Origin: Candidatus Thorarchaeota archaeon
GTDB taxonomy: Archaea; Asgardarchaeota; Thorarchaeia; Thorarchaeales; Thorarchaeaceae
Reading direction: 5' to 3'
DNA length: 64,000 nt
Assembly (NCBI GenBank): GCA_963726195.1
Contig: CAVSBO010000003.1
Location: forward strand, 352,001 to 416,000
In this document: piece after piece, positions 1 through 64,000 of the stretch
Position numbering within the stretch: position 1 is the first letter of the stretch
Layout of the letters: each line of letters opens with the position of its first letter
Position numbers and translations under genes: made by a program
Notes under the pieces: model-generated
What the model saw: the letters and a program-made list of their open reading frames with translations, nothing else
Databases searched by the model: none
What the model was told of the DNA's origin: nothing

Positions 1-1
1 T

Positions 2-214
2 CCTCGAAAACAGAAATTCGGTGGTGACATTGAGTTCACCTCTGTCGCTGATTTCGAGAAAGCCTACAAAGAGAACAAACTGCACCCTGAGGACGTCAAG
101 GAAGCCGTCATCACGAAGCTGTGCGAATTGCTTGAACCGGCCAGAAAGTACTTCGAATCACACCCAGATATTCTGGCGGAAGTAGAACGCACCTTCGCTG
201 AGAAGAGAACGTAG
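2..214 (+). CDS. tyrS: Tyrosyl-tRNA synthetase, archaeal type, C-terminal fragment (5' truncated by the window)
   Basis: Hand translation from nt 2: PRKQKFGGDIEFTSVADFEKAYKENKLHPEDVKEAVITKLCELLEPARKYFE..., stop TAG 212-214. This matches the archaeal/eukaryal TyrRS C-terminal motif RPEKFGG...LHPxDLK...LEPxR. Confidence 0.88.
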   Translation, partial: PRKQKFGGDIEFTSVADFEKAYKENKLHPEDVKEAVITKLCELLEPARKYFESHPDILAEVERTFAEKRT

Positions 215-225
215 AAAGAAAATGT

Positions 226-252
226 CCTAGGCGGCTTGTTCGACCGCCTAGG
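226..252. terminator. Hairpin between convergent tyrS and the giant surface gene; probable terminator
   Basis: Perfect 9-bp inverted repeat CCTAGGCGG-(9 nt)-CCGCCTAGG, flanked by T-rich tracts on both strands. Confidence 0.6.
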
Positions 253-265
253 TTTCACCTGTTTC

Positions 266-3200
266 TTAGTCTAGTTCAATGCCCAAGCTATCGAGAAGGG
301 CCTTGAAATCTGCCTTTGACAAGGACTTTGCTTGGTCGAGTATGATGTCTACTTCCTCAGGAGCCATTCCTTTCTTCTGAAGCTTCGCCTTCAGCTCTTC
401 CATGTCGCTGGGCTTGGCTCCGAATAACTCCTTCTCAGGCTTGACGCTAGGCTTCCCAGCAGCCTTCTCTGCAAGGGCCTCAGCTCGTCGTGCTTGCTCC
501 TGAGCTATGACTTCATGGAGGAAGCCAGGCCTCTCGCTCGGCTTCATCCTTGCCAGGTCAGAACGGAAAGCATCGATTTCTTGAGCACCCAAGCCGGTTA
601 TCGAAGCTAGTTGATCTAGAAGGTCGTTGACCTCAGGAACTACAATCACAATTGGTTCTGGAGCGATATCCTCTGCTTGCTTCTCAATTCCAATGGGTTT
701 CAATTCCTTGTTCACGATTGCGAGGACGCTATCCGCTCGGGACCGCACCACGGCTCGCCGTGGAACCTTGCCGCGTCGGAGAGAACTAATCATGCGATTC
801 ATGACACGCACGAGTTTCGGCACGCTCCAGACTCTGACATAGAGCCCGACGAGAGCTGCACCTAGGATCAGAGCGGCTCCGCCAATGAGACTTACCCTCT
901 GATAGAACACCTGCTCCTGTGAAGTGTCGGACCTGACAGCAAACACGAGTACTTTCGTAGCATATTGCCCTCTTGAGAACTGGATGGTGATATGGAATGT
1001 GCCACCAGCGTTGATTCCAAAGTAGAGCAAGTATGTGCCGTTGTCAAGTTGCCTAGTCTGGTCAGCAAAGAAAGTGATGTTGCCGCCCTCCGTCGTGACA
1101 AGTGGTACCACGCCTGTAATTACTGCACCGTGATCCACGTCATAGTATGTTACAGGTATGACTATTGTCGCTCCGGGCACAGTTCGGATCGTAGTGTTTG
1201 CTGTCCTGAGCTCTGTGTTCACCTGTCTTACTGTGAGGTCAAGGGTAAACGATTCGATTTGGTAGATTGATGTGGCAAATGCTATCTCAATATGGTAGAG
1301 ATTCAGAGGCAGAGTTCCAGCAATGTCGAGTCTGTAGCTACCGTTTGTCATCTGGACTAGCGGAATCTCGCCAATTCCTGACCAGTATGATATTCCGTTG
1401 AGCCCTGAAACCGTCTGGTTGTTCAGCGTATTCACGACAGTAAACACAACTGAGGCGGTGTCATTCACAGGAAGAGATAGGGAGCTTGTCCCACGTATCT
1501 CAGCTGGCATCGCAAGTATTATGATGCTGACTTGAGTTGTCGCGGATGCATAGTTGCTCTTGGCAAGAGCAACACTCATTTGATATAGTCGAGGATTCAG
1601 CAAGGAGAGCCTAGTTGCGATGTAATAGCTTCCGTTGCCGAGGTCAGTAACGTTCGCAACACCACCTGCCCAACCTGCAGAGACTGTGGCGCCTACTATC
1701 TGCGCACCTGTGATGCTATCATTGTAGTAGACTGTGAACCAAATGATATCGCCATAGTACCCAACTCGTGTCAGCGGCTTGCCATTGGCATCAGTCGGCC
1801 TAGGCAGTATGTTCGCTATCACTGTTCTGGTAGCAGTGGCATAGCCGAGCTTGGTGGCGGTAACTCGCAGGTACAATGTCTCTGCTGCGAGCGAGGTCGT
1901 GTTGAATGTCACCCAATAGGACCCGTTTAGAAGGTCCCTGAATTGGCCTGTCAGGTTTCCAAGCACGTACGTTACATTGGCTCCTGTGAGCAAGCCGCCA
2001 TGGTATGTGTCGTTGTATGTAACCGAGATTGTAAGGTTGCTCCGATACACGACTGTGACTGAGGTTGCGCCGCCCGCCATTCGCAAGGCAGTGGGAACTG
2101 GTGCGACATTAATCCCAATGGAGAGGTCTAGGAATATGTGGTCAGTCTCGAAAGCTCTCAATGTGGCAGGATAGCTGCCTATGTTGAGACCGCTGAGGTT
2201 GACACTCGCCACATAGAAGCCAGGCGTTCCGTTGTAGACTAGTGCGCGAATCTTGTTGTTCCATTCTAATGTAACATTGTTGGCAATCACTGGCCTATTG
2301 GTAACCGTGTCGTTCAGGTAGACCCAGAACGAACCAGTAGTTCCGGTGACTATATTGTATGTAGACTGTGAGGGCATAATCTGACCGTTTGCCCTAAACA
2401 CGATTAGCACGAAAGACTGAGTGCGTGTCTGATAGTACTGCCTCGAAACGGACACCTGCGGCTGATGGTAACCGTAGTGTTTAGCTGATGTATCAAGGTT
2501 CAGCTGATATGTTCCGTTACCCAAGTCTGAGAACACATATAGAGTTCCGTTCCACAGGAGAGTAGCGTTCATGTGCGGAACATAAGTCGAGTACAGTGTC
2601 TCGCGAACACTCATTTGAATTAGAACGTGCTGCCCCCAATCCGCATAGTACGTACTCTGTCCGAGCAGTATGATTACTGTCGTCGACCCTGGCTGAGCTG
2701 TGACATTGATCGCGGATGTCTGATACAATGCCTTGACTGCTGTAATCGTAAACGGGTAGGCTTGAGCTACTAGTGCTGAGGTATTGAGTGTGATTCTGTA
2801 CACTCCACCTCCTATCTCTGCCCATGCGTAGCTTCGACCGTACCTACTCTGCCAATCACAACTTATGACAGCTCCTGCCAACGGCAGATTGTGGTCGAAG
2901 TCGGAGAGTGTGACGTTGAGAATGAACGGACTACCTACTGGCCGTGTCCCAGCAGGCGGCAAAGACGAAAGCAGAGAGGTCTGGACTAGGCGTATAACAG
3001 CAGGGACATTGTTTGTGGTTCTGTTCGCGTAGTGGTTCGCTGCACCCGTCTTGTAAACTGTGAGATTGAAGTAGAAGGTCCCAATCGATCCAAATTGCAC
3101 CGAAGGGACGAGTATGCGGTAAGCACCTCCTCCAAGCGAAACGAAGTAGTAGGTCAGAGATGTCTTGTTGCTGGATGTGAGAGTTGCTGAAGCACCTGCA

Positions 3201-6200
3201 ATGCCGGCTCCGGTTGTGTAGTCTGTATAATCAAAGTTCAGAGTAATATTGTCGAAGTACGGTGTATCAGGTACAAGTGGGAACAGTATCTGTGTGGGGC
3301 GCTCGACAGTTGTTGCGTACGTCGTTGTGCTCTTGGGAGCATAGTATGGGACACTAGTGCTCCTGTTGATAGACAACTGAATGGTCATGCTAGTGACAAG
3401 GTTCACTGCGTCAAGAAATGTCGAGTTAAATCTAATCTCATAATAGGCACCGTAGTTCGTCAACACGTAGTTGGCCGAAGTGAGTACATAAGCACCGCCC
3501 AGAACAATGGTGATGTTGTTCTTTGTGATGGCTATGTTCGAGCTTGTGATGAAGTCGATGTATTCAAACCTGAAGACCACAAACTCCTTGAATGGAGTGT
3601 CGCCGGGTGTCTGCGTCATAAGTATCTGAGTAGCTCTCTGTGTGACCTGTGAATTGACGTTTCTTGTCGAGAGCATATAGAACGGTGAACCTGCGCGAGA
3701 GACAGTCACACCAATAACATACTTGCCTATATGCCCAAGAGCCACGCTACTAATTCTGATTTGGTAGACCCCTTGGCCTTGATACGTTACCCAGTAGTTG
3801 CTGTTCTGCACAAGTGACGACGTGGAGTTAGAGCAAGCCAACGAGACCGAAGCGCCAGATATGCCTGTACTAGTTGTGTCATCAGTGTAAGTCACTGTGA
3901 ATGTCACATTCTCAAGGTAGGCTGTCGGATCCGGAGTGGCGTATCCAAGCTGTGTCGAACGCTTAAGGACTGACAAGCTGACGAAATCGACTGCATTGCT
4001 CACATAATTCGAACCCGTGTAGACTATGGTAGCGTTGAGCACGAACGTACCGTCTGACACAAAGGCTGAAGTGTCGAGAGTCAGCTGGTAGCCACCGTTT
4101 CCAAGGAAGAGTACCGTGTAGTGTCCCGAGAGAGTGGCATTGAGTGTCAGGGTTCCGGTCATTCCAGATGAGGATCCGGATATTAGGTCGGTGTACAGGA
4201 ACTGGATTATCACACTGTTTGCGTACTGAGGCGGAGTGAATGGCTGGTTTGTGAGCTGACTGCTTCTCAGAATCACTGTGACAACGAAGGCTTTGCTGCC
4301 CACCGATGCATAGAAGGGCGCGCCTGTCCAAGTCATGTTGAGATGCAGAGTGTAGGAGCCGATGCCTCCGAGACTGTGCGTATCAATGGTGATGTTGAAC
4401 AATCGTTGAGCAGAAATGTAGGTCAATGAATAGGAGACCGTGCCTTCATTCAGCCGCACCGTGAGATTGCTAGGAGAATTGGGAATGCGACTTGCAGTCA
4501 ACGTATCATAGAAGCTAAATGTGAAAACTGCGTATTGCCCGTATGGAGTAGATTGGATGGGGTTCGGATCGATATAGGTTGATCTCTGAATGGCCGTGAG
4601 GGTCACGGTCATCGTGTTGTTTTCATAGAGAGGCGACTGACCACTCTTCCACAGGAAGTCAAGCTGGAATACGAACGATCCGCACTTCCCAAAGAGGGAG
4701 CTATTCAATGCAAAGCTGTAGACGCCGCCACCCAGTCCCACCACCTTGAATTTGGCTTGTGTGACACTGTGACCACCGGTGAGGGCTGTTATCTTGAGAT
4801 GTACGTAGCCAGATGTGTTGGAAATACCTGTTCCATTCAAGACATCCCAGTAGACTGCTGTGAATGTCAGATTCTGAAGATAATAGGTGGCGCTCGGTGC
4901 TTGCTGAAGGTACAGATCGGTGGTCGTGCCCGAAACTCTCACTGCCGTACTAATGGATTTGCCATAGTAGGTAACGACAGGTCCCGTCCAGCTAACTGCA
5001 ATCGTGAGATTCTTCCAGCCAATTGAGCCCCACTGGCGCGCCATCGCTGTTATGTTGTAGTGACCCACGCCTAGGGTGTCAGCCACCATTGTGAACTTGA
5101 AGTTGGTGACGCCCGGCGCCGACACGACAATGTGGACATAGCCGCTTCCGTTAGAGATGCCGACCCCGAGGTCAGTATCCTGATAATAGACTAGGATATC
5201 TATCAGCTGGCCGTACGCGGTCTGGCTCAATGGTTGGTCCAGCGTAAATAGTGTGTTGTGAGAACGCACCTGAACGCCCACAGTAAAGGTGTGATTCTGA
5301 TAGAGGTAACGTTCAACCTTGAACAAAACGGTGTAATAGTAGTTGGGCGCTGTAAGAGGGTCACTCAACATAGTGAACACGGTGATCCTGTACACACCAG
5401 GGGAAACTTCTGCAACTGTGTAGTTTGTGTCTCCGTGCGAATGGAATGTTGTCCAATTGCAGCTAATTGAACTGCTCGAACCAGTGACAGGGTTGTTATT
5501 CTCGTCGGTCCAAGTTAGGTTAAAGTTAGCTGACTGCCCAACAGGTATTGAGAGCTGATTTGCGGAGTAAGCAATGTTGTTGTACACGCTTCTTACGTCA
5601 ACAAACATTACCATCATCTGAGTCAGGACGAATTGTGCTTTCGCTGTAATGTTCAGAGCGTTCCTGCCAATTCCATACCCGGTGGTGTTTAGCGTCATCT
5701 TATAGAAACCCAAGCCCAACGAAGTGACCTGATACGGCTTGGTCCAGTTGCACTTGATAACGGCGCCCGTGATGCCAGTGCCGTTCACGTTCTTGAAGCT
5801 CACAGTGAACGATTGATCATAGCCAATCGGGCCCGAAATGCCTGGATATTGAGGAGACTGTAACGTTGCCGCGTAGTTCACGTTCATGTAGAGAGTCGCC
5901 GTGGCATTATCATAGCGTGAACAAGTCCACTTCAGCTGCATTGTGTAACGCCCAGCATGCGTCAGACCTGAAGTGTCGATGACCTTCGTGTATTGTCCGT
6001 TTCCGCTGTCGTCGAAAGTAACAGTGCCAAGCGTCCAGGTCAACGTGAGCGTTCCACCCGCAACAACTACCTTGCTGTCGGTGTCGTTTGCCTTTATCAC
6101 GACTAGTACAAGAGCGCCGTAAGTTGCATTAGTAACCCAAGTAGTCTGAGCATCTGATGGGTACAGAATTGAGATTTTGGAAGAATGAGTTACTGTGAAA

Positions 6201-8038
6201 GGTCTCTTGAAGAATCCAGTGGACTGCCATTTGCCGCTGCTGCCCACGTCGTTCGTACTGGCTTGAATCATCCAAGCACCTGCAGTCGCGTTGGTACCTG
6301 CGAAAGTAAGGGACTTGCTGGTTGCATAGCCTGTGGCATTAGCAGTAGCATTGCCACTGTACCACTTTGATCCAGATGGGCCGTAGATAGTGATATTGAC
6401 TACCGAATTTGCGTAAGAGGCTCCAACATAGGCGCGGACTTTTGTGACGTTTCCGGCTCTGAGATTGACGGTCGCCTTCCAAGTAGAGTCCTTAGGATCC
6501 AACATCTGGATGTTCGTAATCATGTTCGCAGACTGGCTGAGGATTCGCCAGTAGCCATATCTGCCTGCGTCGGTAGCATCCTTGTATGCAGACACGTTCA
6601 CGTAACCTTGACCGATTTGTCCACCGTTCCATCCCGATGGATATGTGAGATTTGTCGAAGGAGCGAGTGGTGCGCCGACGAAGTAGACACGTCTGTTTGA
6701 TGGAATAGTCTCGTTGAAGAAGTACTTGTTGGAGTATCCTGTGGGGATATTCGCATAGAAGAAAGTTGTGTAGTAAGCCTGAGAGCCGTTCTGAATAGCG
6801 AAGCTCTGACCGTAATCAGTGGGACTAATATCAAACACGGTAAGCGTGTTAAGTCGTCGCGCGTAGAAGTTGATTGCGACATCGAACTGCACGATTATGT
6901 TAAGGTTTGGAGCAGGAGTCGCAGGCACTGGAGCCCAAGTGAAGTTCATCCGTACGGGATTGGTTCTCCACGGGGTTCCGGGAGATTGTGTGATTGTGCC
7001 CGCTCCATAACCTGTGCTGTTGACCACAGCAACACCGTTCATCTTGAGATTAACATTGGTAGGAGCAGCTTTTGTCACCAGATACAACTGAATGTTGTCG
7101 AGCTTGGCATGAGGCCTAATATTCGGGGTGTAGCCTACGGCCACCTTGCTCAACAATCCTGCTTCAAGCCACACATTTTGTACGGAAGGCAGATTGAACG
7201 TGTATGCAGGTATGAAAACCATACCGCTGTTATACCAAGTCCGCTCCGCACCGATTGAATCGAATACAATCTCCCAGATAGCTGTGCTCTGGCTTCTCAC
7301 ATACAGCGAGAACGATCCAGTCATGCCATAGTGAGTGTTGTCTCTGGTTTCTGCCCAGTAGTCCAGAGTCAAGCCGGCCCACACAACTGTTCCACGCGTA
7401 ATTGGCACGGTCTGGTTCACCCAAGCCTTGTCGCCTGAATCGTAGTTGTAGACTGGGCCGCCTCCGGTCGAGTTGATCTCCAACTCAACCGCTCCATTGC
7501 CCGTTCCGTGGCCTGTCGCGTTGTATGTACAATACGGATTGCTGCTGCCGCCCGCCCCTGTTGTACCGAGAGTCCAGTTACCACTACCGCACTTTGTGCT
7601 GAAATCGTAGTTCTTGAACCACGTGCGATTCTCAGTCAGACTTGAAACACTGACAACAGCCTTGTATGCTTCCCAGCCGCTTCCAGTGGGTACACTCACA
7701 CTTGAATTAGCCGTGGTACCGTTCGAGAAGTGCTTCACAGTCACGCTTGAATAGCTGTTAGTGCTATTCCCGAACTCGCCCGTATTGCTGCCAGTGAACG
7801 GCGCAGAGTATCCGTCCCATTCAGTCCATCCTTGATCAGTCAAGACAAACCTGTGCAACTCCTCGTCAGGGCCTATTGGAGGAATGCCGTTGACATTCGG
7901 ACCAACCTGTGTCGCTGATCCTGTCTGGCCACCGCCCAACGGCGCAGCAAGCATTCCAAGTGCGCCCGGCGAGAACATCTGAATCATTATGGCTATCACA
8001 AACAGTGCAAACGGCACAAGCTTCTTCATACGGCTCAT
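266..8038 (-). CDS. Giant type-I membrane surface glycoprotein 1 (2590 aa): signal peptide, CBM-like head, about 16 Ig-like repeats, one TM helix, ~190-aa cytoplasmic helical domain
   Basis: Intact ORF with a hydrophobic N-terminus. The motif D(L/M)GNG(T/S)Yx(L/I)x(L/I)(N/D)T recurs about every 100 aa and N-x-S/T sequons are abundant. TM segment VSLIGGAALILGAALVGLY is followed by a charged helical tail. The ATG overlaps the upstream TGA (ATGA, 8035-8038). Confidence 0.9.
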   Translation of the reverse strand: MSRMKKLVPFALFVIAIMIQMFSPGALGMLAAPLGGGQTGSATQVGPNVNGIPPIGPDEELHRFVLTDQGWTEWDGYSAPFTGSNTGEFGNSTNSYSSVTVKHFSNGTTANSSVSVPTGSGWEAYKAVVSVSSLTENRTWFKNYDFSTKCGSGNWTLGTTGAGGSSNPYCTYNATGHGTGNGAVELEINSTGGGPVYNYDSGDKAWVNQTVPITRGTVVWAGLTLDYWAETRDNTHYGMTGSFSLYVRSQSTAIWEIVFDSIGAERTWYNSGMVFIPAYTFNLPSVQNVWLEAGLLSKVAVGYTPNIRPHAKLDNIQLYLVTKAAPTNVNLKMNGVAVVNSTGYGAGTITQSPGTPWRTNPVRMNFTWAPVPATPAPNLNIIVQFDVAINFYARRLNTLTVFDISPTDYGQSFAIQNGSQAYYTTFFYANIPTGYSNKYFFNETIPSNRRVYFVGAPLAPSTNLTYPSGWNGGQIGQGYVNVSAYKDATDAGRYGYWRILSQSANMITNIQMLDPKDSTWKATVNLRAGNVTKVRAYVGASYANSVVNITIYGPSGSKWYSGNATANATGYATSKSLTFAGTNATAGAWMIQASTNDVGSSGKWQSTGFFKRPFTVTHSSKISILYPSDAQTTWVTNATYGALVLVVIKANDTDSKVVVAGGTLTLTWTLGTVTFDDSGNGQYTKVIDTSGLTHAGRYTMQLKWTCSRYDNATATLYMNVNYAATLQSPQYPGISGPIGYDQSFTVSFKNVNGTGITGAVIKCNWTKPYQVTSLGLGFYKMTLNTTGYGIGRNALNITAKAQFVLTQMMVMFVDVRSVYNNIAYSANQLSIPVGQSANFNLTWTDENNNPVTGSSSSISCNWTTFHSHGDTNYTVAEVSPGVYRITVFTMLSDPLTAPNYYYTVLFKVERYLYQNHTFTVGVQVRSHNTLFTLDQPLSQTAYGQLIDILVYYQDTDLGVGISNGSGYVHIVVSAPGVTNFKFTMVADTLGVGHYNITAMARQWGSIGWKNLTIAVSWTGPVVTYYGKSISTAVRVSGTTTDLYLQQAPSATYYLQNLTFTAVYWDVLNGTGISNTSGYVHLKITALTGGHSVTQAKFKVVGLGGGVYSFALNSSLFGKCGSFVFQLDFLWKSGQSPLYENNTMTVTLTAIQRSTYIDPNPIQSTPYGQYAVFTFSFYDTLTASRIPNSPSNLTVRLNEGTVSYSLTYISAQRLFNITIDTHSLGGIGSYTLHLNMTWTGAPFYASVGSKAFVVTVILRSSQLTNQPFTPPQYANSVIIQFLYTDLISGSSSGMTGTLTLNATLSGHYTVLFLGNGGYQLTLDTSAFVSDGTFVLNATIVYTGSNYVSNAVDFVSLSVLKRSTQLGYATPDPTAYLENVTFTVTYTDDTTSTGISGASVSLACSNSTSSLVQNSNYWVTYQGQGVYQIRISSVALGHIGKYVIGVTVSRAGSPFYMLSTRNVNSQVTQRATQILMTQTPGDTPFKEFVVFRFEYIDFITSSNIAITKNNITIVLGGAYVLTSANYVLTNYGAYYEIRFNSTFLDAVNLVTSMTIQLSINRSTSVPYYAPKSTTTYATTVERPTQILFPLVPDTPYFDNITLNFDYTDYTTGAGIAGASATLTSSNKTSLTYYFVSLGGGAYRILVPSVQFGSIGTFYFNLTVYKTGAANHYANRTTNNVPAVIRLVQTSLLSSLPPAGTRPVGSPFILNVTLSDFDHNLPLAGAVISCDWQSRYGRSYAWAEIGGGVYRITLNTSALVAQAYPFTITAVKALYQTSAINVTAQPGSTTVIILLGQSTYYADWGQHVLIQMSVRETLYSTYVPHMNATLLWNGTLYVFSDLGNGTYQLNLDTSAKHYGYHQPQVSVSRQYYQTRTQSFVLIVFRANGQIMPSQSTYNIVTGTTGSFWVYLNDTVTNRPVIANNVTLEWNNKIRALVYNGTPGFYVASVNLSGLNIGSYPATLRAFETDHIFLDLSIGINVAPVPTALRMAGGATSVTVVYRSNLTISVTYNDTYHGGLLTGANVTYVLGNLTGQFRDLLNGSYWVTFNTTSLAAETLYLRVTATKLGYATATRTVIANILPRPTDANGKPLTRVGYYGDIIWFTVYYNDSITGAQIVGATVSAGWAGGVANVTDLGNGSYYIATRLSLLNPRLYQMSVALAKSNYASATTQVSIIILAMPAEIRGTSSLSLPVNDTASVVFTVVNTLNNQTVSGLNGISYWSGIGEIPLVQMTNGSYRLDIAGTLPLNLYHIEIAFATSIYQIESFTLDLTVRQVNTELRTANTTIRTVPGATIVIPVTYYDVDHGAVITGVVPLVTTEGGNITFFADQTRQLDNGTYLLYFGINAGGTFHITIQFSRGQYATKVLVFAVRSDTSQEQVFYQRVSLIGGAALILGAALVGLYVRVWSVPKLVRVMNRMISSLRRGKVPRRAVVRSRADSVLAIVNKELKPIGIEKQAEDIAPEPIVIVVPEVNDLLDQLASITGLGAQEIDAFRSDLARMKPSERPGFLHEVIAQEQARRAEALAEKAAGKPSVKPEKELFGAKPSDMEELKAKLQKKGMAPEEVDIILDQAKSLSKADFKALLDSLGIELD

Positions 8039-11000
8039 AACTTCTCGCCTCCAATCTGATCCAGCAGGGCATCTATCTCTGCTTTTGTGAGATTCCTGGC
8101 TTGTTCAATCATGATATCGGCTTCGCTCTCTTCTATTCCCATCTCGATGAGCCGCTCACGGAGTTGCTTCAGCTCGCTCTCTGTGAGCTTCCTCTCAAGA
8201 TGTTCAACTGCCTTGCCGGGCATCGCTGCCTTCTCAGCTTCGACGAGTTCGCGTGCTCTGCGGGCACGTTCCTGCCTCAGCACTTCACTTACAAATCCGG
8301 CCCTTTCGCTAGGTCTCATCTTTTCTAGGTCCTGTTTCAGCACTGCGACGTCACTTTCGCTGAGGCCAACCACTTGGGCCAGCTCAGTCAGCAGCTTCTC
8401 GACATCAAGGATTGAGATATCTACTGTGGACAGACTGACATCCTCAAGACTCTTTGAAACTCCAATCTCAGCGAGTTCATCGTTCATTAGGTCCAGCAAC
8501 ATCTCTCTTCTGTCCCTGACTGCTGCCGGGCGTGGAATGTCGCCCTTGCTCAGCTTCCCGACCATCGACCTAATTCGTCTCAGCATGGGGGGTACTGACA
8601 GTACCTTGACGTACAAGGCCCCAAACGCGGCGATGAGTATCAACGCCAATGAGCCGTAAGTGAATGCAGTAACCAACATTGCCTGCTGGGGCGAGATGAG
8701 AGAGTAGATCACGGTCGAGTACACAGCTGTGGCATAGTCTGCCTTGTCGAAATGCACCTCCAGACTCAGATCGCCAGCCTGAGGCGCATTGAAAGCGAGC
8801 ACATATGTGCCGTTGCCAAAGTCTAGACTCTGGCTAGACACATAGTAGAGATCCGTCCCGGGTGTGCTGTTGTAAGCACTTGCTATCGGCTTATTGTGGT
8901 CGACATCCCAATAGGTCAGCCGAACCACGAAGGTGTCTCCTGCAAAGATGGTCGTTGGCGGCGGCACAACCACGAGCTGAGTCAGCTATCTTTCTAATTG
9001 TAAGATAAAGAACAAACTCTGCGTGACTGTAGTTGCCTCTGGAGAACTGAATGTGAACCACATACGGCGTGTTTCTCACTTCGAGTCGAGCGATTCCCGA
9101 CTCAATCGCTCCAAATTCATAGGACCCATTGCCAAGATTAGTCAGGGATGCGACACCAAACTCCCAAACTGCTGTGGCAGTAGCATCAGTCAGTAGGTGA
9201 TTGTTGAGCGTGTCGTTGAATCGGAAAAGCTGCCTGTAGTCGTCGCCTACCGGTACCGAGACTGTCTGCGTGCCCATGACTGCAGTCGGAATGGGCCTCA
9301 CGATGAGCTTCACTACGGTGAAGGCATAGTCGTATCGTGACCTATGCATGGAGATGTAGACATCGTGGCTGACAGCTCCTGCAGTCAGCAGCCTTGTATC
9401 TATGACCAAGGAGTAGTTGCCGTTCTTCAGATCAGTAACGGTTCCTCCAAACGATTCGAGGGTGAACTGACCTGTTCCATTCACAATCGGCTGGTTGTTG
9501 TGAGAATCCCAGTAGGCAAACAAGAACGTTACATTCCTGCCGTAGTAGCCTTCCTGCAGTGGACTAGACAAGACCAAGATAGTTGTGGGAACTTGGGTAA
9601 TTGTAACAGTGAGCTGGATTGAAGATGGAGAGTAACCAGTCTTAACGCCGGATACTGTCAGCACCCAATCACGAATGTCGCTTGTGCCCGTGGGAACGCT
9701 AGCTGAGTAGTACCCTCCACCAATGTCAGAAAGATTACCCACATGAGCTCCCAAGCTGTCAGCTTAGCATGCCACCAGTCACTGATTCGTTCAAGGCTGT
9801 ATTGTTCAGGTACACTGTGACGTTCAAATGGTCTCCTGACACGATCGTGTAGACCGTGTGGCCCAGGTAAGCCTTGAGTTCCGTCGGGATTTCTGTGATT
9901 TCAATTGTCACCTGGAAACTCACTGTCGCGTAGTTGTCGGATGATGCAACGACAAGGATTTGGTGAGTACCTACTGGAGCTCCGTTGACAACAGACTCGG
10001 CAACGTACATTGAGCCATTCCATGTCAGTATTCCCGAACCTCCGACCCAGCCGTACGTTAGATGACCAAACCTGATCGGAGTGCTATTGGACTGGATGAG
10101 GTACCGAGCAGTAATAGTAAGACCGTGCCCGTTGACAGTGATTGTGGGGTTAATCCCACCAGACGTCGTTGCTCCGACTTTGGCGATTCTAATCTGAAAG
10201 CCCTGAGAGCGGGTTTCATAGTTCGTAAGAATGAATGAAACCGTCATCGTATACTCGCCGGAAACGTACTGCCCGGTGAGCACAGTGCATCGGTATCTCC
10301 CGCCACCAATACCAGACATAACGTAAGTGTGAGAAGAGAGAGTTAGATTGACGCTTGCTCCGGATATGGGAGTCCCTGTCCTAAAGTCGGTAATGTTCAC
10401 TTCAATGATGACGGTATCACCCCACGTTGGAGCAACAGGGGTCGTTTGCAGAACGATGCTCACAGGCGTGGGAGATAGAACAATGTCAGCGATGATAGTC
10501 TGGTTCACGTAAAGGTACTTCGAAGCGCTGATAGCAAAACTGTACAGCCCGGCATTCAGACTTGCAGTCGTTATGCTAAGCCTGTACACTCCATTGCCCA
10601 TGAAAGTGATAGTCGCACTAGTTGAGTATCGAAGCGTCCAATTGGTACTGACAGAGGCACCGTTTATGCCGGCACCCGTCGAGATCGGCCTGAATGTGAT
10701 ATTCCCCACAACGGTGTCGCCCAAGTAATGGAGAGAACCGATTGGGAGATCAAATGAGAGAACTGTGGAAACCGGGTTGACCGCTACGTTGAATGCTATG
10801 CCAGTTACGTTCTGATAGTACGGCAGGCCAGTCCAAGTCAGGTTGGCCAGGAAGTAGTACCTTCCTAGCGATGGCAGGAGAGTTGTGTTGACACTCACTA
10901 GGTAGGTGCCATCGCCCATGCTGATTCCCCAACCCTGCACGGAAGTCTTGTTCAAACACTTGAATTTCAGGACGGCGCCAGCTATCCCTGTGCCCTTGAG

Positions 11001-14000
11001 GTAGTCTGAATACTTTATCACCGCGGTTATGTTGTAATAGTAGTACGCAGGAGGAGCAGAGATGACGCTTGCTTGGGTGTATCGACCAGTGATGGTAACC
11101 TGAGTCGTGGCTGTCGAATTCGAGTAGTATGGAACGACGTTGCCCCAGAATAAGGTCAATCCTATTGGATGGTTAGTGACCAATGATGATCCTATGAGGG
11201 TGGAGTTGAATGAAATCGTGTACACTCCATTGCTTCCTGTCAGAGAGTAGCTTGCAGAACCAATGGGAGTGCCTGAACCATGAGTAAGGATTAGAACTGA
11301 CTTTGTCAATGTGATTGGTGTGCCTGACAAGCCATCGGTCGCAGTGATTTCAAAGGTCACGTACTCTAGGTATGCAGTATTGAGTGGAGACCTCGATACA
11401 GTGAGGCTCGCGGGTCTTCTTGAAACCTCAATACTCACCGATCGAACACGTTGCATATAAAACGGATTTCCTGTATAGTTGGCAGTAACGACTATCGAGT
11501 ACGGTCCGAAGTTGCCCAGAGCAACTGTCGAGATCCGGATTCTGTAGTAGCCATCGGTAGCATTGTAGTATACCCAGTAGTTACCTCCTTTGGCAAGCGG
11601 GTATGATGAATTCCCGCAGCTCGCGTAGATGTTTGCGCCCGGTATCGCCACACCTGTTGTGTCGTCACTATATCTCACCATGATCGTGGCATTCGTCAAA
11701 TAGGGAGCGAGGTCAGGTGGCAGGCTGGTCAACTGAGTACGTCTTTGGATTAACGTTAGGTAGAAGAAGTCAGTAGCATCCAAGCAGTATCTTGCGCCGT
11801 TGTAATGTATGCTCGCATTGACTCTGAAGACACCGAGAGATAGAAAGGTGGTCGTATTGAGAGTCAACGTGTACGTGCCGTCATTATTGTCCAGTATCGT
11901 GTAGTGACCAGATAGCGATGAATCAAGGGTCAGCGTACTACCCTTCATGCCGGCAGTCGTGCCATCATCATCATCCCTGTATGTGAACACGAGAATCAGA
12001 TTGTCTTTGTACTGAATAGGGGCGTACGAGCCGTGTGATAGGTCGGTGTTTCTGTATCTCACTGTTATGGGCACAGGAATGTGAGTCTGGTTCTGGTAGA
12101 ACGGCTTTCCAGCCCATATTACGTTGAGATGGAATGTGTGCGTGCCAGGAGTCCAAGAATTAGTATTCAGTCGAATCTTGAAGACACCAGTTGCATTTCC
12201 AAGATAGTATACCGTGTATGAAATGGGCTCGTCCAGCGTAATAGTGAGCATACTTGTCTTTAGTATCGGATTGCCCGTGATAGAATCTCTATAGACAAGA
12301 GTGAGATTCACGAGTGTGTCATATGGAGTTACGGGTATTGGAGTCCAGTCCGCAGCAGTGAGACGAGAAGTGGTGTATACAGTTACGAGCAGAGTCTTGT
12401 TGTCATATTGTGGCAACTGTCCCTTGGTCCAGTTCAGGAAAATCCTCAACTGACAGCCGATGAGCCCGCTAAGATAGGCTTGTACTGAATACGATACGGT
12501 ACTCACCAGGCCTGCTGATAGGACTAACCTCCGTGATTGTCATTACACTCTGTGTCAGAGTCTGACCTGGAGTCAATACAGAGATGTAGATCTTTACGTT
12601 CCACTTGTATGGGCCGGTCCCGTTTGTGATACCTGTCGCGTTGGATACATCAAAATAGATTACTGTGAAGTTGGCATTTTCGCCATACGGAGTAATGACA
12701 GGGCTTTGGCCAATGTATAGGTCAGTAGGAGACGATGTAATGCTTGCACTAGTGCTGATGACCTTGTCATAGTACTTCGTAGTCGGGCCTGTCCAGTTTG
12801 CGTATATGACAAGAGGCTCTGACCCAATTGTGCCCCACTGGTCAGCACGGATTATGATCACGTAATACCCAGGCTGGGTCCCATTGACTACTTGATACTT
12901 GAGTCCCGGCAAGGTTGAGCTTGTCACGCGTATCTTGACGTAGTAGCCGACCGTGGAGCCATTCTGAATACCCACCATGAGGTCAGAATCGAAATATGAC
13001 ACGTTGATGTAGACACGGCCAGTGTACGGGGTCCGGCTAATCGCGTTCAGAAGACTGAATGATGTCAGGTGAGTTCTCAGAACAACTGTTACAACGAAGG
13101 TGTGGTTCTGAGCTCCGTACTTTAAGACGTTGAAAACGACAGCGTACGAACGCAAAGCATCTGAATCCTTCGAGAAAAGCGTGACTTGGTAGACTCCCGG
13201 AGTTCCGGTTGTTGTGACTGTGTAGTTCTGGTCGCCTTTGACGTGTATGCTAGACCAGTTGCAGCTGATTGCGCTTGCAGCACCTGTAATAGGAGTCCCA
13301 TGGTCCGTGTCTGTGTACGTGATTGTTAGAGATGCGCTATAGCCCACGGGGACGGAAAGCAGACTTGCAGACGGGATAGCTGAGGTATGGAGATCCCTTA
13401 CTTGCAGGGAGAGAACAATCGACTTTGTTGCAAAGTAGTCCCTCCTTGCGGTGATGTTTATGTGGTAAGTTGCGAGTGGAGCCGCACTAGTGCGCAAAGT
13501 CAAATCATAGTAGCCGGGTTTTCCTGCCTCTGGGGTGACACTATAGGTATCCTTGGTCCAGTTGCACGAGACCAAAGCATTCTGAATTGCGTTGCTCTTC
13601 TGGTCTGTGTAAGACACATGGAAAGTAGCGTTATACCCTTTCGGCACATCGACACCCGGAGCGTCAGAGGAGAACAGATTACTCGTGTATATCACATTAA
13701 TTGTGAATGTCTTCGAAATCGAATCATAGTAGGTCTTGGACCATAGTAGATTCACAATGAATTGGCCATTGGATGACAAGAGGCTTGTATTGAGTGTCAC
13801 GCTGTATTCTCCGGTCCCTAAGTCAGCAACTTGTCCGGAGCCAGCCGCCCAAGAATAGGTCATGGCTCCCCCGGGGAGCATGACTCCTCTGTCCGAGTCA
13901 TTCACTCTGAATTGCAGAAGCACCAGATCGCCGTACGTTGCATTGTATGTCCACGAAGTGACAGAAGATGAGGGGTACTTAACGGCCATCTGGGTCGAGT

Positions 14001-16692
14001 GATTAACGGTGAACCCTCTGCGGTAGAATCCTACGTTTCTCACAGCTCCTCCGCCAGATACAGAGTCAAACACGTAGGCCTGGACTTCCCAAGACCCGAC
14101 CGTAGCGTTCGAGGATGCGAACGTAACGTACCCGGTGGTTGCGTAACCAGAGCTATTGATCGTCGCTTGAAGTGTCTTCCAGAGGTTGCCACTAGAATCA
14201 TACACGCTGAAGTTGACTTTATTGCCAGAATAGGAAGTGTTAGAGAATGACGCAAGGAATCTTGTTTGTTCGTTTGCTCTGAAGGCCTTCGTCGTGACCC
14301 ACTGAGAGGTAAGCGTGTTCCATACCTTAAGGTTCGAAATCATGTTTGGCGAATAGCCCTTCATGTCCCAGAATCCATTCTGGCTTGTCGTCGTGACCTT
14401 GTACACTGAGACATTGACCTTCCCATCGCCAACTTTCCCGTAGGACCATTGAGAGCCGTACGTGAGGTTCGTTGTACGGAAGTTGGGTTGAGATACAAAG
14501 TTGACGTCCCTGTCTTTTGGTATCGAGACGTTGAAGAAGTAGTATGACGAGTATCCTCCGGGCACGGCGGGATAATGGTTTGTCTCCCATTGAACTAACG
14601 AAGCATTTTGCACCACGAAGTTGTCGCCGGTCGTGAACTTTGCGGTATCGTTCACCGTAAGCACATTATACCTTCGAGCCCATACTGTTACGTAAGTGTT
14701 AATCGCGATTGAGATTGTCATGTCCGGGTTAGGAGGATTTGGAATAGGCGTCCAAGAGAAATTCCCATAGGCACTGCCAGACTGCCAAGGGATGGCAGGC
14801 GAGTATGTAGCGGTTCCTCGACCGAAGATAGGTTGTGAGCCATTCATGACATTGCTGACCACTACGCCATCCATCTTGAGATTGATGTTCTGAGGAGTGG
14901 CTTTGGCTTTCATGTATATCAGTAGATTATCTACCCTGCCCTCAGGTCCGATTTCAGGTCTGTACCACTCGCTTTGCGTATCTCGCAGACCTGCCATGAT
15001 TGTTACGTTCGGAAGAGTGATAGAAGACGTGCTTACGGGCAATAGACCCGTGGAGTACCATGTATTTGGAGCGGCTATCGCATCGAATGCCTTGCTCCAC
15101 AAGTAGGTGCCACCCGCATCTGGGTCACCTATTGAGACAAAAAGCTGGAAGAAGCCAGTCATGTATCCACCCCATCCTCGGCAAGATGCATAGTAGTCCA
15201 GCGAGATTCCGAGCCATGTGATTTGGCCTCTGGGAATACTCAGCTTTTGACTGACGAAGGCCTTGGTGCCAGGGTTGTACCAGTAACCGTACAGCCCGCC
15301 TCCTGCATCATGATAGAAACCATTGAGGACGAAATCGGGTGATGGGTTCCCTGCGCCGTGCCCGGTGGCCGACCACGTACTAGCAGGACGGTCTCTTGCG
15401 CTACTCTCGGTCGTATAGATGTAACCCGTGGAATTCACTGCAATTCCATAATTGAAGTGGAAGTTGCCGTTTCCTGAACCATCAGAACCCCATGAGGAGG
15501 TGCCGCCGGTCACATTGTTGTAGGTATAGACTCGATGGTTGCCTGCGTCATCAATGTACACCATGCCAGTCGATGAATAGGCGGCAATCCCTTCGGGTGT
15601 CAGCATTCCTGAACCAATTGTCGTAGCACTGGCCCCAATCTCGGAGAAGCGGCGCACTTGGCTTCCTGAGGTTTGGACCTCGCTCACGAAGACTTGCCTG
15701 CTGACTTGTAGGATTGCTATTCCATGAGGCAGCCCCACACTCGCCCATTGGCCGACGTACGAACCTGTATCGCTAAAGTACTGTACCCTTGAGTTTCCAG
15801 AGTCAACAACATAGGCACGGTAGTTGTAGTTCATGATAGCTATGCCAACCGGACCATGAAACAGCCCATTTCCCTCACCGGTTGAGCCCCATGATCTCTG
15901 ATAGACGCCTCGGGCATTGAAGACCTGAATCCTGTCATTTCCATAGTCTGCCACATACACATAGCCAGTGTTATTTACAGCGATACCCATGGGCCTGTCA
16001 AATTGCCCGGTGCCAGTTCCGTAAGTCCCCCACTTGAACTGGAACACTCCATTGCGATTGAATACTTCGATACGGTTGTTGTAAGTATCCGCGACATAAA
16101 CGAACCCTGTAGAGTTAATTGCGATGCCCCATGGATCGGTGAAATTGCCGTTTTGCGCGCCCCTTGAGCCCCACTGTCTCTGATATACGCCCGCCGAGGT
16201 AAAGACCTGTACCCTGTCATTCCCTGAGAAGTAACCTTCAAGCTGGCCGGTCCCGTAACTCCAGTTTGCGTTCGTGGCATAGCCAGAGTTGCCGACCCAA
16301 GTCCTGTTCTCAGTGACGTCAGTCAAGTTCCCAAGCACTTTGTAACCTTGCCACGCGTTTCCGAGGGGCACGGAGAGGTTTGCGGTCGTTGTCTTCTGAG
16401 TTGACGGGTTATAGATCATGCTACTTCCAGTGAATGTGTCTGTCCGTGTGCCGTATTCTGACACCACGAGCGGCGAACCCACACCAGTCTTCTGGCTTGG
16501 TGCAGCCGACAAGACATACTCGTAGAGTATCTCATCAGGACCAACTTCGATGGTCGTGCCATTTCCAAGGTCGACTATTCTTGAACCTGATTGAGAAGAA
16601 GACACATTCGGCAATAGGGGGTTGATCATAAAACTCCCCAATGTCATCGATGCCATCATGAAAAGCACGACAATGAATCGAGTTGGTCTCAT
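8035..16692 (-). CDS. Giant type-I membrane surface glycoprotein 2 (~2880 aa reconstructed) with NHL beta-propeller; split into 4 ORFs by 3 probable sequencing indels
   Basis: ORFs 12469-16725, 9759-12506, 8891-9754 and 8035-8973 are colinear with protein 1. Removing one base at each of ~12475, ~9760 and ~8985 restores STSLLSGLIG, LSYSLGAHVG and RKIATQLVVV. Likely ATG at 16692 (MRPTRF) after an AGGAG. NHL repeats of the type PxGIAVNxxGxVYVADxxNxRIQVF are present. Confidence 0.85.
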
Positions 16693-16725
16693 GCACAGGA
16701 CTCCTGTAGTTTGAGAGAGAATCAA

Positions 16726-16800
16726 CCGTCCTGAGAGTCTGCAGTCTCTCAGACGGCAAGTATTATGCGCAGATGTGGCTTCAAACAGTTTGTATTAAAA
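16726..16800 (-). promoter_or_regulatory. Putative promoter and 5' leader of the giant-protein operon: TATA-like TTTTAATA (16793-16800) and near-perfect palindrome (16726-16756)
   Basis: Dyad CCGTC-CTGAGAG-T-CTGCAG-T-CTCTCAG-ACGG lies between the TATA-like box and the start codon. Confidence 0.4.
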
Positions 16801-16956
16801 AGATGGCCGCTAGACACCGTTCCAAATGACGGCGAGTCGTTCGATTAATCGACATGAGCCACGGCAATCACATGACTCGCCTGCATGTTCTCTGCTGGTT
16901 CACTAACACAACGGGAATCTTATTACGCTGAAGTGGTTCGCGCGTTGCGATTCAAG

Positions 16957-19482
16957 ATGGTTGAGCAGCCTGAGAAGTTCTGGAGTGAAAGTGCTGACGA
17001 ACTGATAGCGGCACTGCAAAGCAAGAAGGAAGGACTGAGCACCACCGAGGCTGCCGATCGCTTGGTTAGGTTCGGTCCCAACCGACTCAAGCCCAAGAAG
17101 AGAACTGACTCCTTAGTCCTGCTCGCGAATCAGTTTAGAAGTCCAATAATCATGATTCTGATCTTCTCAGCCATCCTTGCCTTTCTTACAAGCGACGACG
17201 TAGACAGCCTCATCATAGTAATCATAGTTGCCACCAGCGGTGCCCTCGGCTTTTCGCAAGAACGAGCGGCTACCAACGCTGTTCAGCGTCTCTTGTCCAT
17301 GATAACGACAAAGGTGACCGTGCTCAGAGATGGGGCAACAACTGACATTCCCATGGAGAATCTCGTTCCGGGCGACATCACGGTTCTGAATGCTGGTGAT
17401 ATCGTACCAGGAGATTGCAGGCTCCTGGAGTCTAGAGACCTATTCGTCGACGAAGCGACTATGACAGGTGAAACATTTCCTGCCGAGAAAGAGTGCGGTG
17501 ACCTAGCGCCAGATACTTCCTTGGCCCGGCGCACCAACTCTGTCTTTATGGGCACACATGTTGTGAGCGGCAGCGGCACTGCACTAGTGGTGCAGACTGG
17601 CCCTGCGACCGTGTTCGGCAAGCTGGAGGAGAGGCTTAGGGAAGGAGTGCCGGTCACTGAGTTCGAACGCGGCATCAGACGATTCGGGTACCTGTTGAGC
17701 GAGGTGACCATGACCTTCGTGCTCGTGATCTTCGCTCTGAATGTGTACTTTGTACGTCCAGTTCTGGATTCCTTCTTGTTTGCCCTGGCTCTCGCAGTCG
17801 GTATCGTACCGCAGCTCCTGCCCACAATCATAAGCATCAACCTAGCACAGGGAGCCAAGAGGATGGCTAAGAGCAAAGTCATCGTGAAGCAACTGGAAGC
17901 AATTGAGAACTTCGGCAGCATGAGCATCCTCTGCTCCGACAAAACTGGCACAATCACTGAAGGAAAGATTCACCTTCAGGCTGCAGTTGATATGAACGGA
18001 CAAGACAGCAAAGATGTGCTTCTATATGCCTACTTGAACGCACGATATCAGAACGCGTACACAAACCCAATCGATGAGGGCATAATTGCCTCCGTCAATA
18101 TGGACATAGGGGATTACACCAAACTGGACGAGATACCTTACGACTTCATACGGAAGCGTCTGAGCGTTCTTGTGGCGAAGGGCGAGAGTCGATTAATCGT
18201 AACGAAGGGAGCTCTCACAAACATACTCTCAGTCTGCACACGAGTAAAATCAGCACAAGGCAAGGTCATCGACATTGGCGGCTACCTAGATACTATCAAA
18301 CAGGAATATGCAAAGCTCAGCGATCAAGGCTACAGAACACTCGGTGTCTGCTATCGCGAGTTGAAGGGAGTCGACAGAATCACGAAGGATGACGACAAGG
18401 AAATGGTGTTCGCCGGTCTCCTCGTCCTGACCGATCCCCCGAAGGAGGGCATCGTCGAGACACTTGCACAGCTCCGAGAACTCGGGGTCTCTCTGAAGGT
18501 CATCACTGGCGACAACAAGCTCGTAGCAACCAGCATTGGACGCCAAATCGGCATGGAGGACCCTCATGTTGTATCAGGGCCTGAGATTCGCCAGATGAGC
18601 GATGAGGCGCTCGTCAGGAAATCCGCCGAGATTGATATCTTTGCTGAGGTGGAGCCCAATCAGAAGGAGAGAATCATACTTGCGCTCAGGAAACTGGGCC
18701 GCACTGTGGGCTACATGGGCGATGGAATAAACGATGCTGCTGCAATCCATGCAGCTGATGTCGGAATATCCGTTGAAGGGGCAGTTGATGTGGCGAAGGA
18801 TGCCGCCCAAATCGTGCTTCTAGAGAAAGACCTCAACGTTCTTGCGGATGGAATAAGGGCGGGGAGAAAGACATTCGCCAATACAATGAAGTACATCTTC
18901 ATGACGACAAGCGCCAACTTCGGCAACATCACCAGCATGGCAGTCGCGTCCCTAATCCTGACCTTCCTACCACTGTGGCCAAAGCAGATACTTGGGCTCA
19001 ACCTAATCACAGACCTTCCTGCAACAACAATGGGCACAGATAGGGTCGATCCGGAACTCGTGATAAAACCCAGACGCTGGAACCTTGGATTCTTGACGAA
19101 GTTCATGGTTGTTTTCGGCTTGCAGAGTTCGCTGATGGACATGGTCACATTTGCTGTGCTACTTCTCGTGCTCAACTCTACTCCAGACCAGTTCAGGAAC
19201 ACATGGTTCTTGGTCTCAGCTGTAACCGAATTGGTTACGCTCCTAATCGTAAGGACGCGGAAGCCTTTCTTGTTGAGCAGACCTAGCGGCTCCCTGATTG
19301 GTGCAACATTAGTTGTTCTGTTCGTGACACTTGTCTTGCCCTATTCTCCACTCGCAGGCCTATTCGATCTTCTTCCCTTGAGCGCTTTTTACCTGGAAGT
19401 GGTCGCTGCCATTGTTCTCCTGTACACCGTGGCTCTGGAACTAACGAAGCACGTCTTCTATGCAAAGGTTCGCGAGCAATAA
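16957..19482 (+). CDS. mgtA: Magnesium-translocating P-type ATPase (P3B)
   Basis: Motifs DKTGT, TGET and GDGINDA; TM4 AVGIVPQLLP; DEIPYDFIRKRLSV; TSANFGN. Likely start at MVEQ (16957); the ORF track extends to 16885. Confidence 0.88.
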   Translation: MVEQPEKFWSESADELIAALQSKKEGLSTTEAADRLVRFGPNRLKPKKRTDSLVLLANQFRSPIIMILIFSAILAFLTSDDVDSLIIVIIVATSGALGFSQERAATNAVQRLLSMITTKVTVLRDGATTDIPMENLVPGDITVLNAGDIVPGDCRLLESRDLFVDEATMTGETFPAEKECGDLAPDTSLARRTNSVFMGTHVVSGSGTALVVQTGPATVFGKLEERLREGVPVTEFERGIRRFGYLLSEVTMTFVLVIFALNVYFVRPVLDSFLFALALAVGIVPQLLPTIISINLAQGAKRMAKSKVIVKQLEAIENFGSMSILCSDKTGTITEGKIHLQAAVDMNGQDSKDVLLYAYLNARYQNAYTNPIDEGIIASVNMDIGDYTKLDEIPYDFIRKRLSVLVAKGESRLIVTKGALTNILSVCTRVKSAQGKVIDIGGYLDTIKQEYAKLSDQGYRTLGVCYRELKGVDRITKDDDKEMVFAGLLVLTDPPKEGIVETLAQLRELGVSLKVITGDNKLVATSIGRQIGMEDPHVVSGPEIRQMSDEALVRKSAEIDIFAEVEPNQKERIILALRKLGRTVGYMGDGINDAAAIHAADVGISVEGAVDVAKDAAQIVLLEKDLNVLADGIRAGRKTFANTMKYIFMTTSANFGNITSMAVASLILTFLPLWPKQILGLNLITDLPATTMGTDRVDPELVIKPRRWNLGFLTKFMVVFGLQSSLMDMVTFAVLLLVLNSTPDQFRNTWFLVSAVTELVTLLIVRTRKPFLLSRPSGSLIGATLVVLFVTLVLPYSPLAGLFDLLPLSAFYLEVVAAIVLLYTVALELTKHVFYAKVREQ

Positions 19483-19540
19483 TACCGTTCCGGACTGGTT
19501 GAGCCAGAGCTTGGCCCAACAGCTGCATGTCAAATGATAA

Positions 19541-21703
19541 TCAGGCCCTCGTTTTCTTGTAAGCTATGAGCACTACTACCACAGCTCCAATCACTGTCAT
19601 GCTCAGGACGACCATCAACGCGGCACTCCATGGAGGTCCGATCAAGTTCTCTCCGATTACCTGAATGTGGTTCGACTCAACCTTATTCAGTCCCCAGTCG
19701 TATGCTTCCACCCACAAGCTCAGTGTGCTAGAGTTGCCCAAGCCCAGAACGCGTGTCGCGTAGTTGCTTCCAACGGATGTGCAAGGGAGGACGATTTCAG
19801 TGGTATCATTCACGAGAAGGTGTGCAGTGACATTCTCGACACCTGCCAAATCATCCTCGACCTGTGCCCATACGGTGAAGTTGTTGTAGCTGGAGTCGTG
19901 TGGAACCACGCCCCAAGCCTTGATTTGTGGCGGGTTGTTGTCAACCATTGAATAGACGAGTCGCCTGCTCCAATCTTTTGCAGCACAAAGAGCCCGATAG
20001 CACCCTTGCCAGTCCATATGCTCATACCTATCGTTTGCTAGCGAGAAGGCACTCAGGGCTTCGTGCTCGGCTAGGAAAACCTTAGGTAAGTCACTGGGCT
20101 GCACGTCAGCACTACCTCGTTCAAAGCGTGCCCACACGTCTGCTTGCATTTGGTCAAGGTATGTGCCCTGAGCCCAATTCCTGTCGAATGTCGACGTGCC
20201 ATTGTGGGACCCAAAGTAGCCCATTGGGCCGTAGCTGAAATCACCCACGTAGTGATAGTAATCCCAAGTGTGTCCAAAACCAATCGCGTGCATCGCTTCA
20301 TGAAGCTGAGTCTCGGAAACACCGCACTTAGGGGTGACCCCATCCGGACGATAGTAACGCTCCCAGCTCTTCCATATCACTGTCTGTCCGTCACCACCAA
20401 GACCGGTGTATGCTCGCCCATAGACCTGCATTTCCATGTTCTTCTTTACGAAGACAACACCAAACACATTGATGTTCGGGTCTTCCACATTGATGTATTG
20501 TGGTCTCATCTGCGTGTAAATCGCATCAAACATCGAACCGCCATCAACAATCAACTTGCCATTGATAACCTGCGAATACTCTTGGAACAATGTCAACCAA
20601 TCCGGGTAATTGTCGATGTCAAGATACTGCACGTCCACCGTCCACGGGATGAACGGCAAGAGCTCGGACAGGGCATATGCCTGCTTCTGAGCATTGGTCA
20701 CCCACCGAAGGCTATCGACCGTGATGTTATCGGAAACATCCATACAAGAGACGAGCACTTTCATCAGCCCTGAATGAGCGTAGGCCGAGGGAGAGTGCTC
20801 GCCGGGAACCATCAGATATGCGATTGGGTCATGGATATAATCGCGAAGATACGAATTGAGGGCGATACGGCCCGCGGCTGTGGAGAGGTCAAGCGCAGAT
20901 ACTATGTCTTCTAGATCTTCTGTGCAATGTTGGTACTCGTTGACATAGGGCGGATCACTCCACCAGATTCTTGCCCACCGCAGATACCACTGGTCCGCCG
21001 AAGGGTCGAGAACATAGATGTTCCCTCTTCCTCCGAAGCCAGCATACTCGAGCTTGACGTCAAGATTCAGAGAGTTGTCCCATTCAAGTCTGAACCAATC
21101 CTGTTTCTGGCCGCTGTCAGGATCGATTGGGCGGTAGTCGTACCAGTGCTCAAGCTGGTGACCGGGTGTATCTAGCTCCGAGAAGTTGAACAAATAGTAA
21201 ACATACCCGAGGTCTGGTGGTCTAACTGCAGGATTGGCAATCAACCAGTCCTCAACAGGGTACGCATCAATAGCCCTACCTGCACGCGGATAGAAGATAC
21301 TTTGGGGTTGATTCAGGTGAGTCTTTTGATAGTAGAGGTTGTTCTCGTTGATTCTCGTACCAGTCTCAGATCCGTTCACTGAGTGTGCCATCATGACCTG
21401 CAAGAGACTACTCGTGTACGAAGCGTTTGCAGAAAACAGGTCGTAGTGCACATCATAGATGATAGTTGCGCCATCGGTCGCGTAGACTCTTTGAGTCGGG
21501 AGTCCGGTAGTCAGGATTGTTGAGTTGAGAAAGGCGATGCCATAGTTCACCGCCACGATATGAATTGTCCAGTTACGTGTGACATTCACCGGGCCTCCCG
21601 CAAGTTCCATTGCACTCAACACTGGCTGGTTGGCTGATGCCCAGCCAACGGGGACCAATAGTGAGAAGACAATACCCAAGATAAGATAGGCCCCGCAGCG
21701 CAT
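19541..21703 (-). CDS. Secreted, C-terminally anchored zinc metalloprotease (metzincin-like)
   Basis: HEAMHAIGFGH fits HExxHxxGxxH, followed by a Met-turn-like SYGPMGY. Signal peptide, Ig-like domain and C-terminal TM with basic tail. GAGGAG lies upstream of ATG 21703. Confidence 0.8.
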   Translation of the reverse strand: MRCGAYLILGIVFSLLVPVGWASANQPVLSAMELAGGPVNVTRNWTIHIVAVNYGIAFLNSTILTTGLPTQRVYATDGATIIYDVHYDLFSANASYTSSLLQVMMAHSVNGSETGTRINENNLYYQKTHLNQPQSIFYPRAGRAIDAYPVEDWLIANPAVRPPDLGYVYYLFNFSELDTPGHQLEHWYDYRPIDPDSGQKQDWFRLEWDNSLNLDVKLEYAGFGGRGNIYVLDPSADQWYLRWARIWWSDPPYVNEYQHCTEDLEDIVSALDLSTAAGRIALNSYLRDYIHDPIAYLMVPGEHSPSAYAHSGLMKVLVSCMDVSDNITVDSLRWVTNAQKQAYALSELLPFIPWTVDVQYLDIDNYPDWLTLFQEYSQVINGKLIVDGGSMFDAIYTQMRPQYINVEDPNINVFGVVFVKKNMEMQVYGRAYTGLGGDGQTVIWKSWERYYRPDGVTPKCGVSETQLHEAMHAIGFGHTWDYYHYVGDFSYGPMGYFGSHNGTSTFDRNWAQGTYLDQMQADVWARFERGSADVQPSDLPKVFLAEHEALSAFSLANDRYEHMDWQGCYRALCAAKDWSRRLVYSMVDNNPPQIKAWGVVPHDSSYNNFTVWAQVEDDLAGVENVTAHLLVNDTTEIVLPCTSVGSNYATRVLGLGNSSTLSLWVEAYDWGLNKVESNHIQVIGENLIGPPWSAALMVVLSMTVIGAVVVVLIAYKKTRA

Positions 21704-21908
21704 GAGCTCCGCATCTCCTCTTCTGATATTAACAACTCGGTGACAGCATGCTGGCAATCATCCCCGAGAAGATGCCTATCCGTGTCCTGCACAGCTCGCT
21801 CTCAGTTCTACCCTGTCAGGACCAAACATTCCCCACACGAACCATTATAAACGGCATAGAACCTGCCCGACGACAGTCCAAAGACAGTCGGGTCTAGAGG
21901 CTAACGGA

Positions 21909-23403
21909 TTGCCAACTACTAAGAAACTGATTGATGAGTTGAAAGGGATTGTCGGACCCGAAAACGTGTTCTATGATGCCGCTCATTTGAAAGAGTACTC
22001 TGACCAACTGAGTCTCTTCAAAACGAAGTCGCCTTCCGCAGTGGTCTTGCCAGAATCGACAGAGGAAGTTCAGCAGCTTGTGAAGCTTGCCAACAGACGA
22101 TCAATCCCCTTGATTGCGGTAAGCTCAGGAAAACCCAAGCTCCGAGGAGACTCTGCTCCGAAGATTGATGGTGCGGTCGCGGTCGACCTCAGGCGTCTGA
22201 ACAAGATACTTAGAGTCGACACGAAGAACAAGGTGGCCATGGTCGAGCCGGGGGTCACCTATTCTCAGTTAGTTGAGAAACTAAAAGGTCAGGGACTCAG
22301 GCCGCTTATGTCGTTCCTGCCGAAAAGCAGTAAGTCGGTCGTTGTGAACTGCTTGGACAGAGAGCCAATAACGATGCCTCGTTTCCATTGGGATTCATCA
22401 GACCCTCTTCTCTGCACAGAAGTCGTCTTTGGTTCTGGCGATCTGTTCCGAACCGGAGCAGCAGCAGGACCCGGCACGCTAGAAGAGCAATGGTCCTCAG
22501 GCCAAGCACAGAAGAATCCGATGGGGCCGTCTCAGTTTGACCCGTTCAGGATAATCCAAGGCTCTCAGGGAACCATAGGCATCGTCACGTGGGCCTCAGT
22601 GAAATGCGAGACTGCTCCTGTTGAGCAGCGCATTCTCATCTCAGGCTTCGATGAGCTGACCAGACTCCTTGGACTTCATTCAGTCGATTACAAAGCGCAA
22701 ACTAGTCGATGACCTCTTCGTGCTAAACTCGACAAATCTGTCGTGTGCACTAGAGGCAAGTCCCGCAAAGATTCAGAAAACGCGTGCCAGTTTGCCGGGA
22801 TGGGTACTGGTGTTGAGCGTTTCGGGACACGGCATCTTAGCCACTGATGAATTGGATTACAGATTGGCAGACACTCTTGACATAGCGAAAGAGATGGGGT
22901 TGGAACTCAAGAAGCAGATTGGCGGCGTGACCTCTACACGAGTTGGAGCCCTTCTCGGAGTCCCGAGTGATGAACCGTACTGGAAGCTCAGACTTCGAGG
23001 TGCATGTCAAGAAGTGTTCTTCATTACGACGCTGAATCACATACCCGAATTCTGCTCAGTTTTCGAACAGACGGCGAAAGAAGAGGGCTTCCCTGACAGT
23101 GATATTGGAATCTACATACAGCCGACGCTTCATGGGACGAATGCTCACTGCAATTTCGACATTTACTTTGATCCAATCGACAAGGCAAGAGTTGGACTGG
23201 CACAGCGATTATACTCTAAGGGCTGTGAAAGACTCCTTGCCAAGGGTGCGTTCTTCAGCAGGCCCTGCGGCCCAGTGACCGAGGCGGTCTTCAAGAAGAC
23301 GCCACCCGAGAATGTCACTGCAATGAAGAAAGTGAAGGACATATTCGACCCGAAACATGTGTTGAATCCGGGTGCTTTGTGCTTCGAGGAGGCCTCAAAA
23401 TGA
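21909..23403 (+). CDS. FAD-binding oxidoreductase (VAO/PCMH/GlcD-like); one probable sequencing frameshift at ~22667
   Basis: Motifs PSAVVLPESTEEVQ, DLRRLNKIL...VEPGVT, GTIGIVT and C-terminal KDIFDPKHVLNPG. ORFs 21909-22712 and 22669-23403 join when one C is removed. Confidence 0.85.
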
Positions 23404-24671
23404 CACTCACTGATTACCAACAGATGATGGACCGATGCGTACGCTGCTCCAAGTGCAAATTCCTTGATGGTATCTTAGTCAGGAGCAAGCAGTACTCCAC
23501 TATTTGCCCATCCATTGAAAGGTACAATCTGCACGCCTACTCCGGTGGCGGCAGAGTCATCATGGCCAACGCGATCCAGCGAGGCAGGGCGGAGTTCAGT
23601 GATGAGATGCTCGATGCTCTTTACAGATGCACCAACTGCGGCGCCTGTGAGGTCGTCTGCAAGATGTACTATGACATTGAACCAAATGAGGTCATACATG
23701 AACTCAGAGTCAAAGCTGTTGAGTCTGGATTCGGACCGATGCCTAAGCACAAGAAGTACATCGATCTTGTGCAGAGAACTCATAATCCTTACGGCGAGTC
23801 GGCCAAGAATCGAGAAGCATGGCTGCCAGATAGCGTCCAAGTGGATGAGAATTCGGATACCCTATACTGGGTTGGTTGCACTGCGGCCTTGCGACGACAG
23901 GAGATTGCCCAAGCGACTGCACGAATTCTCAACGCCGCTCATGAGCCATTTTCCTTGCTGGGCTCAGACGAGCACTGTTGTGGAAGCCCTGTATACCGCG
24001 TTGGTGACAGGAGTCGGGCCGTAGAAATCATGAAGGAGAACGTTGAGACATTCAAGCAGCATGGTGTGAAGAGAATCGTCACGAGTTGTGCGGGCTGTTA
24101 CAACATGCTGAAGGTCGAGTATCCTCGCTTCGTTGATGTGGATTTCGAGGTAGTTCACATATCGCAGCTGATGGAGTCGCTTCTTGCAGATGGCAAGCTT
24201 AAGCTAATAAACGAAGTTCCAATGAAGGTCACGTATCATGACCCATGTCACCTCGGTAGAATGGCAGAGCCATATGAGAAATGGGAAGGACAAATGGTCG
24301 AGGTCCTTGCTCTTATCTACATGGCAGATCCCCCAAAGCCGGTCAGGACTGGTGGAAGAGGAGTGTACGATGCTCCCAGAAATGTGCTCAGACAAATCCC
24401 CGGCGTAGAGCTCGTTGAAATGGAGCGAATCCGGGAGTATGCATACTGTTGCGGGGCAGGCGGAGGTGTGAAAGCCGCCTACCCAGACTTCGCGGTCTGG
24501 ACTGCAAAGAACAGACTGGAGGAGGCCGAGTCAACCGGGGCGCAGGCACTCGTTTCATGTTGCCCATTCTGCTCCACCAACTTCCGCGACGGAATCGAGG
24601 AGCGAAGAAGTCAACTAGAGTACTATGACCTCACGGAGCTAGTGGCAAAGAGCATTGGAGGTGAAGAGTAA
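23400..24671 (+). CDS. Fe-S oxidoreductase, GlcF/HdrD-like (4Fe-4S dicluster plus two CCG domains)
   Basis: Motifs CVRCSKC, CTNCGACEVVC, WVGC, CCGSP, TSCAGC, YHDPCHLGR, CCGAGGG and CCPFC. ATGA overlap at 23400-23403. Confidence 0.9.
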   Translation: MTLTDYQQMMDRCVRCSKCKFLDGILVRSKQYSTICPSIERYNLHAYSGGGRVIMANAIQRGRAEFSDEMLDALYRCTNCGACEVVCKMYYDIEPNEVIHELRVKAVESGFGPMPKHKKYIDLVQRTHNPYGESAKNREAWLPDSVQVDENSDTLYWVGCTAALRRQEIAQATARILNAAHEPFSLLGSDEHCCGSPVYRVGDRSRAVEIMKENVETFKQHGVKRIVTSCAGCYNMLKVEYPRFVDVDFEVVHISQLMESLLADGKLKLINEVPMKVTYHDPCHLGRMAEPYEKWEGQMVEVLALIYMADPPKPVRTGGRGVYDAPRNVLRQIPGVELVEMERIREYAYCCGAGGGVKAAYPDFAVWTAKNRLEEAESTGAQALVSCCPFCSTNFRDGIEERRSQLEYYDLTELVAKSIGGEE

Positions 24672-26261
24672 GTGCTTGAGGAAAAGATCTACACTGCACT
24701 GAAGAGCATCGTGGGTCCTGAAAACATCAGCAGAGACCCAGCGATATTGGACACTTACGCTTTCCAATGGTGTTGCGAAGTCGAAAATACTCTCAAGGGC
24801 AGGGAACCTTCAAGGTTTGGACAGAGACCTGAGGCGGTCGTGCTACCCGGCTCTACTGAAGAGGTTCAGGCGATTGTCAAACTCTGCAATGAACATGACG
24901 TCAAGTTCAAGGCATTGAGCACTGGCCAAGGTGCTTGGGCAGGCGTGACTGTCCCAAGGGCTATTCAGATCGACCTGAGAAGAATGAACAGGATTCTGGA
25001 GATTAACGCTGAAAACAGGTATGCAGTAATCGAACCCTACGTAACGAATGCTCAGCTGCAGGCAGAGCTTGTGAAGTGCGGTCTCATACACAATGCACAG
25101 GGAGGTGGACCACAGACTTCACCTCTTGCCAGTCACACATCATTTGTCGGCCCAAGCTTCACTTCATCTCATACTGGTTATAGTGGGCGGAATCTGTTGG
25201 GAGCTGAGTGGGTTCTTCCAACAGGTGACATTGTCCGGACAGGCTCATTCAATTACAGCGGCGAATGGTTCTCTGGGGATGGACCTGCTTTCTCACTCAG
25301 GGGTGTATTCAGAGGAGGGTATGGCGCATACGGAGGCCTAGGCGTCTTCACCAAATGCGCCATCAGGTTGTTCTCTCTACCTGTTCCCAAGGACTGGAAG
25401 TGGGAGATCAAGGGAACTGTTCCAGACTACGAATGGAATCTTCCACCATATTGGAAGATGTTCGTACTGAACTTTGCCGACTGGGACATCTTCACAGAGG
25501 CCTTCTATGAGGTCAACGACCAAGACATGAGCATGATGGCGATGGCATCCTCAGCGGAAGGGCTTGCAACAATGTTCACGAATACCCGCGAGGCCGCCCT
25601 TGAAGCCATATTCGCCGGGCTGCTCGTGAAAGCCCAGAGGTACTTCGTTGTCATGGTCGCGGCTCATACGGAACGCGAGTTCGATTACAGAACCAAATTC
25701 CTCCAAGCGATACTGAAGAAGTACGGCGGACAGGACCTGATTGAGGAAGGAGTTGTGACTGCTCAGCCCATGCACTACGCCGAAGGTATGCGGAATAGCC
25801 TTGGCAATCATGCGTTCCGCTTCACCAGTTGCTTCCAGAGCACCCACGGGGGCTTGGACACAATAGCAATGAGTGTCAAGATTGGAATCGTCAATCAGCC
25901 AATCAAGCAGAAGTACATCGAGAAGCATGTCATCGGTGATGATCGTGGAGAAGGGATTTGGATAACTGGATACGAGGGTGGACACATGGCCCACTTGGAA
26001 GTACCAACCGTGTACGATCCTTCTTCGCCCGAGTCCTGCAGGGGCTATGCGTATTACCAAGATGAATGCAACAAGGCCGACATCGCGAACGCGCTTGGAA
26101 TTCCATTCTTCATAGTGGGTGATGCATTTCACGACTCCTACGGACCGAATGTGATGGACTATCCTCGCTGGCTTCGCAAGATCAAGGCCACATTTGATCC
26201 AAAGGGAGTCTCAGATTCCGGCCACTACGTATCTGCAAGGCCGGGCGAGAATTCGACCTGA
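24672..26261 (+). CDS. FAD-binding oxidoreductase (VAO/PCMH-like)
   Basis: Motifs PEAVVLPGSTEEVQ, DLRRMNRILEIN...IEPYVT, EWVLPTGDIVRTG, LGVFTK and KATFDPKG. GGAGGTGA RBS; abuts the upstream gene. Confidence 0.87.
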   Translation: MLEEKIYTALKSIVGPENISRDPAILDTYAFQWCCEVENTLKGREPSRFGQRPEAVVLPGSTEEVQAIVKLCNEHDVKFKALSTGQGAWAGVTVPRAIQIDLRRMNRILEINAENRYAVIEPYVTNAQLQAELVKCGLIHNAQGGGPQTSPLASHTSFVGPSFTSSHTGYSGRNLLGAEWVLPTGDIVRTGSFNYSGEWFSGDGPAFSLRGVFRGGYGAYGGLGVFTKCAIRLFSLPVPKDWKWEIKGTVPDYEWNLPPYWKMFVLNFADWDIFTEAFYEVNDQDMSMMAMASSAEGLATMFTNTREAALEAIFAGLLVKAQRYFVVMVAAHTEREFDYRTKFLQAILKKYGGQDLIEEGVVTAQPMHYAEGMRNSLGNHAFRFTSCFQSTHGGLDTIAMSVKIGIVNQPIKQKYIEKHVIGDDRGEGIWITGYEGGHMAHLEVPTVYDPSSPESCRGYAYYQDECNKADIANALGIPFFIVGDAFHDSYGPNVMDYPRWLRKIKATFDPKGVSDSGHYVSARPGENST

Positions 26262-26367
26262 TGGTCGTTCCGTAGGCCAGACACAGACCTCAAAGAGTGC
26301 GTGCCCGGCATCATTCAAGCCGGGACACATCAGGTTCGTTGCACTAATGTTTGGAGTGCACACACTT

Positions 26368-27124
26368 TCAAGATTCCACACCTAGTTTCTTGGCTCTTTC
26401 GAACGCGGTCTCAGCTTCACCGGCGCGACCCTGCTTAGACAAGGTCTCTCCAAGACCTTTCCATGCGGCACCGTTGTCAGGCTCGAACTTGATGGCCGTC
26501 CTGTATGCTTCTTCAGCCCTTGAAGCCGCATCGGACAACAACAGCATTCGCCCGAGATCGTACCACGTTTTTGCATCGTCAGGCATGTGCGTCATGGCGG
26601 TGTTGAATGCTCGTTCACTTTGTGAAGCCTTGCCGGCGTTGTAGAGAATTGCTCCAAGACTGTACCACGAAATCGGATCATTAGGTTTCTGCGCTATGGC
26701 TGTCCTGAATGCCACTTCCGCCCTCGAAGTTTGACCAGACCAGAGCAGAACAGTCCCGAGTCTGCGTTGAGCGCCCGCATCGCTAGGCTTCAACTTGATT
26801 GCCGTTCTAATTGCCTGTTCAGCTTCTTTCAGACGATTCGACTCGTAGAGCAGATCAGCCATGTCAGCTCCACGCTTCAAAACTGCCATGTTTATGCTTG
26901 ATTGCTGTCCTGTATGCTTCCTCAGCCTCGTCAAAGCGCCCAGCTTTGTTGAGCACAAGCCCGAGATTGCACCAGGCTTCAGCGAAGTCAGGCTTTTGCG
27001 CTACGGCGGCTCTGAATGCCTCTTCGGCTTCCTTCGCTTGGCCCGACCCACTCAGTTTGAGTCCAAGTTCAAGCAATTGTGTGGGTGAGTTAGGCTCCGT
27101 TCTAGCACTCTTCTCCTTTGACAT
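26368..27124 (-). CDS. Tetratricopeptide repeat protein; one probable sequencing frameshift at ~26865
   Basis: About seven 34-aa repeats such as AEEAFRAAVAQKPDFAEAWCNLG and AEEAYRTAIKFEPDNGAAWKGLG, spread across ORFs 26864-27220 and 26368-26958. Confidence 0.82.
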
Positions 27125-27332
27125 GCCTTTGACCCCTCTAATCCATCTAATAGAACGATTGGTGTGTACCAAAGTTCCGGGTGAAAAATGACCATTGCAG
27201 CTCATCCACGTGCCGAGCATGGGACACAGAATGTGACTGAACTAGGTCCGCACCTGTTGAAGCTGCATAAGGCAACAACTAATAGCAGCGCATTCCTGAG
27301 CCAGACTCAGCTCGAAGAAGGCGGACCCTCGC

Positions 27333-28497
27333 ATGAGCAGAATTCAAGTCGATGAGTCAAAGCTCCTGTCAACCCTGAAGGAACTGATTGCTATCGAATC
27401 CGTGAACCCTTCCCTTGTTCAAGGTGGAAACGGAGAGTACAAGATCGCTGAATACATAGGTGAACGTCTGGAGAAGGCAGGTCTCGAAGTGAATTACCAG
27501 CGCCTCGGGGGGAATCGCCAGAATGTCGTCGCAGTAATGAAGGGACGAGGAAGCGGCGGCCGCACCTTGATGCTAAACGGTCACACCGATACAGTCGGTA
27601 CAGCAGGCATGGAAACTCCTCTCTTGGCCACCTATCGAGAACGGCAAGGTCTATGGTAGAGGAGCGTTCGACATGAAGGGAGGCTTGGCAGCGATGATTT
27701 GCGCTGCTGAGTCGCTAAAGGAAAAGAAGACTGTGCTGAGAGGTGACCTTGTGCTAGCCTTTGTAGCAGATGAGGAGTATGCCAGCATAGGGACGGAAGA
27801 ACTAGTGAAGGAGTACGCCGCCGATGCAGCGATAGTAACTGAGCCAACGAACCTTGACGTGATTGTGGCACATCGCGGGTTTGCCTGGGCTAGTGTGGAC
27901 GTCTCGGGCAGGGCTGCGCATGGGAGCCGATATGATATCGGAGTGGATGCTATTGCAAAAGCTGGCAAATTCCTTGTCGCGTTGGAAAAGATGGACACAG
28001 GGTTCAATGCGCTGGAGCCGCACCCGTTGTTAGGTCGTCCCTCGGTCCACGCATCGCTCATAAGCGGCGGTACCGAACTCAGCACATATCCCGAACATTG
28101 TAGGATTGAACTTGAACGTCGGACTCTACCCTCTGAAAGCGAACAGAGTGTCAGGGACGAACTTGGAAATCTGCTGGAAGAGGTATCGGAGACCGACAGT
28201 GATTTCCGGGCCGAGTTTAAGGTCTTCCTTTACCGGTCGGCTCTTGAGGTGCCTAAGAACATCGACCTCGTCCGCATCCTCTCTCAAGAGACTCGCAGAG
28301 TCATCGGTAAGGAACCGCATCTCGTGGGTGCAGGTTGGTGGACGGATGCCGCACTGCTCAACGACGTTGGCATACCCACGGTTCTGTTTGGTCATTCGGG
28401 CGAGGGAGCACATGCTCCGATTGAGTACGCAGACTTCGACTCGCTCGTTCAGATGACTGAGGTGTTAGCCAGAATGACAGTCTCCTTCTGTGCATAG
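27333..28497 (+). CDS. M20 family peptidase/deacylase (ArgE/DapE-like); probable sequencing frameshift at ~27632
   Basis: Motifs LNGHTDTV, reconstructed YGRGAFDMKGG, ADEE, VTEPT, GRAAHGS, WTDAA and GAHAPIE. Confidence 0.88.
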
Positions 28498-28568
28498 CTG
28501 CGCCTAGGATTAATCGGATTGGGCGTTTGCCACCCGATGAGCTGCGCTTTGTTGGAGACTACGTTCAT

Positions 28569-29030
28569 TTACGGTTCCATTTGGATTTTCTCGGGTAGGG
28601 GTTTGCTAGCGTAGAAGAAACGCCCGGATCCCATGACATCCGAGTGTCGCACTCGAATCTTGTTGTAAGTCAGTCCACCCTTCACCTTCTTCACCAATGC
28701 TACCCGCTGTTGCTTCGAGGCACCCGCAAGCACGTTCATAATCAAGTCCCCAACGTAGCTCTCAAGGAGCTCGTCATCGGAAGGATTGTATTCTTCTCGA
28801 TCCCCGCCAAGCATCATTCTTCCAGGCTGGGTGTATCCGGGATTCCTTCGTGCCTTTGCCTTCACTTCCCCGAGAAACTGGACAAGGGCCGGCATCTGCT
28901 CAATGCTTGGGTTTCGAAGGACGGGAATCTCTTCGACGACAGCGTGCATTGCTGGCCGGAAATCAAAGATTGTGTCGGGAGTTCGCTTCGGTTCATAATC
29001 ACCGAAAGGCGTAGTACCGCTTGGATTCAT
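28569..29030 (-). CDS. Hypothetical protein (153 aa)
   Basis: Fills the gap between convergent and divergent neighbours with natural composition; no recognised motif. Confidence 0.6.
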   Translation of the reverse strand: MNPSGTTPFGDYEPKRTPDTIFDFRPAMHAVVEEIPVLRNPSIEQMPALVQFLGEVKAKARRNPGYTQPGRMMLGGDREEYNPSDDELLESYVGDLIMNVLAGASKQQRVALVKKVKGGLTYNKIRVRHSDVMGSGRFFYASKPLPEKIQMEP

Positions 29031-29157
29031 TGGATGTTTCCCTTTTTGTGTCTTTACGATTTGGGGTCTTAATATCTCTAGGGGAAACGCCCCTTTCGGT
29101 TTCCATGCCCACTTAGAAAGACTTAACTATAGTTATGACTAACCCTCTCTAGACAAA

Positions 29158-30090
29158 ATGACGGAGAGAAATACAGTGGTCGATATGGCAGGCAAAGTGT
29201 GCATCGTGACAGGTAGCAACTCGGGCATAGGAAAGGAGACTGCCGCTGAGCTCGCAAGAAAGGGTGCAACGGTGGTAATGATCGTGCGCAATCGAGAGCG
29301 CGGAGAAGCCGCGATGCAGGAAATCGTCCGGCGTTATCCCACGGCGACTCTTGATCTGTTGATTGCTGATCTATCTGTTGCTAGCGAAATCAGAAGGGTC
29401 GCAACCGAGTTCAAGGCGAGATACGATAGGCTGGATGTGTTGATCAACAACGCCGGAGGCGTTTCAGGCAAACGAACCTTGACACCTGATGGACTTGAAG
29501 AAACATTCGCTATCAATTATCTTGCCCCGTTCTTATTGACTCACGAACTCATGGACACACTGCTTTCCTCTGCGCCATCAAGAGTAATCATTGTTAGTTC
29601 CACAGCTCATAACATGAGCAAGGTCGACCTGAACGACCTCCAGAGCGAGAGGCGATTCAGTCCTTTGGGAACGTATGCGAATTCGAAGCTGATGAGCGTG
29701 ATGTTCACGTACGATCTAGCGCGACGACTTGGTCGAACTGGTGTAACGGTGAATGCACTCCATCCAGGATTCGTGGCATCCAACTTCGGCAAGGGCTCTC
29801 GCGCCATTCGATTCGTCTACAGGATCGCCAGACCATTCGAGATAAGTTCGCGAAAGGGTGCTCAGACTTCCATCTATCTCGCATCATCCCCTAATGTCGA
29901 AGGGATATCAGGCAAGTACTTCTACCGCTGCAAGCCGAAGCAATCATCGAAGGCGAGCTACGACTCTGAGAAACAGAAGAGCCTGTGGTCGGCGACTGAG
30001 TCGATTCTTTCTGCGCTCGGAGTTGAGACTGGCAAATATCCGTCCTCCCTCGTTCAGCTGAGCACTTGTTTAATGTCGTTCGGCGCATAG
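29158..30090 (+). CDS. Short-chain dehydrogenase/reductase, retinol dehydrogenase-like
   Basis: Motifs TGSNSGIG, LINNAG, NYLAPFLLT, YANSK and LHPGFV. Confidence 0.92.
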   Translation: MTERNTVVDMAGKVCIVTGSNSGIGKETAAELARKGATVVMIVRNRERGEAAMQEIVRRYPTATLDLLIADLSVASEIRRVATEFKARYDRLDVLINNAGGVSGKRTLTPDGLEETFAINYLAPFLLTHELMDTLLSSAPSRVIIVSSTAHNMSKVDLNDLQSERRFSPLGTYANSKLMSVMFTYDLARRLGRTGVTVNALHPGFVASNFGKGSRAIRFVYRIARPFEISSRKGAQTSIYLASSPNVEGISGKYFYRCKPKQSSKASYDSEKQKSLWSATESILSALGVETGKYPSSLVQLSTCLMSFGA

Positions 30091-30243
30091 TGCGAGCCCA
30101 ATCCCAGGACATCACCTCGCTTATTGGTCTTCAGACTAGTAGACATTCCATCATCGGTGGAAACCCTGTGCCAACCGTGAGTTCGCTGCAAAGCGTAAAA
30201 GCGAACCTGCCGATGCTGAGCTCCATCAGGGGAAGGTGCCAGA

Positions 30244-31116
30244 TTGCGGACAGCGGCGATAATAACAACAAAAGGCGTCTACAATGCAGGCGACACTGTT
30301 GAAGGCGAATTGGTTGTTCAATCCGGCAAGGAATTCAACTATAACGCAATTCATGTGACCTTCACTGGAAGAGAACATACGAGGATTGTCGTATCAACTG
30401 GCAAGTCATCATACACCTATACAGACGAGAGAGTGTATTTCTCCAATAGACAGGACTTGGCTGGTGAGGGTGTTATGCCTGAGGGAGAATCGCGGTACCC
30501 GTTCAGCTTCATATTACCCAACGACGTGCCATGCAGTTATTCGGGAAGAAATGCATGGATTCAATATGGACTGAAAGGAGTGGTTGAGGTGTCTCGAGCA
30601 ATGGATACGAAACAAGAGGCCTTCATTGGAGTGATGAGACAAACGCCAGGACCTGCGCCTCAGCCAGTAACTGAAGAAGCAGACAAGCACGGCATTCCCG
30701 AGCTCGAGGTCGAGACGGAAAGTGACTGTGCCTGTCTTGGTGATTCGATTAACCTCAGGTACAAGGTTGTGCCTGACGTGAAAATACGCGGAGTTCGCGC
30801 TGAACTTGAAACGGAAGAGTACGCCATCGCCAAGAGGGCCAAGAGGAAAACCAAATGGACTCTGGCCAAAGAGTTCGTACAGGACAACGAGATTGAAAGA
30901 GACCAGTGGATGGACTTGCAGATCAAGACCGACGAGTCGATGCCAGCTAGCTACCAAGGAGAGATTCTCACAAGCAGGGCCTTCGTCAAATTGACTCTCG
31001 ATATTCCTTGGGCACTGGACAAGATTCTTGAGATACCTGTTCAACTTGGATATTACATTCGCGTATCTGATAGCGACAAGGGCAAGCCATTTCAGTTTCG
31101 GCCAACTTTCGGATGA
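30244..31116 (+). CDS. Arrestin-fold protein (alpha-arrestin/Vps26/SpoOM clan)
   Basis: YNAGDTVEGELVV, FTGREHT and GESRYPFSFILPNDVPCSYSGRNAWIQYGLKG match the Arrestin_N consensus, followed by a second beta-sandwich. Start codon (TTG) is uncertain. Confidence 0.8.
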   Translation: MRTAAIITTKGVYNAGDTVEGELVVQSGKEFNYNAIHVTFTGREHTRIVVSTGKSSYTYTDERVYFSNRQDLAGEGVMPEGESRYPFSFILPNDVPCSYSGRNAWIQYGLKGVVEVSRAMDTKQEAFIGVMRQTPGPAPQPVTEEADKHGIPELEVETESDCACLGDSINLRYKVVPDVKIRGVRAELETEEYAIAKRAKRKTKWTLAKEFVQDNEIERDQWMDLQIKTDESMPASYQGEILTSRAFVKLTLDIPWALDKILEIPVQLGYYIRVSDSDKGKPFQFRPTFG

Positions 31117-31358
31117 GCCCGGGGCTTTCGCCTAGGCCGCCCAATGGTTCGTGACTCAACCTGTGCCTACAGCCCCGATTCTGTCGCTTGGCCAAGTGGG
31201 GCATATGTCAGACTCGATGATGCGATCTGCCACGAATCAGACAAGACATATTCGAACTATGTCGATTTGAGCCCAAGCGCGGACATAACGATTATTACCC
31301 CGGACTCCGGCCGCAATCGGCTAATCAAGCCCATGGGCGCTGTTCTAGAGGTGTTTGC

Positions 31359-32990
31359 TTGGCATTCGTTCAGAAAAATAAGTTCTTCGTCTGCGTGCTT
31401 GCCGCCGCATTAGTTCTAACTGGATTGACCTTCGGCAACTTGCAGGGTTCACCGACTCAAACAGGTGTCCAAGTTGTGAATGGAGTGGTGTACAACTTCG
31501 CCGACTATCCGGCTCTCAATCATGAACAGCTCGGCATCTTCAACTACCTCGAACATCTAGTGGTCGACCAGCCCTATGGATCGTGGGATGGGTTCTATAT
31601 CGGGGACTTCTACGGACTGCTGCATTACTTCCTGGCATTCTCGATGTATGTGTCGTCTTGTATGTTTGAGACAACACCGGGCTACCGAACGGATTACTAC
31701 CGCCAGTTCTCATGGGACCTCTTGCAGAAAATGAACACCTCGGAGGCCGTGTGGAACACAACCTCAGTTGAGTATATGGAATGGACTCATCCGGGCTACA
31801 ACTTCACCCAGTATTGGTACCCCAACGCCAAGAATCCGAATGCTTCCGTTGACGTCTACACTGGCGGATTCCGCGGCCCTGCGAATATTATGTGGACCGG
31901 ACACTATGGTCTGATGGAAGCTCTGCATGAAAGGAACTTCAACACAGGCCAAGCCTATAGTGAGTTGACTTCATTCATCAAGCAATGGAACACTACTTTG
32001 ACTACGGATGGTCTTGGCCACCCCCAAGCGGGCGGCATCTGGAAGATCGGCCTGATCCCTTGTGAGCCGTACATCGCATTTGTGAACTGCAACTCGATTC
32101 CCATGTTCGCTACCAACTTGTACGACAATATCTATGGAACAAACTTCAAACCCATCTGGGACTACGGACTCAGTTTTGACGACAAGAACGCGACAGATGA
32201 GCATGGACTCTTCACCAACGGATACTTGGTGCAGGAGCCGCTTAACTTCAAACAACCCACGCAAGGAGCGCAGCAGCCCATCCCAGGTAACGTCATCGAC
32301 CGACAATCCGCCGATGGGAGCCCGAGCGTGTCGGGTTACTTAAATGCGTGGGCTCTGATGTTCCTTGAGCCAATTCAGCCCAATGTCACTATCCATCAGT
32401 ACCCAATCTTCCTCGATGTCTACGGGCGTCAAGTGTCAGCGGACAAATTCTGCGTGGTCGGCAACTATCGTCATCCAGAGACATACACTGTCATTGACAT
32501 GCTTGCCAATCTCATGGCGATGCCTCTTGCAAATCAAAGGGGCGACTATGCAACAGCACAGAGAATCAGGAATTTTCTCTATAGTGATTTCAACAAGGTC
32601 TGGTCGGCTGATGGCCGAAGAATGTGGTATGATGCCACTTCACTTCTCCCCTTCGTTCAGGGGCCCCTCACGGCAGCATGGCTCTGGGGTACAGCTCCTA
32701 AGGTTATGCGAGACCTCTTCTCTGCCAGACCAGCAGTATTCTGGAATTACCCATACATATCTCACGCCGACGATAGCAAGATATGGGTCTATCAGGCACA
32801 GTGGGACCCGGCAAAGTCTGCATTCATACTGAATATTGGAGTGGACCAGACTGCAACGCTTTCCTTCAGCAACTTCGATCATGCTCCTTCCGCGTACGTC
32901 GGAGGAACACTGTATCAGAACCTCGCATACGGAGCGGGCATAGGCAACCTAACTCTTACGCCCGGCACCTACCAAGTTGTAATAAAGTAA
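31359..32990 (+). CDS. Exported linalool dehydratase/isomerase (LinD)-like protein
   Basis: ANIMWTGHYGLM and GLIPCEPYIAFVNCNS parallel the LinD motifs NIMYKGH and CEPDNYFVQCNS. Hydrophobic N-terminal signal. Confidence 0.7.
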   Translation: MAFVQKNKFFVCVLAAALVLTGLTFGNLQGSPTQTGVQVVNGVVYNFADYPALNHEQLGIFNYLEHLVVDQPYGSWDGFYIGDFYGLLHYFLAFSMYVSSCMFETTPGYRTDYYRQFSWDLLQKMNTSEAVWNTTSVEYMEWTHPGYNFTQYWYPNAKNPNASVDVYTGGFRGPANIMWTGHYGLMEALHERNFNTGQAYSELTSFIKQWNTTLTTDGLGHPQAGGIWKIGLIPCEPYIAFVNCNSIPMFATNLYDNIYGTNFKPIWDYGLSFDDKNATDEHGLFTNGYLVQEPLNFKQPTQGAQQPIPGNVIDRQSADGSPSVSGYLNAWALMFLEPIQPNVTIHQYPIFLDVYGRQVSADKFCVVGNYRHPETYTVIDMLANLMAMPLANQRGDYATAQRIRNFLYSDFNKVWSADGRRMWYDATSLLPFVQGPLTAAWLWGTAPKVMRDLFSARPAVFWNYPYISHADDSKIWVYQAQWDPAKSAFILNIGVDQTATLSFSNFDHAPSAYVGGTLYQNLAYGAGIGNLTLTPGTYQVVIK

Positions 32991-33003
32991 AGGAGGACAC
33001 ATC

Positions 33004-33630
33004 ATGACAGAAAGCGAAACACAACAACCGCCGGAGGCCGCAGTCAAGCCCAAGCGCTCAAGAAGTCAGAGACTCTACATTCAAAGCGGGCCGCTCTTGG
33101 CTTGGACAATCGCCTATTCACTCCTTGGCGCGGCCCTCTACGTATTGGTTTCTCTCATTCCAATGCCTTACACCTTGATTTCATTGTTCAAGTTCGGCAT
33201 CGTACCGGCCACAGCAATCATTGGGGTGGCTGGAGTTATCCGAGGACCAGTCGCGGGATTCCTTACGGGATATTTGGGTACAATCATTTATGACCTAATC
33301 TCGGCCGGCGGAATTGTCACGATGACTCTTCCGGCGGCAGCATGGGGAATTCTGGGCTTAATCGTGGGGTTATTCAGTTATGATTTCACCAGAGGAAGAT
33401 CCTTGGCCAAACTCGCGGTAGTTTCAGTCGTGGCAAATCTCGCGACCATGTTGATTCTCCTACTGGTAGGTCTCCGAATCGAAGTGTTTCCAACTCTGGC
33501 TATAATTGTCTTCTTCATGATACCAATGCTCACAGCCGGGATTCCAAGCATTTTCCTGCTGTCGCCGATCTATGCGAGAATCTGGCAGGCATTCATGATG
33601 AAAGTGAGACCCTCTCAGCTCGTTACATGA
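33004..33630 (+). CDS. ECF transporter S-component-like membrane protein
   Basis: About six TM helices; pattern PATAIIGVAGVIRGPVAGFLTGYLGTIIYD. AGGAGG RBS; 13 bp after the LinD-like gene. Confidence 0.68.
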   Translation: MTESETQQPPEAAVKPKRSRSQRLYIQSGPLLAWTIAYSLLGAALYVLVSLIPMPYTLISLFKFGIVPATAIIGVAGVIRGPVAGFLTGYLGTIIYDLISAGGIVTMTLPAAAWGILGLIVGLFSYDFTRGRSLAKLAVVSVVANLATMLILLLVGLRIEVFPTLAIIVFFMIPMLTAGIPSIFLLSPIYARIWQAFMMKVRPSQLVT

Positions 33631-33787
33631 GATCGCACCTCGTTTCAAGAGAGACACTAGGCAGTTCGCGAGGATGACAATTGAAAGCAGCTTCGGAATA
33701 CCAGCAGCCCAGGATGGTTCTGTGGTCCCGGACAATCTCTGGCGTGCCGCTGAGCTCCTCAAAGAAGAGCTCAGCTCGCATGCTCGA

Positions 33788-35245
33788 TTAACTTCCCTTA
33801 GCCTTGGTCCACCGCGCGTTGTCATCCTTGGCACTCACGTTGAACTTGAGCAGACTCATCACATCAGTTTTCCACTGTTCAGGTGACGAATGAATCACTC
33901 TGCCGATGAACTGACTGCGAAGCATCTGGAGTCCGGGTATCAGCTGAATCGAGAACTGATACTTCTGATATCGCGGCTCGTCCAGTTTCTCGTCAGGAAG
34001 GTAGATCGGTTCCCTCCTGAAATTGACTGATACCAGTGCCCGATTTGTCTTCGTAATGAAATCGTCAACCTGCTTGTGTAGGTCGTCAAGCTTCTTGAAC
34101 TTCGGATAGTCCTGCCTGCCCACGATTCTGAAGACGTAAGTCGCCTTCCCGGCCGCTTCGGCTTCCTGTCCTTCCCCTTCCTCTTCGGTCTCTGCTTCCG
34201 ATTGAGCTGCTCCTTCCTCGGTAGTCTCTTCTTCCTCACTCGGTTCTTTCTTTTCGACCGTCCCTTTACCCGGTGCCACTCCTGCCTCTAGGATTATCGC
34301 ATTGCCGGGGTCCTTTGAGTTTGTGCTATAGACAGGTATGAGGAACCACAGATAATCGCCTGTCAGGTCGCCCATGAGACCTCTCTTGATGCCTATGCAT
34401 ATCTTCGATTGTTGTCCAAGTGAGCTCAAGTAGTCATATTTCTCTTTCAACCCGGCAACTGCCAGCTTCTTTTCCAAGTCCTTCCACAGTGTTGGAGATA
34501 CTGCCTCAATGTCGCTACGCCTTGCGGCCCTGCCCTCTCTCATGAACTTGGCCGCTTTCGCGATTGTAGCGGGGTCAGTCTTTGGAGAAAGCTCCTTCAG
34601 AGCTGCTTGAGATTTGGCTGAGAGTTGATTGTTCAAGTCATTGAAAGTCCTCTTGAACGGGTCAGTTGTCCGTCCCATCTTCATGAGTGTCAACTTGGCG
34701 CCGTATTCGGTTGTGAACGTCAGCGAATACTCCTCAGCCTTTGTGCTGGAGATGTCACTGTAGGGTATTCTCACCAATTGCCCCTTCTCAGGCATGATGA
34801 CGAGACCTGTTTCGTATAGCCGGGCCTCGCAATTACCCTCGGATTCCTTGTTGCCCTCCTCATCGAAATAGGTATACTCCGCCTCAGCAATTGGTTTCTT
34901 GAGGGTCTCATTCATGAGCATGTCTTTCATGATCATTTCATTGCGCAGTTTGGATAGTACTCTGTAGAAATCCTCGTAACACCTTCCCAAGTCAAAGAGC
35001 GCCAGCTTTTCATCTGACGTCAAAAAGAGATTGAGCCTGTAATCGGCTTCTTGAATGCCCACAATGTCTCTCAGACTCACATAGATGGCATCACCCGATT
35101 CCGGAAGGACTGCAAGATGCTCAGCGTCAATCTGGCCCTTTCCTTCACCCGAGTTTGTCTCCTTTCCTTTCTCGTTAGCTAATGAAAAACTAAGAGAACA
35201 GTCCATCTCGATAGCAGGTTGCTCTTCTTCGCCCATGATGTTCAC
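33788..35245 (-). CDS. Hypothetical soluble protein with two tandem PH-like beta modules and an acidic loop
   Basis: Internal repeat: LAVLPESGDAIYVSLRDIVGIQEADYRLNL...LFDLGR versus LVIMPEKGQLVRIPYSDISSTKAEEYSLTF...LMKMGR. Likely ATG at 35236. Confidence 0.75.
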   Translation of the reverse strand: MNIMGEEEQPAIEMDCSLSFSLANEKGKETNSGEGKGQIDAEHLAVLPESGDAIYVSLRDIVGIQEADYRLNLFLTSDEKLALFDLGRCYEDFYRVLSKLRNEMIMKDMLMNETLKKPIAEAEYTYFDEEGNKESEGNCEARLYETGLVIMPEKGQLVRIPYSDISSTKAEEYSLTFTTEYGAKLTLMKMGRTTDPFKRTFNDLNNQLSAKSQAALKELSPKTDPATIAKAAKFMREGRAARRSDIEAVSPTLWKDLEKKLAVAGLKEKYDYLSSLGQQSKICIGIKRGLMGDLTGDYLWFLIPVYSTNSKDPGNAIILEAGVAPGKGTVEKKEPSEEEETTEEGAAQSEAETEEEGEGQEAEAAGKATYVFRIVGRQDYPKFKKLDDLHKQVDDFITKTNRALVSVNFRREPIYLPDEKLDEPRYQKYQFSIQLIPGLQMLRSQFIGRVIHSSPEQWKTDVMSLLKFNVSAKDDNARWTKAKGS

Positions 35246-35355
35246 TCTTCGAGGTCGCGAAGCTCAACTGATACTTAAAGGTTGTAGGGAACCAATACGA
35301 CCAAGACCGGGAGCATATGACCTGCAAGCAATCAACCGCACACCGGATATTGTTC

Positions 35356-36234
35356 TCAGAACTGACTGAGTGCCCCGTGCTTCCGCACATATCTGTCGGT
35401 AGCTCGGAAGAGAACCAATCCGACTGAGAGAAATATGATGTCCAGCACTATGAGAACAAGCACGGCCTCCAATATCCCTGGTACCATGAGCCCGTTCATA
35501 AGAAAGGATCTGAAGGATTCCACACTCCAAGTCAGAGGACTTGAAACAGCGGCATACTGTAGAACTGGATGCAGAACCGCAATCGGGTATGATATGGGCG
35601 CTATCAACATCAACGTGCTGCCGATGAAATCGACAATCATCCAGCCTTGCTTCGCCACGAGCACAATGCACGTGATTCCGAACACGACGCCCTGCATGCC
35701 GATGAGAGCCAGTCCAACTATAGCGAGTGACGGGAGAATGCCCCAGGCATTTATGGTAACCCCAAAGAGCAGTACGGAGAATAGTAGCTGAACAATTACC
35801 CCAAAACCTCCTTGCAGCAGGCTGTGCAGCATCGCGCCCCAGACCAGAGTTTCCTTCTTCATCGGTGTAGTAAGCAAGGTCTCTAGCGTGCCAGTGTTCT
35901 GTTCTCGCCGGAAAGTCAAACCTGAGCCCCAGAATATCGAGAAACAGAGAGCGCTGAACGCATTGCCGATGGCAACATAGCTTACCCAGTCCGTCGTGCC
36001 CGTCGTCGTACTGAACACTGACGATTGACTAGCACCGACAGCCGCAGAACCAACAAGAACGTATGGGAGGAACCACAGGAAAGGAGATACGATGAAATAC
36101 AGAAGGCTGAGAGGATAGCTAAGGTCAACTTTCCATTCTTGTATTGCCACTGCAACGGCGGCTCTCAATTCAGACCTGTAACCTTCTCTCTGCTTCATTC
36201 TGACAAAGGCATCAGCTTTCGCGACCTTCGACAT
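35356..36234 (-). CDS. ABC-2 type transporter permease
   Basis: Motifs REQNTGTLETLLTTP, YPIAVLHP and SPLTWSVESFR; six TM helices. Confidence 0.9.
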   Translation of the reverse strand: MSKVAKADAFVRMKQREGYRSELRAAVAVAIQEWKVDLSYPLSLLYFIVSPFLWFLPYVLVGSAAVGASQSSVFSTTTGTTDWVSYVAIGNAFSALCFSIFWGSGLTFRREQNTGTLETLLTTPMKKETLVWGAMLHSLLQGGFGVIVQLLFSVLLFGVTINAWGILPSLAIVGLALIGMQGVVFGITCIVLVAKQGWMIVDFIGSTLMLIAPISYPIAVLHPVLQYAAVSSPLTWSVESFRSFLMNGLMVPGILEAVLVLIVLDIIFLSVGLVLFRATDRYVRKHGALSQF

Positions 36235-37134
36235 CTAGAACCCTCCCATACTGCCCCTTTCCTTCGCCCAATGTTCAGCATGCTTGAATGCCCAGAGTCC
36301 CAGACCCCACAAGATGAGAAGCAACATGAGCATGAAGGCCACAGACTGCAAGAACGTCACGGGATTAAAGAGGCCAGTAATCGCCAGCTCTCGCACGGCG
36401 ACAATCGCCATCGTCGACGGAATCAAGTACGCAGCGTACCTTGCGCCGGTAGGCAAGACCTGCAGAGGATAGTTGACGGGAGAGACAGTGAAAACAGAAG
36501 TGCTGATGAGGTCTGTCAGAACACTCGGATCCTTGAAGACCATTATGAGACCGGCGACCATGAAGCTAAACCCATAGAGACCTAGTATCATCAATAGCAT
36601 AATGACTATTATTGGCAGAATCATCGTGACTGCATACGTGACACCGAACAAGAACATGCAAACAAAGAGAAGTATGAAAGCCGAGACCGTGGTTTGAATC
36701 GTGTCAGCAAAAGCAGCCCCAACTAGAATACTGATCCATGGCACGGGCGTAACAAAGAGAGGTTCCAAAGTCCCGGAGAATTGCTCCCACCTGAAATTGT
36801 TGCCGACTGACCAGATGCTGGTGTCGACGTACCTGTACACGAACCAACCTATGATAGCGAACGTGAGAAAATCACTGAATCCTGAGACTTCGACGAAGTG
36901 CGCACTGGTTCCAGGTCCAGATATAGCAGTCATTAACAGAATGTAGGGAGCCAACCAGATAATGGGAATCGTTCCCCACACTATGATATTGGTTGGGTAC
37001 CGAATTGCGATAAGGAGGTTCTTCCTCATGAAGACTCGGGCTGCGGACCAGTCCATCAACTTTGGTTCGAAGGTCTCAAGGTAAGACTTCGAGGCCTGAC
37101 CTTTCGAAGATTCTGTTGACCTTGTCCCTGACAA
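36235..37134 (-). CDS. ABC-2 type transporter permease
   Basis: Motifs WEQFSGTLEPLFVTP, YPLQVLP and PSTMAIVAVRE; abuts the second permease. Confidence 0.9.
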   Translation of the reverse strand: MSGTRSTESSKGQASKSYLETFEPKLMDWSAARVFMRKNLLIAIRYPTNIIVWGTIPIIWLAPYILLMTAISGPGTSAHFVEVSGFSDFLTFAIIGWFVYRYVDTSIWSVGNNFRWEQFSGTLEPLFVTPVPWISILVGAAFADTIQTTVSAFILLFVCMFLFGVTYAVTMILPIIVIMLLMILGLYGFSFMVAGLIMVFKDPSVLTDLISTSVFTVSPVNYPLQVLPTGARYAAYLIPSTMAIVAVRELAITGLFNPVTFLQSVAFMLMLLLILWGLGLWAFKHAEHWAKERGSMGGF

Positions 37135-37152
37135 TTCCTTCGTCTCCTCTTT

Positions 37153-38145
37153 CTAATCGTCGATAGTGCGGCCTGTGAGTTGCATGAAAACGTCATCTAG
37201 AGTCGGCTCTTTGACTTCAAAGTGCTCCACTCGCGTGTTCGGATCTTGATGTAATAGGTCGAGCAACCTGTGAGCCAGTTCATAGCCATCATGTGCAGTG
37301 GCTACGAGCTCTGAATGGTCATCTGTTAGCTTCATCTGTGCGTTGATTACGTCGGGAAGGGCTCTTACAGCTTCGATGTTCGGAACACCCTTTACTGTGA
37401 TGTGAAGGCTATCGTAGTCTCTGACCCCCTCTTTCAGTTCATGCGGCGTTCCGACCTTCTTGATTTCCCCTTCGTTGAGAAGGGCAATTCGGTCACAGAG
37501 CAGATCAGCCTCATGCATGTAGTGTGTCGTGAGGAGTATGGTTTTGTCTCGAAGCTGATCTCGAATGTATGTTCTGAGGTCAGCTGCGAATGTCGGGTCC
37601 ATCCCCTGTGTCGGTTCATCCAAGAGGAGTACCGGAGGATCGTGAATCAGTGCTCTCGCGAATACAATCTTCATTCTCATACCGTGACTGAGGTTTTCTG
37701 CCTTCACGTCAGCCTTGTCAAGCAGACCCATTTGACCCAGGAGTTCATCGGCCCTTTCGCGTGCTTCGTTCTTTGGCATCCTGTAGAGTCTCGCGAAGAA
37801 TGTCATGTTCTCGCGGCCCGAGAGTTTCCAGTATATGCTTCTCTCGTTTCCTTGGCATACACCAATAGAGGCGCGCACATATGTCGCGTCCTTCAAGACG
37901 TCGTAACCCATGACCCTCGCGCTACCAGAGGTAGGAAGGACAAGGGTGGCAAGCACTTTGATAAGCGTCGTCTTCCCCGCACCGTTTGGACCCAAAATAC
38001 CCCAGATACGACCATGCGGAATATCAAGTGTTATGGACTTGAGAGCCGCGACGACTTCTTTCTTGCCGGGAAATACAATCGCTCTTCTGTTCATGCTGAC
38101 GAATGTTTTCGAAAGTTCGTGTATCTCAACATCATTATCTGACAT
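37153..38145 (-). CDS. ABC transporter ATP-binding protein (DrrA-like)
   Basis: Walker A GPNGAGKTT, signature LSHGM, LLLDEPT, TTHYM and C-terminal PTLDDVF. Likely start MSDNDV at 38145. Confidence 0.92.
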   Translation of the reverse strand: MSDNDVEIHELSKTFVSMNRRAIVFPGKKEVVAALKSITLDIPHGRIWGILGPNGAGKTTLIKVLATLVLPTSGSARVMGYDVLKDATYVRASIGVCQGNERSIYWKLSGRENMTFFARLYRMPKNEARERADELLGQMGLLDKADVKAENLSHGMRMKIVFARALIHDPPVLLLDEPTQGMDPTFAADLRTYIRDQLRDKTILLTTHYMHEADLLCDRIALLNEGEIKKVGTPHELKEGVRDYDSLHITVKGVPNIEAVRALPDVINAQMKLTDDHSELVATAHDGYELAHRLLDLLHQDPNTRVEHFEVKEPTLDDVFMQLTGRTIDD

Positions 38146-38464
38146 GTGAAGAATCCTCCCAACTTGTGGTGAGTGTGTACTGGCGTTCTCATGTGCCCAT
38201 GGACAGCATAGATTGGGCTCAAACAACTCAAAAGACGTCAGGCAGGTTCTACTGCCACAATACACCGACAAAGGTCATGAGATACACCTTCAGCTCCCCG
38301 CTCTGCTTTTTCCATATAAGTATAGCGGGGCATTGGTTCATAACGAGAGAAAACGGGCGCCGCGTCCGCAGACTGTCCTTTGCAGGAATGATCCTTGCAG
38401 ACTAAACGCCGCAATTGAGTACGTTCAGATATGCCTTTAGGAGCATTGCTCTGTCGCGACCTGC

Positions 38465-39379
38465 ATGATGCAGAGCACACCCGGCTTCCTGATAGGGGTT
38501 GTAGCCGGTCTGCTAGCCGCGTTTCTGTTTGCAATTTCAGTCAATGTATACAAGTCTCAGAGCGAAGGCATCAGACCCGTCGCTGTCAGCTCGATAAAGA
38601 TGTGGATATCACTTCCTTTCATGATAGTGCTTGAGCTCTTGCTAATACCTTTCAGGACGACCCCTTACTCGGTGCCATTGGGAGCCCTGCTACCGCTATC
38701 AATCTCGATGGTTGCCGGTGCTGTTGTGGGTGATACTGCGTACTTGATTAGCCAAGATAGGATAGGCATAGCTCACGCATTTCCAATAGCTGGTGCACAT
38801 CCAATCATGACCTATCTTGTCGCGCTCGCATTCTTGGGCGAGCCTTTCGGGATTGCCAGAATGTCAGGTGTGATTCTTGCTGTCATCGGGATTGTTCTCA
38901 TAACCAGAGAGCATGGAGCCAAGACAAGTGAGTTGGAGACCAAACGGAGCTTCGACCCACTCGGAATTGGGCTAGCTTTCCTGGCTCTCATCATGTTTTC
39001 TCTAGCCGCCATCTTCGCATATCTAGGCGTAATGTCTGTCGACCCCGTGGATGCGAATCTTCCAAGAGTGATAGTCGGCTCTGCTGCGCTCGTTCCGATA
39101 TACGGAGTCGCAAAACACAAGGGCATGGCTACGCCTTCAAGACACGCAACGAAGCTCAGTATCGTGGCCGGGTTTCTTGGAATGTCAGTTGGATCGATAT
39201 TCTACATAATGTCATTCAAGTATGTCGGAGCGTCAGTCGGTTCAGTGTTGGCTTCCACATCTCCTCTCTTCGCTGTGCCGATGTCGCTTGTCTTTCTGAA
39301 GGAACGGGTCTCAAGACTCGCAGTGGTCGGCATCACTGCAACAATCACGGGCGTCTTCCTAGTCCTGTTGGGATTCTAG
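38465..39379 (+). CDS. EamA/DMT family transporter
   Basis: Ten TM helices; motifs GDTAYL...IGIAHAFPI, FLGE and STSPLFAV...FLKERV. Confidence 0.9.
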   Translation: MMQSTPGFLIGVVAGLLAAFLFAISVNVYKSQSEGIRPVAVSSIKMWISLPFMIVLELLLIPFRTTPYSVPLGALLPLSISMVAGAVVGDTAYLISQDRIGIAHAFPIAGAHPIMTYLVALAFLGEPFGIARMSGVILAVIGIVLITREHGAKTSELETKRSFDPLGIGLAFLALIMFSLAAIFAYLGVMSVDPVDANLPRVIVGSAALVPIYGVAKHKGMATPSRHATKLSIVAGFLGMSVGSIFYIMSFKYVGASVGSVLASTSPLFAVPMSLVFLKERVSRLAVVGITATITGVFLVLLGF

Positions 39380-39403
39380 CATGAGGAGGACGGCCGTCCG
39401 AAG

Positions 39404-40306
39404 GTGGCTGCGATGCAAGACATCATGCTGGGCGTAACGGCAGGGCTCCTGAGCTCTCTCTTCTACGCCGTGTCCGTTATCATATACAAGTCAGTTGCCC
39501 ACGATATTAGACCCCTTGCTGTTAGTGCCATCAAGATGTGGGTCAGCCTTGCATTCATCACCATTCTCGTCTTCGAACCTTTCAGAACCACACCGTTTTC
39601 TGTTCCACTTCAAGATGTCATCATACTCGGAGCAGCAGTCACAGTCGGCACAGTAATCGGGGATACCGCGTATCTTTTCAGTCAAGACAGAATTGGCGTG
39701 TCCCACGCGTTTCCGATAACGTCCGCATATCCCATCACAACATACATTCTGGCAATTGCGTTTTTGGGGGACCAGATTGTTCCGAGCAGAATCTTCGGAG
39801 TAGTTCTTGCAGTGGTCGGAATCTTCGTGATCTCCCGAGGTCAGAGCCATGATGCCGACACTACAGAGAGACGCGGCTCTGCTGCGGTAGGAATGTCACT
39901 GGCACTACTCGCGCTAATCATGTACTCTTTTAGCACGACATTGATGCAAGCAGGCACTTCTGGGGTTGAAGCCATTGACGCGAACTTCATCAGAATGCTA
40001 GTTGGCTCCATAGAGCTCGCTCCGGCTTTCGCAGTCGCAAGGCACCTCGGCATGCCGCTTCCATCGAAGCGCGGCGTCAAGGTCACGGTCATCGCGTCTA
40101 TCTTTGGGATGGCTCTGGGATCGCTTCTATACTTGGCCTCCATCAAGTATGCCGGGGCGACCATCGGTGCTGTTGTTGGGTCCACCTCTCCTCTCTTCGG
40201 CGTGCCTATAGCCTATGCGTACCTGAAAGAGAGAGTGTCCAAGTTGGAAATTGCCGGAATAGCGGCAACCATGACAGGCGTGCTTCTGACAGTGTTCAGC
40301 TTCTAG
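39404..40306 (+). CDS. EamA/DMT family transporter (tandem paralog)
   Basis: Shares IRP.AVS.IKMW, PFRTTP.SVPL, GDTAYL.SQDRIG and STSPLF with the upstream copy. GAGGAGG RBS. Confidence 0.9.
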   Translation: MAAMQDIMLGVTAGLLSSLFYAVSVIIYKSVAHDIRPLAVSAIKMWVSLAFITILVFEPFRTTPFSVPLQDVIILGAAVTVGTVIGDTAYLFSQDRIGVSHAFPITSAYPITTYILAIAFLGDQIVPSRIFGVVLAVVGIFVISRGQSHDADTTERRGSAAVGMSLALLALIMYSFSTTLMQAGTSGVEAIDANFIRMLVGSIELAPAFAVARHLGMPLPSKRGVKVTVIASIFGMALGSLLYLASIKYAGATIGAVVGSTSPLFGVPIAYAYLKERVSKLEIAGIAATMTGVLLTVFSF

Positions 40307-40721
40307 ACGTCTTGATTGTAAGAGCAGGTTGACAGAGAGAGCCGCACTCACTCGTCCTCAGACTTATTAGCTCCGGCTCACTATCGCTCTCATCTGATGT
40401 CTTCGGTGTTTTCTCTTGCGGCCTTTTAGTTCCATACGGAAATGCTGACGGACTACTCCCTGTTATTCCATATTTGGCATCGTAGTATCTTTCCCATTTG
40501 GCCCCGTCGTAACTGTCAGCAGGATGTTCGGCCTGTTTGATCCACGGATCCTCAGGTTGCGCATACTCGTCCTTTCTCTCAGGTTCGCCAGTCCGAGCCC
40601 CCTTCTCACATTCGCCTGTCAGACCTCCCTTGTACATGATGACCAACAGGAAAAGTAGGAACAGGAAAAAGGCCACGAGGACGAGATAATCGGACAAGTA
40701 CGAAAAACCAAACTGCAGCAA
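40296..40721 (-). CDS. Hypothetical single-TM protein
   Basis: N-terminal hydrophobic helix followed by a hydrophilic tail; sits downstream of the HtrA gene. Both ends uncertain. Confidence 0.5.
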   Translation of the reverse strand: MLQFGFSYLSDYLVLVAFFLFLLFLLVIMYKGGLTGECEKGARTGEPERKDEYAQPEDPWIKQAEHPADSYDGAKWERYYDAKYGITGSSPSAFPYGTKRPQEKTPKTSDESDSEPELISLRTSECGSLCQPALTIKTSRS

Positions 40722-40818
40722 CTCTAGCCCCTATCATACATGTACGCAACAGCTTGTGGGCCTTTTGTCCGACATTGAGGCGGCGAGACCAAGACTGCAT
40801 AACCTTGCCTTGATCTTG

Positions 40819-41758
40819 CTATGGCGAGGCCTTGAGCACTACGTAGACCTCGAATGTATCGCGCTCTCTGACGAATGTGACACGAAGCTTGGCGCCCACT
40901 TTCCTTTTGGCAATGATGCCTCTGAGCTCTTCCATGCCCACGACCTTGCTTCCGTCGATTGCCACAATGACATCTCCAGGTCTCAAACCCGCCTTGAGCG
41001 CAGGTCCCCTTTGAAGCTCAATCAATAACGCCCCTTCATCAACATTAAGTCTGATAGTGTGATGCAATCCCCTTGTTGAGAGTAACTCCAACAATGCCCA
41101 TCCAAGGTGACTGCACCGTGCCTGTTTCGATAAGCTCCTCAAATACGTCCTTGATTCGATCCACTGCAAGGGCAAAGCCAATTCCCTGGCTCCACGGTAT
41201 CATGGCCGTTGGCATACCGATTAGCTTACCTTCCGTGTCCACGAGGGCTCCTCCGGAGTTGCCGGGATTGATCTGAGCAGAGGTCTGTATCAGACCCTCA
41301 AGAAAGGCCTCTTCACTCTGAATCGTTCTTTCGAGGGCGCTTATCATGCCGAATGTGACAGTGGTGCCAAGTCCTAGGGGGTTACCAACTGCTATCGCAA
41401 ATTGACCAACCTTCAACTTGCTCGATTCGCCCAACTCAATCGGAACCAGTTTCTTCGCATCTATCTTTAGAACCGCGAGGTCTCTCGATCTCGACTGACC
41501 AACCAGAACAGCCTTGAAAGCTTCTCCGTCAGACATGGTTACGCCGATGTCTCTAGCTCCTTCCACAACGTGTGCATTGGTGACAATGAAACCTTTCTCG
41601 GTCAAGACAACACCTGAACCTTGACCTTGCACTGGGACTATCTGGGACATCTGTACGCGTGCCAGAGCGACTGTAGACACACTCACTACACTAGGAATGA
41701 CTTTCTCGACAACCTCTACGAATCTTGATTCGAGTTCCTTCATCATCGGGTCTGACAT
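40819..41758 (-). CDS. HtrA/DegP-family trypsin-like serine protease with one PDZ domain and no signal peptide; probable sequencing frameshift at ~41052
   Basis: Motifs GSGV, TNAHV, DLAVLK, GNPLGL and QINPGNSGG; PDZ segment GPALKAGLRPGDVIVAIDG lies in ORF 40819-41181. Confidence 0.88.
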
Positions 41759-41799
41759 GGTTCCACTGGCAGCATGTTCCCGCATATTAACTTGAACAT

Positions 41800-44720
<2,921 letters not shown>

Positions 44721-44722
44721 AT

Positions 44723-47338
44723 ATGAAAACAAAGCACGTCATGATTGTTCTATTTGCACTCATACTCTTTCAGGCAACTTTGTTCACAGGGACACAGCTC
44801 ACTGCCAGCAACAGCCGACAGTCAGCTGGCAACACAGCAATCCAGCCTCCGGCTCAGACCTCAGGAGCAGGTGGCGAGAATCCCCTCATTACTAATGTGG
44901 TACAAGGTGGTGGCTTCGAGACAGCAGATTCCGCTGGCTCCCCCAGCTACTGGAGTTCCTGGGGTACCCAATACGCTAAAACCAACACTACGTACACAGC
45001 GATCAAATACGGAGGCAGTTATTCTGGTGAAGCGGAGTGCAGGGGGACTTCCCAGTGGTGGGGGTCAGGCGAATTGATTTACAACGGTTACTCATCAATG
45101 CCCCATCTTGTCGCGGGACTCAACTTTACTTCCTATACCTACTTGGTATCAAATCCAGATCTGGCCAATGGCGGGAGAATCGACATTGTGGTCGAGACAT
45201 ACAATCCAAGCCATGCATTAATCTACTACCTTTCCTATTCGTCTTCATGGAAACCCACGAATGACTCATTCACTGCATACTTCTTGTCGAACTGGTCGAT
45301 GGGCTCATGGCAAAGGTTCTCTCGGAATGTGACAGCCGATTACATGACTCGTTTCGGAACACCTCCTGCGAACTGCTACGTGACCTATACGGCATGGCAG
45401 GTCTATTCACCCGCAAACCCCAAGGGTCTAACGGAGGTCCTTGCAGATGATCATTCTCTGACGAACAGAACTGCATACATCTACACTCCTAACGGTAACT
45501 TCGAGTCCGGAGACGGCAATCATTGGGCTATTGATGATACGTCTCCATGTAGTGTACTGCTCACCACGGACCACACGGAAGGCTCATTTGCAGCCAATAT
45601 GAGTGCCAAAAGCGTCATGGCAGGCGGCTATGGTTATGCGGGCATGTCGCAGAGTTACTCCTATCCTCGTGGACTGTACGTCTCGCAGCCCGGGACCGGA
45701 GTATTGAGCTTTGATTGGAAGTACACCGAGACGTACAACGGCGGCTGGGGTCAGGATGCATACATCTACATCTATGCTCAGAACAATACGAGGTCTTTAC
45801 AAGTGTACTTGATGATTGGTACAAGCTTGGATTACTTCTCGTACTCAAACTCGTCCAGCCTAATGTACATCAAAGCTTCAGGGTTCGGAAACAACGGGAC
45901 TTGGCAGCACGAAGCGATAGATCTCCATGCCCTCTTCCAAGAGTACAACGTCAGTAGCCTCGTCATAACGGATTACGAATTCGAAGTGGACATTTCAGCC
46001 AATGCGAACTCATCGTCCAACTTGTTGCTGGACAAATTCCGACTCCTGAACTATCCCACACTTGATCCAGGGTTCGAACAGTTCAGGACCTGGTCACCAA
46101 GTGACCCAGTCCCCACCTGGTGGCAGACCAACGCAGGTTATCCCTACATAAACCGGACATCGTTTGCTCACAGCGGCAACTGGGCTGCTAACATTACATC
46201 TTACGGAGGAGTGCCCGCCGGGCTCGACAGAGGACAGTACGTGAGTATCGATGGATCAATCTACACGGACTTCTGGTATCAAGTGAAGAGCACCACTTCG
46301 GCTAGCGAGAGCGTTGCCTATATCGAACTCTATTTCGATTCCGGGGTATGGATATACTACTTGCTGGCAGCAACCAGCATTTATCCCGCGACAAACAGCA
46401 GCGACTCTGTTTACTACTATGTTGATGGCTTCAACCAGACTGGCACATGGAGGAACCTTGTTCGAAACGTGAAGGCAGACTTGGAAGCGGCGTTTGCACC
46501 GACTTCATGGGTTCTCGATACCGTTGAGATGGTCTGCTATGGTGCTGTGGGAGGAACAGTATCTGTCATATTTGATGACATGAACTTCGTCGTAGATACT
46601 CATCCTCCAACGATAAACCAAGTGCTGAGGAACCCCATAGCCCCAATGTACCATGATGCGGTGCAGGTCACAATCAACGCTACTGATGTCCTGTCGGGCG
46701 TGGCTCATGTCTATGTCTACTACCGAATAGGGACTGGCTCGTGGAGCATATTGACTGCTACCATGTCAGGAGGACTCTACCATGCATCCATTCCTACTCA
46801 GTCGTACGGAGCAAGTGTCTCCTACTATGTGAATGCCACGGACAACCTTGGCCATGTCGCCGTCGGTAGCACCTTCTCGTACGTGCTTGGCGATGACATT
46901 GCGCCTGTGATTGACTCAATCAGCCCTATCAACAATACAGTTGTCAGCGGTTGGAAATTCGTAAACGTCACGACGCACGACCCAGGTGTTGGCTCTAGCG
47001 GCGTCTCACACGTGGAACTCTGGTCCGGAAGTAGCCTTCTCGCGAACACCAGCTCTGCACCTTACCAGCTTCACTGGAACACTCAACTCCTGACCAACGG
47101 GACCCATACGCTCACAGTGAGAGTAATGGACAGGGCCGGGAATATGGCATCCGTCATACTTCATTATGATGTCGAGAACGCCCAGACTACCACAACTACT
47201 TCGACGACTAGTACCACGACTACTACCACGAGCGGTACTCAGACTACCACAGGTCCCCCCTTCCTACTCATTGGCGTAGTCGGCATAGTTGCAGTCATCA
47301 TTGTGCTGGCTTTGGTGCTGAAGAGTAGAGCTAAGTAG
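44723..47338 (+). CDS. Surface glycoprotein paralog A (871 aa): signal, three CBM-like domains, one Ig+Big_7-like module, Thr linker, TM anchor
   Basis: True start MKTKHVMIVLF after GGGAGAG. Domain starts GGGFE, NGNFE and DPGFE; motif PYQLHWNT...NGTHTL...DRAGN; C-terminal TM plus KSRAK. Confidence 0.88.
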   Translation: MKTKHVMIVLFALILFQATLFTGTQLTASNSRQSAGNTAIQPPAQTSGAGGENPLITNVVQGGGFETADSAGSPSYWSSWGTQYAKTNTTYTAIKYGGSYSGEAECRGTSQWWGSGELIYNGYSSMPHLVAGLNFTSYTYLVSNPDLANGGRIDIVVETYNPSHALIYYLSYSSSWKPTNDSFTAYFLSNWSMGSWQRFSRNVTADYMTRFGTPPANCYVTYTAWQVYSPANPKGLTEVLADDHSLTNRTAYIYTPNGNFESGDGNHWAIDDTSPCSVLLTTDHTEGSFAANMSAKSVMAGGYGYAGMSQSYSYPRGLYVSQPGTGVLSFDWKYTETYNGGWGQDAYIYIYAQNNTRSLQVYLMIGTSLDYFSYSNSSSLMYIKASGFGNNGTWQHEAIDLHALFQEYNVSSLVITDYEFEVDISANANSSSNLLLDKFRLLNYPTLDPGFEQFRTWSPSDPVPTWWQTNAGYPYINRTSFAHSGNWAANITSYGGVPAGLDRGQYVSIDGSIYTDFWYQVKSTTSASESVAYIELYFDSGVWIYYLLAATSIYPATNSSDSVYYYVDGFNQTGTWRNLVRNVKADLEAAFAPTSWVLDTVEMVCYGAVGGTVSVIFDDMNFVVDTHPPTINQVLRNPIAPMYHDAVQVTINATDVLSGVAHVYVYYRIGTGSWSILTATMSGGLYHASIPTQSYGASVSYYVNATDNLGHVAVGSTFSYVLGDDIAPVIDSISPINNTVVSGWKFVNVTTHDPGVGSSGVSHVELWSGSSLLANTSSAPYQLHWNTQLLTNGTHTLTVRVMDRAGNMASVILHYDVENAQTTTTTSTTSTTTTTTSGTQTTTGPPFLLIGVVGIVAVIIVLALVLKSRAK

Positions 47339-47354
47339 TGGGAAAACCGAAAGC

Positions 47355-47395
47355 GCGGGGTCTGAAATAGACCCTGCCTCCCATCCTTTTGACAT
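47355..47395 (+). terminator. Conserved hairpin plus pyrimidine tract, copy 1
   Basis: GCGGGGTCT-GAAAT-AGACCCTGC followed by CTCCCATCCTTTTGACAT, 16 nt after the paralog A stop. Confidence 0.7.
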
Positions 47396-47730
47396 CTCCA
47401 TCTGCTGTCGAGCCGCACCCAGACCCGTCGAATTCATGATGACGATATCACTCTACCCCGATGTGGATACGAGTGCACTTGTTGGAAAATGATGTGCATG
47501 TCAGACATGGCCAGCACAATCTCACACATGGATTTTCGAGAATGAATCCCCTACGCAGTTGGCCACTAGCAACAATCGAGATAACATGTCATTTCTACGC
47601 AACATTGATATGTAGGACTGTCGACGAGTCAAGTTGTAAGATTTCCACAATGTACGCGGGAAACGATTTGCCCAAACTTGACATTAGCCCATAGCCGCGG
47701 GACCGGTCTTCAAGTTCAGGAGAGATGCAT

Positions 47731-50700
47731 ATGAAAGCAAAGCACGTCATGATTGTTCTGTTTATGTTTATTCTGTTTCAGGGATTTCTGTTCACGGGGA
47801 CACCGTCGACTGCCGGCACCAAAGGACAGGCAGCGGGTGGCATAGCAGTTCAGGCTCCGGTTCAGATCGCAGGAGCAGGTGGCGAGAACCCACTCGTGAC
47901 CAATGTGCTGGAGGGAGGGGGCTTCGAGCAGGTCCAGAGCATGGGGTACCCTTCAGAGTGGAGCTCCTCTGGTTCTTGTGACCTCAGCCAGAATGCTTCC
48001 TATACGGGTCTCACATACGGCGGTTCGTACTCTGGTCAGATTGTTGCAAGGGGAACGCCACAGTGGGGGGGTAGCTCAGGGATGTTCTATCGTACCTATC
48101 AGCTTTCTTCAAGGCCGTATTTGACTCAGGGAATCAGCATTGACCTCTACACGTACATTGTTTCCAACCCTGATTTGGCAAGAAATGGTCAGTACTATAT
48201 CCGCGCTCAGGTTTGGACCCCCAGTGGCTATCGCAACGTAGTCTACTATATGTCCTTTAGAGTTGGATATTCGCTAGGCAACAGCTCGCAAACTGTCAAC
48301 TTCGCACTGAATACCACAATCGGCTATTGGAGCCATCTGCAGAGAAACATGACCGCAGACTTTGAGTCAAGATTTGGCGCGGTTCAGAGCGGCTCCTACA
48401 TCTACGAAATTGATTGGCTAACCTATTCGCCTTATGGCTCAACAGGCCCCACGGAGGTTGTAGTAGATGAAGTCAATCTCTACAATCGAACTGCCCATGA
48501 GTTACTCCTGAACGGTGACTTCGAAGACGGTGACGGATCCCACTGGGACACAAGCTATGGCTCCCCCGGGTATGTCTATACCACTTCGGACTGTACAGAG
48601 GGCTCGCGTGCCGCCAACCTCACGGTCAGGGCTGCACAAGCAAACGCATGGGGATACGCATACATGGCGCATTGGTACAGTTATCCTCAAGGCCTGTACG
48701 CGGCAGAGCCCGGTAGCGGGGTTGTATCATTTGACTGGAACTACCGGGATACGAACAACGGCGGCTCTGGACAAGGTGCATTTCTCGAAATCGATGTGGG
48801 AAACCAGACATACTCCTGCACCGTCTTGGTTTTCTTGGGTCAGGACCTAGACTACTTCCCCAGTGAGAACTATACCAGCACCGTATACGTGAGAGCTTCT
48901 GGGTTCGGCAGCAGAGGAACTTGGGAACATCAGTCAACCGATCTCGGTGCATTGTTACGACAGAGGAACATCACTGATGTGACAATAGAGGACTTCATGT
49001 TCTATATCCAGACCTCAAGTCGGGCGAACTCATCAGCCACATTGCTGCTCGACAGTTTTGAATTCCGGACGTATCCTACAATTGACCCTGGATTTGAACA
49101 AGACTGGTATTGGTCAACGAGTAGTCCCGTCACAGGCTGGTGGACGAGCGGTGCTGGGTACCCGTACGTTAATCGAACATCATTCGCCCACACTGGCAAT
49201 TGGGCGGCGAACGTCACGGCGTATGGGGGCGCAGCCGGAGGACTCTATAGGACCCAATACGTCGAAGTCGATGCATCGATTTTCACAGACTTTTGGTACC
49301 AGTTAATGGATACGACCTCGGCCAGTGGCAGCATTGCCTACATCATGCTCTATTTCTGTTCAGGGCAAACGATTTGCTACCTGCTTGCAGCAAGTAGCGA
49401 TTACTCCCCGACGAACAGCAGTGACACCGTCTTCTACTATGTCGATGGGTTCAACCAGACTGGTACATGGAGGAACCTAGTTCGCAACGTGAAGACAGAC
49501 TTGAAACTGCATTTGCTCCGACCGCATGGATTCTCGATCAAGTCAGTATCTACTGCTATGGAAGCGGAGGAGACAGACTATCTGTAATCTTTGACGACAT
49601 GAATTTCGTTTCTGACACGCATGCGCCCAACTTCACATTCGTGGGCCTTGACGGACACGAACCCACGTACTACAATGAGGCCACCGTAAGGATTAACCTG
49701 ACCGAATTGAGCCCCGTCACCACTGCAGTTTACTACAACAACGGATTGGGCTGGGTGAGAACGCTGGCTGCAAATATGGGCAGGGACTTCCTTGCCTACA
49801 TTCCTAAAGGCCCCTACGGAACAGTGGTTCACTGGTATGCCAATGCAACCGACAACTGGGTCACAGTGCAATCGATAACAATCACGGCAGCTACTTTCAT
49901 ACATAATCGGAGACGACATCCCCCCTGTGATTGACTCGATTCGACCAAAGAACAGCACCGTTGTCACGGGTTTGAACATAGTGAAGGTAAACACAAGTGA
50001 TCCCGGTGTTGGTTCAAGCGGCATCTCGCACGTTGAACTCTGGCTTGGGTCTAGCCTTCTTGCAAACGACAGCTCTGCACCGTACCAACTTCTATGGAAT
50101 ACTCGGCTAGTGGGTAATGGGACTCACACATTGACAATAAAGACAGTGGACAATGCGGGTGAGTCATCTACTGGACATCTGTATGTTGACGTTGAGAATG
50201 ACGTGGCAGGGCCATCGATTTCGGGGGCGGTGGTCAACCCATCCCATCCAGAGGTTCATCAGTCGGTGACAGTCTCTGTAGGAGTAGCTGATGTTACGGG
50301 CGTTGCGAGTGTCACACTCTACTACAAGGTGGGAGCAGGAGACTGGCAGACTCTGCCAATGAGCGCATCGGGTGCACTATACAGTGCAATAATCCCGGGC
50401 GCTGACTACGGGAAATCCGTGTCATTCTACATTGTCGCAATCGATGTGTTCGGTCAGCCATCCACTTATGGGTCCGTGGTCAGCCCTCAGACTTACGGTG
50501 CTGTTGACACGATTGATCCGACGATTGGAGTGACAGGTCCTGTGGCAGGAAGCAAGATAATAGGGCTTGTTCGCTTCAATGTGTCGGCTACGGATAGCGG
50601 AAGTGGAATTGCCAACGTGACTTTCCTAGTCGATGGCTCCGAAGTTGATATGAGCACGGCCACACCGTGGGTATACGAATGGAATACTGGCTCTGTCGCG

Positions 50701-50919
50701 AATGGCTTGCACACGATACGATTCACGGCAGGAGACAAAGCTGGGAACGTCGTGTCAGTGTCAATTCAGTATGACATCGAGAACCCTCAAGGCCTTGATG
50801 CTGTAGGCTACGCGCTGCAGAGTTTCATGTCCCAGTTCGGGATTGTCGTGGGAGTTGCAGCTGTTCTGGGACTGGTACTTGTGTTCAAACTGATCATGGC
50901 TAGGAGGCAGACCAAGTAG
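47731..50919 (+). CDS. Surface glycoprotein paralog B (three CBM-like domains, two Ig+Big_7-like modules, TM); about 3 probable sequencing indels
   Basis: MKAKHVMIVLF start. ORFs 47725-49587, 49467-49934 and 49927-50919 are colinear with paralog A; breaks at ~49503 and 49855-49895. Confidence 0.82.
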
Positions 50920-50943
50920 GATTACTCGTGGAGGAAAAAAAGA

Positions 50944-53900
50944 ATGAGAAAGCACGCTATTGTCTTATTGATGGCTCTGGTTATCGTGATACAAGGAGTT
51001 CTCGTCACCGGAATTGTCCAGCCGAAAGCCGGTTCCCTGACGCAGAACGTGCCTCAACACGAGAACGTCTACCAATCAGCAGGCTTGCCTGGTGAGAAGC
51101 CTTTGCTGGCCAACGTACTTCCCAATCCAGGATTCGAGCAAGTTGACTCCTACGGAGGACCGCTCCAGTGGAATTACTATGGCTCGGCCTATACTGGATC
51201 AAACGCTTCCTATACGGGACTAACCTACGGCGGATCCTACTCCGGTCTGTTGGAGGCAATGGGAACACAGCAATGGGGAACGGATGCGTACATGTACCGT
51301 TACTTGACAAGTGCGCCCTTTGCTATGCTTTCGCAGCGTATTATTCTCAACCTGTTCTGGGACGTCCGTCAGAATCCGGATATTGCAAGGTGGGCTTATG
51401 CATACATACGACTCGAAATGTATAACGGCTCGACTGGTTCTACATCTACTATGCGCTCTCTTTCGGCAATAACGTCGGTTCCAACAGCACGCACTCCTCA
51501 TGGATACGCCTTAACAACACCCTTGATGCTTGGCATCAATTGAACAGGAATGTCACCTCCGACTTTGAGAAATGCTTCCTTATGCCAGTACCAACGAACA
51601 TGATGCTCTATGACATGTTCTTCTATGCCGTATCACCCCAACAAGCCACTGGAAAAATAACCATGGTAATAGACGAAATCAGTCTCAGGAATTCGACACT
51701 ATACGAGTACTTGCTCGATAGCAATGGCAACTTCGAGATGGGAAATGGTGCCAACTGGAATACGAAATCGTCGTATGACCCGGCCCGAGTTGCCTTGACC
51801 GCCGAGCATACCGAAGGGAATCATGCGGTGAACATGTCCTGTTCTGCAAGTGGCAGCGGGTTGAATCGCTATGCTTCTCTCTACCAGTATTCCTACCGTG
51901 GGCTCTTCACCGAACCGGATGGCTTGGTCGTTCAGTTTGACTACATGTACAAAGATGCTCAAGGAGGGGGAACGGGTCAGTATGCCTACGTGTACGTTTC
52001 CTACTCCAACAGGAGTATCAGTGGGAACGTCTTTTGGTACTTGGGCAGGGGCTCAGACCTCTTTGATGACGTCAATTCGACGTACTATTGCTACACGAGG
52101 GCTGATGGTTTCGGCTCACGAGGCGTTTGGCATCATGTCACAGCAGACGTCGGAAGCCTTCTCAAACAGAATCATATAACGAACGTTGCCGTTCAATATC
52201 TCACGTTCTACGTCAACGCGGGTTCAAGTGCCAATTCCTCGGTCCAACTCTTGGTCGACAGGGTCTCGGTCGTGACGGACCCTCTCGGGGATCCGGGCTT
52301 CGAACAGGACACGAATCTGTACTTCGGTCCCGTACCATCATGGGATATCTGGAGTGGAGGGGCACCAACGTCAGTCAGACTGCGAGCGCTCGGACCGGGA
52401 AATGGGACGCGAACTTGACTGCCTATGGCGGAACTTCAGCAGCCATCTACCGATCGATGTGGCTGGAAATGGATTCATCCGTGTTCACAGATTTCTACTG
52501 GAAACTCGATTCTTCGCCATATGCCTCGTCTACCTATGTCGTGGTGAGGCTCAGTTTCCAGGGAGGCTATGAGGTCAACTATGTGCTGGCGAACGTGGGC
52601 GGCTCCTACTCTAATAGCAGTTGGCAGGCAACATACTATGCCTCAGGGCTGAATCAGACAGGAGTCTGGAACAGACTATACAGAAATCTCACTTTGGATT
52701 TCACGTCGGTCTTTGGCACGCCTGTCTCGAGCTGGAATCTGACACAGTGTGTTCTCGACGCATATGGCGGCAGTTCTGGCGGAAAGATTCAGTCCTGTTC
52801 GACGACATGAACTTCCTTGACAAACAGGGTCCCACTATACGTCAAGTCTTGAGAACCCAATAGTTCCGATGTATCATGACGTAGTCAAGGTGACAGTCAA
52901 TGCGACCGACAACTTGGCAGGCGTAGGCCAAGTCTGGCTGTATTATCGTCAAGGCGCTGGCCCGTACACCGTCGCTAGTGCTGTGAAGTCCGGGGGACTC
53001 TACCAGGCGTTCATACCTCCTGAGTCATACGGTATTCCCATCTATTACTACGCCAATGCAACTGACAAATGCGGCTCAATCACTACGACTAGCAGCTTCT
53101 CGTATGTGCCCGGCGACGATGTCGCCCCTCATGTCGAAATCCTGTCACCCGATCAGAGCGATGTGCTGACAGGGACTGTGGTCATTAATGCAAGCGCCTA
53201 TGATGCTGGCAGCGGGGTGGCTTACGTGCTTTTCCGGGTTGACGGAAACCTCATCGCCAACATTTCAGCAGCACCGTACGAGTATGCTTGGAACAGCCGT
53301 CTGGTCACGAACAGCATGCACACTATCCAACTAACAGCCTACGATGTCGCTGGCCTGCCTTCGTCCACCTCGGTGGGCATCTCAACCGCGAACGACTTCT
53401 CGCCCCCAATGCTATCAGGAGTACATCTCAACCCGGCAGTTCCTCAGTACGGCCAAAACGTTGTGGTCTACGTTGCAGTCACTGACCAATCCGGTGTGCA
53501 TAGCGTGGTCCTTCATCACAGGATAGATTCTGGATCCTGGACAGCTACTGCAATGAGCGCATCAGGCGCCCTCTACGAGGCTGTCCTAGGCTCGGACGTC
53601 TACGGGACCAGGGTGGAATACTACGTAGTCGCGATGGACGTCTACAACGCCTCTGTCTCGATCGGTTCTCAGAGTTCGCCAATGTTCTACATCGTTGGCG
53701 ACACCACGAACCCAACAATCAGTGTCAGCGGACCGTCAACAGGCACCCCGCTTGGGGGCACAGTGTGGTTCAGCGTGTCCGCAAATGACGGAATCGGCGG
53801 AGCAAGCGGCTTGGGCAGATTCCTGTTCTTTGTAGACGGCACACTGGCTGGGAATAGCTCGACTGTTCCAAGCAACTTCACTTGGGCTACGACATCCGTG

Positions 53901-54131
53901 TCAAACGGATACCATACCCTCACGTTCCGTGTCGTTGATCGCGCAGGCAATCCCGCATCTGTCAATCTAACGTACTATGTGGCCAACGGGGTAATTGACT
54001 TCGGACCCGTCATGTCCTCTTACGGATTCTTCATCGGAGCAGGCGGCACTATCGCAGTCATAATAGTGGTCAGCATTCTATTGAAGAGAAGAGCGCGAAG
54101 TAAGACAAACGATCCAGAAAGCGGGGTCTGA
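50944..54131 (+). CDS. Surface glycoprotein paralog C (three CBM-like domains, two Ig+Big_7-like modules, TM); at least 4 probable sequencing indels
   Basis: ORFs 50944-51543, 51540-52418, 52127-52810, 52621-52863 and 52869-54131 carry NPGFE, NGNFE, DPGFE, NQTGVW and FDDMNF in the family order. The true stop may be TAA 54101-54103. Confidence 0.8.
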
Positions 54132-54162
54132 AATGGACCCTGCCTCCCCTCTTTTTGACATT
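54121..54162 (+). terminator. Conserved hairpin plus pyrimidine tract, copy 2
   Basis: GCGGGGTCT-GAAAT-GGACCCTGC followed by CTCCCCTCTTTTTGACATT; the A>G change keeps a U-G pair. Confidence 0.7.
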
Positions 54163-54339
54163 TTCATCCATCAATTCAACAGTCTTCCACCGACTTTCAT
54201 ACGCTTGACGCAATCTTGATATGTCATGTTCGATTAGCGTGATTCTGTTACCATATTGGCATTGCAGTATGAGAGTAGCCTTGCCAATACCAAGGTTTTC
54301 CTTGGTGGAGTAGTCTCTAAGTTTAGGAGAGAATGCTAC

Positions 54340-56911
54340 GTGAAAGCAAAGCACGTCATCATTGTTCTGTTCATATTCATGCTCTTTCAGGGAACTCTGT
54401 TTACGGGAACACCGTTGACTGCCACCAGCGGGCGACAGCCAGCCGGCAACACAGCAATTCAATCTCCGGTTCACACCGCCGGGGCGGGTGGAGAGAATCC
54501 CCTAATCACCAACGTAGTATCCGGAGGAGGCTTCGAGGAAGTGATATATAATGGCGCTCCTTACGACTGGAGCTGGTATTCCACCGGATATGGAAACCAG
54601 AGTGCCGCCTACACGGCACGTAGGCACAGCGGAAACTACGCGGGCGAACTTGAAGCCGAAGGAACCGCCCAGCAGTGGGGCTATTCCTATATGTACTACT
54701 ACCCGACGTATGGTCCGAAAGTATATCTGACTCAGGGAATCATTTTCGACTTCTACAACTACTTAGTAGTCCAACCCCAATCGTATTGCTGGTGGCAACG
54801 CTTACGTAAGGGTCTATTTGTACGACGCAGGTTAAACAGACTACTTCGTCTACTACTATCTGTCTTACCCTAACTCAGGCCTACCTTCCAACAGCTCACA
54901 ATACACCTATTTCGGACTAAACGAGACCTTAGGGATGTGGTATGGGATTCATAGGAATATCACGGCTGATTTCCGGACTAGCTTTGGAACTCCCAGTCCG
55001 ACACGCTACGTATACGAAATCATGTGGGAAGTGGACTCGCCTCGTTCCCCGACGGGGCTAACGAAGACCGTTCTTGACGACGTAAGTATCACCAACCGTA
55101 CAGCCCATGAGTTCGCTGATAACGGTGACTTTGAAAGCGGGAACGGCGTTCACTGGGGTTCAAGCGGACTAACGAGCCCAGGCGTACATTTACACAACGT
55201 CCGACTGCACAGAAGGCACACGGGCCGCGAATGTCAGCTGCAAGGCCATTGCACCGTATAGCAATGGTTACGCATACTTAGGCGAAGTTCTTTGACTATC
55301 CTCAGGGGCTGTATGCAGCGCAGCCTGCCAATGGCATTGTGGAATTTGACTGGAAATACTATGATACCCACAATGGTGGCTCCCAACAATTCGCATACCT
55401 GTACATCTACGCCACGAACGAGTCGTTCTACTGCTTCGTGGACGTATATCTAGGCCGGGACCTCAACAGCAATTCCCAGACGAACTATACAAACGACATA
55501 TCCATGAATGCAACGGGGTTTGGCAATAGAGGAAGTTGGCAGCACGAAGTGCTTGACCTTGGGCTGCTGTTCCAGCAGCTGAATATCCGTAATGTTGCAA
55601 TAGAGCAGATACTCTTCGGGGTCGACCTCGGAGAGCAGGATAATTCCTCGGTTACTCTTCTGGTTGACAATTTTCAGTTTCGAACTTACCCCACGATCGA
55701 CCCTGGATTCGAACAGGATTGGTATTGGTCGGCCTCAAGTCCAGTAACTGGTTGGTGGACGGACGGCTGGTCGTACCCGTACGTCAATCGTACATCAGAT
55801 CATCACAGCGGGAAGTGGGCGGCCAATATCACCGTCTACAATACTTACTATGCAGGACTCTACCGGACTCAGTTTGTGAAGATTGATCAGTCCATTTTCA
55901 CAGACTTCTGGTTCAAGGCTGAATGGCATCACATCCGTCGGCGAAAACGCAGCCTTCATCAAGCTCATGTTCGATGGCGGATTCGCTATCACTTACGTGG
56001 TTGCCGCAAGCAGCGCATACTCTCCGGGGAACTCGAGTAGTGATACCTACTACTTTGTGAATGGTTTCAACCAGACCGGAACCTGGAGGAACATCGTACG
56101 GAACGTTCAGGCAGACCTTGAAGCGCGGTTCAGTCATCATTCTTGGAATCTTACCGAGGTGGAGGTCTACGCTGCGACTGGGGGAGGAGGAAGTGTATCC
56201 GTTATCTTCGATGACATGAATTTCGTCCGCGATACGCATGCTCCAACGGTAACTCAAGTGCAAAGGAATCCCACGAGCCCTATGTACTATTCCACGGTCC
56301 AGGTTTCAGCCAGTGCTTCTGACAATCTGGCTGGCGTTGAGAGTGTCTATGTCTATTATCATCAAGGCACCGGCCCGTGGAGCAAACTGAACGCCACCTT
56401 GTCAGGAGGGCTCTACCGTGCATCAATTCCTACTGAGTCCTATGGCGTGAGCGTCTACTACTACGTGAATGCTACAGACAATTGTGGCAACATCGCCGTC
56501 AGCAGCACCGACTCATATGTACCCGGCGACGACATTGCTCCTGTGGTTGACTCAATCAGTGCGAACAACAACACTGTTGTCACGGGCTGGAACTACGTGA
56601 ATGTCAGCGCGCATGACCCCGGCGTTGGCTCAAGTGGTGTTTCACGTGTCGAGCTATGGTTCGGGTCAACCCTTCTCGCCAATGGCAGCTCTGGACCCTA
56701 CCAGCTTCACTGGAATAGTGGCCTATTGGCCAACGGGAATCACACCCTCACGTTGAGGGTAGTGGACAACGCTGGGAATACAGCCTCCACCTCACTACGG
56801 TACGACATCGAGAATCCCGTAAGTATTCTCACCCTAGTACTTGGGGCAGGCATTGTGATCGCGGTTGTCGTTGCGCTGGCCTTCGTGTGCATGAAAGGAC
56901 GTCACAAGTAG
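54340..56911 (+). CDS. Surface glycoprotein paralog D (three CBM-like domains, one Ig+Big_7-like module, TM); about 4 probable sequencing indels
   Basis: GTG start (V)KAKHVIIVLF after AGGAGAG. ORFs 54256-54873, 54935-55261, 55339-56040 and 55883-56911 are colinear with A and B. Confidence 0.82.
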
Positions 56912-56927
56912 CTCGATAATCGAAAAT

Positions 56928-56970
56928 GCGGGGTCTGAAATAGACCCTGCTTCTCTCCTTTTTTCACATT
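56928..56970 (+). terminator. Conserved hairpin plus pyrimidine tract, copy 3
   Basis: GCGGGGTCT-GAAAT-AGACCCTGC followed by TTCTCTCCTTTTTTCACATT, 16 nt after the paralog D stop. Confidence 0.7.
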
Positions 56971-57140
56971 TCAATCCGGGAGAACACTTGCAGGAAACAC
57001 AGTCCCAAATCCGACCTTACATTCAACAACAATGCGGGGGTCAAATACTAGCGGTAGTTGATTGCGCGGTCTCTGGTTCCAGTTCGTTAGTTCAAGTCAT
57101 TGAGAAAGGTATTTGACCGGTTGTCGGGCGCTATCCGGTC

Positions 57141-58004
57141 ATGGTATCTGTAAGCCCATTCGTTCGTGATGGCAAGTATCTTGTCAGCAAGGTGCATGCA
57201 ACCTCTGATCTCCATGCTTCAGTAAAGAGAGCAGTGGACCTCATTGGAGGCCTCGACAAGGCCATCGCTCCCGGCGACACGGTTACGATCAAGCCGAACC
57301 TAAACACTGGAGATCCCTTTCCCGGCTAGCAGTGACGCCAGACTTCATAGAAGCCTTAGGCCGCAACATTCTGGATGCCGGGGCGGAGAAGCTACAGATT
57401 ATTGACAGACTCAATGGTAACGGCTTCGACAAGGGAGATTGCTAGTAAGACCGGGCTGAGCGAGGTTGCGCAAGGACTTGGGGCCGACCTCATTTTTCTC
57501 GAGGAGCACCCCTACACCAAGGTGAAGATACCGAATGGCAAGTTTCTGAAGGAGACTCGCATCGGCAAGCCATTGCTCGACATCGGTAAGTTGGTACTTG
57601 CTCCTTGTCTGAAGACACACAAATATGCGCGATTTACCGCGAGCATGAAACTGTTCGTGGGCTGGATGAACCGACAGGACAGGATTAAGATGCACATGGG
57701 CCACCTAGAGGAGAAGGTGGTCGAGCTGGCATCATTCTTCCATCCGGTCCTCATTGTCATGGATGCAAGAAAGGTGTTCGTGACGGCAGGCCCGGCCTCG
57801 GGCCGCGTCGAGGAACCAGGAATCATTTTGGCAAGCGGAGACATGGTGTCAATCGACGTCGAGGGCATACGCATTCTTCAAAGCTTCAAGGCAGACAACA
57901 ATCTAAACACGAACGTCTGGGACCTGCCTCAGATAGGGCATGCGAGGGAATTGGGAGTCGGCGCACAAAGCGACGAGGACATAGATGTCATCGAGGAAGA
58001 CTAG
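57141..58004 (+). CDS. DUF362 family protein; probable sequencing frameshifts at 57320-57415
   Basis: Motifs LIGGLDKAIAPGDTVTIKPNLN, PCLKTH..ARFTASMKLFVG, LIVMDA...GP..G and ASGDMVSID. Confidence 0.82.
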
Positions 58005-60007
58005 TCGGTCTTGCTCGCTTTCGGGAACCATATTCTGAACTCTGCCCCCATCTCTTCGCGACCCGGCACCCTATCTAGAATCTCTATCTTGCCGCCGTAT
58101 TTCTCGACGATTTGGTAGGACTGATGTATGCCCATCCCTCCAAACCGTCTGGCAACGTCGAAGAGAATTGCCTTAGAAGAATCCGGAATACCGGGCCCAT
58201 TGTCTGCAATGGAAACTACATAGAACTGACCCTCGTCTTTCAAGCCAACCCAAACATGCTTGTTTGAACTTGGATTGTGCTCGACCGCATTTACCAGCAG
58301 GTTGGAAAGCAGCAGTTCAAGGTAGTCGTCAGCATAAACCCAAGCGCCCTCCACATCGTATGCGGCTTCAAAGACTGCATCTGACGCACGGCCGGATATG
58401 GCTTGGACACATCCTTTGAGAGCGGCATTCAACGGACGCTCTGACAGAGGGATACTCATTAGCTGTTCGGTGGCTCTGACTTCCTCAATCAGTCTGGAGC
58501 ATCTCTGAACAGCGTTCTCTATGACCTCTAGAAGCGATGACTTTCGCTTGTCATCTTGTGCGATACGCAACAGCGCTGCACTGTTAACTACAACTTGCAG
58601 CTGATTCTTCAAGTCATGCCCCATCAAATCAAGATAGAACGAAGCCCTATCCTTCGTGACGTCTGTTGCTCTCTCTACTTTCAGTCGTTCCGTTACGTCA
58701 ACAATCATTGTCTGGATTGCTTGGTTGCCCTCATACTCAATCGGACTTGAGAATGCTTCGACCCAGCAGATCTCTCCATCTTTGCGAACAAGACGATACT
58801 GATACCTAGGAGGCACTGCCGTTCGCGCGAAGAGGTTTTGAAGATGCGTCATCACGACGGGCTGGTCTTCAGGATGAATCAGATCCCATATCTCGATCAT
58901 GTTCATTTTCATTAATTCGTCAACGGAAAACCCCACCATTTGGGCGAACGCCTTGTTGACATACACGAAACCCTCGTCACCTATTATCATCATTCCTTGG
59001 CTTGACTGTTCAGCTAGCGCACGGTATTTTGCCTCTGAAGCAAGCAGGTCGGCGTCTTTCTCCACTCGCTCGGTTATGTCAATCAAGAGAATCTGTGATG
59101 CAGAAGTTCCTTCGAAGTCAGTTGATGTGACAAAGGCCTCTACCCAACGGATGGACCCGCCACGAGCAACCAAACGATAGACATAGTGAGAAGGAACGCC
59201 CTTGCCCGCCTTGCGGTTTGCTGCGTATTGCCGCAGAGTCACTTGATCGTCAGGGTGTACCAGAGACCATGCCTTGCTCGAGGACATCCCAACTATCTCG
59301 CTTGGTGAGTAACCAACCATGTTTGCGAAGGCCCCGTTCACATAGACATACTTGTCATTCTGTACGATGACTAGGCCTTGAGTCAACTCTTCTGCCAAAG
59401 CCCGGTACTTCGCTTCTGACTTCTTCAAGGCATCTTCCATCTTTCGATGCTCAGATATGTCGAACACAACCGCAAACGAGCCTTGTCGTGCACCGCTAGC
59501 ATCGATCAAAGGAGCACCCGACACGAGAGTTGTAGCCTTGTTTCCTGACTTCGTGGTCCATTCGAGCTCATACTGTGACGAAAGACCCCTAGCCCTCTTG
59601 GTGAGCTGTTTGTCCAGAATCTCTCTGTTGCTCTTGTCCAAGAACTCGTGAATGTCTTGGCTCAAGATTTCTTCAGCTTTATATCCCAGCATTTCGCAGA
59701 GGCGTTTGTTCACGTAAACGAACTTGGCGTCAAGATTCACTACGGTGAATCCTTCGTTCATGCTGTCAACGAGAGCGTGATATCGCAGAATCTCTTCCTG
59801 CGCATCTATGCCACGGCTCTTTGGGGTGTTACTTCGACTCTTCATCAGGCTACAAACCTCGGCGCGCACACCGAATCTTTGGTTAACTGCTCTGCCAAGT
59901 CGGTTCATGGTGCGTACGTACTTGTCTGTTGTGTTGATGTCTCCAGCAACCGCAAAGTGCCCCTTGCCCCTGTTTCCACTGGCACTTGATACACCCATAT
60001 CCAGCAT
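58001..60007 (-). CDS. Cytoplasmic sensor histidine kinase with three PAS domains
   Basis: Three PAS/PAC units ending DISE, DITE and DVTE; H-box GHDLKNQL, N-box NLLVNAVEH, G1 DNGPGI. The real start is probably downstream of 60007 (about 59845-59910). Confidence 0.9.
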   Translation of the reverse strand: MLDMGVSSASGNRGKGHFAVAGDINTTDKYVRTMNRLGRAVNQRFGVRAEVCSLMKSRSNTPKSRGIDAQEEILRYHALVDSMNEGFTVVNLDAKFVYVNKRLCEMLGYKAEEILSQDIHEFLDKSNREILDKQLTKRARGLSSQYELEWTTKSGNKATTLVSGAPLIDASGARQGSFAVVFDISEHRKMEDALKKSEAKYRALAEELTQGLVIVQNDKYVYVNGAFANMVGYSPSEIVGMSSSKAWSLVHPDDQVTLRQYAANRKAGKGVPSHYVYRLVARGGSIRWVEAFVTSTDFEGTSASQILLIDITERVEKDADLLASEAKYRALAEQSSQGMMIIGDEGFVYVNKAFAQMVGFSVDELMKMNMIEIWDLIHPEDQPVVMTHLQNLFARTAVPPRYQYRLVRKDGEICWVEAFSSPIEYEGNQAIQTMIVDVTERLKVERATDVTKDRASFYLDLMGHDLKNQLQVVVNSAALLRIAQDDKRKSSLLEVIENAVQRCSRLIEEVRATEQLMSIPLSERPLNAALKGCVQAISGRASDAVFEAAYDVEGAWVYADDYLELLLSNLLVNAVEHNPSSNKHVWVGLKDEGQFYVVSIADNGPGIPDSSKAILFDVARRFGGMGIHQSYQIVEKYGGKIEILDRVPGREEMGAEFRIWFPKASKTD

Positions 60008-60061
60008 CTTATATCGCTGTCGAGCAATCGACCAGTCAAACTAGGAGGAAGAAGAATCTCA

Positions 60062-60631
60062 ATGACTGACGAAGTTAAGGTGCAACAAGGTCCGGACTGG
60101 AAGAGGTTCTTGAGGAAGCACTGGAAGGTAGTCGCCATATTCGCAATAGCAGGCGTTTCGGTACTAATCGGAGCAATCTACGTCTTTCTATGGTTTGTAG
60201 GGCAAGCTCAAACAACTGATCTGGTACCATCAAGCTTGGGCCTCTGGACAATGGGAAACATAGTCATGTTCATTTTGTACGCGGTTTTCTGGGAACTAGT
60301 CTTCATTGGCATTCCAGCAGCCATAGGCGCAGCAGTAGGTTGGCAATGGTGGAGGATGCTGCCGGAAGAAGAGAAGAGAGAATACACTTTCACTGGCAGA
60401 CGTAACAGTTCTGGGAGAGCAGGAGGAGCAATAGGTCCACTGCTTTTCATAGCATTCGCGTTCAAGGTCTATTTTGACGGGAACTGGAGTGTCGCCATTT
60501 CTACATGGACCCTAGACTATGTCGTGAGTTCATTGGTCACCATACTGATCTGGATGGCGATCATATTCGGGATTCCAATGGCGATTGGAGGCCTCTGGTG
60601 GCTACGCCACGAGATGAACAAAGAAACCTAG
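60062..60631 (+). CDS. Hypothetical membrane protein (about 4 TM helices)
   Basis: Hydrophobic segments; AGGAGG RBS upstream. Confidence 0.78.
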   Translation: MTDEVKVQQGPDWKRFLRKHWKVVAIFAIAGVSVLIGAIYVFLWFVGQAQTTDLVPSSLGLWTMGNIVMFILYAVFWELVFIGIPAAIGAAVGWQWWRMLPEEEKREYTFTGRRNSSGRAGGAIGPLLFIAFAFKVYFDGNWSVAISTWTLDYVVSSLVTILIWMAIIFGIPMAIGGLWWLRHEMNKET

Positions 60632-60679
60632 ATTTCGGAGAAGAGCAAAGGTCTTTGCGGTGTGAAATCGCCAGATTGT

Positions 60680-60704
60680 CAGGGGGTTCGAATCCGACCC
60701 CCTG
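60680..60704 (+). terminator. GC-rich hairpin downstream of the membrane-protein gene; possible terminator
   Basis: CAGGGGGT...ACCCCCTG inverted repeat. Confidence 0.35.
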
Positions 60705-60885
60705 CACTCTTGTGAGCAGAATTGAAGGGGGTCAAACAGGGCACTGCATCTTGGTCGTTTGTACGATACATTCTCCTTTTTGCGAAGAAAGAGCAGCAGT
60801 CTAAGTCCAAAACGAACTCTCCCACTCAGTTCCATTATGCAGATAAGCGACCTCGACAATCTAGTACTGTTGGAGGAGTTGGACT

Positions 60886-61791
60886 GTGCCTAGCACTGAC
60901 AGAGACTCTGTGCTCCCGGTAATCAGGATTACTACCCGAATTTCCAAGCCAGTTGCGGAGGTGTGGAATACGTTCCTGGATCCGGTGATTATGCTGCAGT
61001 GGCTAGGCAACGAGGTTACATCCGACATAAGGAAAGGTGGTTTTGTCACATTCCGAGGGAAGAATGCTCCGACAAACTCAGAAATTGGGGACACTTGGAG
61101 CATAACGAAGTTCTCCAAGTATAAGGCCATCCTCTGTAGCTGGAGCATAATAGGTGTAGAGACTCTTTTTGTCCTGACGTTCAGTGAAGTTGCTACTGGA
61201 GCCCAGCTAGAACTCAAGCACGGTGCCATCCCTGTTTCTGCAAGCAGGCTTCACTTACCTGAACACTGGAATGTGCTCATGGCGAACTTCAAGTCAGTCA
61301 CAGAGCTCAGCGAACCCGCTGTGCGTTTCGACTACTCCGACTACCGCCCTCTTAGAATCACGCGCTACGATCCCAAGGAGGTCCGACAGAGCGTGCTGAT
61401 ACGGGCACCGCCCTCTCTGCCCTTCGATGTTTGGACCAATCCCGAAAAGCTGCGCCACTTCGTTAGGGCCCCGGAGGCCAAAGTGGACCCCCAGTATGCA
61501 GGCATCTACACATGGTGGGCAGAAGGTCGAGGTCCAGTGCTCTTGAGGAAGATGGTGCCAGAAAAGGAAATTGAGTTCTCATGGGTATATGAAGACGAGC
61601 CAGAGACCATAGTCAATGTCAGATTCGACCCTGCTCAGGACTACACTGTAGTCAACCTCCATCACCACGGCTTCCGACAGCCAGAAGACGCTGTGGGATA
61701 CGATATTGGTTGGACAAGTATTCTGTGTGAACTCAAACTCGTATGCGAACTGGGCGAATCGGGCATAATGAGATACAGTGACTGGAAGTAG
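60886..61791 (+). CDS. Tandem SRPBCC/AHSA1-like domain protein
   Basis: Two copies of the pattern P..VW.....P.....W...FSW...ET.V...F......T...L.H...W...L..LK...E. GGAG RBS before GTG. Confidence 0.82.
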   Translation: MPSTDRDSVLPVIRITTRISKPVAEVWNTFLDPVIMLQWLGNEVTSDIRKGGFVTFRGKNAPTNSEIGDTWSITKFSKYKAILCSWSIIGVETLFVLTFSEVATGAQLELKHGAIPVSASRLHLPEHWNVLMANFKSVTELSEPAVRFDYSDYRPLRITRYDPKEVRQSVLIRAPPSLPFDVWTNPEKLRHFVRAPEAKVDPQYAGIYTWWAEGRGPVLLRKMVPEKEIEFSWVYEDEPETIVNVRFDPAQDYTVVNLHHHGFRQPEDAVGYDIGWTSILCELKLVCELGESGIMRYSDWK

Positions 61792-61811
61792 AAGCCGCCC
61801 ATCCATCCCAG

Positions 61812-62574
61812 TCACGGCAGCAACAATGGTGTTGCTGGAAAGATCAGAAACCAAGCCAGAAAGGCCGTTACCAAGGGAATCAGAAAATTGTCTGTCCAGC
61901 TGACGCTCGCTGCTTCGACGACAGAAACTGCGAGTGCGATGGCAAGAATCTGCGGAATCACCAAGAGGGGTTGCGTGTCGACAGAGTAGATTGCCATAGC
62001 GACAATTAGCGACATGGCTGAGAAAACGAATACTGCCCGCGCTCCCTTCGACAGACTTTCCCCGAAAGCGTTTCCTGACCATAGAGCCTCCAATAGTCCT
62101 TCCGAATACTTCTCCTGCGGCATCGCCCCAGGAGACCGCAAGAATCGCGGCGACAAATATCTCCGGACGGGAATAGAACACAAAGAATACAACAGCGAAT
62201 GACACGAGCCCCGCGAAGTTAGCAAAGAACGTACCGAATCTGCTCCCTGAGTCCCTAGTGCCGGCTGCCAACAGCTTGGAAATGCTGTCTTTGTTGTAAA
62301 CCCATGAGCAGAGCAAAGCTAAGGCAAAGAGAGCGACCGCGAGGATTGGACCGCTTAGATTGGAGTAAACCACCAATGTGAAACCGATAATGGTTCCCAA
62401 TGTGGCGTGGACCAGCTTTCGAGCAACCCATCGTGACCCGCTGTTTCTTGAAATCAAGTACGCAGTCCCAACCGTGATGCATGCAGCGGCGCCAGTAAAC
62501 CCCGCGAGCACGATGTCTAGTGTTGTGAGCACACCAAGGTAAAGCCCGATCATCTTCTGTGCCTCATTAGCCAA
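61812..62574 (-). CDS. CTP-dependent polyprenol (phytol/dolichol/farnesol) kinase-like membrane protein; probable sequencing frameshift at ~62037
   Basis: Motifs RKLVH, SWGDAAGEVFG, GKSVEGS, VEA and DNFLIP across ORFs 61579-62574 and 61812-62225. Confidence 0.82.
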
Positions 62575-62799
62575 TTAGCAGCATATCTATTTTCCCCGTA
62601 GCACCCACATAGAACCGTTCGATAATATCTGAACTGACCGACCGAAAGCATACCAATCTCGACAAGGTGGCATTTTCAAGCATCACGTGTCAGTGGAAGT
62701 TAATAGGTGGAACCAATTCTACTGGCTCGACCGAACACATATTCAGACTTCGTCAGACAAGTCTTTCTGGAATAACCTGCGAAACGAGGTATTCTCAAC

Positions 62800-64000
62800 A
62801 TGGACCTAGTCGGTGCACTTGTCATCGTCGTCTTCATTGTCACATACACTGCGATAACCACTGAGAAAGTCAACAGGACTGCGATGTCGCTGACTGGTAT
62901 GGCAATTGTCGCTCTGATCCTTTGGGCCTCGGGGGTCACGTTCCAAGCACTCACCGAGCTCATTACATGGACTGCTGTGCTATTCATAACTGGTCAGATG
63001 ATAATCGTCGGCGTATCCCGTGCTTCAGGCATGTACGAGTACCTAGCACTCAAGATTGCATTGCCCAGTGGCGGCAACCCCCCGCGTCTGTTCACTATGT
63101 TGCTAGTCTTTGATTTCTTCATTTCGATGTTTTTCGACACTACATCAACTATGCTCATAATAGGACCGATTACGATCGAGCTGTGCAAGGCCCTAGACCT
63201 TGACATCAAGTCGTTCCTTGTCTCCGAGGCCATCGTTGCAAACTTCGCCTCGATACCTTCGATTGTTGGTGATGTGCCAAACCTAGTAGTGTTCACTGCA
63301 ACGGGTTTCAACCCGGGCTTCCAGTTTGTCGTTCTATTTCCTCTGTCTTTCATTTTGCTGCTCGTGTCTCTGCCCTTGCTGCGCCGCTTCTACCGACACT
63401 CCTTCGCCGCAGGTAACAAAGACACAGCGGAGGAGGTGCTCAAGATAGACCCATCGACCCTCATTCGTTCAAGGCTTGAGTTTTACATGTCGATTGTAGC
63501 CATGATTGCGCTCATACTGGCCTTCACGGTAGGAGTCGCCGCGGGATTAGAGGCGAGCTTGGCGTCCATCACAATCGCCGCAGTCATGCTTCTGGTCACC
63601 AGGCGTGATGTAGACAGGATTCTCAAAGACGTTGGGTGGGGCACTGTCTTCTTCGTAATCGGAATCTTCGGAATTGTCGCTGCATTGGAGTCAACCGGTG
63701 TGCTCTCTGACATGGTTTCATGGGCGGGCGTAGTCATTGGTGGCGGGGGCAAGATTATGTCTACGTTGTTCATGGTATGGTTTCCTGGCCTGTTGTCATC
63801 GGTCATCGACAACGTACCGATAGCTGCTTTGTTGGCCCCTCTAGCTGTCAGTGCAGAACTAGCCGGTCCTATGTCTCCTCTTGCGCTTGTCTTCGGCGTT
63901 AATGTCGGTGCTTTTATTCTTCCAATAGGTTCTCCAGCGAATATAATCGCTCTCGCGCTTTCTGAGGCTGAACACGATCCAATCGGGATGAAGGGCTTCG
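62800..64000 (+). CDS. ArsB/NhaD (SLC13/P-protein-like) ion transporter permease, 3' truncated by the window
   Basis: Hand translation from ATG 62800 (GAGGT upstream): MDLVGALVIVVFIVTYTAITTEKVNRT..., SGMYEYLALK, IVGDVPN, SSVIDNVP, NVGAFILPIGSPANII. Confidence 0.85.
   Translation, partial: MDLVGALVIVVFIVTYTAITTEKVNRTAMSLTGMAIVALILWASGVTFQALTELITWTAVLFITGQMIIVGVSRASGMYEYLALKIALPSGGNPPRLFTMLLVFDFFISMFFDTTSTMLIIGPITIELCKALDLDIKSFLVSEAIVANFASIPSIVGDVPNLVVFTATGFNPGFQFVVLFPLSFILLLVSLPLLRRFYRHSFAAGNKDTAEEVLKIDPSTLIRSRLEFYMSIVAMIALILAFTVGVAAGLEASLASITIAAVMLLVTRRDVDRILKDVGWGTVFFVIGIFGIVAALESTGVLSDMVSWAGVVIGGGGKIMSTLFMVWFPGLLSSVIDNVPIAALLAPLAVSAELAGPMSPLALVFGVNVGAFILPIGSPANIIALALSEAEHDPIGMKGF

Follow-up and report, generated by a model that had tools for sequence, protein, structure and literature searches.

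Organization of the locus

The window, that is the whole stretch of 64,000 nucleotides that was analysed, carries near its beginning two giant genes, A and B, transcribed in the same direction on the reverse strand.

8035..16692 (-): gene A, the upstream paralog, 2884 aa long after removal of three 1-nt insertions; stop codon 8035-8037
266..8038 (-): gene B, an intact type-I membrane glycoprotein of 2590 aa in a single open frame; stop codon 266-268
7952..8038 (-): putative signal peptide of B, aa 1 to about 29, judged from the hydrophobic N-terminus MSRMKKLVPFALFVIAIMIQMFSPGALG
8035..8056 (-): coupling junction, with GGAGG 9-13 nt before the ATG of B and an ATGA stop/start overlap

The ATGA overlap noted in the first-pass annotation is real, since the letters of the junction read ...GAG AAG TTA TGA over ATG AGC CGT. 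The GGAGG corresponds to Gly-Gly codons at the C-terminus of A. Orthologs of B, 2552-2633 aa long, are found in many Thorarchaeota genomes. In the AF2 model, the N-terminal stretch of B is unstructured and of low confidence.

As read, gene A spans 8035..16725 (-) and is broken into four frames of 1418, 915, 287 and 312 aa. The probable start is the ATG at 16692, giving a protein beginning with MRPTRF. From there, 8655 nt (16692-8038+1), less three inserted bases, leave 8652 nt, or 2884 aa. Frame repair and the intact frame of B thus bear out the lengths of about 2884 and 2590 aa reconstructed earlier. The indels, whose repair had been advised, each proved to be a single extra base, at about 12481-12486, 9760 and 8983.

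12477..12489 (-): first frame break of A, with a single base inserted in TTCAGTACAAGCC
9756..9766 (-): second frame break of A, with a G inserted at about 9760 in AGCT[G]ACAGCT, creating a TGA
8977..8987 (-): third frame break of A, with a G inserted at about 8983 in AGCT[G]ACTCAGCT

Three frame breaks, one of them making an in-frame TGA, could mean that in this organism A is a pseudogene in decay, with B working alone. Such a decay is highly improbable. Apart from the breaks, A is colinear with an intact 2907-aa ortholog of the same genus, with 57-64% identity over all four frames and no further stops. Moreover, breaks of the same kind are common in this MAG. When 94 ordinary genes were compared with those of a congener, 19 frame changes, nearly all +1, were counted per 37,720 aligned aa, i.e. 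about one per 6 kb, and 16 of the 94 genes were affected. A third giant gene of the same genome has five +1 breaks. Considering the frequency of +1 changes in ordinary genes and the intact A orthologs found elsewhere (2882-2916 aa), the three breaks are most likely assembly errors. Programmed frameshifting or recoding was rejected because equal +1 breaks occur in those 16 ordinary genes. A crude genome-wide screen for AGCT at ORF junctions (189/639 versus about 21% expected) was too unspecific to be used; breaks localised with orthologs were more informative than this screen.

Paralogy of A and B and the NHL propeller

The colinearity of the two products from head to tail, proposed from shared motifs, was recovered by BLASTP and tblastn at about 39% identity. 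By segment, it is 39% in a stretch of 966 aa that covers the head and repeats, 33% in the 933 aa that follow, and 36-38% from the last repeat to the tail, transmembrane helix included. The shared motifs quoted in support are indeed conserved: in an alignment of 33 heads, E107, N108, R109 and W111 of ENRTW are invariant, as are many Trp, Gly and Pro columns, and the consensus includes PDExLxxYxLS, VPxGxxWEGY, GHGxGD and SLDYWAD.

The two heads differ by one inserted domain.

15385..16224 (-): NHL beta-propeller, in a loop at the start of the A jelly roll (Pfam NHL match)

In a Pfam scan, the head of A matches NHL (PF01436) with 83.7 bits for a cut-off of 20, and DUF5128, a '6-bladed beta-propeller', with 30.8 for a cut-off of 22.9. 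No NHL match was found in B by the same scan, and the propeller is present in A only. Residue 159 of B aligns to residue 438 of A, so that A has about 280 extra residues. The difference in length between the products (2884 versus 2590, that is 294 aa) is therefore close to the size of the insert, as had been suggested. The idea of a propeller-tipped rod holds for A in this genome but is not general, because the insert is lacking in A of about half of the genera examined, where the protein measures 2568-2649 aa.

Head and stalk

Each product has an all-beta head of about 600 aa with a lectin-like jelly roll, followed by a long stalk.

7073..7633 (-): head domain of B, a predicted CBM/MAM/Eph-LBD-like beta jelly roll, aa about 136-322 (AF2 model, pLDDT 86.7)
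932..6175 (-): stalk of B, 17 tandem Ig/MG-like repeats of about 102 aa, aa 622-2369 (iterated HMM)

With VIA-align, residues 103-293 of the B model superimpose on CBM16, CBM4, CBM61 and MAM domains with Z of 11-12.6 and rmsd of 2.8-4.1 Å for 126-169 aligned residues. The head is thus predicted to contain a jelly roll of the CBM4/16/61, MAM and Eph LBD class, an assignment that concerns the fold class only. A Pfam scan of the head, with E up to 10, gave no sequence-family match for this domain. Between A and B, the jelly rolls are 34% identical.

Iterated HMM searches delineate 17 repeats in B, with E-values of 1e-12 to 1e-25, and the count is 17 in 33 of 33 complete proteins of the A/B family. 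The earlier estimate of about 16 Ig-like modules must thus be corrected to exactly 17 HMM repeats, plus one Ig-like domain ahead of them (B aa about 505-621) that is visible in the model only; the equal length of the two stalks stands, with 17 repeats in both. The repeats are divergent from one another. Conservation is even along the whole rod, at 0.38-0.60 within each clade.

Transmembrane helices and cytoplasmic tails

Both proteins end, as the first-pass annotation described, with a single transmembrane helix and a homologous cytoplasmic domain.

827..895 (-): transmembrane helix of B, aa about 2382-2404, a hydrophobic run VSLIGGAALILGAALVGLYVRVW followed by basic residues
8599..8676 (-): transmembrane helix of A, LVTAFTYGSLALILIAAFGALYVKVL
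269..826 (-): cytoplasmic tail of B, about 186 aa (AF2 pLDDT 84; 26 invariant columns in the tail alignment)
8038..8598 (-): cytoplasmic tail of A, homologous to that of B (38% identity in the alignment)

The transmembrane segment of B is helical in the AF2 model, with pLDDT above 90, and the helices carry small-residue motifs that differ by clade. The B tail is built of juxtamembrane helices, a three-helix unit with the motif M(K/R)PSERxGF, a linker and a terminal three-helix unit. These units are the most conserved segment of the A/B proteins (0.64). When both tails were scanned against Pfam with E up to 10, all E-values were at least 0.035. Foldseek gave no match to a solved fold at E <= 0.001, the best VIA-align Z was 7.2, below the noise level for helical models, and no usable match was found in the ESM Atlas. 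To judge from these searches, the tail would represent a new cytoplasmic family, without recognised Pfam or fold relative. An internal duplication of the tail is unsupported, hhalign of the two helical units giving a probability of 6% over 14 columns. The same module also ends other giant surface proteins in several Asgard families. These occur as single genes, e.g. a third paralog of about 3,800 aa in this genome.

Conservation of the gene pair

With the head as query, adjacent A-type and B-type genes were found in 22 of 24 family genomes, and the tail profile was found in 72 of 76. The four genomes without tail match are all incomplete MAGs (66-88% complete). Among 18 junctions, those of 17 same-order pairs and of the window, an NTGA overlap is seen in 14 and TAATG in two; GGAGG precedes the B start in the pairs of family f1. 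Overall, almost all of the family members examined have the A-then-B order, the stop/start overlap and the GGAGG before B.

In the head tree, upstream and downstream genes lie on opposite sides of one branch with 99% support, and a genome of another family (G025) is basal in each of the two clades. This topology indicates that the A/B split is older than the divergence of the two families. The tail tree agrees with the head tree within the family, and both trees have the same deep split into two pair types. One genome (G005) has the arrangement A-B-A-B, with one pair of each type. The pair has thus been passed on as a unit across the order. This answers the question whether the two-gene arrangement and two distinct clades recur among Thorarchaeota: the homologues are paired, in a fixed order and in two old clades, rather than being singletons or recent duplicates.

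In our view, the best explanation, although it falls a little short of being probable, is that a single conserved structure at the cell surface of Thorarchaeota is composed of two subunits, A and B. Coupled translation would yield near-equimolar amounts, and the two rods, matched in length, would line up laterally in a hetero-oligomer. At full extension, 18 modules of about 4 nm each could project up to about 70 nm. The rods may form a glycosylated fibrous coat or an adhesive canopy, whose heads, judging from their modelled fold, might bind glycans on particles or partner cells. Finally, the conservation of the common tail suggests that it could dock a cytoplasmic partner that anchors, sorts or positions the giant proteins. 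Heterodimerisation of A and B is plausible. It should be reminded that coupled translation and joint inheritance are also seen in proteins without mutual binding, and that a CBM-like fold alone is no proof of glycan binding.

A and B might instead be independent adhesins co-expressed from one operon, each monomeric or homo-oligomeric, that would differ in their ligands, one having the jelly roll alone and the other both the jelly roll and NHL. The divergence of the jelly rolls, the gain of NHL by A only and in some lineages, and the single-gene status of the other giants with the same tail would fit this reading. However, independent adhesins as a rule have variable numbers of repeats and come and go one by one, whereas A and B keep 17 repeats, a fixed order and the overlap, and duplicate only as a pair. 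We consider their independence rather unlikely.

Glycosylation and the S-layer question

The ectodomain (2368 residues) contains 77 N-glycosylation sequons, that is 3.25 per 100 aa or about one per 31 residues. The genome median is 0.30 per 100 aa, and the ectodomain stands at or above the 99th percentile of the long ORFs of the genome. The tail has no sequon. Export, a C-terminal membrane anchor and dense sequons, a combination expected of S-layer proteins, are thus found together here. To our knowledge, a folded and conserved cytoplasmic domain of about 186 aa is not among the features of described S-layer proteins.

It may be asked whether A and B form a two-component S-layer, as lattice-forming envelope glycoproteins resembling the paired S-layer genes of other archaea. 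The sequon density lies within the values cited for S-layer proteins of thermoacidophiles (PMC11284389), and the C-terminal anchor, the Ig-domain array and the near-universal presence are in keeping with such a role. In the Foldseek search that had been recommended, S-layer proteins of Nitrosopumilus and Haloferax are among the top matches, and VIA-align lists SlaB. These are generic multi-Ig matches, with a TM-score of 0.13, and the fold searches also list SiiE and the extender of a 'large adhesion protein'. In addition, a rod of 18 modules is far longer than known lattice subunits, and the two cultured Asgard archaea carry protruding 'complex surface proteins', presumed to make contact with syntrophic partners, instead of an ordered S-layer (PMC9834061). 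A lattice of this kind is, in our estimation, improbable. The earlier statement that the system differs from a simple S-layer stands as far as the cytoplasmic tail is concerned, which is its sole basis; the sequons, Ig array, C-terminal anchor and near-universal presence fit an S-layer-like coat equally, and such a coat is a live rival. As to a family already characterised as S-layer, no source calls these proteins anything but 'hypothetical protein', and full-text literature searches gave no published description of the A/B family.

Comparison with known systems

Archaeal S-layer glycoproteins (Haloferax csg, Nitrosopumilus SLP, Sulfolobus SlaA/SlaB) share with A and B the sequon-rich Ig-like arrays and the C-terminal anchor, and the genes of SlaA and SlaB are neighbours as well. 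However, no sequence relationship was found, and A and B are much longer and have a conserved cytoplasmic tail. Giant Ig-repeat adhesins such as SiiE, LapA, MpIBP and Bap likewise have a ligand-binding head and a long extender of Ig-like domains of about 100 aa, attached at one end. They are encoded by single genes, exported by type-1 secretion or sortase systems, and have near-identical repeats in variable number and no known cytoplasmic domain. In contrast, A and B form an obligatory paralog pair with a Sec signal peptide, a C-terminal transmembrane helix, a folded tail and divergent repeats fixed at 17 in all 33 proteins, where near-identical and number-variable repeats are the mark of Bap, SiiE and LapA. 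The heads also resemble Eph receptors and the MAM-Ig-FN3 region of RPTPmu, in which a jelly-roll ligand-binding domain precedes beta-sandwich modules (Foldseek E 1e-9; VIA-align Z 11.4 for 2v5y), a likeness at the fold level only, with 7-10% identity; unlike these receptors, A and B have no kinase or phosphatase domain.

The loose likeness to integrins and teneurins raised by the first-pass annotation does not extend to membership of either family. As in integrin alpha/beta, by analogy only, there are two type-I subunits, a propeller in one head, Ig-like legs, single transmembrane helices and tails. Nevertheless, Pfam scans of all pieces, which returned NHL-type families only for A and nothing for B, revealed no FG-GAP propeller, betaI/vWA domain or integrin tail motif. 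The propeller of A differs in its NHL type, its six blades and its position within a jelly roll, and many A orthologs lack it; in addition, A and B are mutual paralogs. Teneurins are, like A, membrane proteins with an extracellular NHL propeller, but A is type I, not type II, with an N-terminal signal peptide and a C-terminal transmembrane helix. Its TEN_NHL score of 24.9 is below the cut-off of 27.1, and no EGF, YD-shell or toxin domain was found in the Pfam scans.

It is tempting to imagine an integrin-like signalling heterodimer, in which a ligand signal at the heads would pass through the membrane to tails engaging Asgard cytoskeleton or signalling proteins. The genetic evidence for pairing applies here as well, the tail units are the most conserved part, the small-residue motifs of the transmembrane helices differ by clade, and the tail is common to other giant surface proteins of several Asgard families. 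Against this, the Pfam scans detected no integrin, talin-binding or kinase-related motif or domain, a rod of 17 modules would be a poor conduit for conformational signalling, and a tail that many unrelated giant ectodomains have in common is better explained by a generic role in anchoring or sorting. Comparison of the flanks of several genomes also showed no conserved gene for a cytoplasmic partner in the neighbourhood. Such signalling is very doubtful. We give equally little credence to an adhesion receptor working like an integrin without being one, i.e. an obligate heterodimer of two rods of equal length, with lectin-type heads gripping partner cells or particles and conserved, family-specific tails, common to other giant Asgard surface proteins, coupling to Asgard actin or ESCRT. 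If an integrin-like adhesion receptor proved true, the cell-cell contacts postulated by models of eukaryogenesis would have a molecular explanation.

In Thorarchaeota, A and B are a concrete, order-wide candidate for such 'complex surface proteins'. Three of their features have no described counterpart in other surface proteins of prokaryotes: the obligatory pairing of translationally coupled paralogs, a repeat count strictly fixed at 17, and a folded tail of a putative new family common to other giant Asgard proteins. The pair offers defined targets for multimer modelling, metaproteomics, tail pull-downs and cryo-ET.

Neighbouring genes

Downstream of B, a conserved cluster (Trp/Tyr-tRNA synthetase, PHP + LPG_synthase_TM, UbiA, DUF362) was considered as part of the system and set aside as ordinary synteny, because it is convergent and its first gene is a housekeeping one. 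Upstream of A, in the same orientation, lies a frequent neighbour, another membrane protein.

19541..21757 (-): type-I membrane protein of about 735 aa with a HEAMHAIGFGH (metzincin-type) motif

A PDB sequence search with this protein gave only spurious subtilisin matches, to the transmembrane region. Its orthologs keep the motif and the C-terminal transmembrane helix. In four genomes they lie upstream of A at a distance of 117-402 nt, and in two others they are close by.

Gene Layout and Junction

The pair consists of two adjacent minus-strand genes for giant paralogous type-I surface proteins, A (upstream) and B (downstream).

266-8038, minus strand: gene B, a single open frame of 2590 aa
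8035-16725, minus strand: gene A region, four successive frames of 1418, 915, 287, and 312 aa
About 8983, minus strand: frame break 3 in A, extra G in AGCT[G]ACTCAGCT
About 9760, minus strand: frame break 2 in A, extra G in AGCT[G]ACAGCT, giving TGA
About 12481-12486, minus strand: frame break 1 in A, one extra base in TTCAGTACAAGCC

Using B and an intact 2907-aa ortholog from the same genus as tblastn queries, the four frames upstream of B were found to represent one colinear gene A with three interruptions. Its start is likely the ATG at 16692 and, once the three extra bases are removed, it encodes 2884 aa. These results agree with the first-pass annotation, which had reconstructed two colinear proteins of ~2884 and 2590 aa from genes overlapping by ATGA; this sequence indeed joins the stop of A to the start of B. 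Identity between A and B is 39% in the head (the N-terminal ~600 aa) and repeats, and 36-38% in the last repeat, the transmembrane (TM) helix and the cytoplasmic tail, in line with the earlier view that both proteins end in a TM helix followed by a homologous domain. The head of A contains ~280 additional residues corresponding to NHL repeats (Pfam, 83.7 bits), as had been supposed from the difference in length.

A GGAGG motif is located about 9-15 nt ahead of the ATG of B (8040-8056, minus strand). Protein A has a conserved ...(I/L)GG end, whose Gly-Gly codons form this motif, and the motif is found at the same place in the other pair loci (L012-L028). Thus, the same bases encode the end of one protein and likely serve as the ribosome-binding site of the next.

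Frame Breaks in Gene A

The interruptions of A may be read either as gene decay or as errors of the assembly. As a control, 94 ordinary genes of the same assembly were compared with their orthologs in a genome of the same genus. Nineteen frame changes were counted per 37,720 aligned residues, affecting 16 of the 94 genes, and nearly all were +1. At this rate, a single inserted base shifts the frame roughly once in every 6 kb of coding sequence. At many of the sites the sequence context is AGCTGA, CTGAG, or TCAGAC; further sites occur at G000:C3:691154, 204121, and 645113 (G000, the genome of the window). The contig of A and B also contains a third giant paralog (G000:C3:693126-704341, minus strand, corresponding to L011:3126-14341), with five breaks. 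Because ordinary genes and the third paralog are also broken, and the A orthologs of other genomes are intact (2882-2916 aa), systematic errors in the consensus sequence of this metagenome-assembled genome explain the breaks in A better than decay does. The insertions throughout the assembly look like one systematic consensus error, possibly linked to a sequence motif or to methylation. Genes of this genome that are called "pseudogene" or "split gene" should be viewed with caution.

Two other regions of the window may be mentioned here. A FAD-linked oxidase (21909-23403, plus strand) appears to be split into a FAD_binding_4 piece (21909-22712) and a FAD-oxidase_C piece (22669-23403) in differing frames, probably by another indel of the assembly. 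At ~42000-44700 (plus strand), a purine-rich stretch of about 2.7 kb and low complexity (GC 0.33, AT skew 0.5) contains A/G microsatellite-like arrays together with poly(A) runs (38, 135, and ~129 bases); it may represent an artefact of the assembly or else a spacer of an unusual kind.

Conservation and Age of the Pair

The first-pass annotation had raised two questions, whether the two-gene arrangement and the two clades recur, and whether the genes are recent lineage-specific duplicates. With the head as query, adjacent A-type and B-type genes were found in 22 of 24 family genomes. Where A and B lie on separate contigs, the contig ends within the gene; in genome G013, the A tail sits immediately upstream of B. 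The order is A then B in all 17 fetched pairs and, with the window included, 14 of 18 junctions are NTGA overlaps and two are TAATG. In pairs of the window's family, GGAGG from the Gly-Gly codons of A's ...IGG end precedes the start of B.

In a head tree of 728 columns, obtained like the tail tree by a quick search, upstream genes are separated from downstream genes by one branch (SH-aLRT 99). G025, the genome from the sister family, takes the basal position in both the A and the B clades, so the duplication predates the split of the two families and is not recent. The tail tree agrees with the head tree within the family. The same deep division into two pair types runs through both halves of the head tree. 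Genome G005 (G005:C22:1-31000; L023, L024) has four consecutive giant genes (A-B-A-B) that make up one pair of each type; elsewhere these deeply separated types occur in different genera. The NHL insert is restricted to part of the A clade and is missing from A orthologs of 2568-2649 aa. A shorter relative from a distant Asgard family (L029, G035:C24:88000-98000), with 1515 aa, 7 repeats, and a weaker tail match, is followed, after a 116-nt gap and without overlap, by a second signal-peptide-bearing Ig-repeat gene.

Head, Rod, and Tail

An AlphaFold2 (AF2) model of B residues 30-740, computed from a 33-sequence alignment, is all-beta (pLDDT 86.7). Model residues 103-293 (protein residues ~132-322) match jelly rolls of the CBM, MAM, and Eph-LBD types (Z 11-12.6), and in A the NHL propeller lies within a loop at the start of this jelly roll. 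For model residues 476-692, the matches are MG/Ig-like domains from complement proteins, SlaB, and an adhesin extender. Whole-chain Foldseek matches to a Nitrosopumilus S-layer protein, Eph ectodomains, and adhesins have TM-scores of only 0.13-0.2 and are generic.

The rod of B (residues 622-2369) consists of 17 tandem ~102-aa repeats, as delineated with an iterated HMM. Two families, with 17 genomes, supplied 33 complete proteins of type A or B, and the same method gave exactly 17 repeats for each of them. The equal rods proposed at first reading are thus retained, with about 16 modules corrected to 17. Within each clade, proteins are conserved evenly along the rod (mean pairwise identity 0.38-0.60) and most strongly in the two tail units (0.64); identity between A and B is lowest in repeats 12-17 (0.19-0.27). 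The ectodomain of B carries 77 N-X-S/T sequons (3.25 per 100 aa, genome median 0.30) and the tail none, which fits a type-I topology.

The tail, ~186 aa directly after the TM helix, is modelled as helices (AF2, pLDDT 84) and has 26 invariant columns in an alignment of 36 sequences. It is probably a new module, with no match in Pfam, nothing above noise in a PDB fold search, and no usable match in an Atlas search. An internal duplication within it was not supported. Among 1.84 billion representative proteins, a TM-plus-tail profile matched no more than 176 clusters, in most of which it lies at the C-terminal end of a protein 1,200-5,500 aa long. In a genome search, 72 of 76 members of the window's family and the single genome from the sister family gave strong matches, and several other Asgard families gave weaker ones; Thorarchaeota genomes have about 2-10 tail-bearing proteins each. 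This recurrence at the ends of giant proteins across genomes points to a putative anchor or docking module common to giant surface proteins, among which A/B would be the conserved core pair. The third giant protein, a longer single-gene product (~3,800 aa; 3876 aa in the intact G003 ortholog), has the same TM-plus-tail module with a variant terminal helical unit (...EIDTIMEQAKKLP...).

Possible Functions

All database members of the family are labelled "hypothetical protein", Candidatus Thorarchaeota, and our literature search found no paper on it; an already characterised S-layer family, named at first reading as a refuting case, was not encountered. It is possible that A and B are two independent adhesins. 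However, the fixed order with overlapping stop and start after a ribosome-binding motif, the near-universal co-presence with congruent trees, the duplication only as a pair, and the invariant repeat number in both point, on genetic grounds, to a common function that requires both proteins, matched in amount and in geometry. In its simplest reading, the pair would be a candidate side-by-side hetero-oligomer.

In each protein, a long glycosylated rod joins a lectin-like head to a membrane anchor. A true lattice is possible. However, this build, together with the observation that cultured Asgard cells have no ordered S-layer (PMC9834061), leads us to favour a fibrous coat or an adhesion apparatus. 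Membership in the integrins or teneurins fails on their defining domains; the likeness is therefore architectural only, consistent with the loose analogy, short of homology, drawn in the first-pass annotation.

Neighbouring Genes

Downstream, a syntenic block whose first gene encodes a Trp/Tyr-tRNA synthetase is convergent to B and was not counted as part of the A/B system. The genes listed next lie upstream of A.

16885-19482, plus strand: P-type ATPase gene, between A and the metzincin-like gene in the window's genome
19541-21757, minus strand: metzincin-like gene, type-I membrane glycoprotein of ~735 aa, HE(A/T/S)MHAIG(F/I)GH conserved

In other Thorarchaeota genomes, the metzincin-like gene is often A's immediate upstream neighbour: it is 117-402 nt away on the same strand in four genomes, and nearby in two more. 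Its product has no Pfam match and bears an HExxHxxGxxH motif of the metzincin zinc-protease type. It may be a protease, anchored in the membrane, whose substrates are the giant proteins or other extracellular molecules.

Follow-up and report, generated by a model that had tools for sequence, protein, structure and literature searches.

The two giant surface proteins encoded at the start of the window (the whole 64,000-nucleotide stretch of Thorarchaeota DNA analyzed here) share a C-terminal tail that is conserved and predicted to be folded, and whose first module, a juxtamembrane motif, shares gene neighborhoods in other lineages with a gene encoding a longin/winged-helix (longin/WH) protein. 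The protein domain family that it defines is undescribed, with clear-cut boundaries and a set of invariant residues. With moderate confidence, and drawing largely on structural modeling, we favor a reading in which it would act as a three-module protein-interaction platform of giant surface proteins, with the juxtamembrane motif docking the longin/WH protein.

Both proteins, hereafter giant A and giant B, are encoded in tandem on the reverse strand, with the stop codon of the giant B gene overlapping the start codon of the giant A gene (ATGA). A Kyte-Doolittle analysis of giant A recovered only two hydrophobic segments, the signal peptide and, near residues 2382–2404, a TM helix. Its ectodomain carries 77 N-x-S/T sequons and its tail has none, and the TM helix is followed by a basic stretch with 8 Lys/Arg within the next 24 residues; by topology, this sequon distribution and basic stretch point to a cytoplasmic location of the tail. 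Beyond the TM helix, giant A has a further 186 residues and giant B about 187. Orthologs of giant A in related genomes are about 2585–2608 aa long. Giant B, in contrast, is not a single ORF in the window but is spread over four frames. The three single extra bases listed in Table 1 coincide exactly with its break points and are missing from independent metagenome contigs (~99% identity); once they are removed, the gene reads as a single 2884-aa protein. In the source-like runs X3 and X5, no contig spans the three break points, and none of the public runs listed is an RNA run that holds this DNA. The orthologs of giant B are intact and lie upstream of A-type genes. A third copy of the tail occurs elsewhere in the same genome, on a giant with a long linker, and an HMM search of the genome recovered no tail modules outside these three tails.

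Table 1. Positions within the window of the two giant genes and of the segments encoding their TM helices and tail modules
Feature	Position	Strand	Description
Giant A	266..8038	-	Intact type-I surface glycoprotein ORF, 2590 aa: signal peptide, repeat-rich ectodomain, one TM helix, cytoplasmic tail (by predicted topology)
Giant A TM helix	827..895	-	Kyte-Doolittle peak; AF2 helix 2–25 of the tail model
Giant A juxtamembrane motif	680..826	-	Tail residues 26–74; basic amphipathic helix, G-K-x-P-R/K-P loop, S-R-x-D/E helix
Giant A connector and three-helix bundle	452..679	-	Tail residues 75–150; most conserved part
Giant A short flexible linker	422..451	-	Lowest pLDDT
Giant A terminal three-helix unit	269..421	-	Tail residues 161–211; L..L...G....E.D.I..QA..LSKAD..ALLDSLG
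Giant B	8035..16692	-	Paralog of giant A, ~2884 aa; split by single extra bases at 8983, 9760 and 12477
Giant B TM helix	8599..8667	-	Alignment to giant A tail
Giant B juxtamembrane motif	8452..8598	-	HMM E 1.8e-19
Giant B connector and three-helix bundle	8224..8451	-	HMM E 1.9e-24
Giant B terminal three-helix unit	8038..8193	-	HMM E 2.8e-19

The tails of giants A and B, the latter encoded in the frame 8035..8973, align with 41% identity and 63% positives over 205 aa (E 2e-43), in agreement with the preliminary description, which had proposed a cytoplasmic tail of ~190 aa common to both and had quoted motifs that are indeed present; its coordinates, 266–845 and 8035–8615, are right and run from within the TM helix to the stop codon. 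The contrast it drew with short-anchored surface proteins is likewise real, because in other surface proteins of the window the TM helix is followed by no more than a few basic residues, 3–15 in all (KKTRA or KSRAK directly before the stop codon). Archaeal S-layer-type glycoproteins, which are held by a TM anchor or by the PGF-CTERM/archaeosortase route, share with giant A the signal peptide, the heavily N-glycosylated repeat ectodomain and the single C-terminal TM helix, but they too terminate a few basic residues past the helix, whereas in giant A folded and conserved residues follow. No PGF motif precedes the TM helix of giant A.

The AF2 model of the tail comprises nine helices with a pLDDT of 90.9, so the tail is not predicted to be disordered. 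The region shared by the two giants had been described as one domain; the shared region stands, but it resolves into three modules with differing taxonomic ranges rather than a single unit. The single TM helix runs straight into the first of these, the juxtamembrane motif, in which P28, R32, P47 and R55 are invariant across an alignment of 78 tails. Its HMM matches all three tails of the genome (E 1e-18 to 6e-24), and four other Asgard families carry it, with the match confined to model positions 3–80. The second module, a connector and three-helix bundle that includes a long helix (tail residues 124–147 of the AF2 model), shows the pattern VPE..DLL..L..ITGL...EI..F..DL..MKPSER.GF..EVI.QE.ARRA and ranges over Thorarchaeota and one further family. 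The linker that follows, short in giant A, grows in paralogs to about 60–90 aa and is then acidic and Pro-rich. It tethers the third module, the terminal three-helix unit, which occurs in 1–5 copies and again in Thorarchaeota and one further family. The two helical units had also been thought to resemble each other through an internal duplication. A faint likeness is detectable (hhalign probability 56% over 21 columns), but the HMMs hit each other only at E ≥20, and a duplication is at best weakly supported.

Profile and locus searches recovered the tail well outside this genome: of the 85 genomes searched from its own family (Thorarchaeota MAGs), 80 have it, with 1–10 copies per genome, and it also occurs in the one genome searched of the sister family, in 17 of 19 genomes of a further family and in 0 of 31 genomes of one other family; since genomes within one family are kin, these per-genome counts are not independent. 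The carriers comprise 103 cluster representatives, with proteins of up to 5543 aa and the tail C-terminal in every one. Tail-bearing proteins measure 2,000–6,500 aa, and all combine a very large ectodomain with the tail at the C-terminus. Compared with the orthologs P0004 and P0014, respectively, identity is 87% and 70% in the bundle, 77% and 53% over the whole tail, and 71% and 43% in the ectodomain.

None of our searches linked the tail to a known structural domain. Pfam searches with both window tails, giant A and the tails of relatives gave nothing above threshold for the window tails, and NCBIfam returned no match to the tail. Against PDB sequences, the best hit of the whole-tail profile was a designed TIM barrel (E 0.0014), which we judge meaningless, and that of the terminal-unit profile was L7/L12 (E 0.008). 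Foldseek of the tail model against the PDB recovered nothing below E 1; VIA on the bundle (residues 85–153) gave a best Z of 7.1 (8roq_N, 62 aa, rmsd 2.5), which is within noise for helical proteins; and in the Atlas, the tail model found TM scores of at most 0.30 by shape and no usable match by language-model features. The terminal unit resembles the RecX repeats (PF21982, RecX_HTH1) in consisting of three-helix units of ~45 aa with the pattern L-S-x-x-E-L-x-x-x-L-x-x-x-G, and a relative with five tandem terminal units passes the gathering score (29.4 bits against 26). We rejected a RecX identity, as the tail of giant A reaches 13.4 bits against the gathering score of 26, with only 20 of 40 profile positions aligned; RecX_HTH1 is absent from the Pfam matches listed for the tail of giant B, and the terminal-unit profile did not find RecX among PDB sequences. 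Our literature search turned up no account of this tail and none that links a surface-protein tail to longin proteins.

Gene neighborhoods offered a candidate partner for the first module. In 4 of 5 genomes checked from other Asgard families, most genes encoding the juxtamembrane motif directly adjoin a longin/WH homolog. In Thorarchaeota, the longin/WH gene was present in 38 of 40 genomes, mostly 8–25 kb from the long-linker giant (13 genomes), a linkage that could be inherited synteny within one family. The family with tails in none of its 31 genomes has the longin/WH gene in 1 of 31. The longin/WH gene does not adjoin the giants in the window, nor does it lie downstream of them in any of the 80 related loci; the window neighbors of the giant genes are the end of a tRNA-synthetase gene and a P-type ATPase gene, and a search of the window for a partner gene turned up only unrelated metabolic genes. 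The longin/WH gene likewise lies apart from the giant genes in G100, the one genome checked from the other full-tailed family. A separate gene, encoding a RadA-like pseudo-ATPase, lies convergent and 11–23 bp past the stop codon in 46 of 80 long-linker loci. It was rejected as a tail partner: it does not track the tail, since neither the sister family nor the further family with tails has an ortholog (best identity 31%).

In the genome that holds the window, the longin/WH gene lies outside the window but on the same contig, at G000:C3:712784-713890. The AF2 model of its product (pLDDT 90.6, pTM 0.87), examined with VIA, shows an N-terminal longin domain followed by C-terminal winged-helix domains. 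The longin domain (residues 1–116) matches the GATOR1 chain 8fw5_B (Z 9.9, 118 aa, rmsd 2.9), a SEA-complex chain (Z 9.6) and an Asgard roadblock-longin protein (Z 9.5), while the winged helices at residues 131–198 and 247–330 reach Z 7.6–8.8. With Foldseek, the protein matches GATOR1 subunits only weakly (E 3.8e-3 to 1e-2 at best, TM ~0.2), because only single domains superpose. The predicted partner, as distinct from the tail, shares its longin-then-winged-helix layout with GATOR1 NPRL2/NPRL3 and with Asgard NPRL2-like longins. GATOR1 is recruited by KICSTOR and Rag-Ragulator and not by a receptor tail, a difference from the docking on a surface-protein tail predicted here. Asgard longins of the NPRL2-like kind appear in a catalog of eukaryotic signature proteins (PMC9834061); a possible role as GAPs has been discussed for them, and an arginine finger and a GP motif are described for GAP longins (PMC12290439). 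The gene immediately downstream overlaps the longin/WH gene, and its product joins an Arf-family GTPase (Pfam Arf, 2.5e-20) to a longin-type extension.

A complex model of the tail with the genome's longin/WH protein, built on our own alignments, scored an ipSAE of 0.71 (0.71, 0.73 and 0.65 across runs), against 0.00 for the best of three controls; 58 out of 80 solved complexes and 2 out of 110 mismatched pairs attain the mark applied to this score. The contacts agreed to at least 58%, with a partner pLDDT of 67 or more. On the tail side, the predicted interface comprises residues 27–74, with the invariant P28, P47 and R55; on the partner side, it includes the invariant D199, P206, F331, P333 and L361, and conserved partner residues are modestly enriched (11 of 54 conserved columns against ~12% expected). 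Modules 2 and 3, the distinctive and most conserved parts of the tail, lie outside this predicted interface. The model supports binding of the juxtamembrane motif to the longin/WH protein, although its amphipathic basic helix might just as well rest on the membrane. Of the earlier suggestion of a docking module for trafficking proteins, this retains the juxtamembrane 50 residues only, through the predicted longin/WH binding and the gene adjacency in other Asgard families.

Taken as a platform rather than a passive anchor, the tail would form the folded cytoplasmic end of a family of Thorarchaeota giants, which are N-glycosylated surface proteins that cross the membrane once. Its first module, the Asgard-wide motif, would dock a cytoplasmic longin and two-winged-helix protein resembling GATOR1 NPRL2/3 in fold. 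The docking site is predicted on the C-terminal winged-helix and helical part of the partner, which would leave the longin domain free; and since the partner gene overlaps that of the longin-Arf GTPase, the giants would keep a regulatory module for small GTPases at the membrane. The second and third modules probably recruit further cytoplasmic ligands or pair the tails of tandem-encoded giants. The roles of these two modules, like the direction and purpose of any signal, are inferred.

Pairing could also be the main business of the tail. An oligomerization module that joins the translationally coupled giants B and A through their helical bundles, with adaptor binding secondary, is a credible but rather unlikely alternative, and it is not exclusive of the platform reading. 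It draws on the B-then-A tandem, which is kept in G313, G347, G317, G370 (twice) and the sister-family genome G311, on the start of a second giant gene 70–135 bp downstream in 22 of 80 related loci, and on the bundle, with its long helix, being the most conserved part of the tail; the long-linker giant of this genome, which has no visible tandem partner beside it, speaks against it.

We consider it unlikely that the juxtamembrane segment is instead an element of biogenesis or anchoring, in which a positive-inside stop-transfer signal and an amphipathic inner-leaflet helix brace a long stalk and the rest of the tail forms a ligand-free structural foot. The Lys/Arg-rich stretch after the TM helix, the clear amphipathic pattern and the very large ectodomains of all members would fit such a role, but the plain anchors in the window manage with their few residues. 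Neither the invariant Pro, Arg and Gly positions, nor a 130-aa folded extension more constrained than the ectodomain, nor the recurrent adjacent longin/WH gene would be expected of a mere topogenic signal. Docking of cytoskeletal or ESCRT components (actin, profilin, arrestin-like or ESCRT proteins), which the preliminary description had put forward as partners, appears highly improbable: it is suggested by a general analogy with eukaryotic adhesion receptors and by the presence of surface proteins together with actin filaments in protrusions of Asgard cells (PMC9834061), but nothing in our data favors it, with no such gene linked to the giants in the window or the 80 related loci and no sequence or fold similarity of the tail to known actin-, talin- or ESCRT-binding modules.

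The analogy is one of layout only. Integrin beta and cadherins likewise cross the membrane in a single TM helix, between a giant modular ectodomain and a conserved adaptor-binding tail in the cytoplasm, and the conserved pairing of two paralogous giants recalls heterodimeric receptors; yet there is no sequence or fold relation, the NPxY and catenin-binding motifs are absent from the tail, and the predicted adaptor is a longin/WH protein in place of the talin, kindlin or catenin of the eukaryotic receptors. A bolder extension of the platform reading, which we hold only tentatively and regard as rather improbable, is that the giants are true transmembrane receptors, with paralogous adhesin pairs coupling surface events to a GATOR1-like longin/Arf-type GTPase switch and with the lineage-specific bundle and tethered terminal units recruiting further effectors. 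If true, it would represent an archaeal forerunner of eukaryotic receptor-to-small-GTPase wiring.

Asgard archaea encode many eukaryote-like longins and small GTPases that, to our knowledge, have yet to be assigned partners or roles. Genome layout in these organisms rarely tells which proteins work together (PMC10933270). The predicted pairing of the tail with a GATOR1-like longin provides a concrete recombinant pair for bench testing, through which a connection between the cell surface and a eukaryote-like GTPase switch can be put to the test. As a family common to conserved tandem giants, the tail is relevant to the way in which these cells perceive or hold on to partners.

Giant A has just two hydrophobic segments: an N-terminal signal peptide and, at approximately residues 2382–2404, a TM helix. 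The ectodomain between them carries 77 N-x-S/T sequons, or 3.2 per 100 aa. Past the TM helix, charged residues increase from 10% to 33%, sequons drop to zero, and eight Lys/Arg fall within the first 24 residues; the positive-inside rule accordingly places the final 186 residues in the cytoplasm. The preliminary description had proposed a conserved tail shared by giant A and its neighbor, giant B, and our comparison confirmed it: the two tails are 41% identical over 205 residues (E 2e-43), and the quoted motifs are present in both, at correctly assigned positions.

Coordinates of genes in the window (C3:352001-416000) and on contig C3 of the 2.9-Mb, 19-contig genome, and of tail elements (tail residue 1 = giant A residue 2380)
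Feature	Coordinates	Strand	Basis
Giant A, single intact ORF, 2590 aa	window 266..8038	minus	
Frame whose end is the giant B tail	window 8035..8973	minus	
RadA/Rad51-like gene	C3 ~692320-693096 (locus L003, 380..1156)		Pfam Rad51, 2e-15
Third tail copy, long Pro/Glu-rich linker	C3:693129-693926		
Three packed genes: Cys-rich B-box-like zinc-finger, longin/winged-helix, Arf-fusion	C3:712212-714744 (locus L098, 941..3464)		
Longin/winged-helix gene (predicted partner)	C3:712784-713890		
TM helix	tail residues 2-25		AlphaFold2 model
Basic, amphipathic helix	tail residues 29-42		AlphaFold2 model
Loop with G-K-x-P-R/K-P	between helices 29-42 and 55-70		AlphaFold2 model
Helix	tail residues 55-70		AlphaFold2 model
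Extended stretch, then three-helix bundle	tail residues 91-102, 106-117, 124-147		AlphaFold2 model
Short low-confidence linker	between bundle and terminal unit		AlphaFold2 model
Terminal three-helix unit	tail residues 164-176, 181-191, 196-205		AlphaFold2 model

In the window, giant B (8035-16692) is split over four frames. This stretch is also covered, at ~99% identity, by contigs of two peat-metagenome runs that belong to the same study, in one case in a single piece. Relative to the window, they carry exactly three one-base deletions, at 8983, 9760, and 12477, which are the break points. Without these three extra bases, giant B becomes a single frame of 2918 codons (2884 aa from MRPTRF), and its orthologues are intact ORFs in five relatives, the four uncut ones measuring 2601–2915 aa and each immediately followed by an A-type gene of ~2590 aa. 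Given the restored frame and intact orthologues, it is fair to speak of both giant proteins; each break consists of one surplus base that either arose very recently or is an assembly error. Since the third giant (locus L003) and a second longin/winged-helix copy (contig C7, 41460-42510) are also split, further one-base errors may exist in this assembly. Elsewhere in the window, positions 42000-44700 form a ~2.7-kb purine-rich, A-rich stretch (GC 0.33, AT skew 0.5) in which poly(A) runs reach 135 nt (44076-44210) and the ORF called at 44060 has an artefactual poly-Lys start; this may be low-complexity DNA or an assembly artefact.

The giant B stop overlaps the giant A start (B extends down to 8035, A up to 8038), and the same B-then-A tandem of colinear giants of ~2600–2900 aa recurs across genera in four relatives' genomes (G313, G317, G347, and G370, in the last of which it is duplicated) and in the sister-family genome G311. 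Other size-matched tandems also recur, namely ~6000 aa then ~3980 aa, and a long-linker giant then ~3170 aa. Pairing between the tails of the conserved tandem giants is a plausible candidate interaction.

Searched exhaustively with HMMER, a set of 1.84 billion representatives yielded 103 proteins with the tail at E ≤1e-3, 93 of them at ≤1e-10, with the match always C-terminal and host proteins reaching 5543 aa; close relatives in public records are almost all named Candidatus Thorarchaeota. An alignment of 78 tails, searched against 400 genomes from the phylum, detected the tail in 80 of 85 genomes of its own family (1–10 per genome, in open frames spanning 2,000–6,560 aa), in the one sister-family genome searched, and in 17 of 19 genomes of one further family, where E ranged from 1e-18 to 1e-27. 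Elsewhere, several families gave weak matches only, and some gave none, such as family f8 (0/31). Against Pfam and NCBIfam, nothing exceeded threshold for the tail, and its model remained at background against 48,161 chains in VIA-align (best Z 7.1 over 62 residues), as did a Foldseek search of the PDB, searches of the ESM Atlas, and comparison with PDB sequence profiles. The terminal unit faintly resembles RecX three-helix repeats, although only a five-unit relative passed the Pfam threshold. The tail is an undescribed domain family.

The AlphaFold2 model of the tail, built from a 78-row alignment, has a mean pLDDT of 90.9 and a pTM of 0.48. Its invariant residues are P28, R32, P47, R55, L98, F127, and Q134, and in some relatives the terminal unit occurs as four or five tandem copies. 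An internal duplication had been suggested earlier; the first helices of the bundle match the terminal unit with an hhalign probability of only 56% over 21 columns, leaving that idea tentative. Stronger constraint acts on the tail than on the ectodomain, and on the bundle above all: giant A shares 87% identity with its orthologue P0004 and 70% with its orthologue P0014 in the bundle, 77% and 53% over the whole tail, and 71% and 43% in the ectodomain. Tail evolution is modular. In other Asgard families, the tail profile matches positions 3-80 only, that is, the TM helix and juxtamembrane motif, in proteins that end 30–130 residues further on; in the further family that matches in full, all three modules are present in divergent form. 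The 341-aa relative P0098 has an unrelated, short membrane region at its N-terminus, followed by the latter half of the juxtamembrane motif and the bundle; there is no giant ectodomain, so small proteins may carry the module too.

A longin/winged-helix gene of ~370 aa has homologues in four other Asgard genomes, where they directly adjoin most of the genes that encode the juxtamembrane motif: downstream (spaced by 0–12 bp or overlapping by 4 bp), immediately upstream, or divergently beside a tandem array. In G100, the one genome checked from the other full-tail family, the homologue is located away from the tail genes. The gene is kept in 38 of 40 Thorarchaeota genomes, and in 13 of these 38 it lies 8–25 kb from the long-linker giant, divergently oriented, a linkage within one family that may merely be inherited gene order. 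A family without tails (0/31) also lacks the gene in all but one of its 31 genomes, the exception being a 72%-complete MAG in which it sits on a short contig. In the genome under study, it follows a gene for a Cys-rich protein and is overlapped by the gene for an Arf-family GTPase with an N-terminal extension (Pfam Arf, 2.5e-20). The RadA-like gene, which lies convergently 11–23 bp past the long-linker giant stop in 46 of 80 Thorarchaeota loci and is followed by GcvH-like and Orc1/Cdc6-like genes, was rejected as a consistent tail partner because it is confined to its own family, with no orthologue found in two other tail-bearing families.

The model of this longin/winged-helix protein, the predicted partner (pLDDT 90.6, pTM 0.87), has a longin domain at residues 1-116, best matched by the GATOR1 chain 8fw5_B (Z 9.9, 118 aligned, rmsd 2.9), then by a SEA-complex chain (Z 9.6) and a Lokiarchaeota roadblock-longin protein (Z 9.5), and followed by two winged helices (Z ~8–9). 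Foldseek returned many GATOR1 chains with weak E-values (4e-3 to 3e-2). Asgard 'NPRL2-like longin' proteins, Arf-related GTPases, and abundant surface proteins have all been published (PMC9834061, PMC12290439, PMC10933270); we found no published account of the tail, or of surface-protein tails linked to longin proteins.

When the partner and tail residues 24-150 were modeled together, from alignments of 33 and 78 rows, respectively, the ipSAE was 0.71 (runs 0.71, 0.73, 0.65), against 0.00 for the best of three controls. Of 80 solved complexes, 58 reached this mark, as did 2 of 110 mismatched pairs, counts that are only approximate for custom alignments. At least 58% of contacts agree between runs, with a partner pLDDT of at least 67. 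On the tail side, the confident interface is confined to residues 27-74, among them P28, P47, R55, and the nearly invariant G44 and N64; on the partner side, it comprises 144, 199-211, 226-247, and 327-366, including the invariant D199, P206, F331, P333, and L361, and leaves the longin domain free. The bundle and terminal unit, special to Thorarchaeota and best conserved, nevertheless lie outside the predicted interface. At the bundle start, tail residues 89-95 (window ~610-630) read P-E-V-N-D-L-L, with a nearly invariant family consensus of P-E-x-x-E-L-L, and fit the pattern [DE]xxxL[LI] of the acidic dileucine sorting signal that sigma-adaptins recognize in eukaryotes. Sigma-adaptins have a longin-like fold. 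As the segment belongs to a helix predicted with confidence and is not part of the predicted interface, it may simply serve core packing.

The complex model lends support to a putative binding of the juxtamembrane motif to the longin/winged-helix protein. The earlier suggestion that the tail is an intracellular docking module is upheld in part by this predicted binding, with a partner that differs from those proposed. Docking is partly supported as a mechanism, by gene neighborhood in other lineages and one well-controlled structure model, and would link these giant surface proteins to the longin/winged-helix partner.
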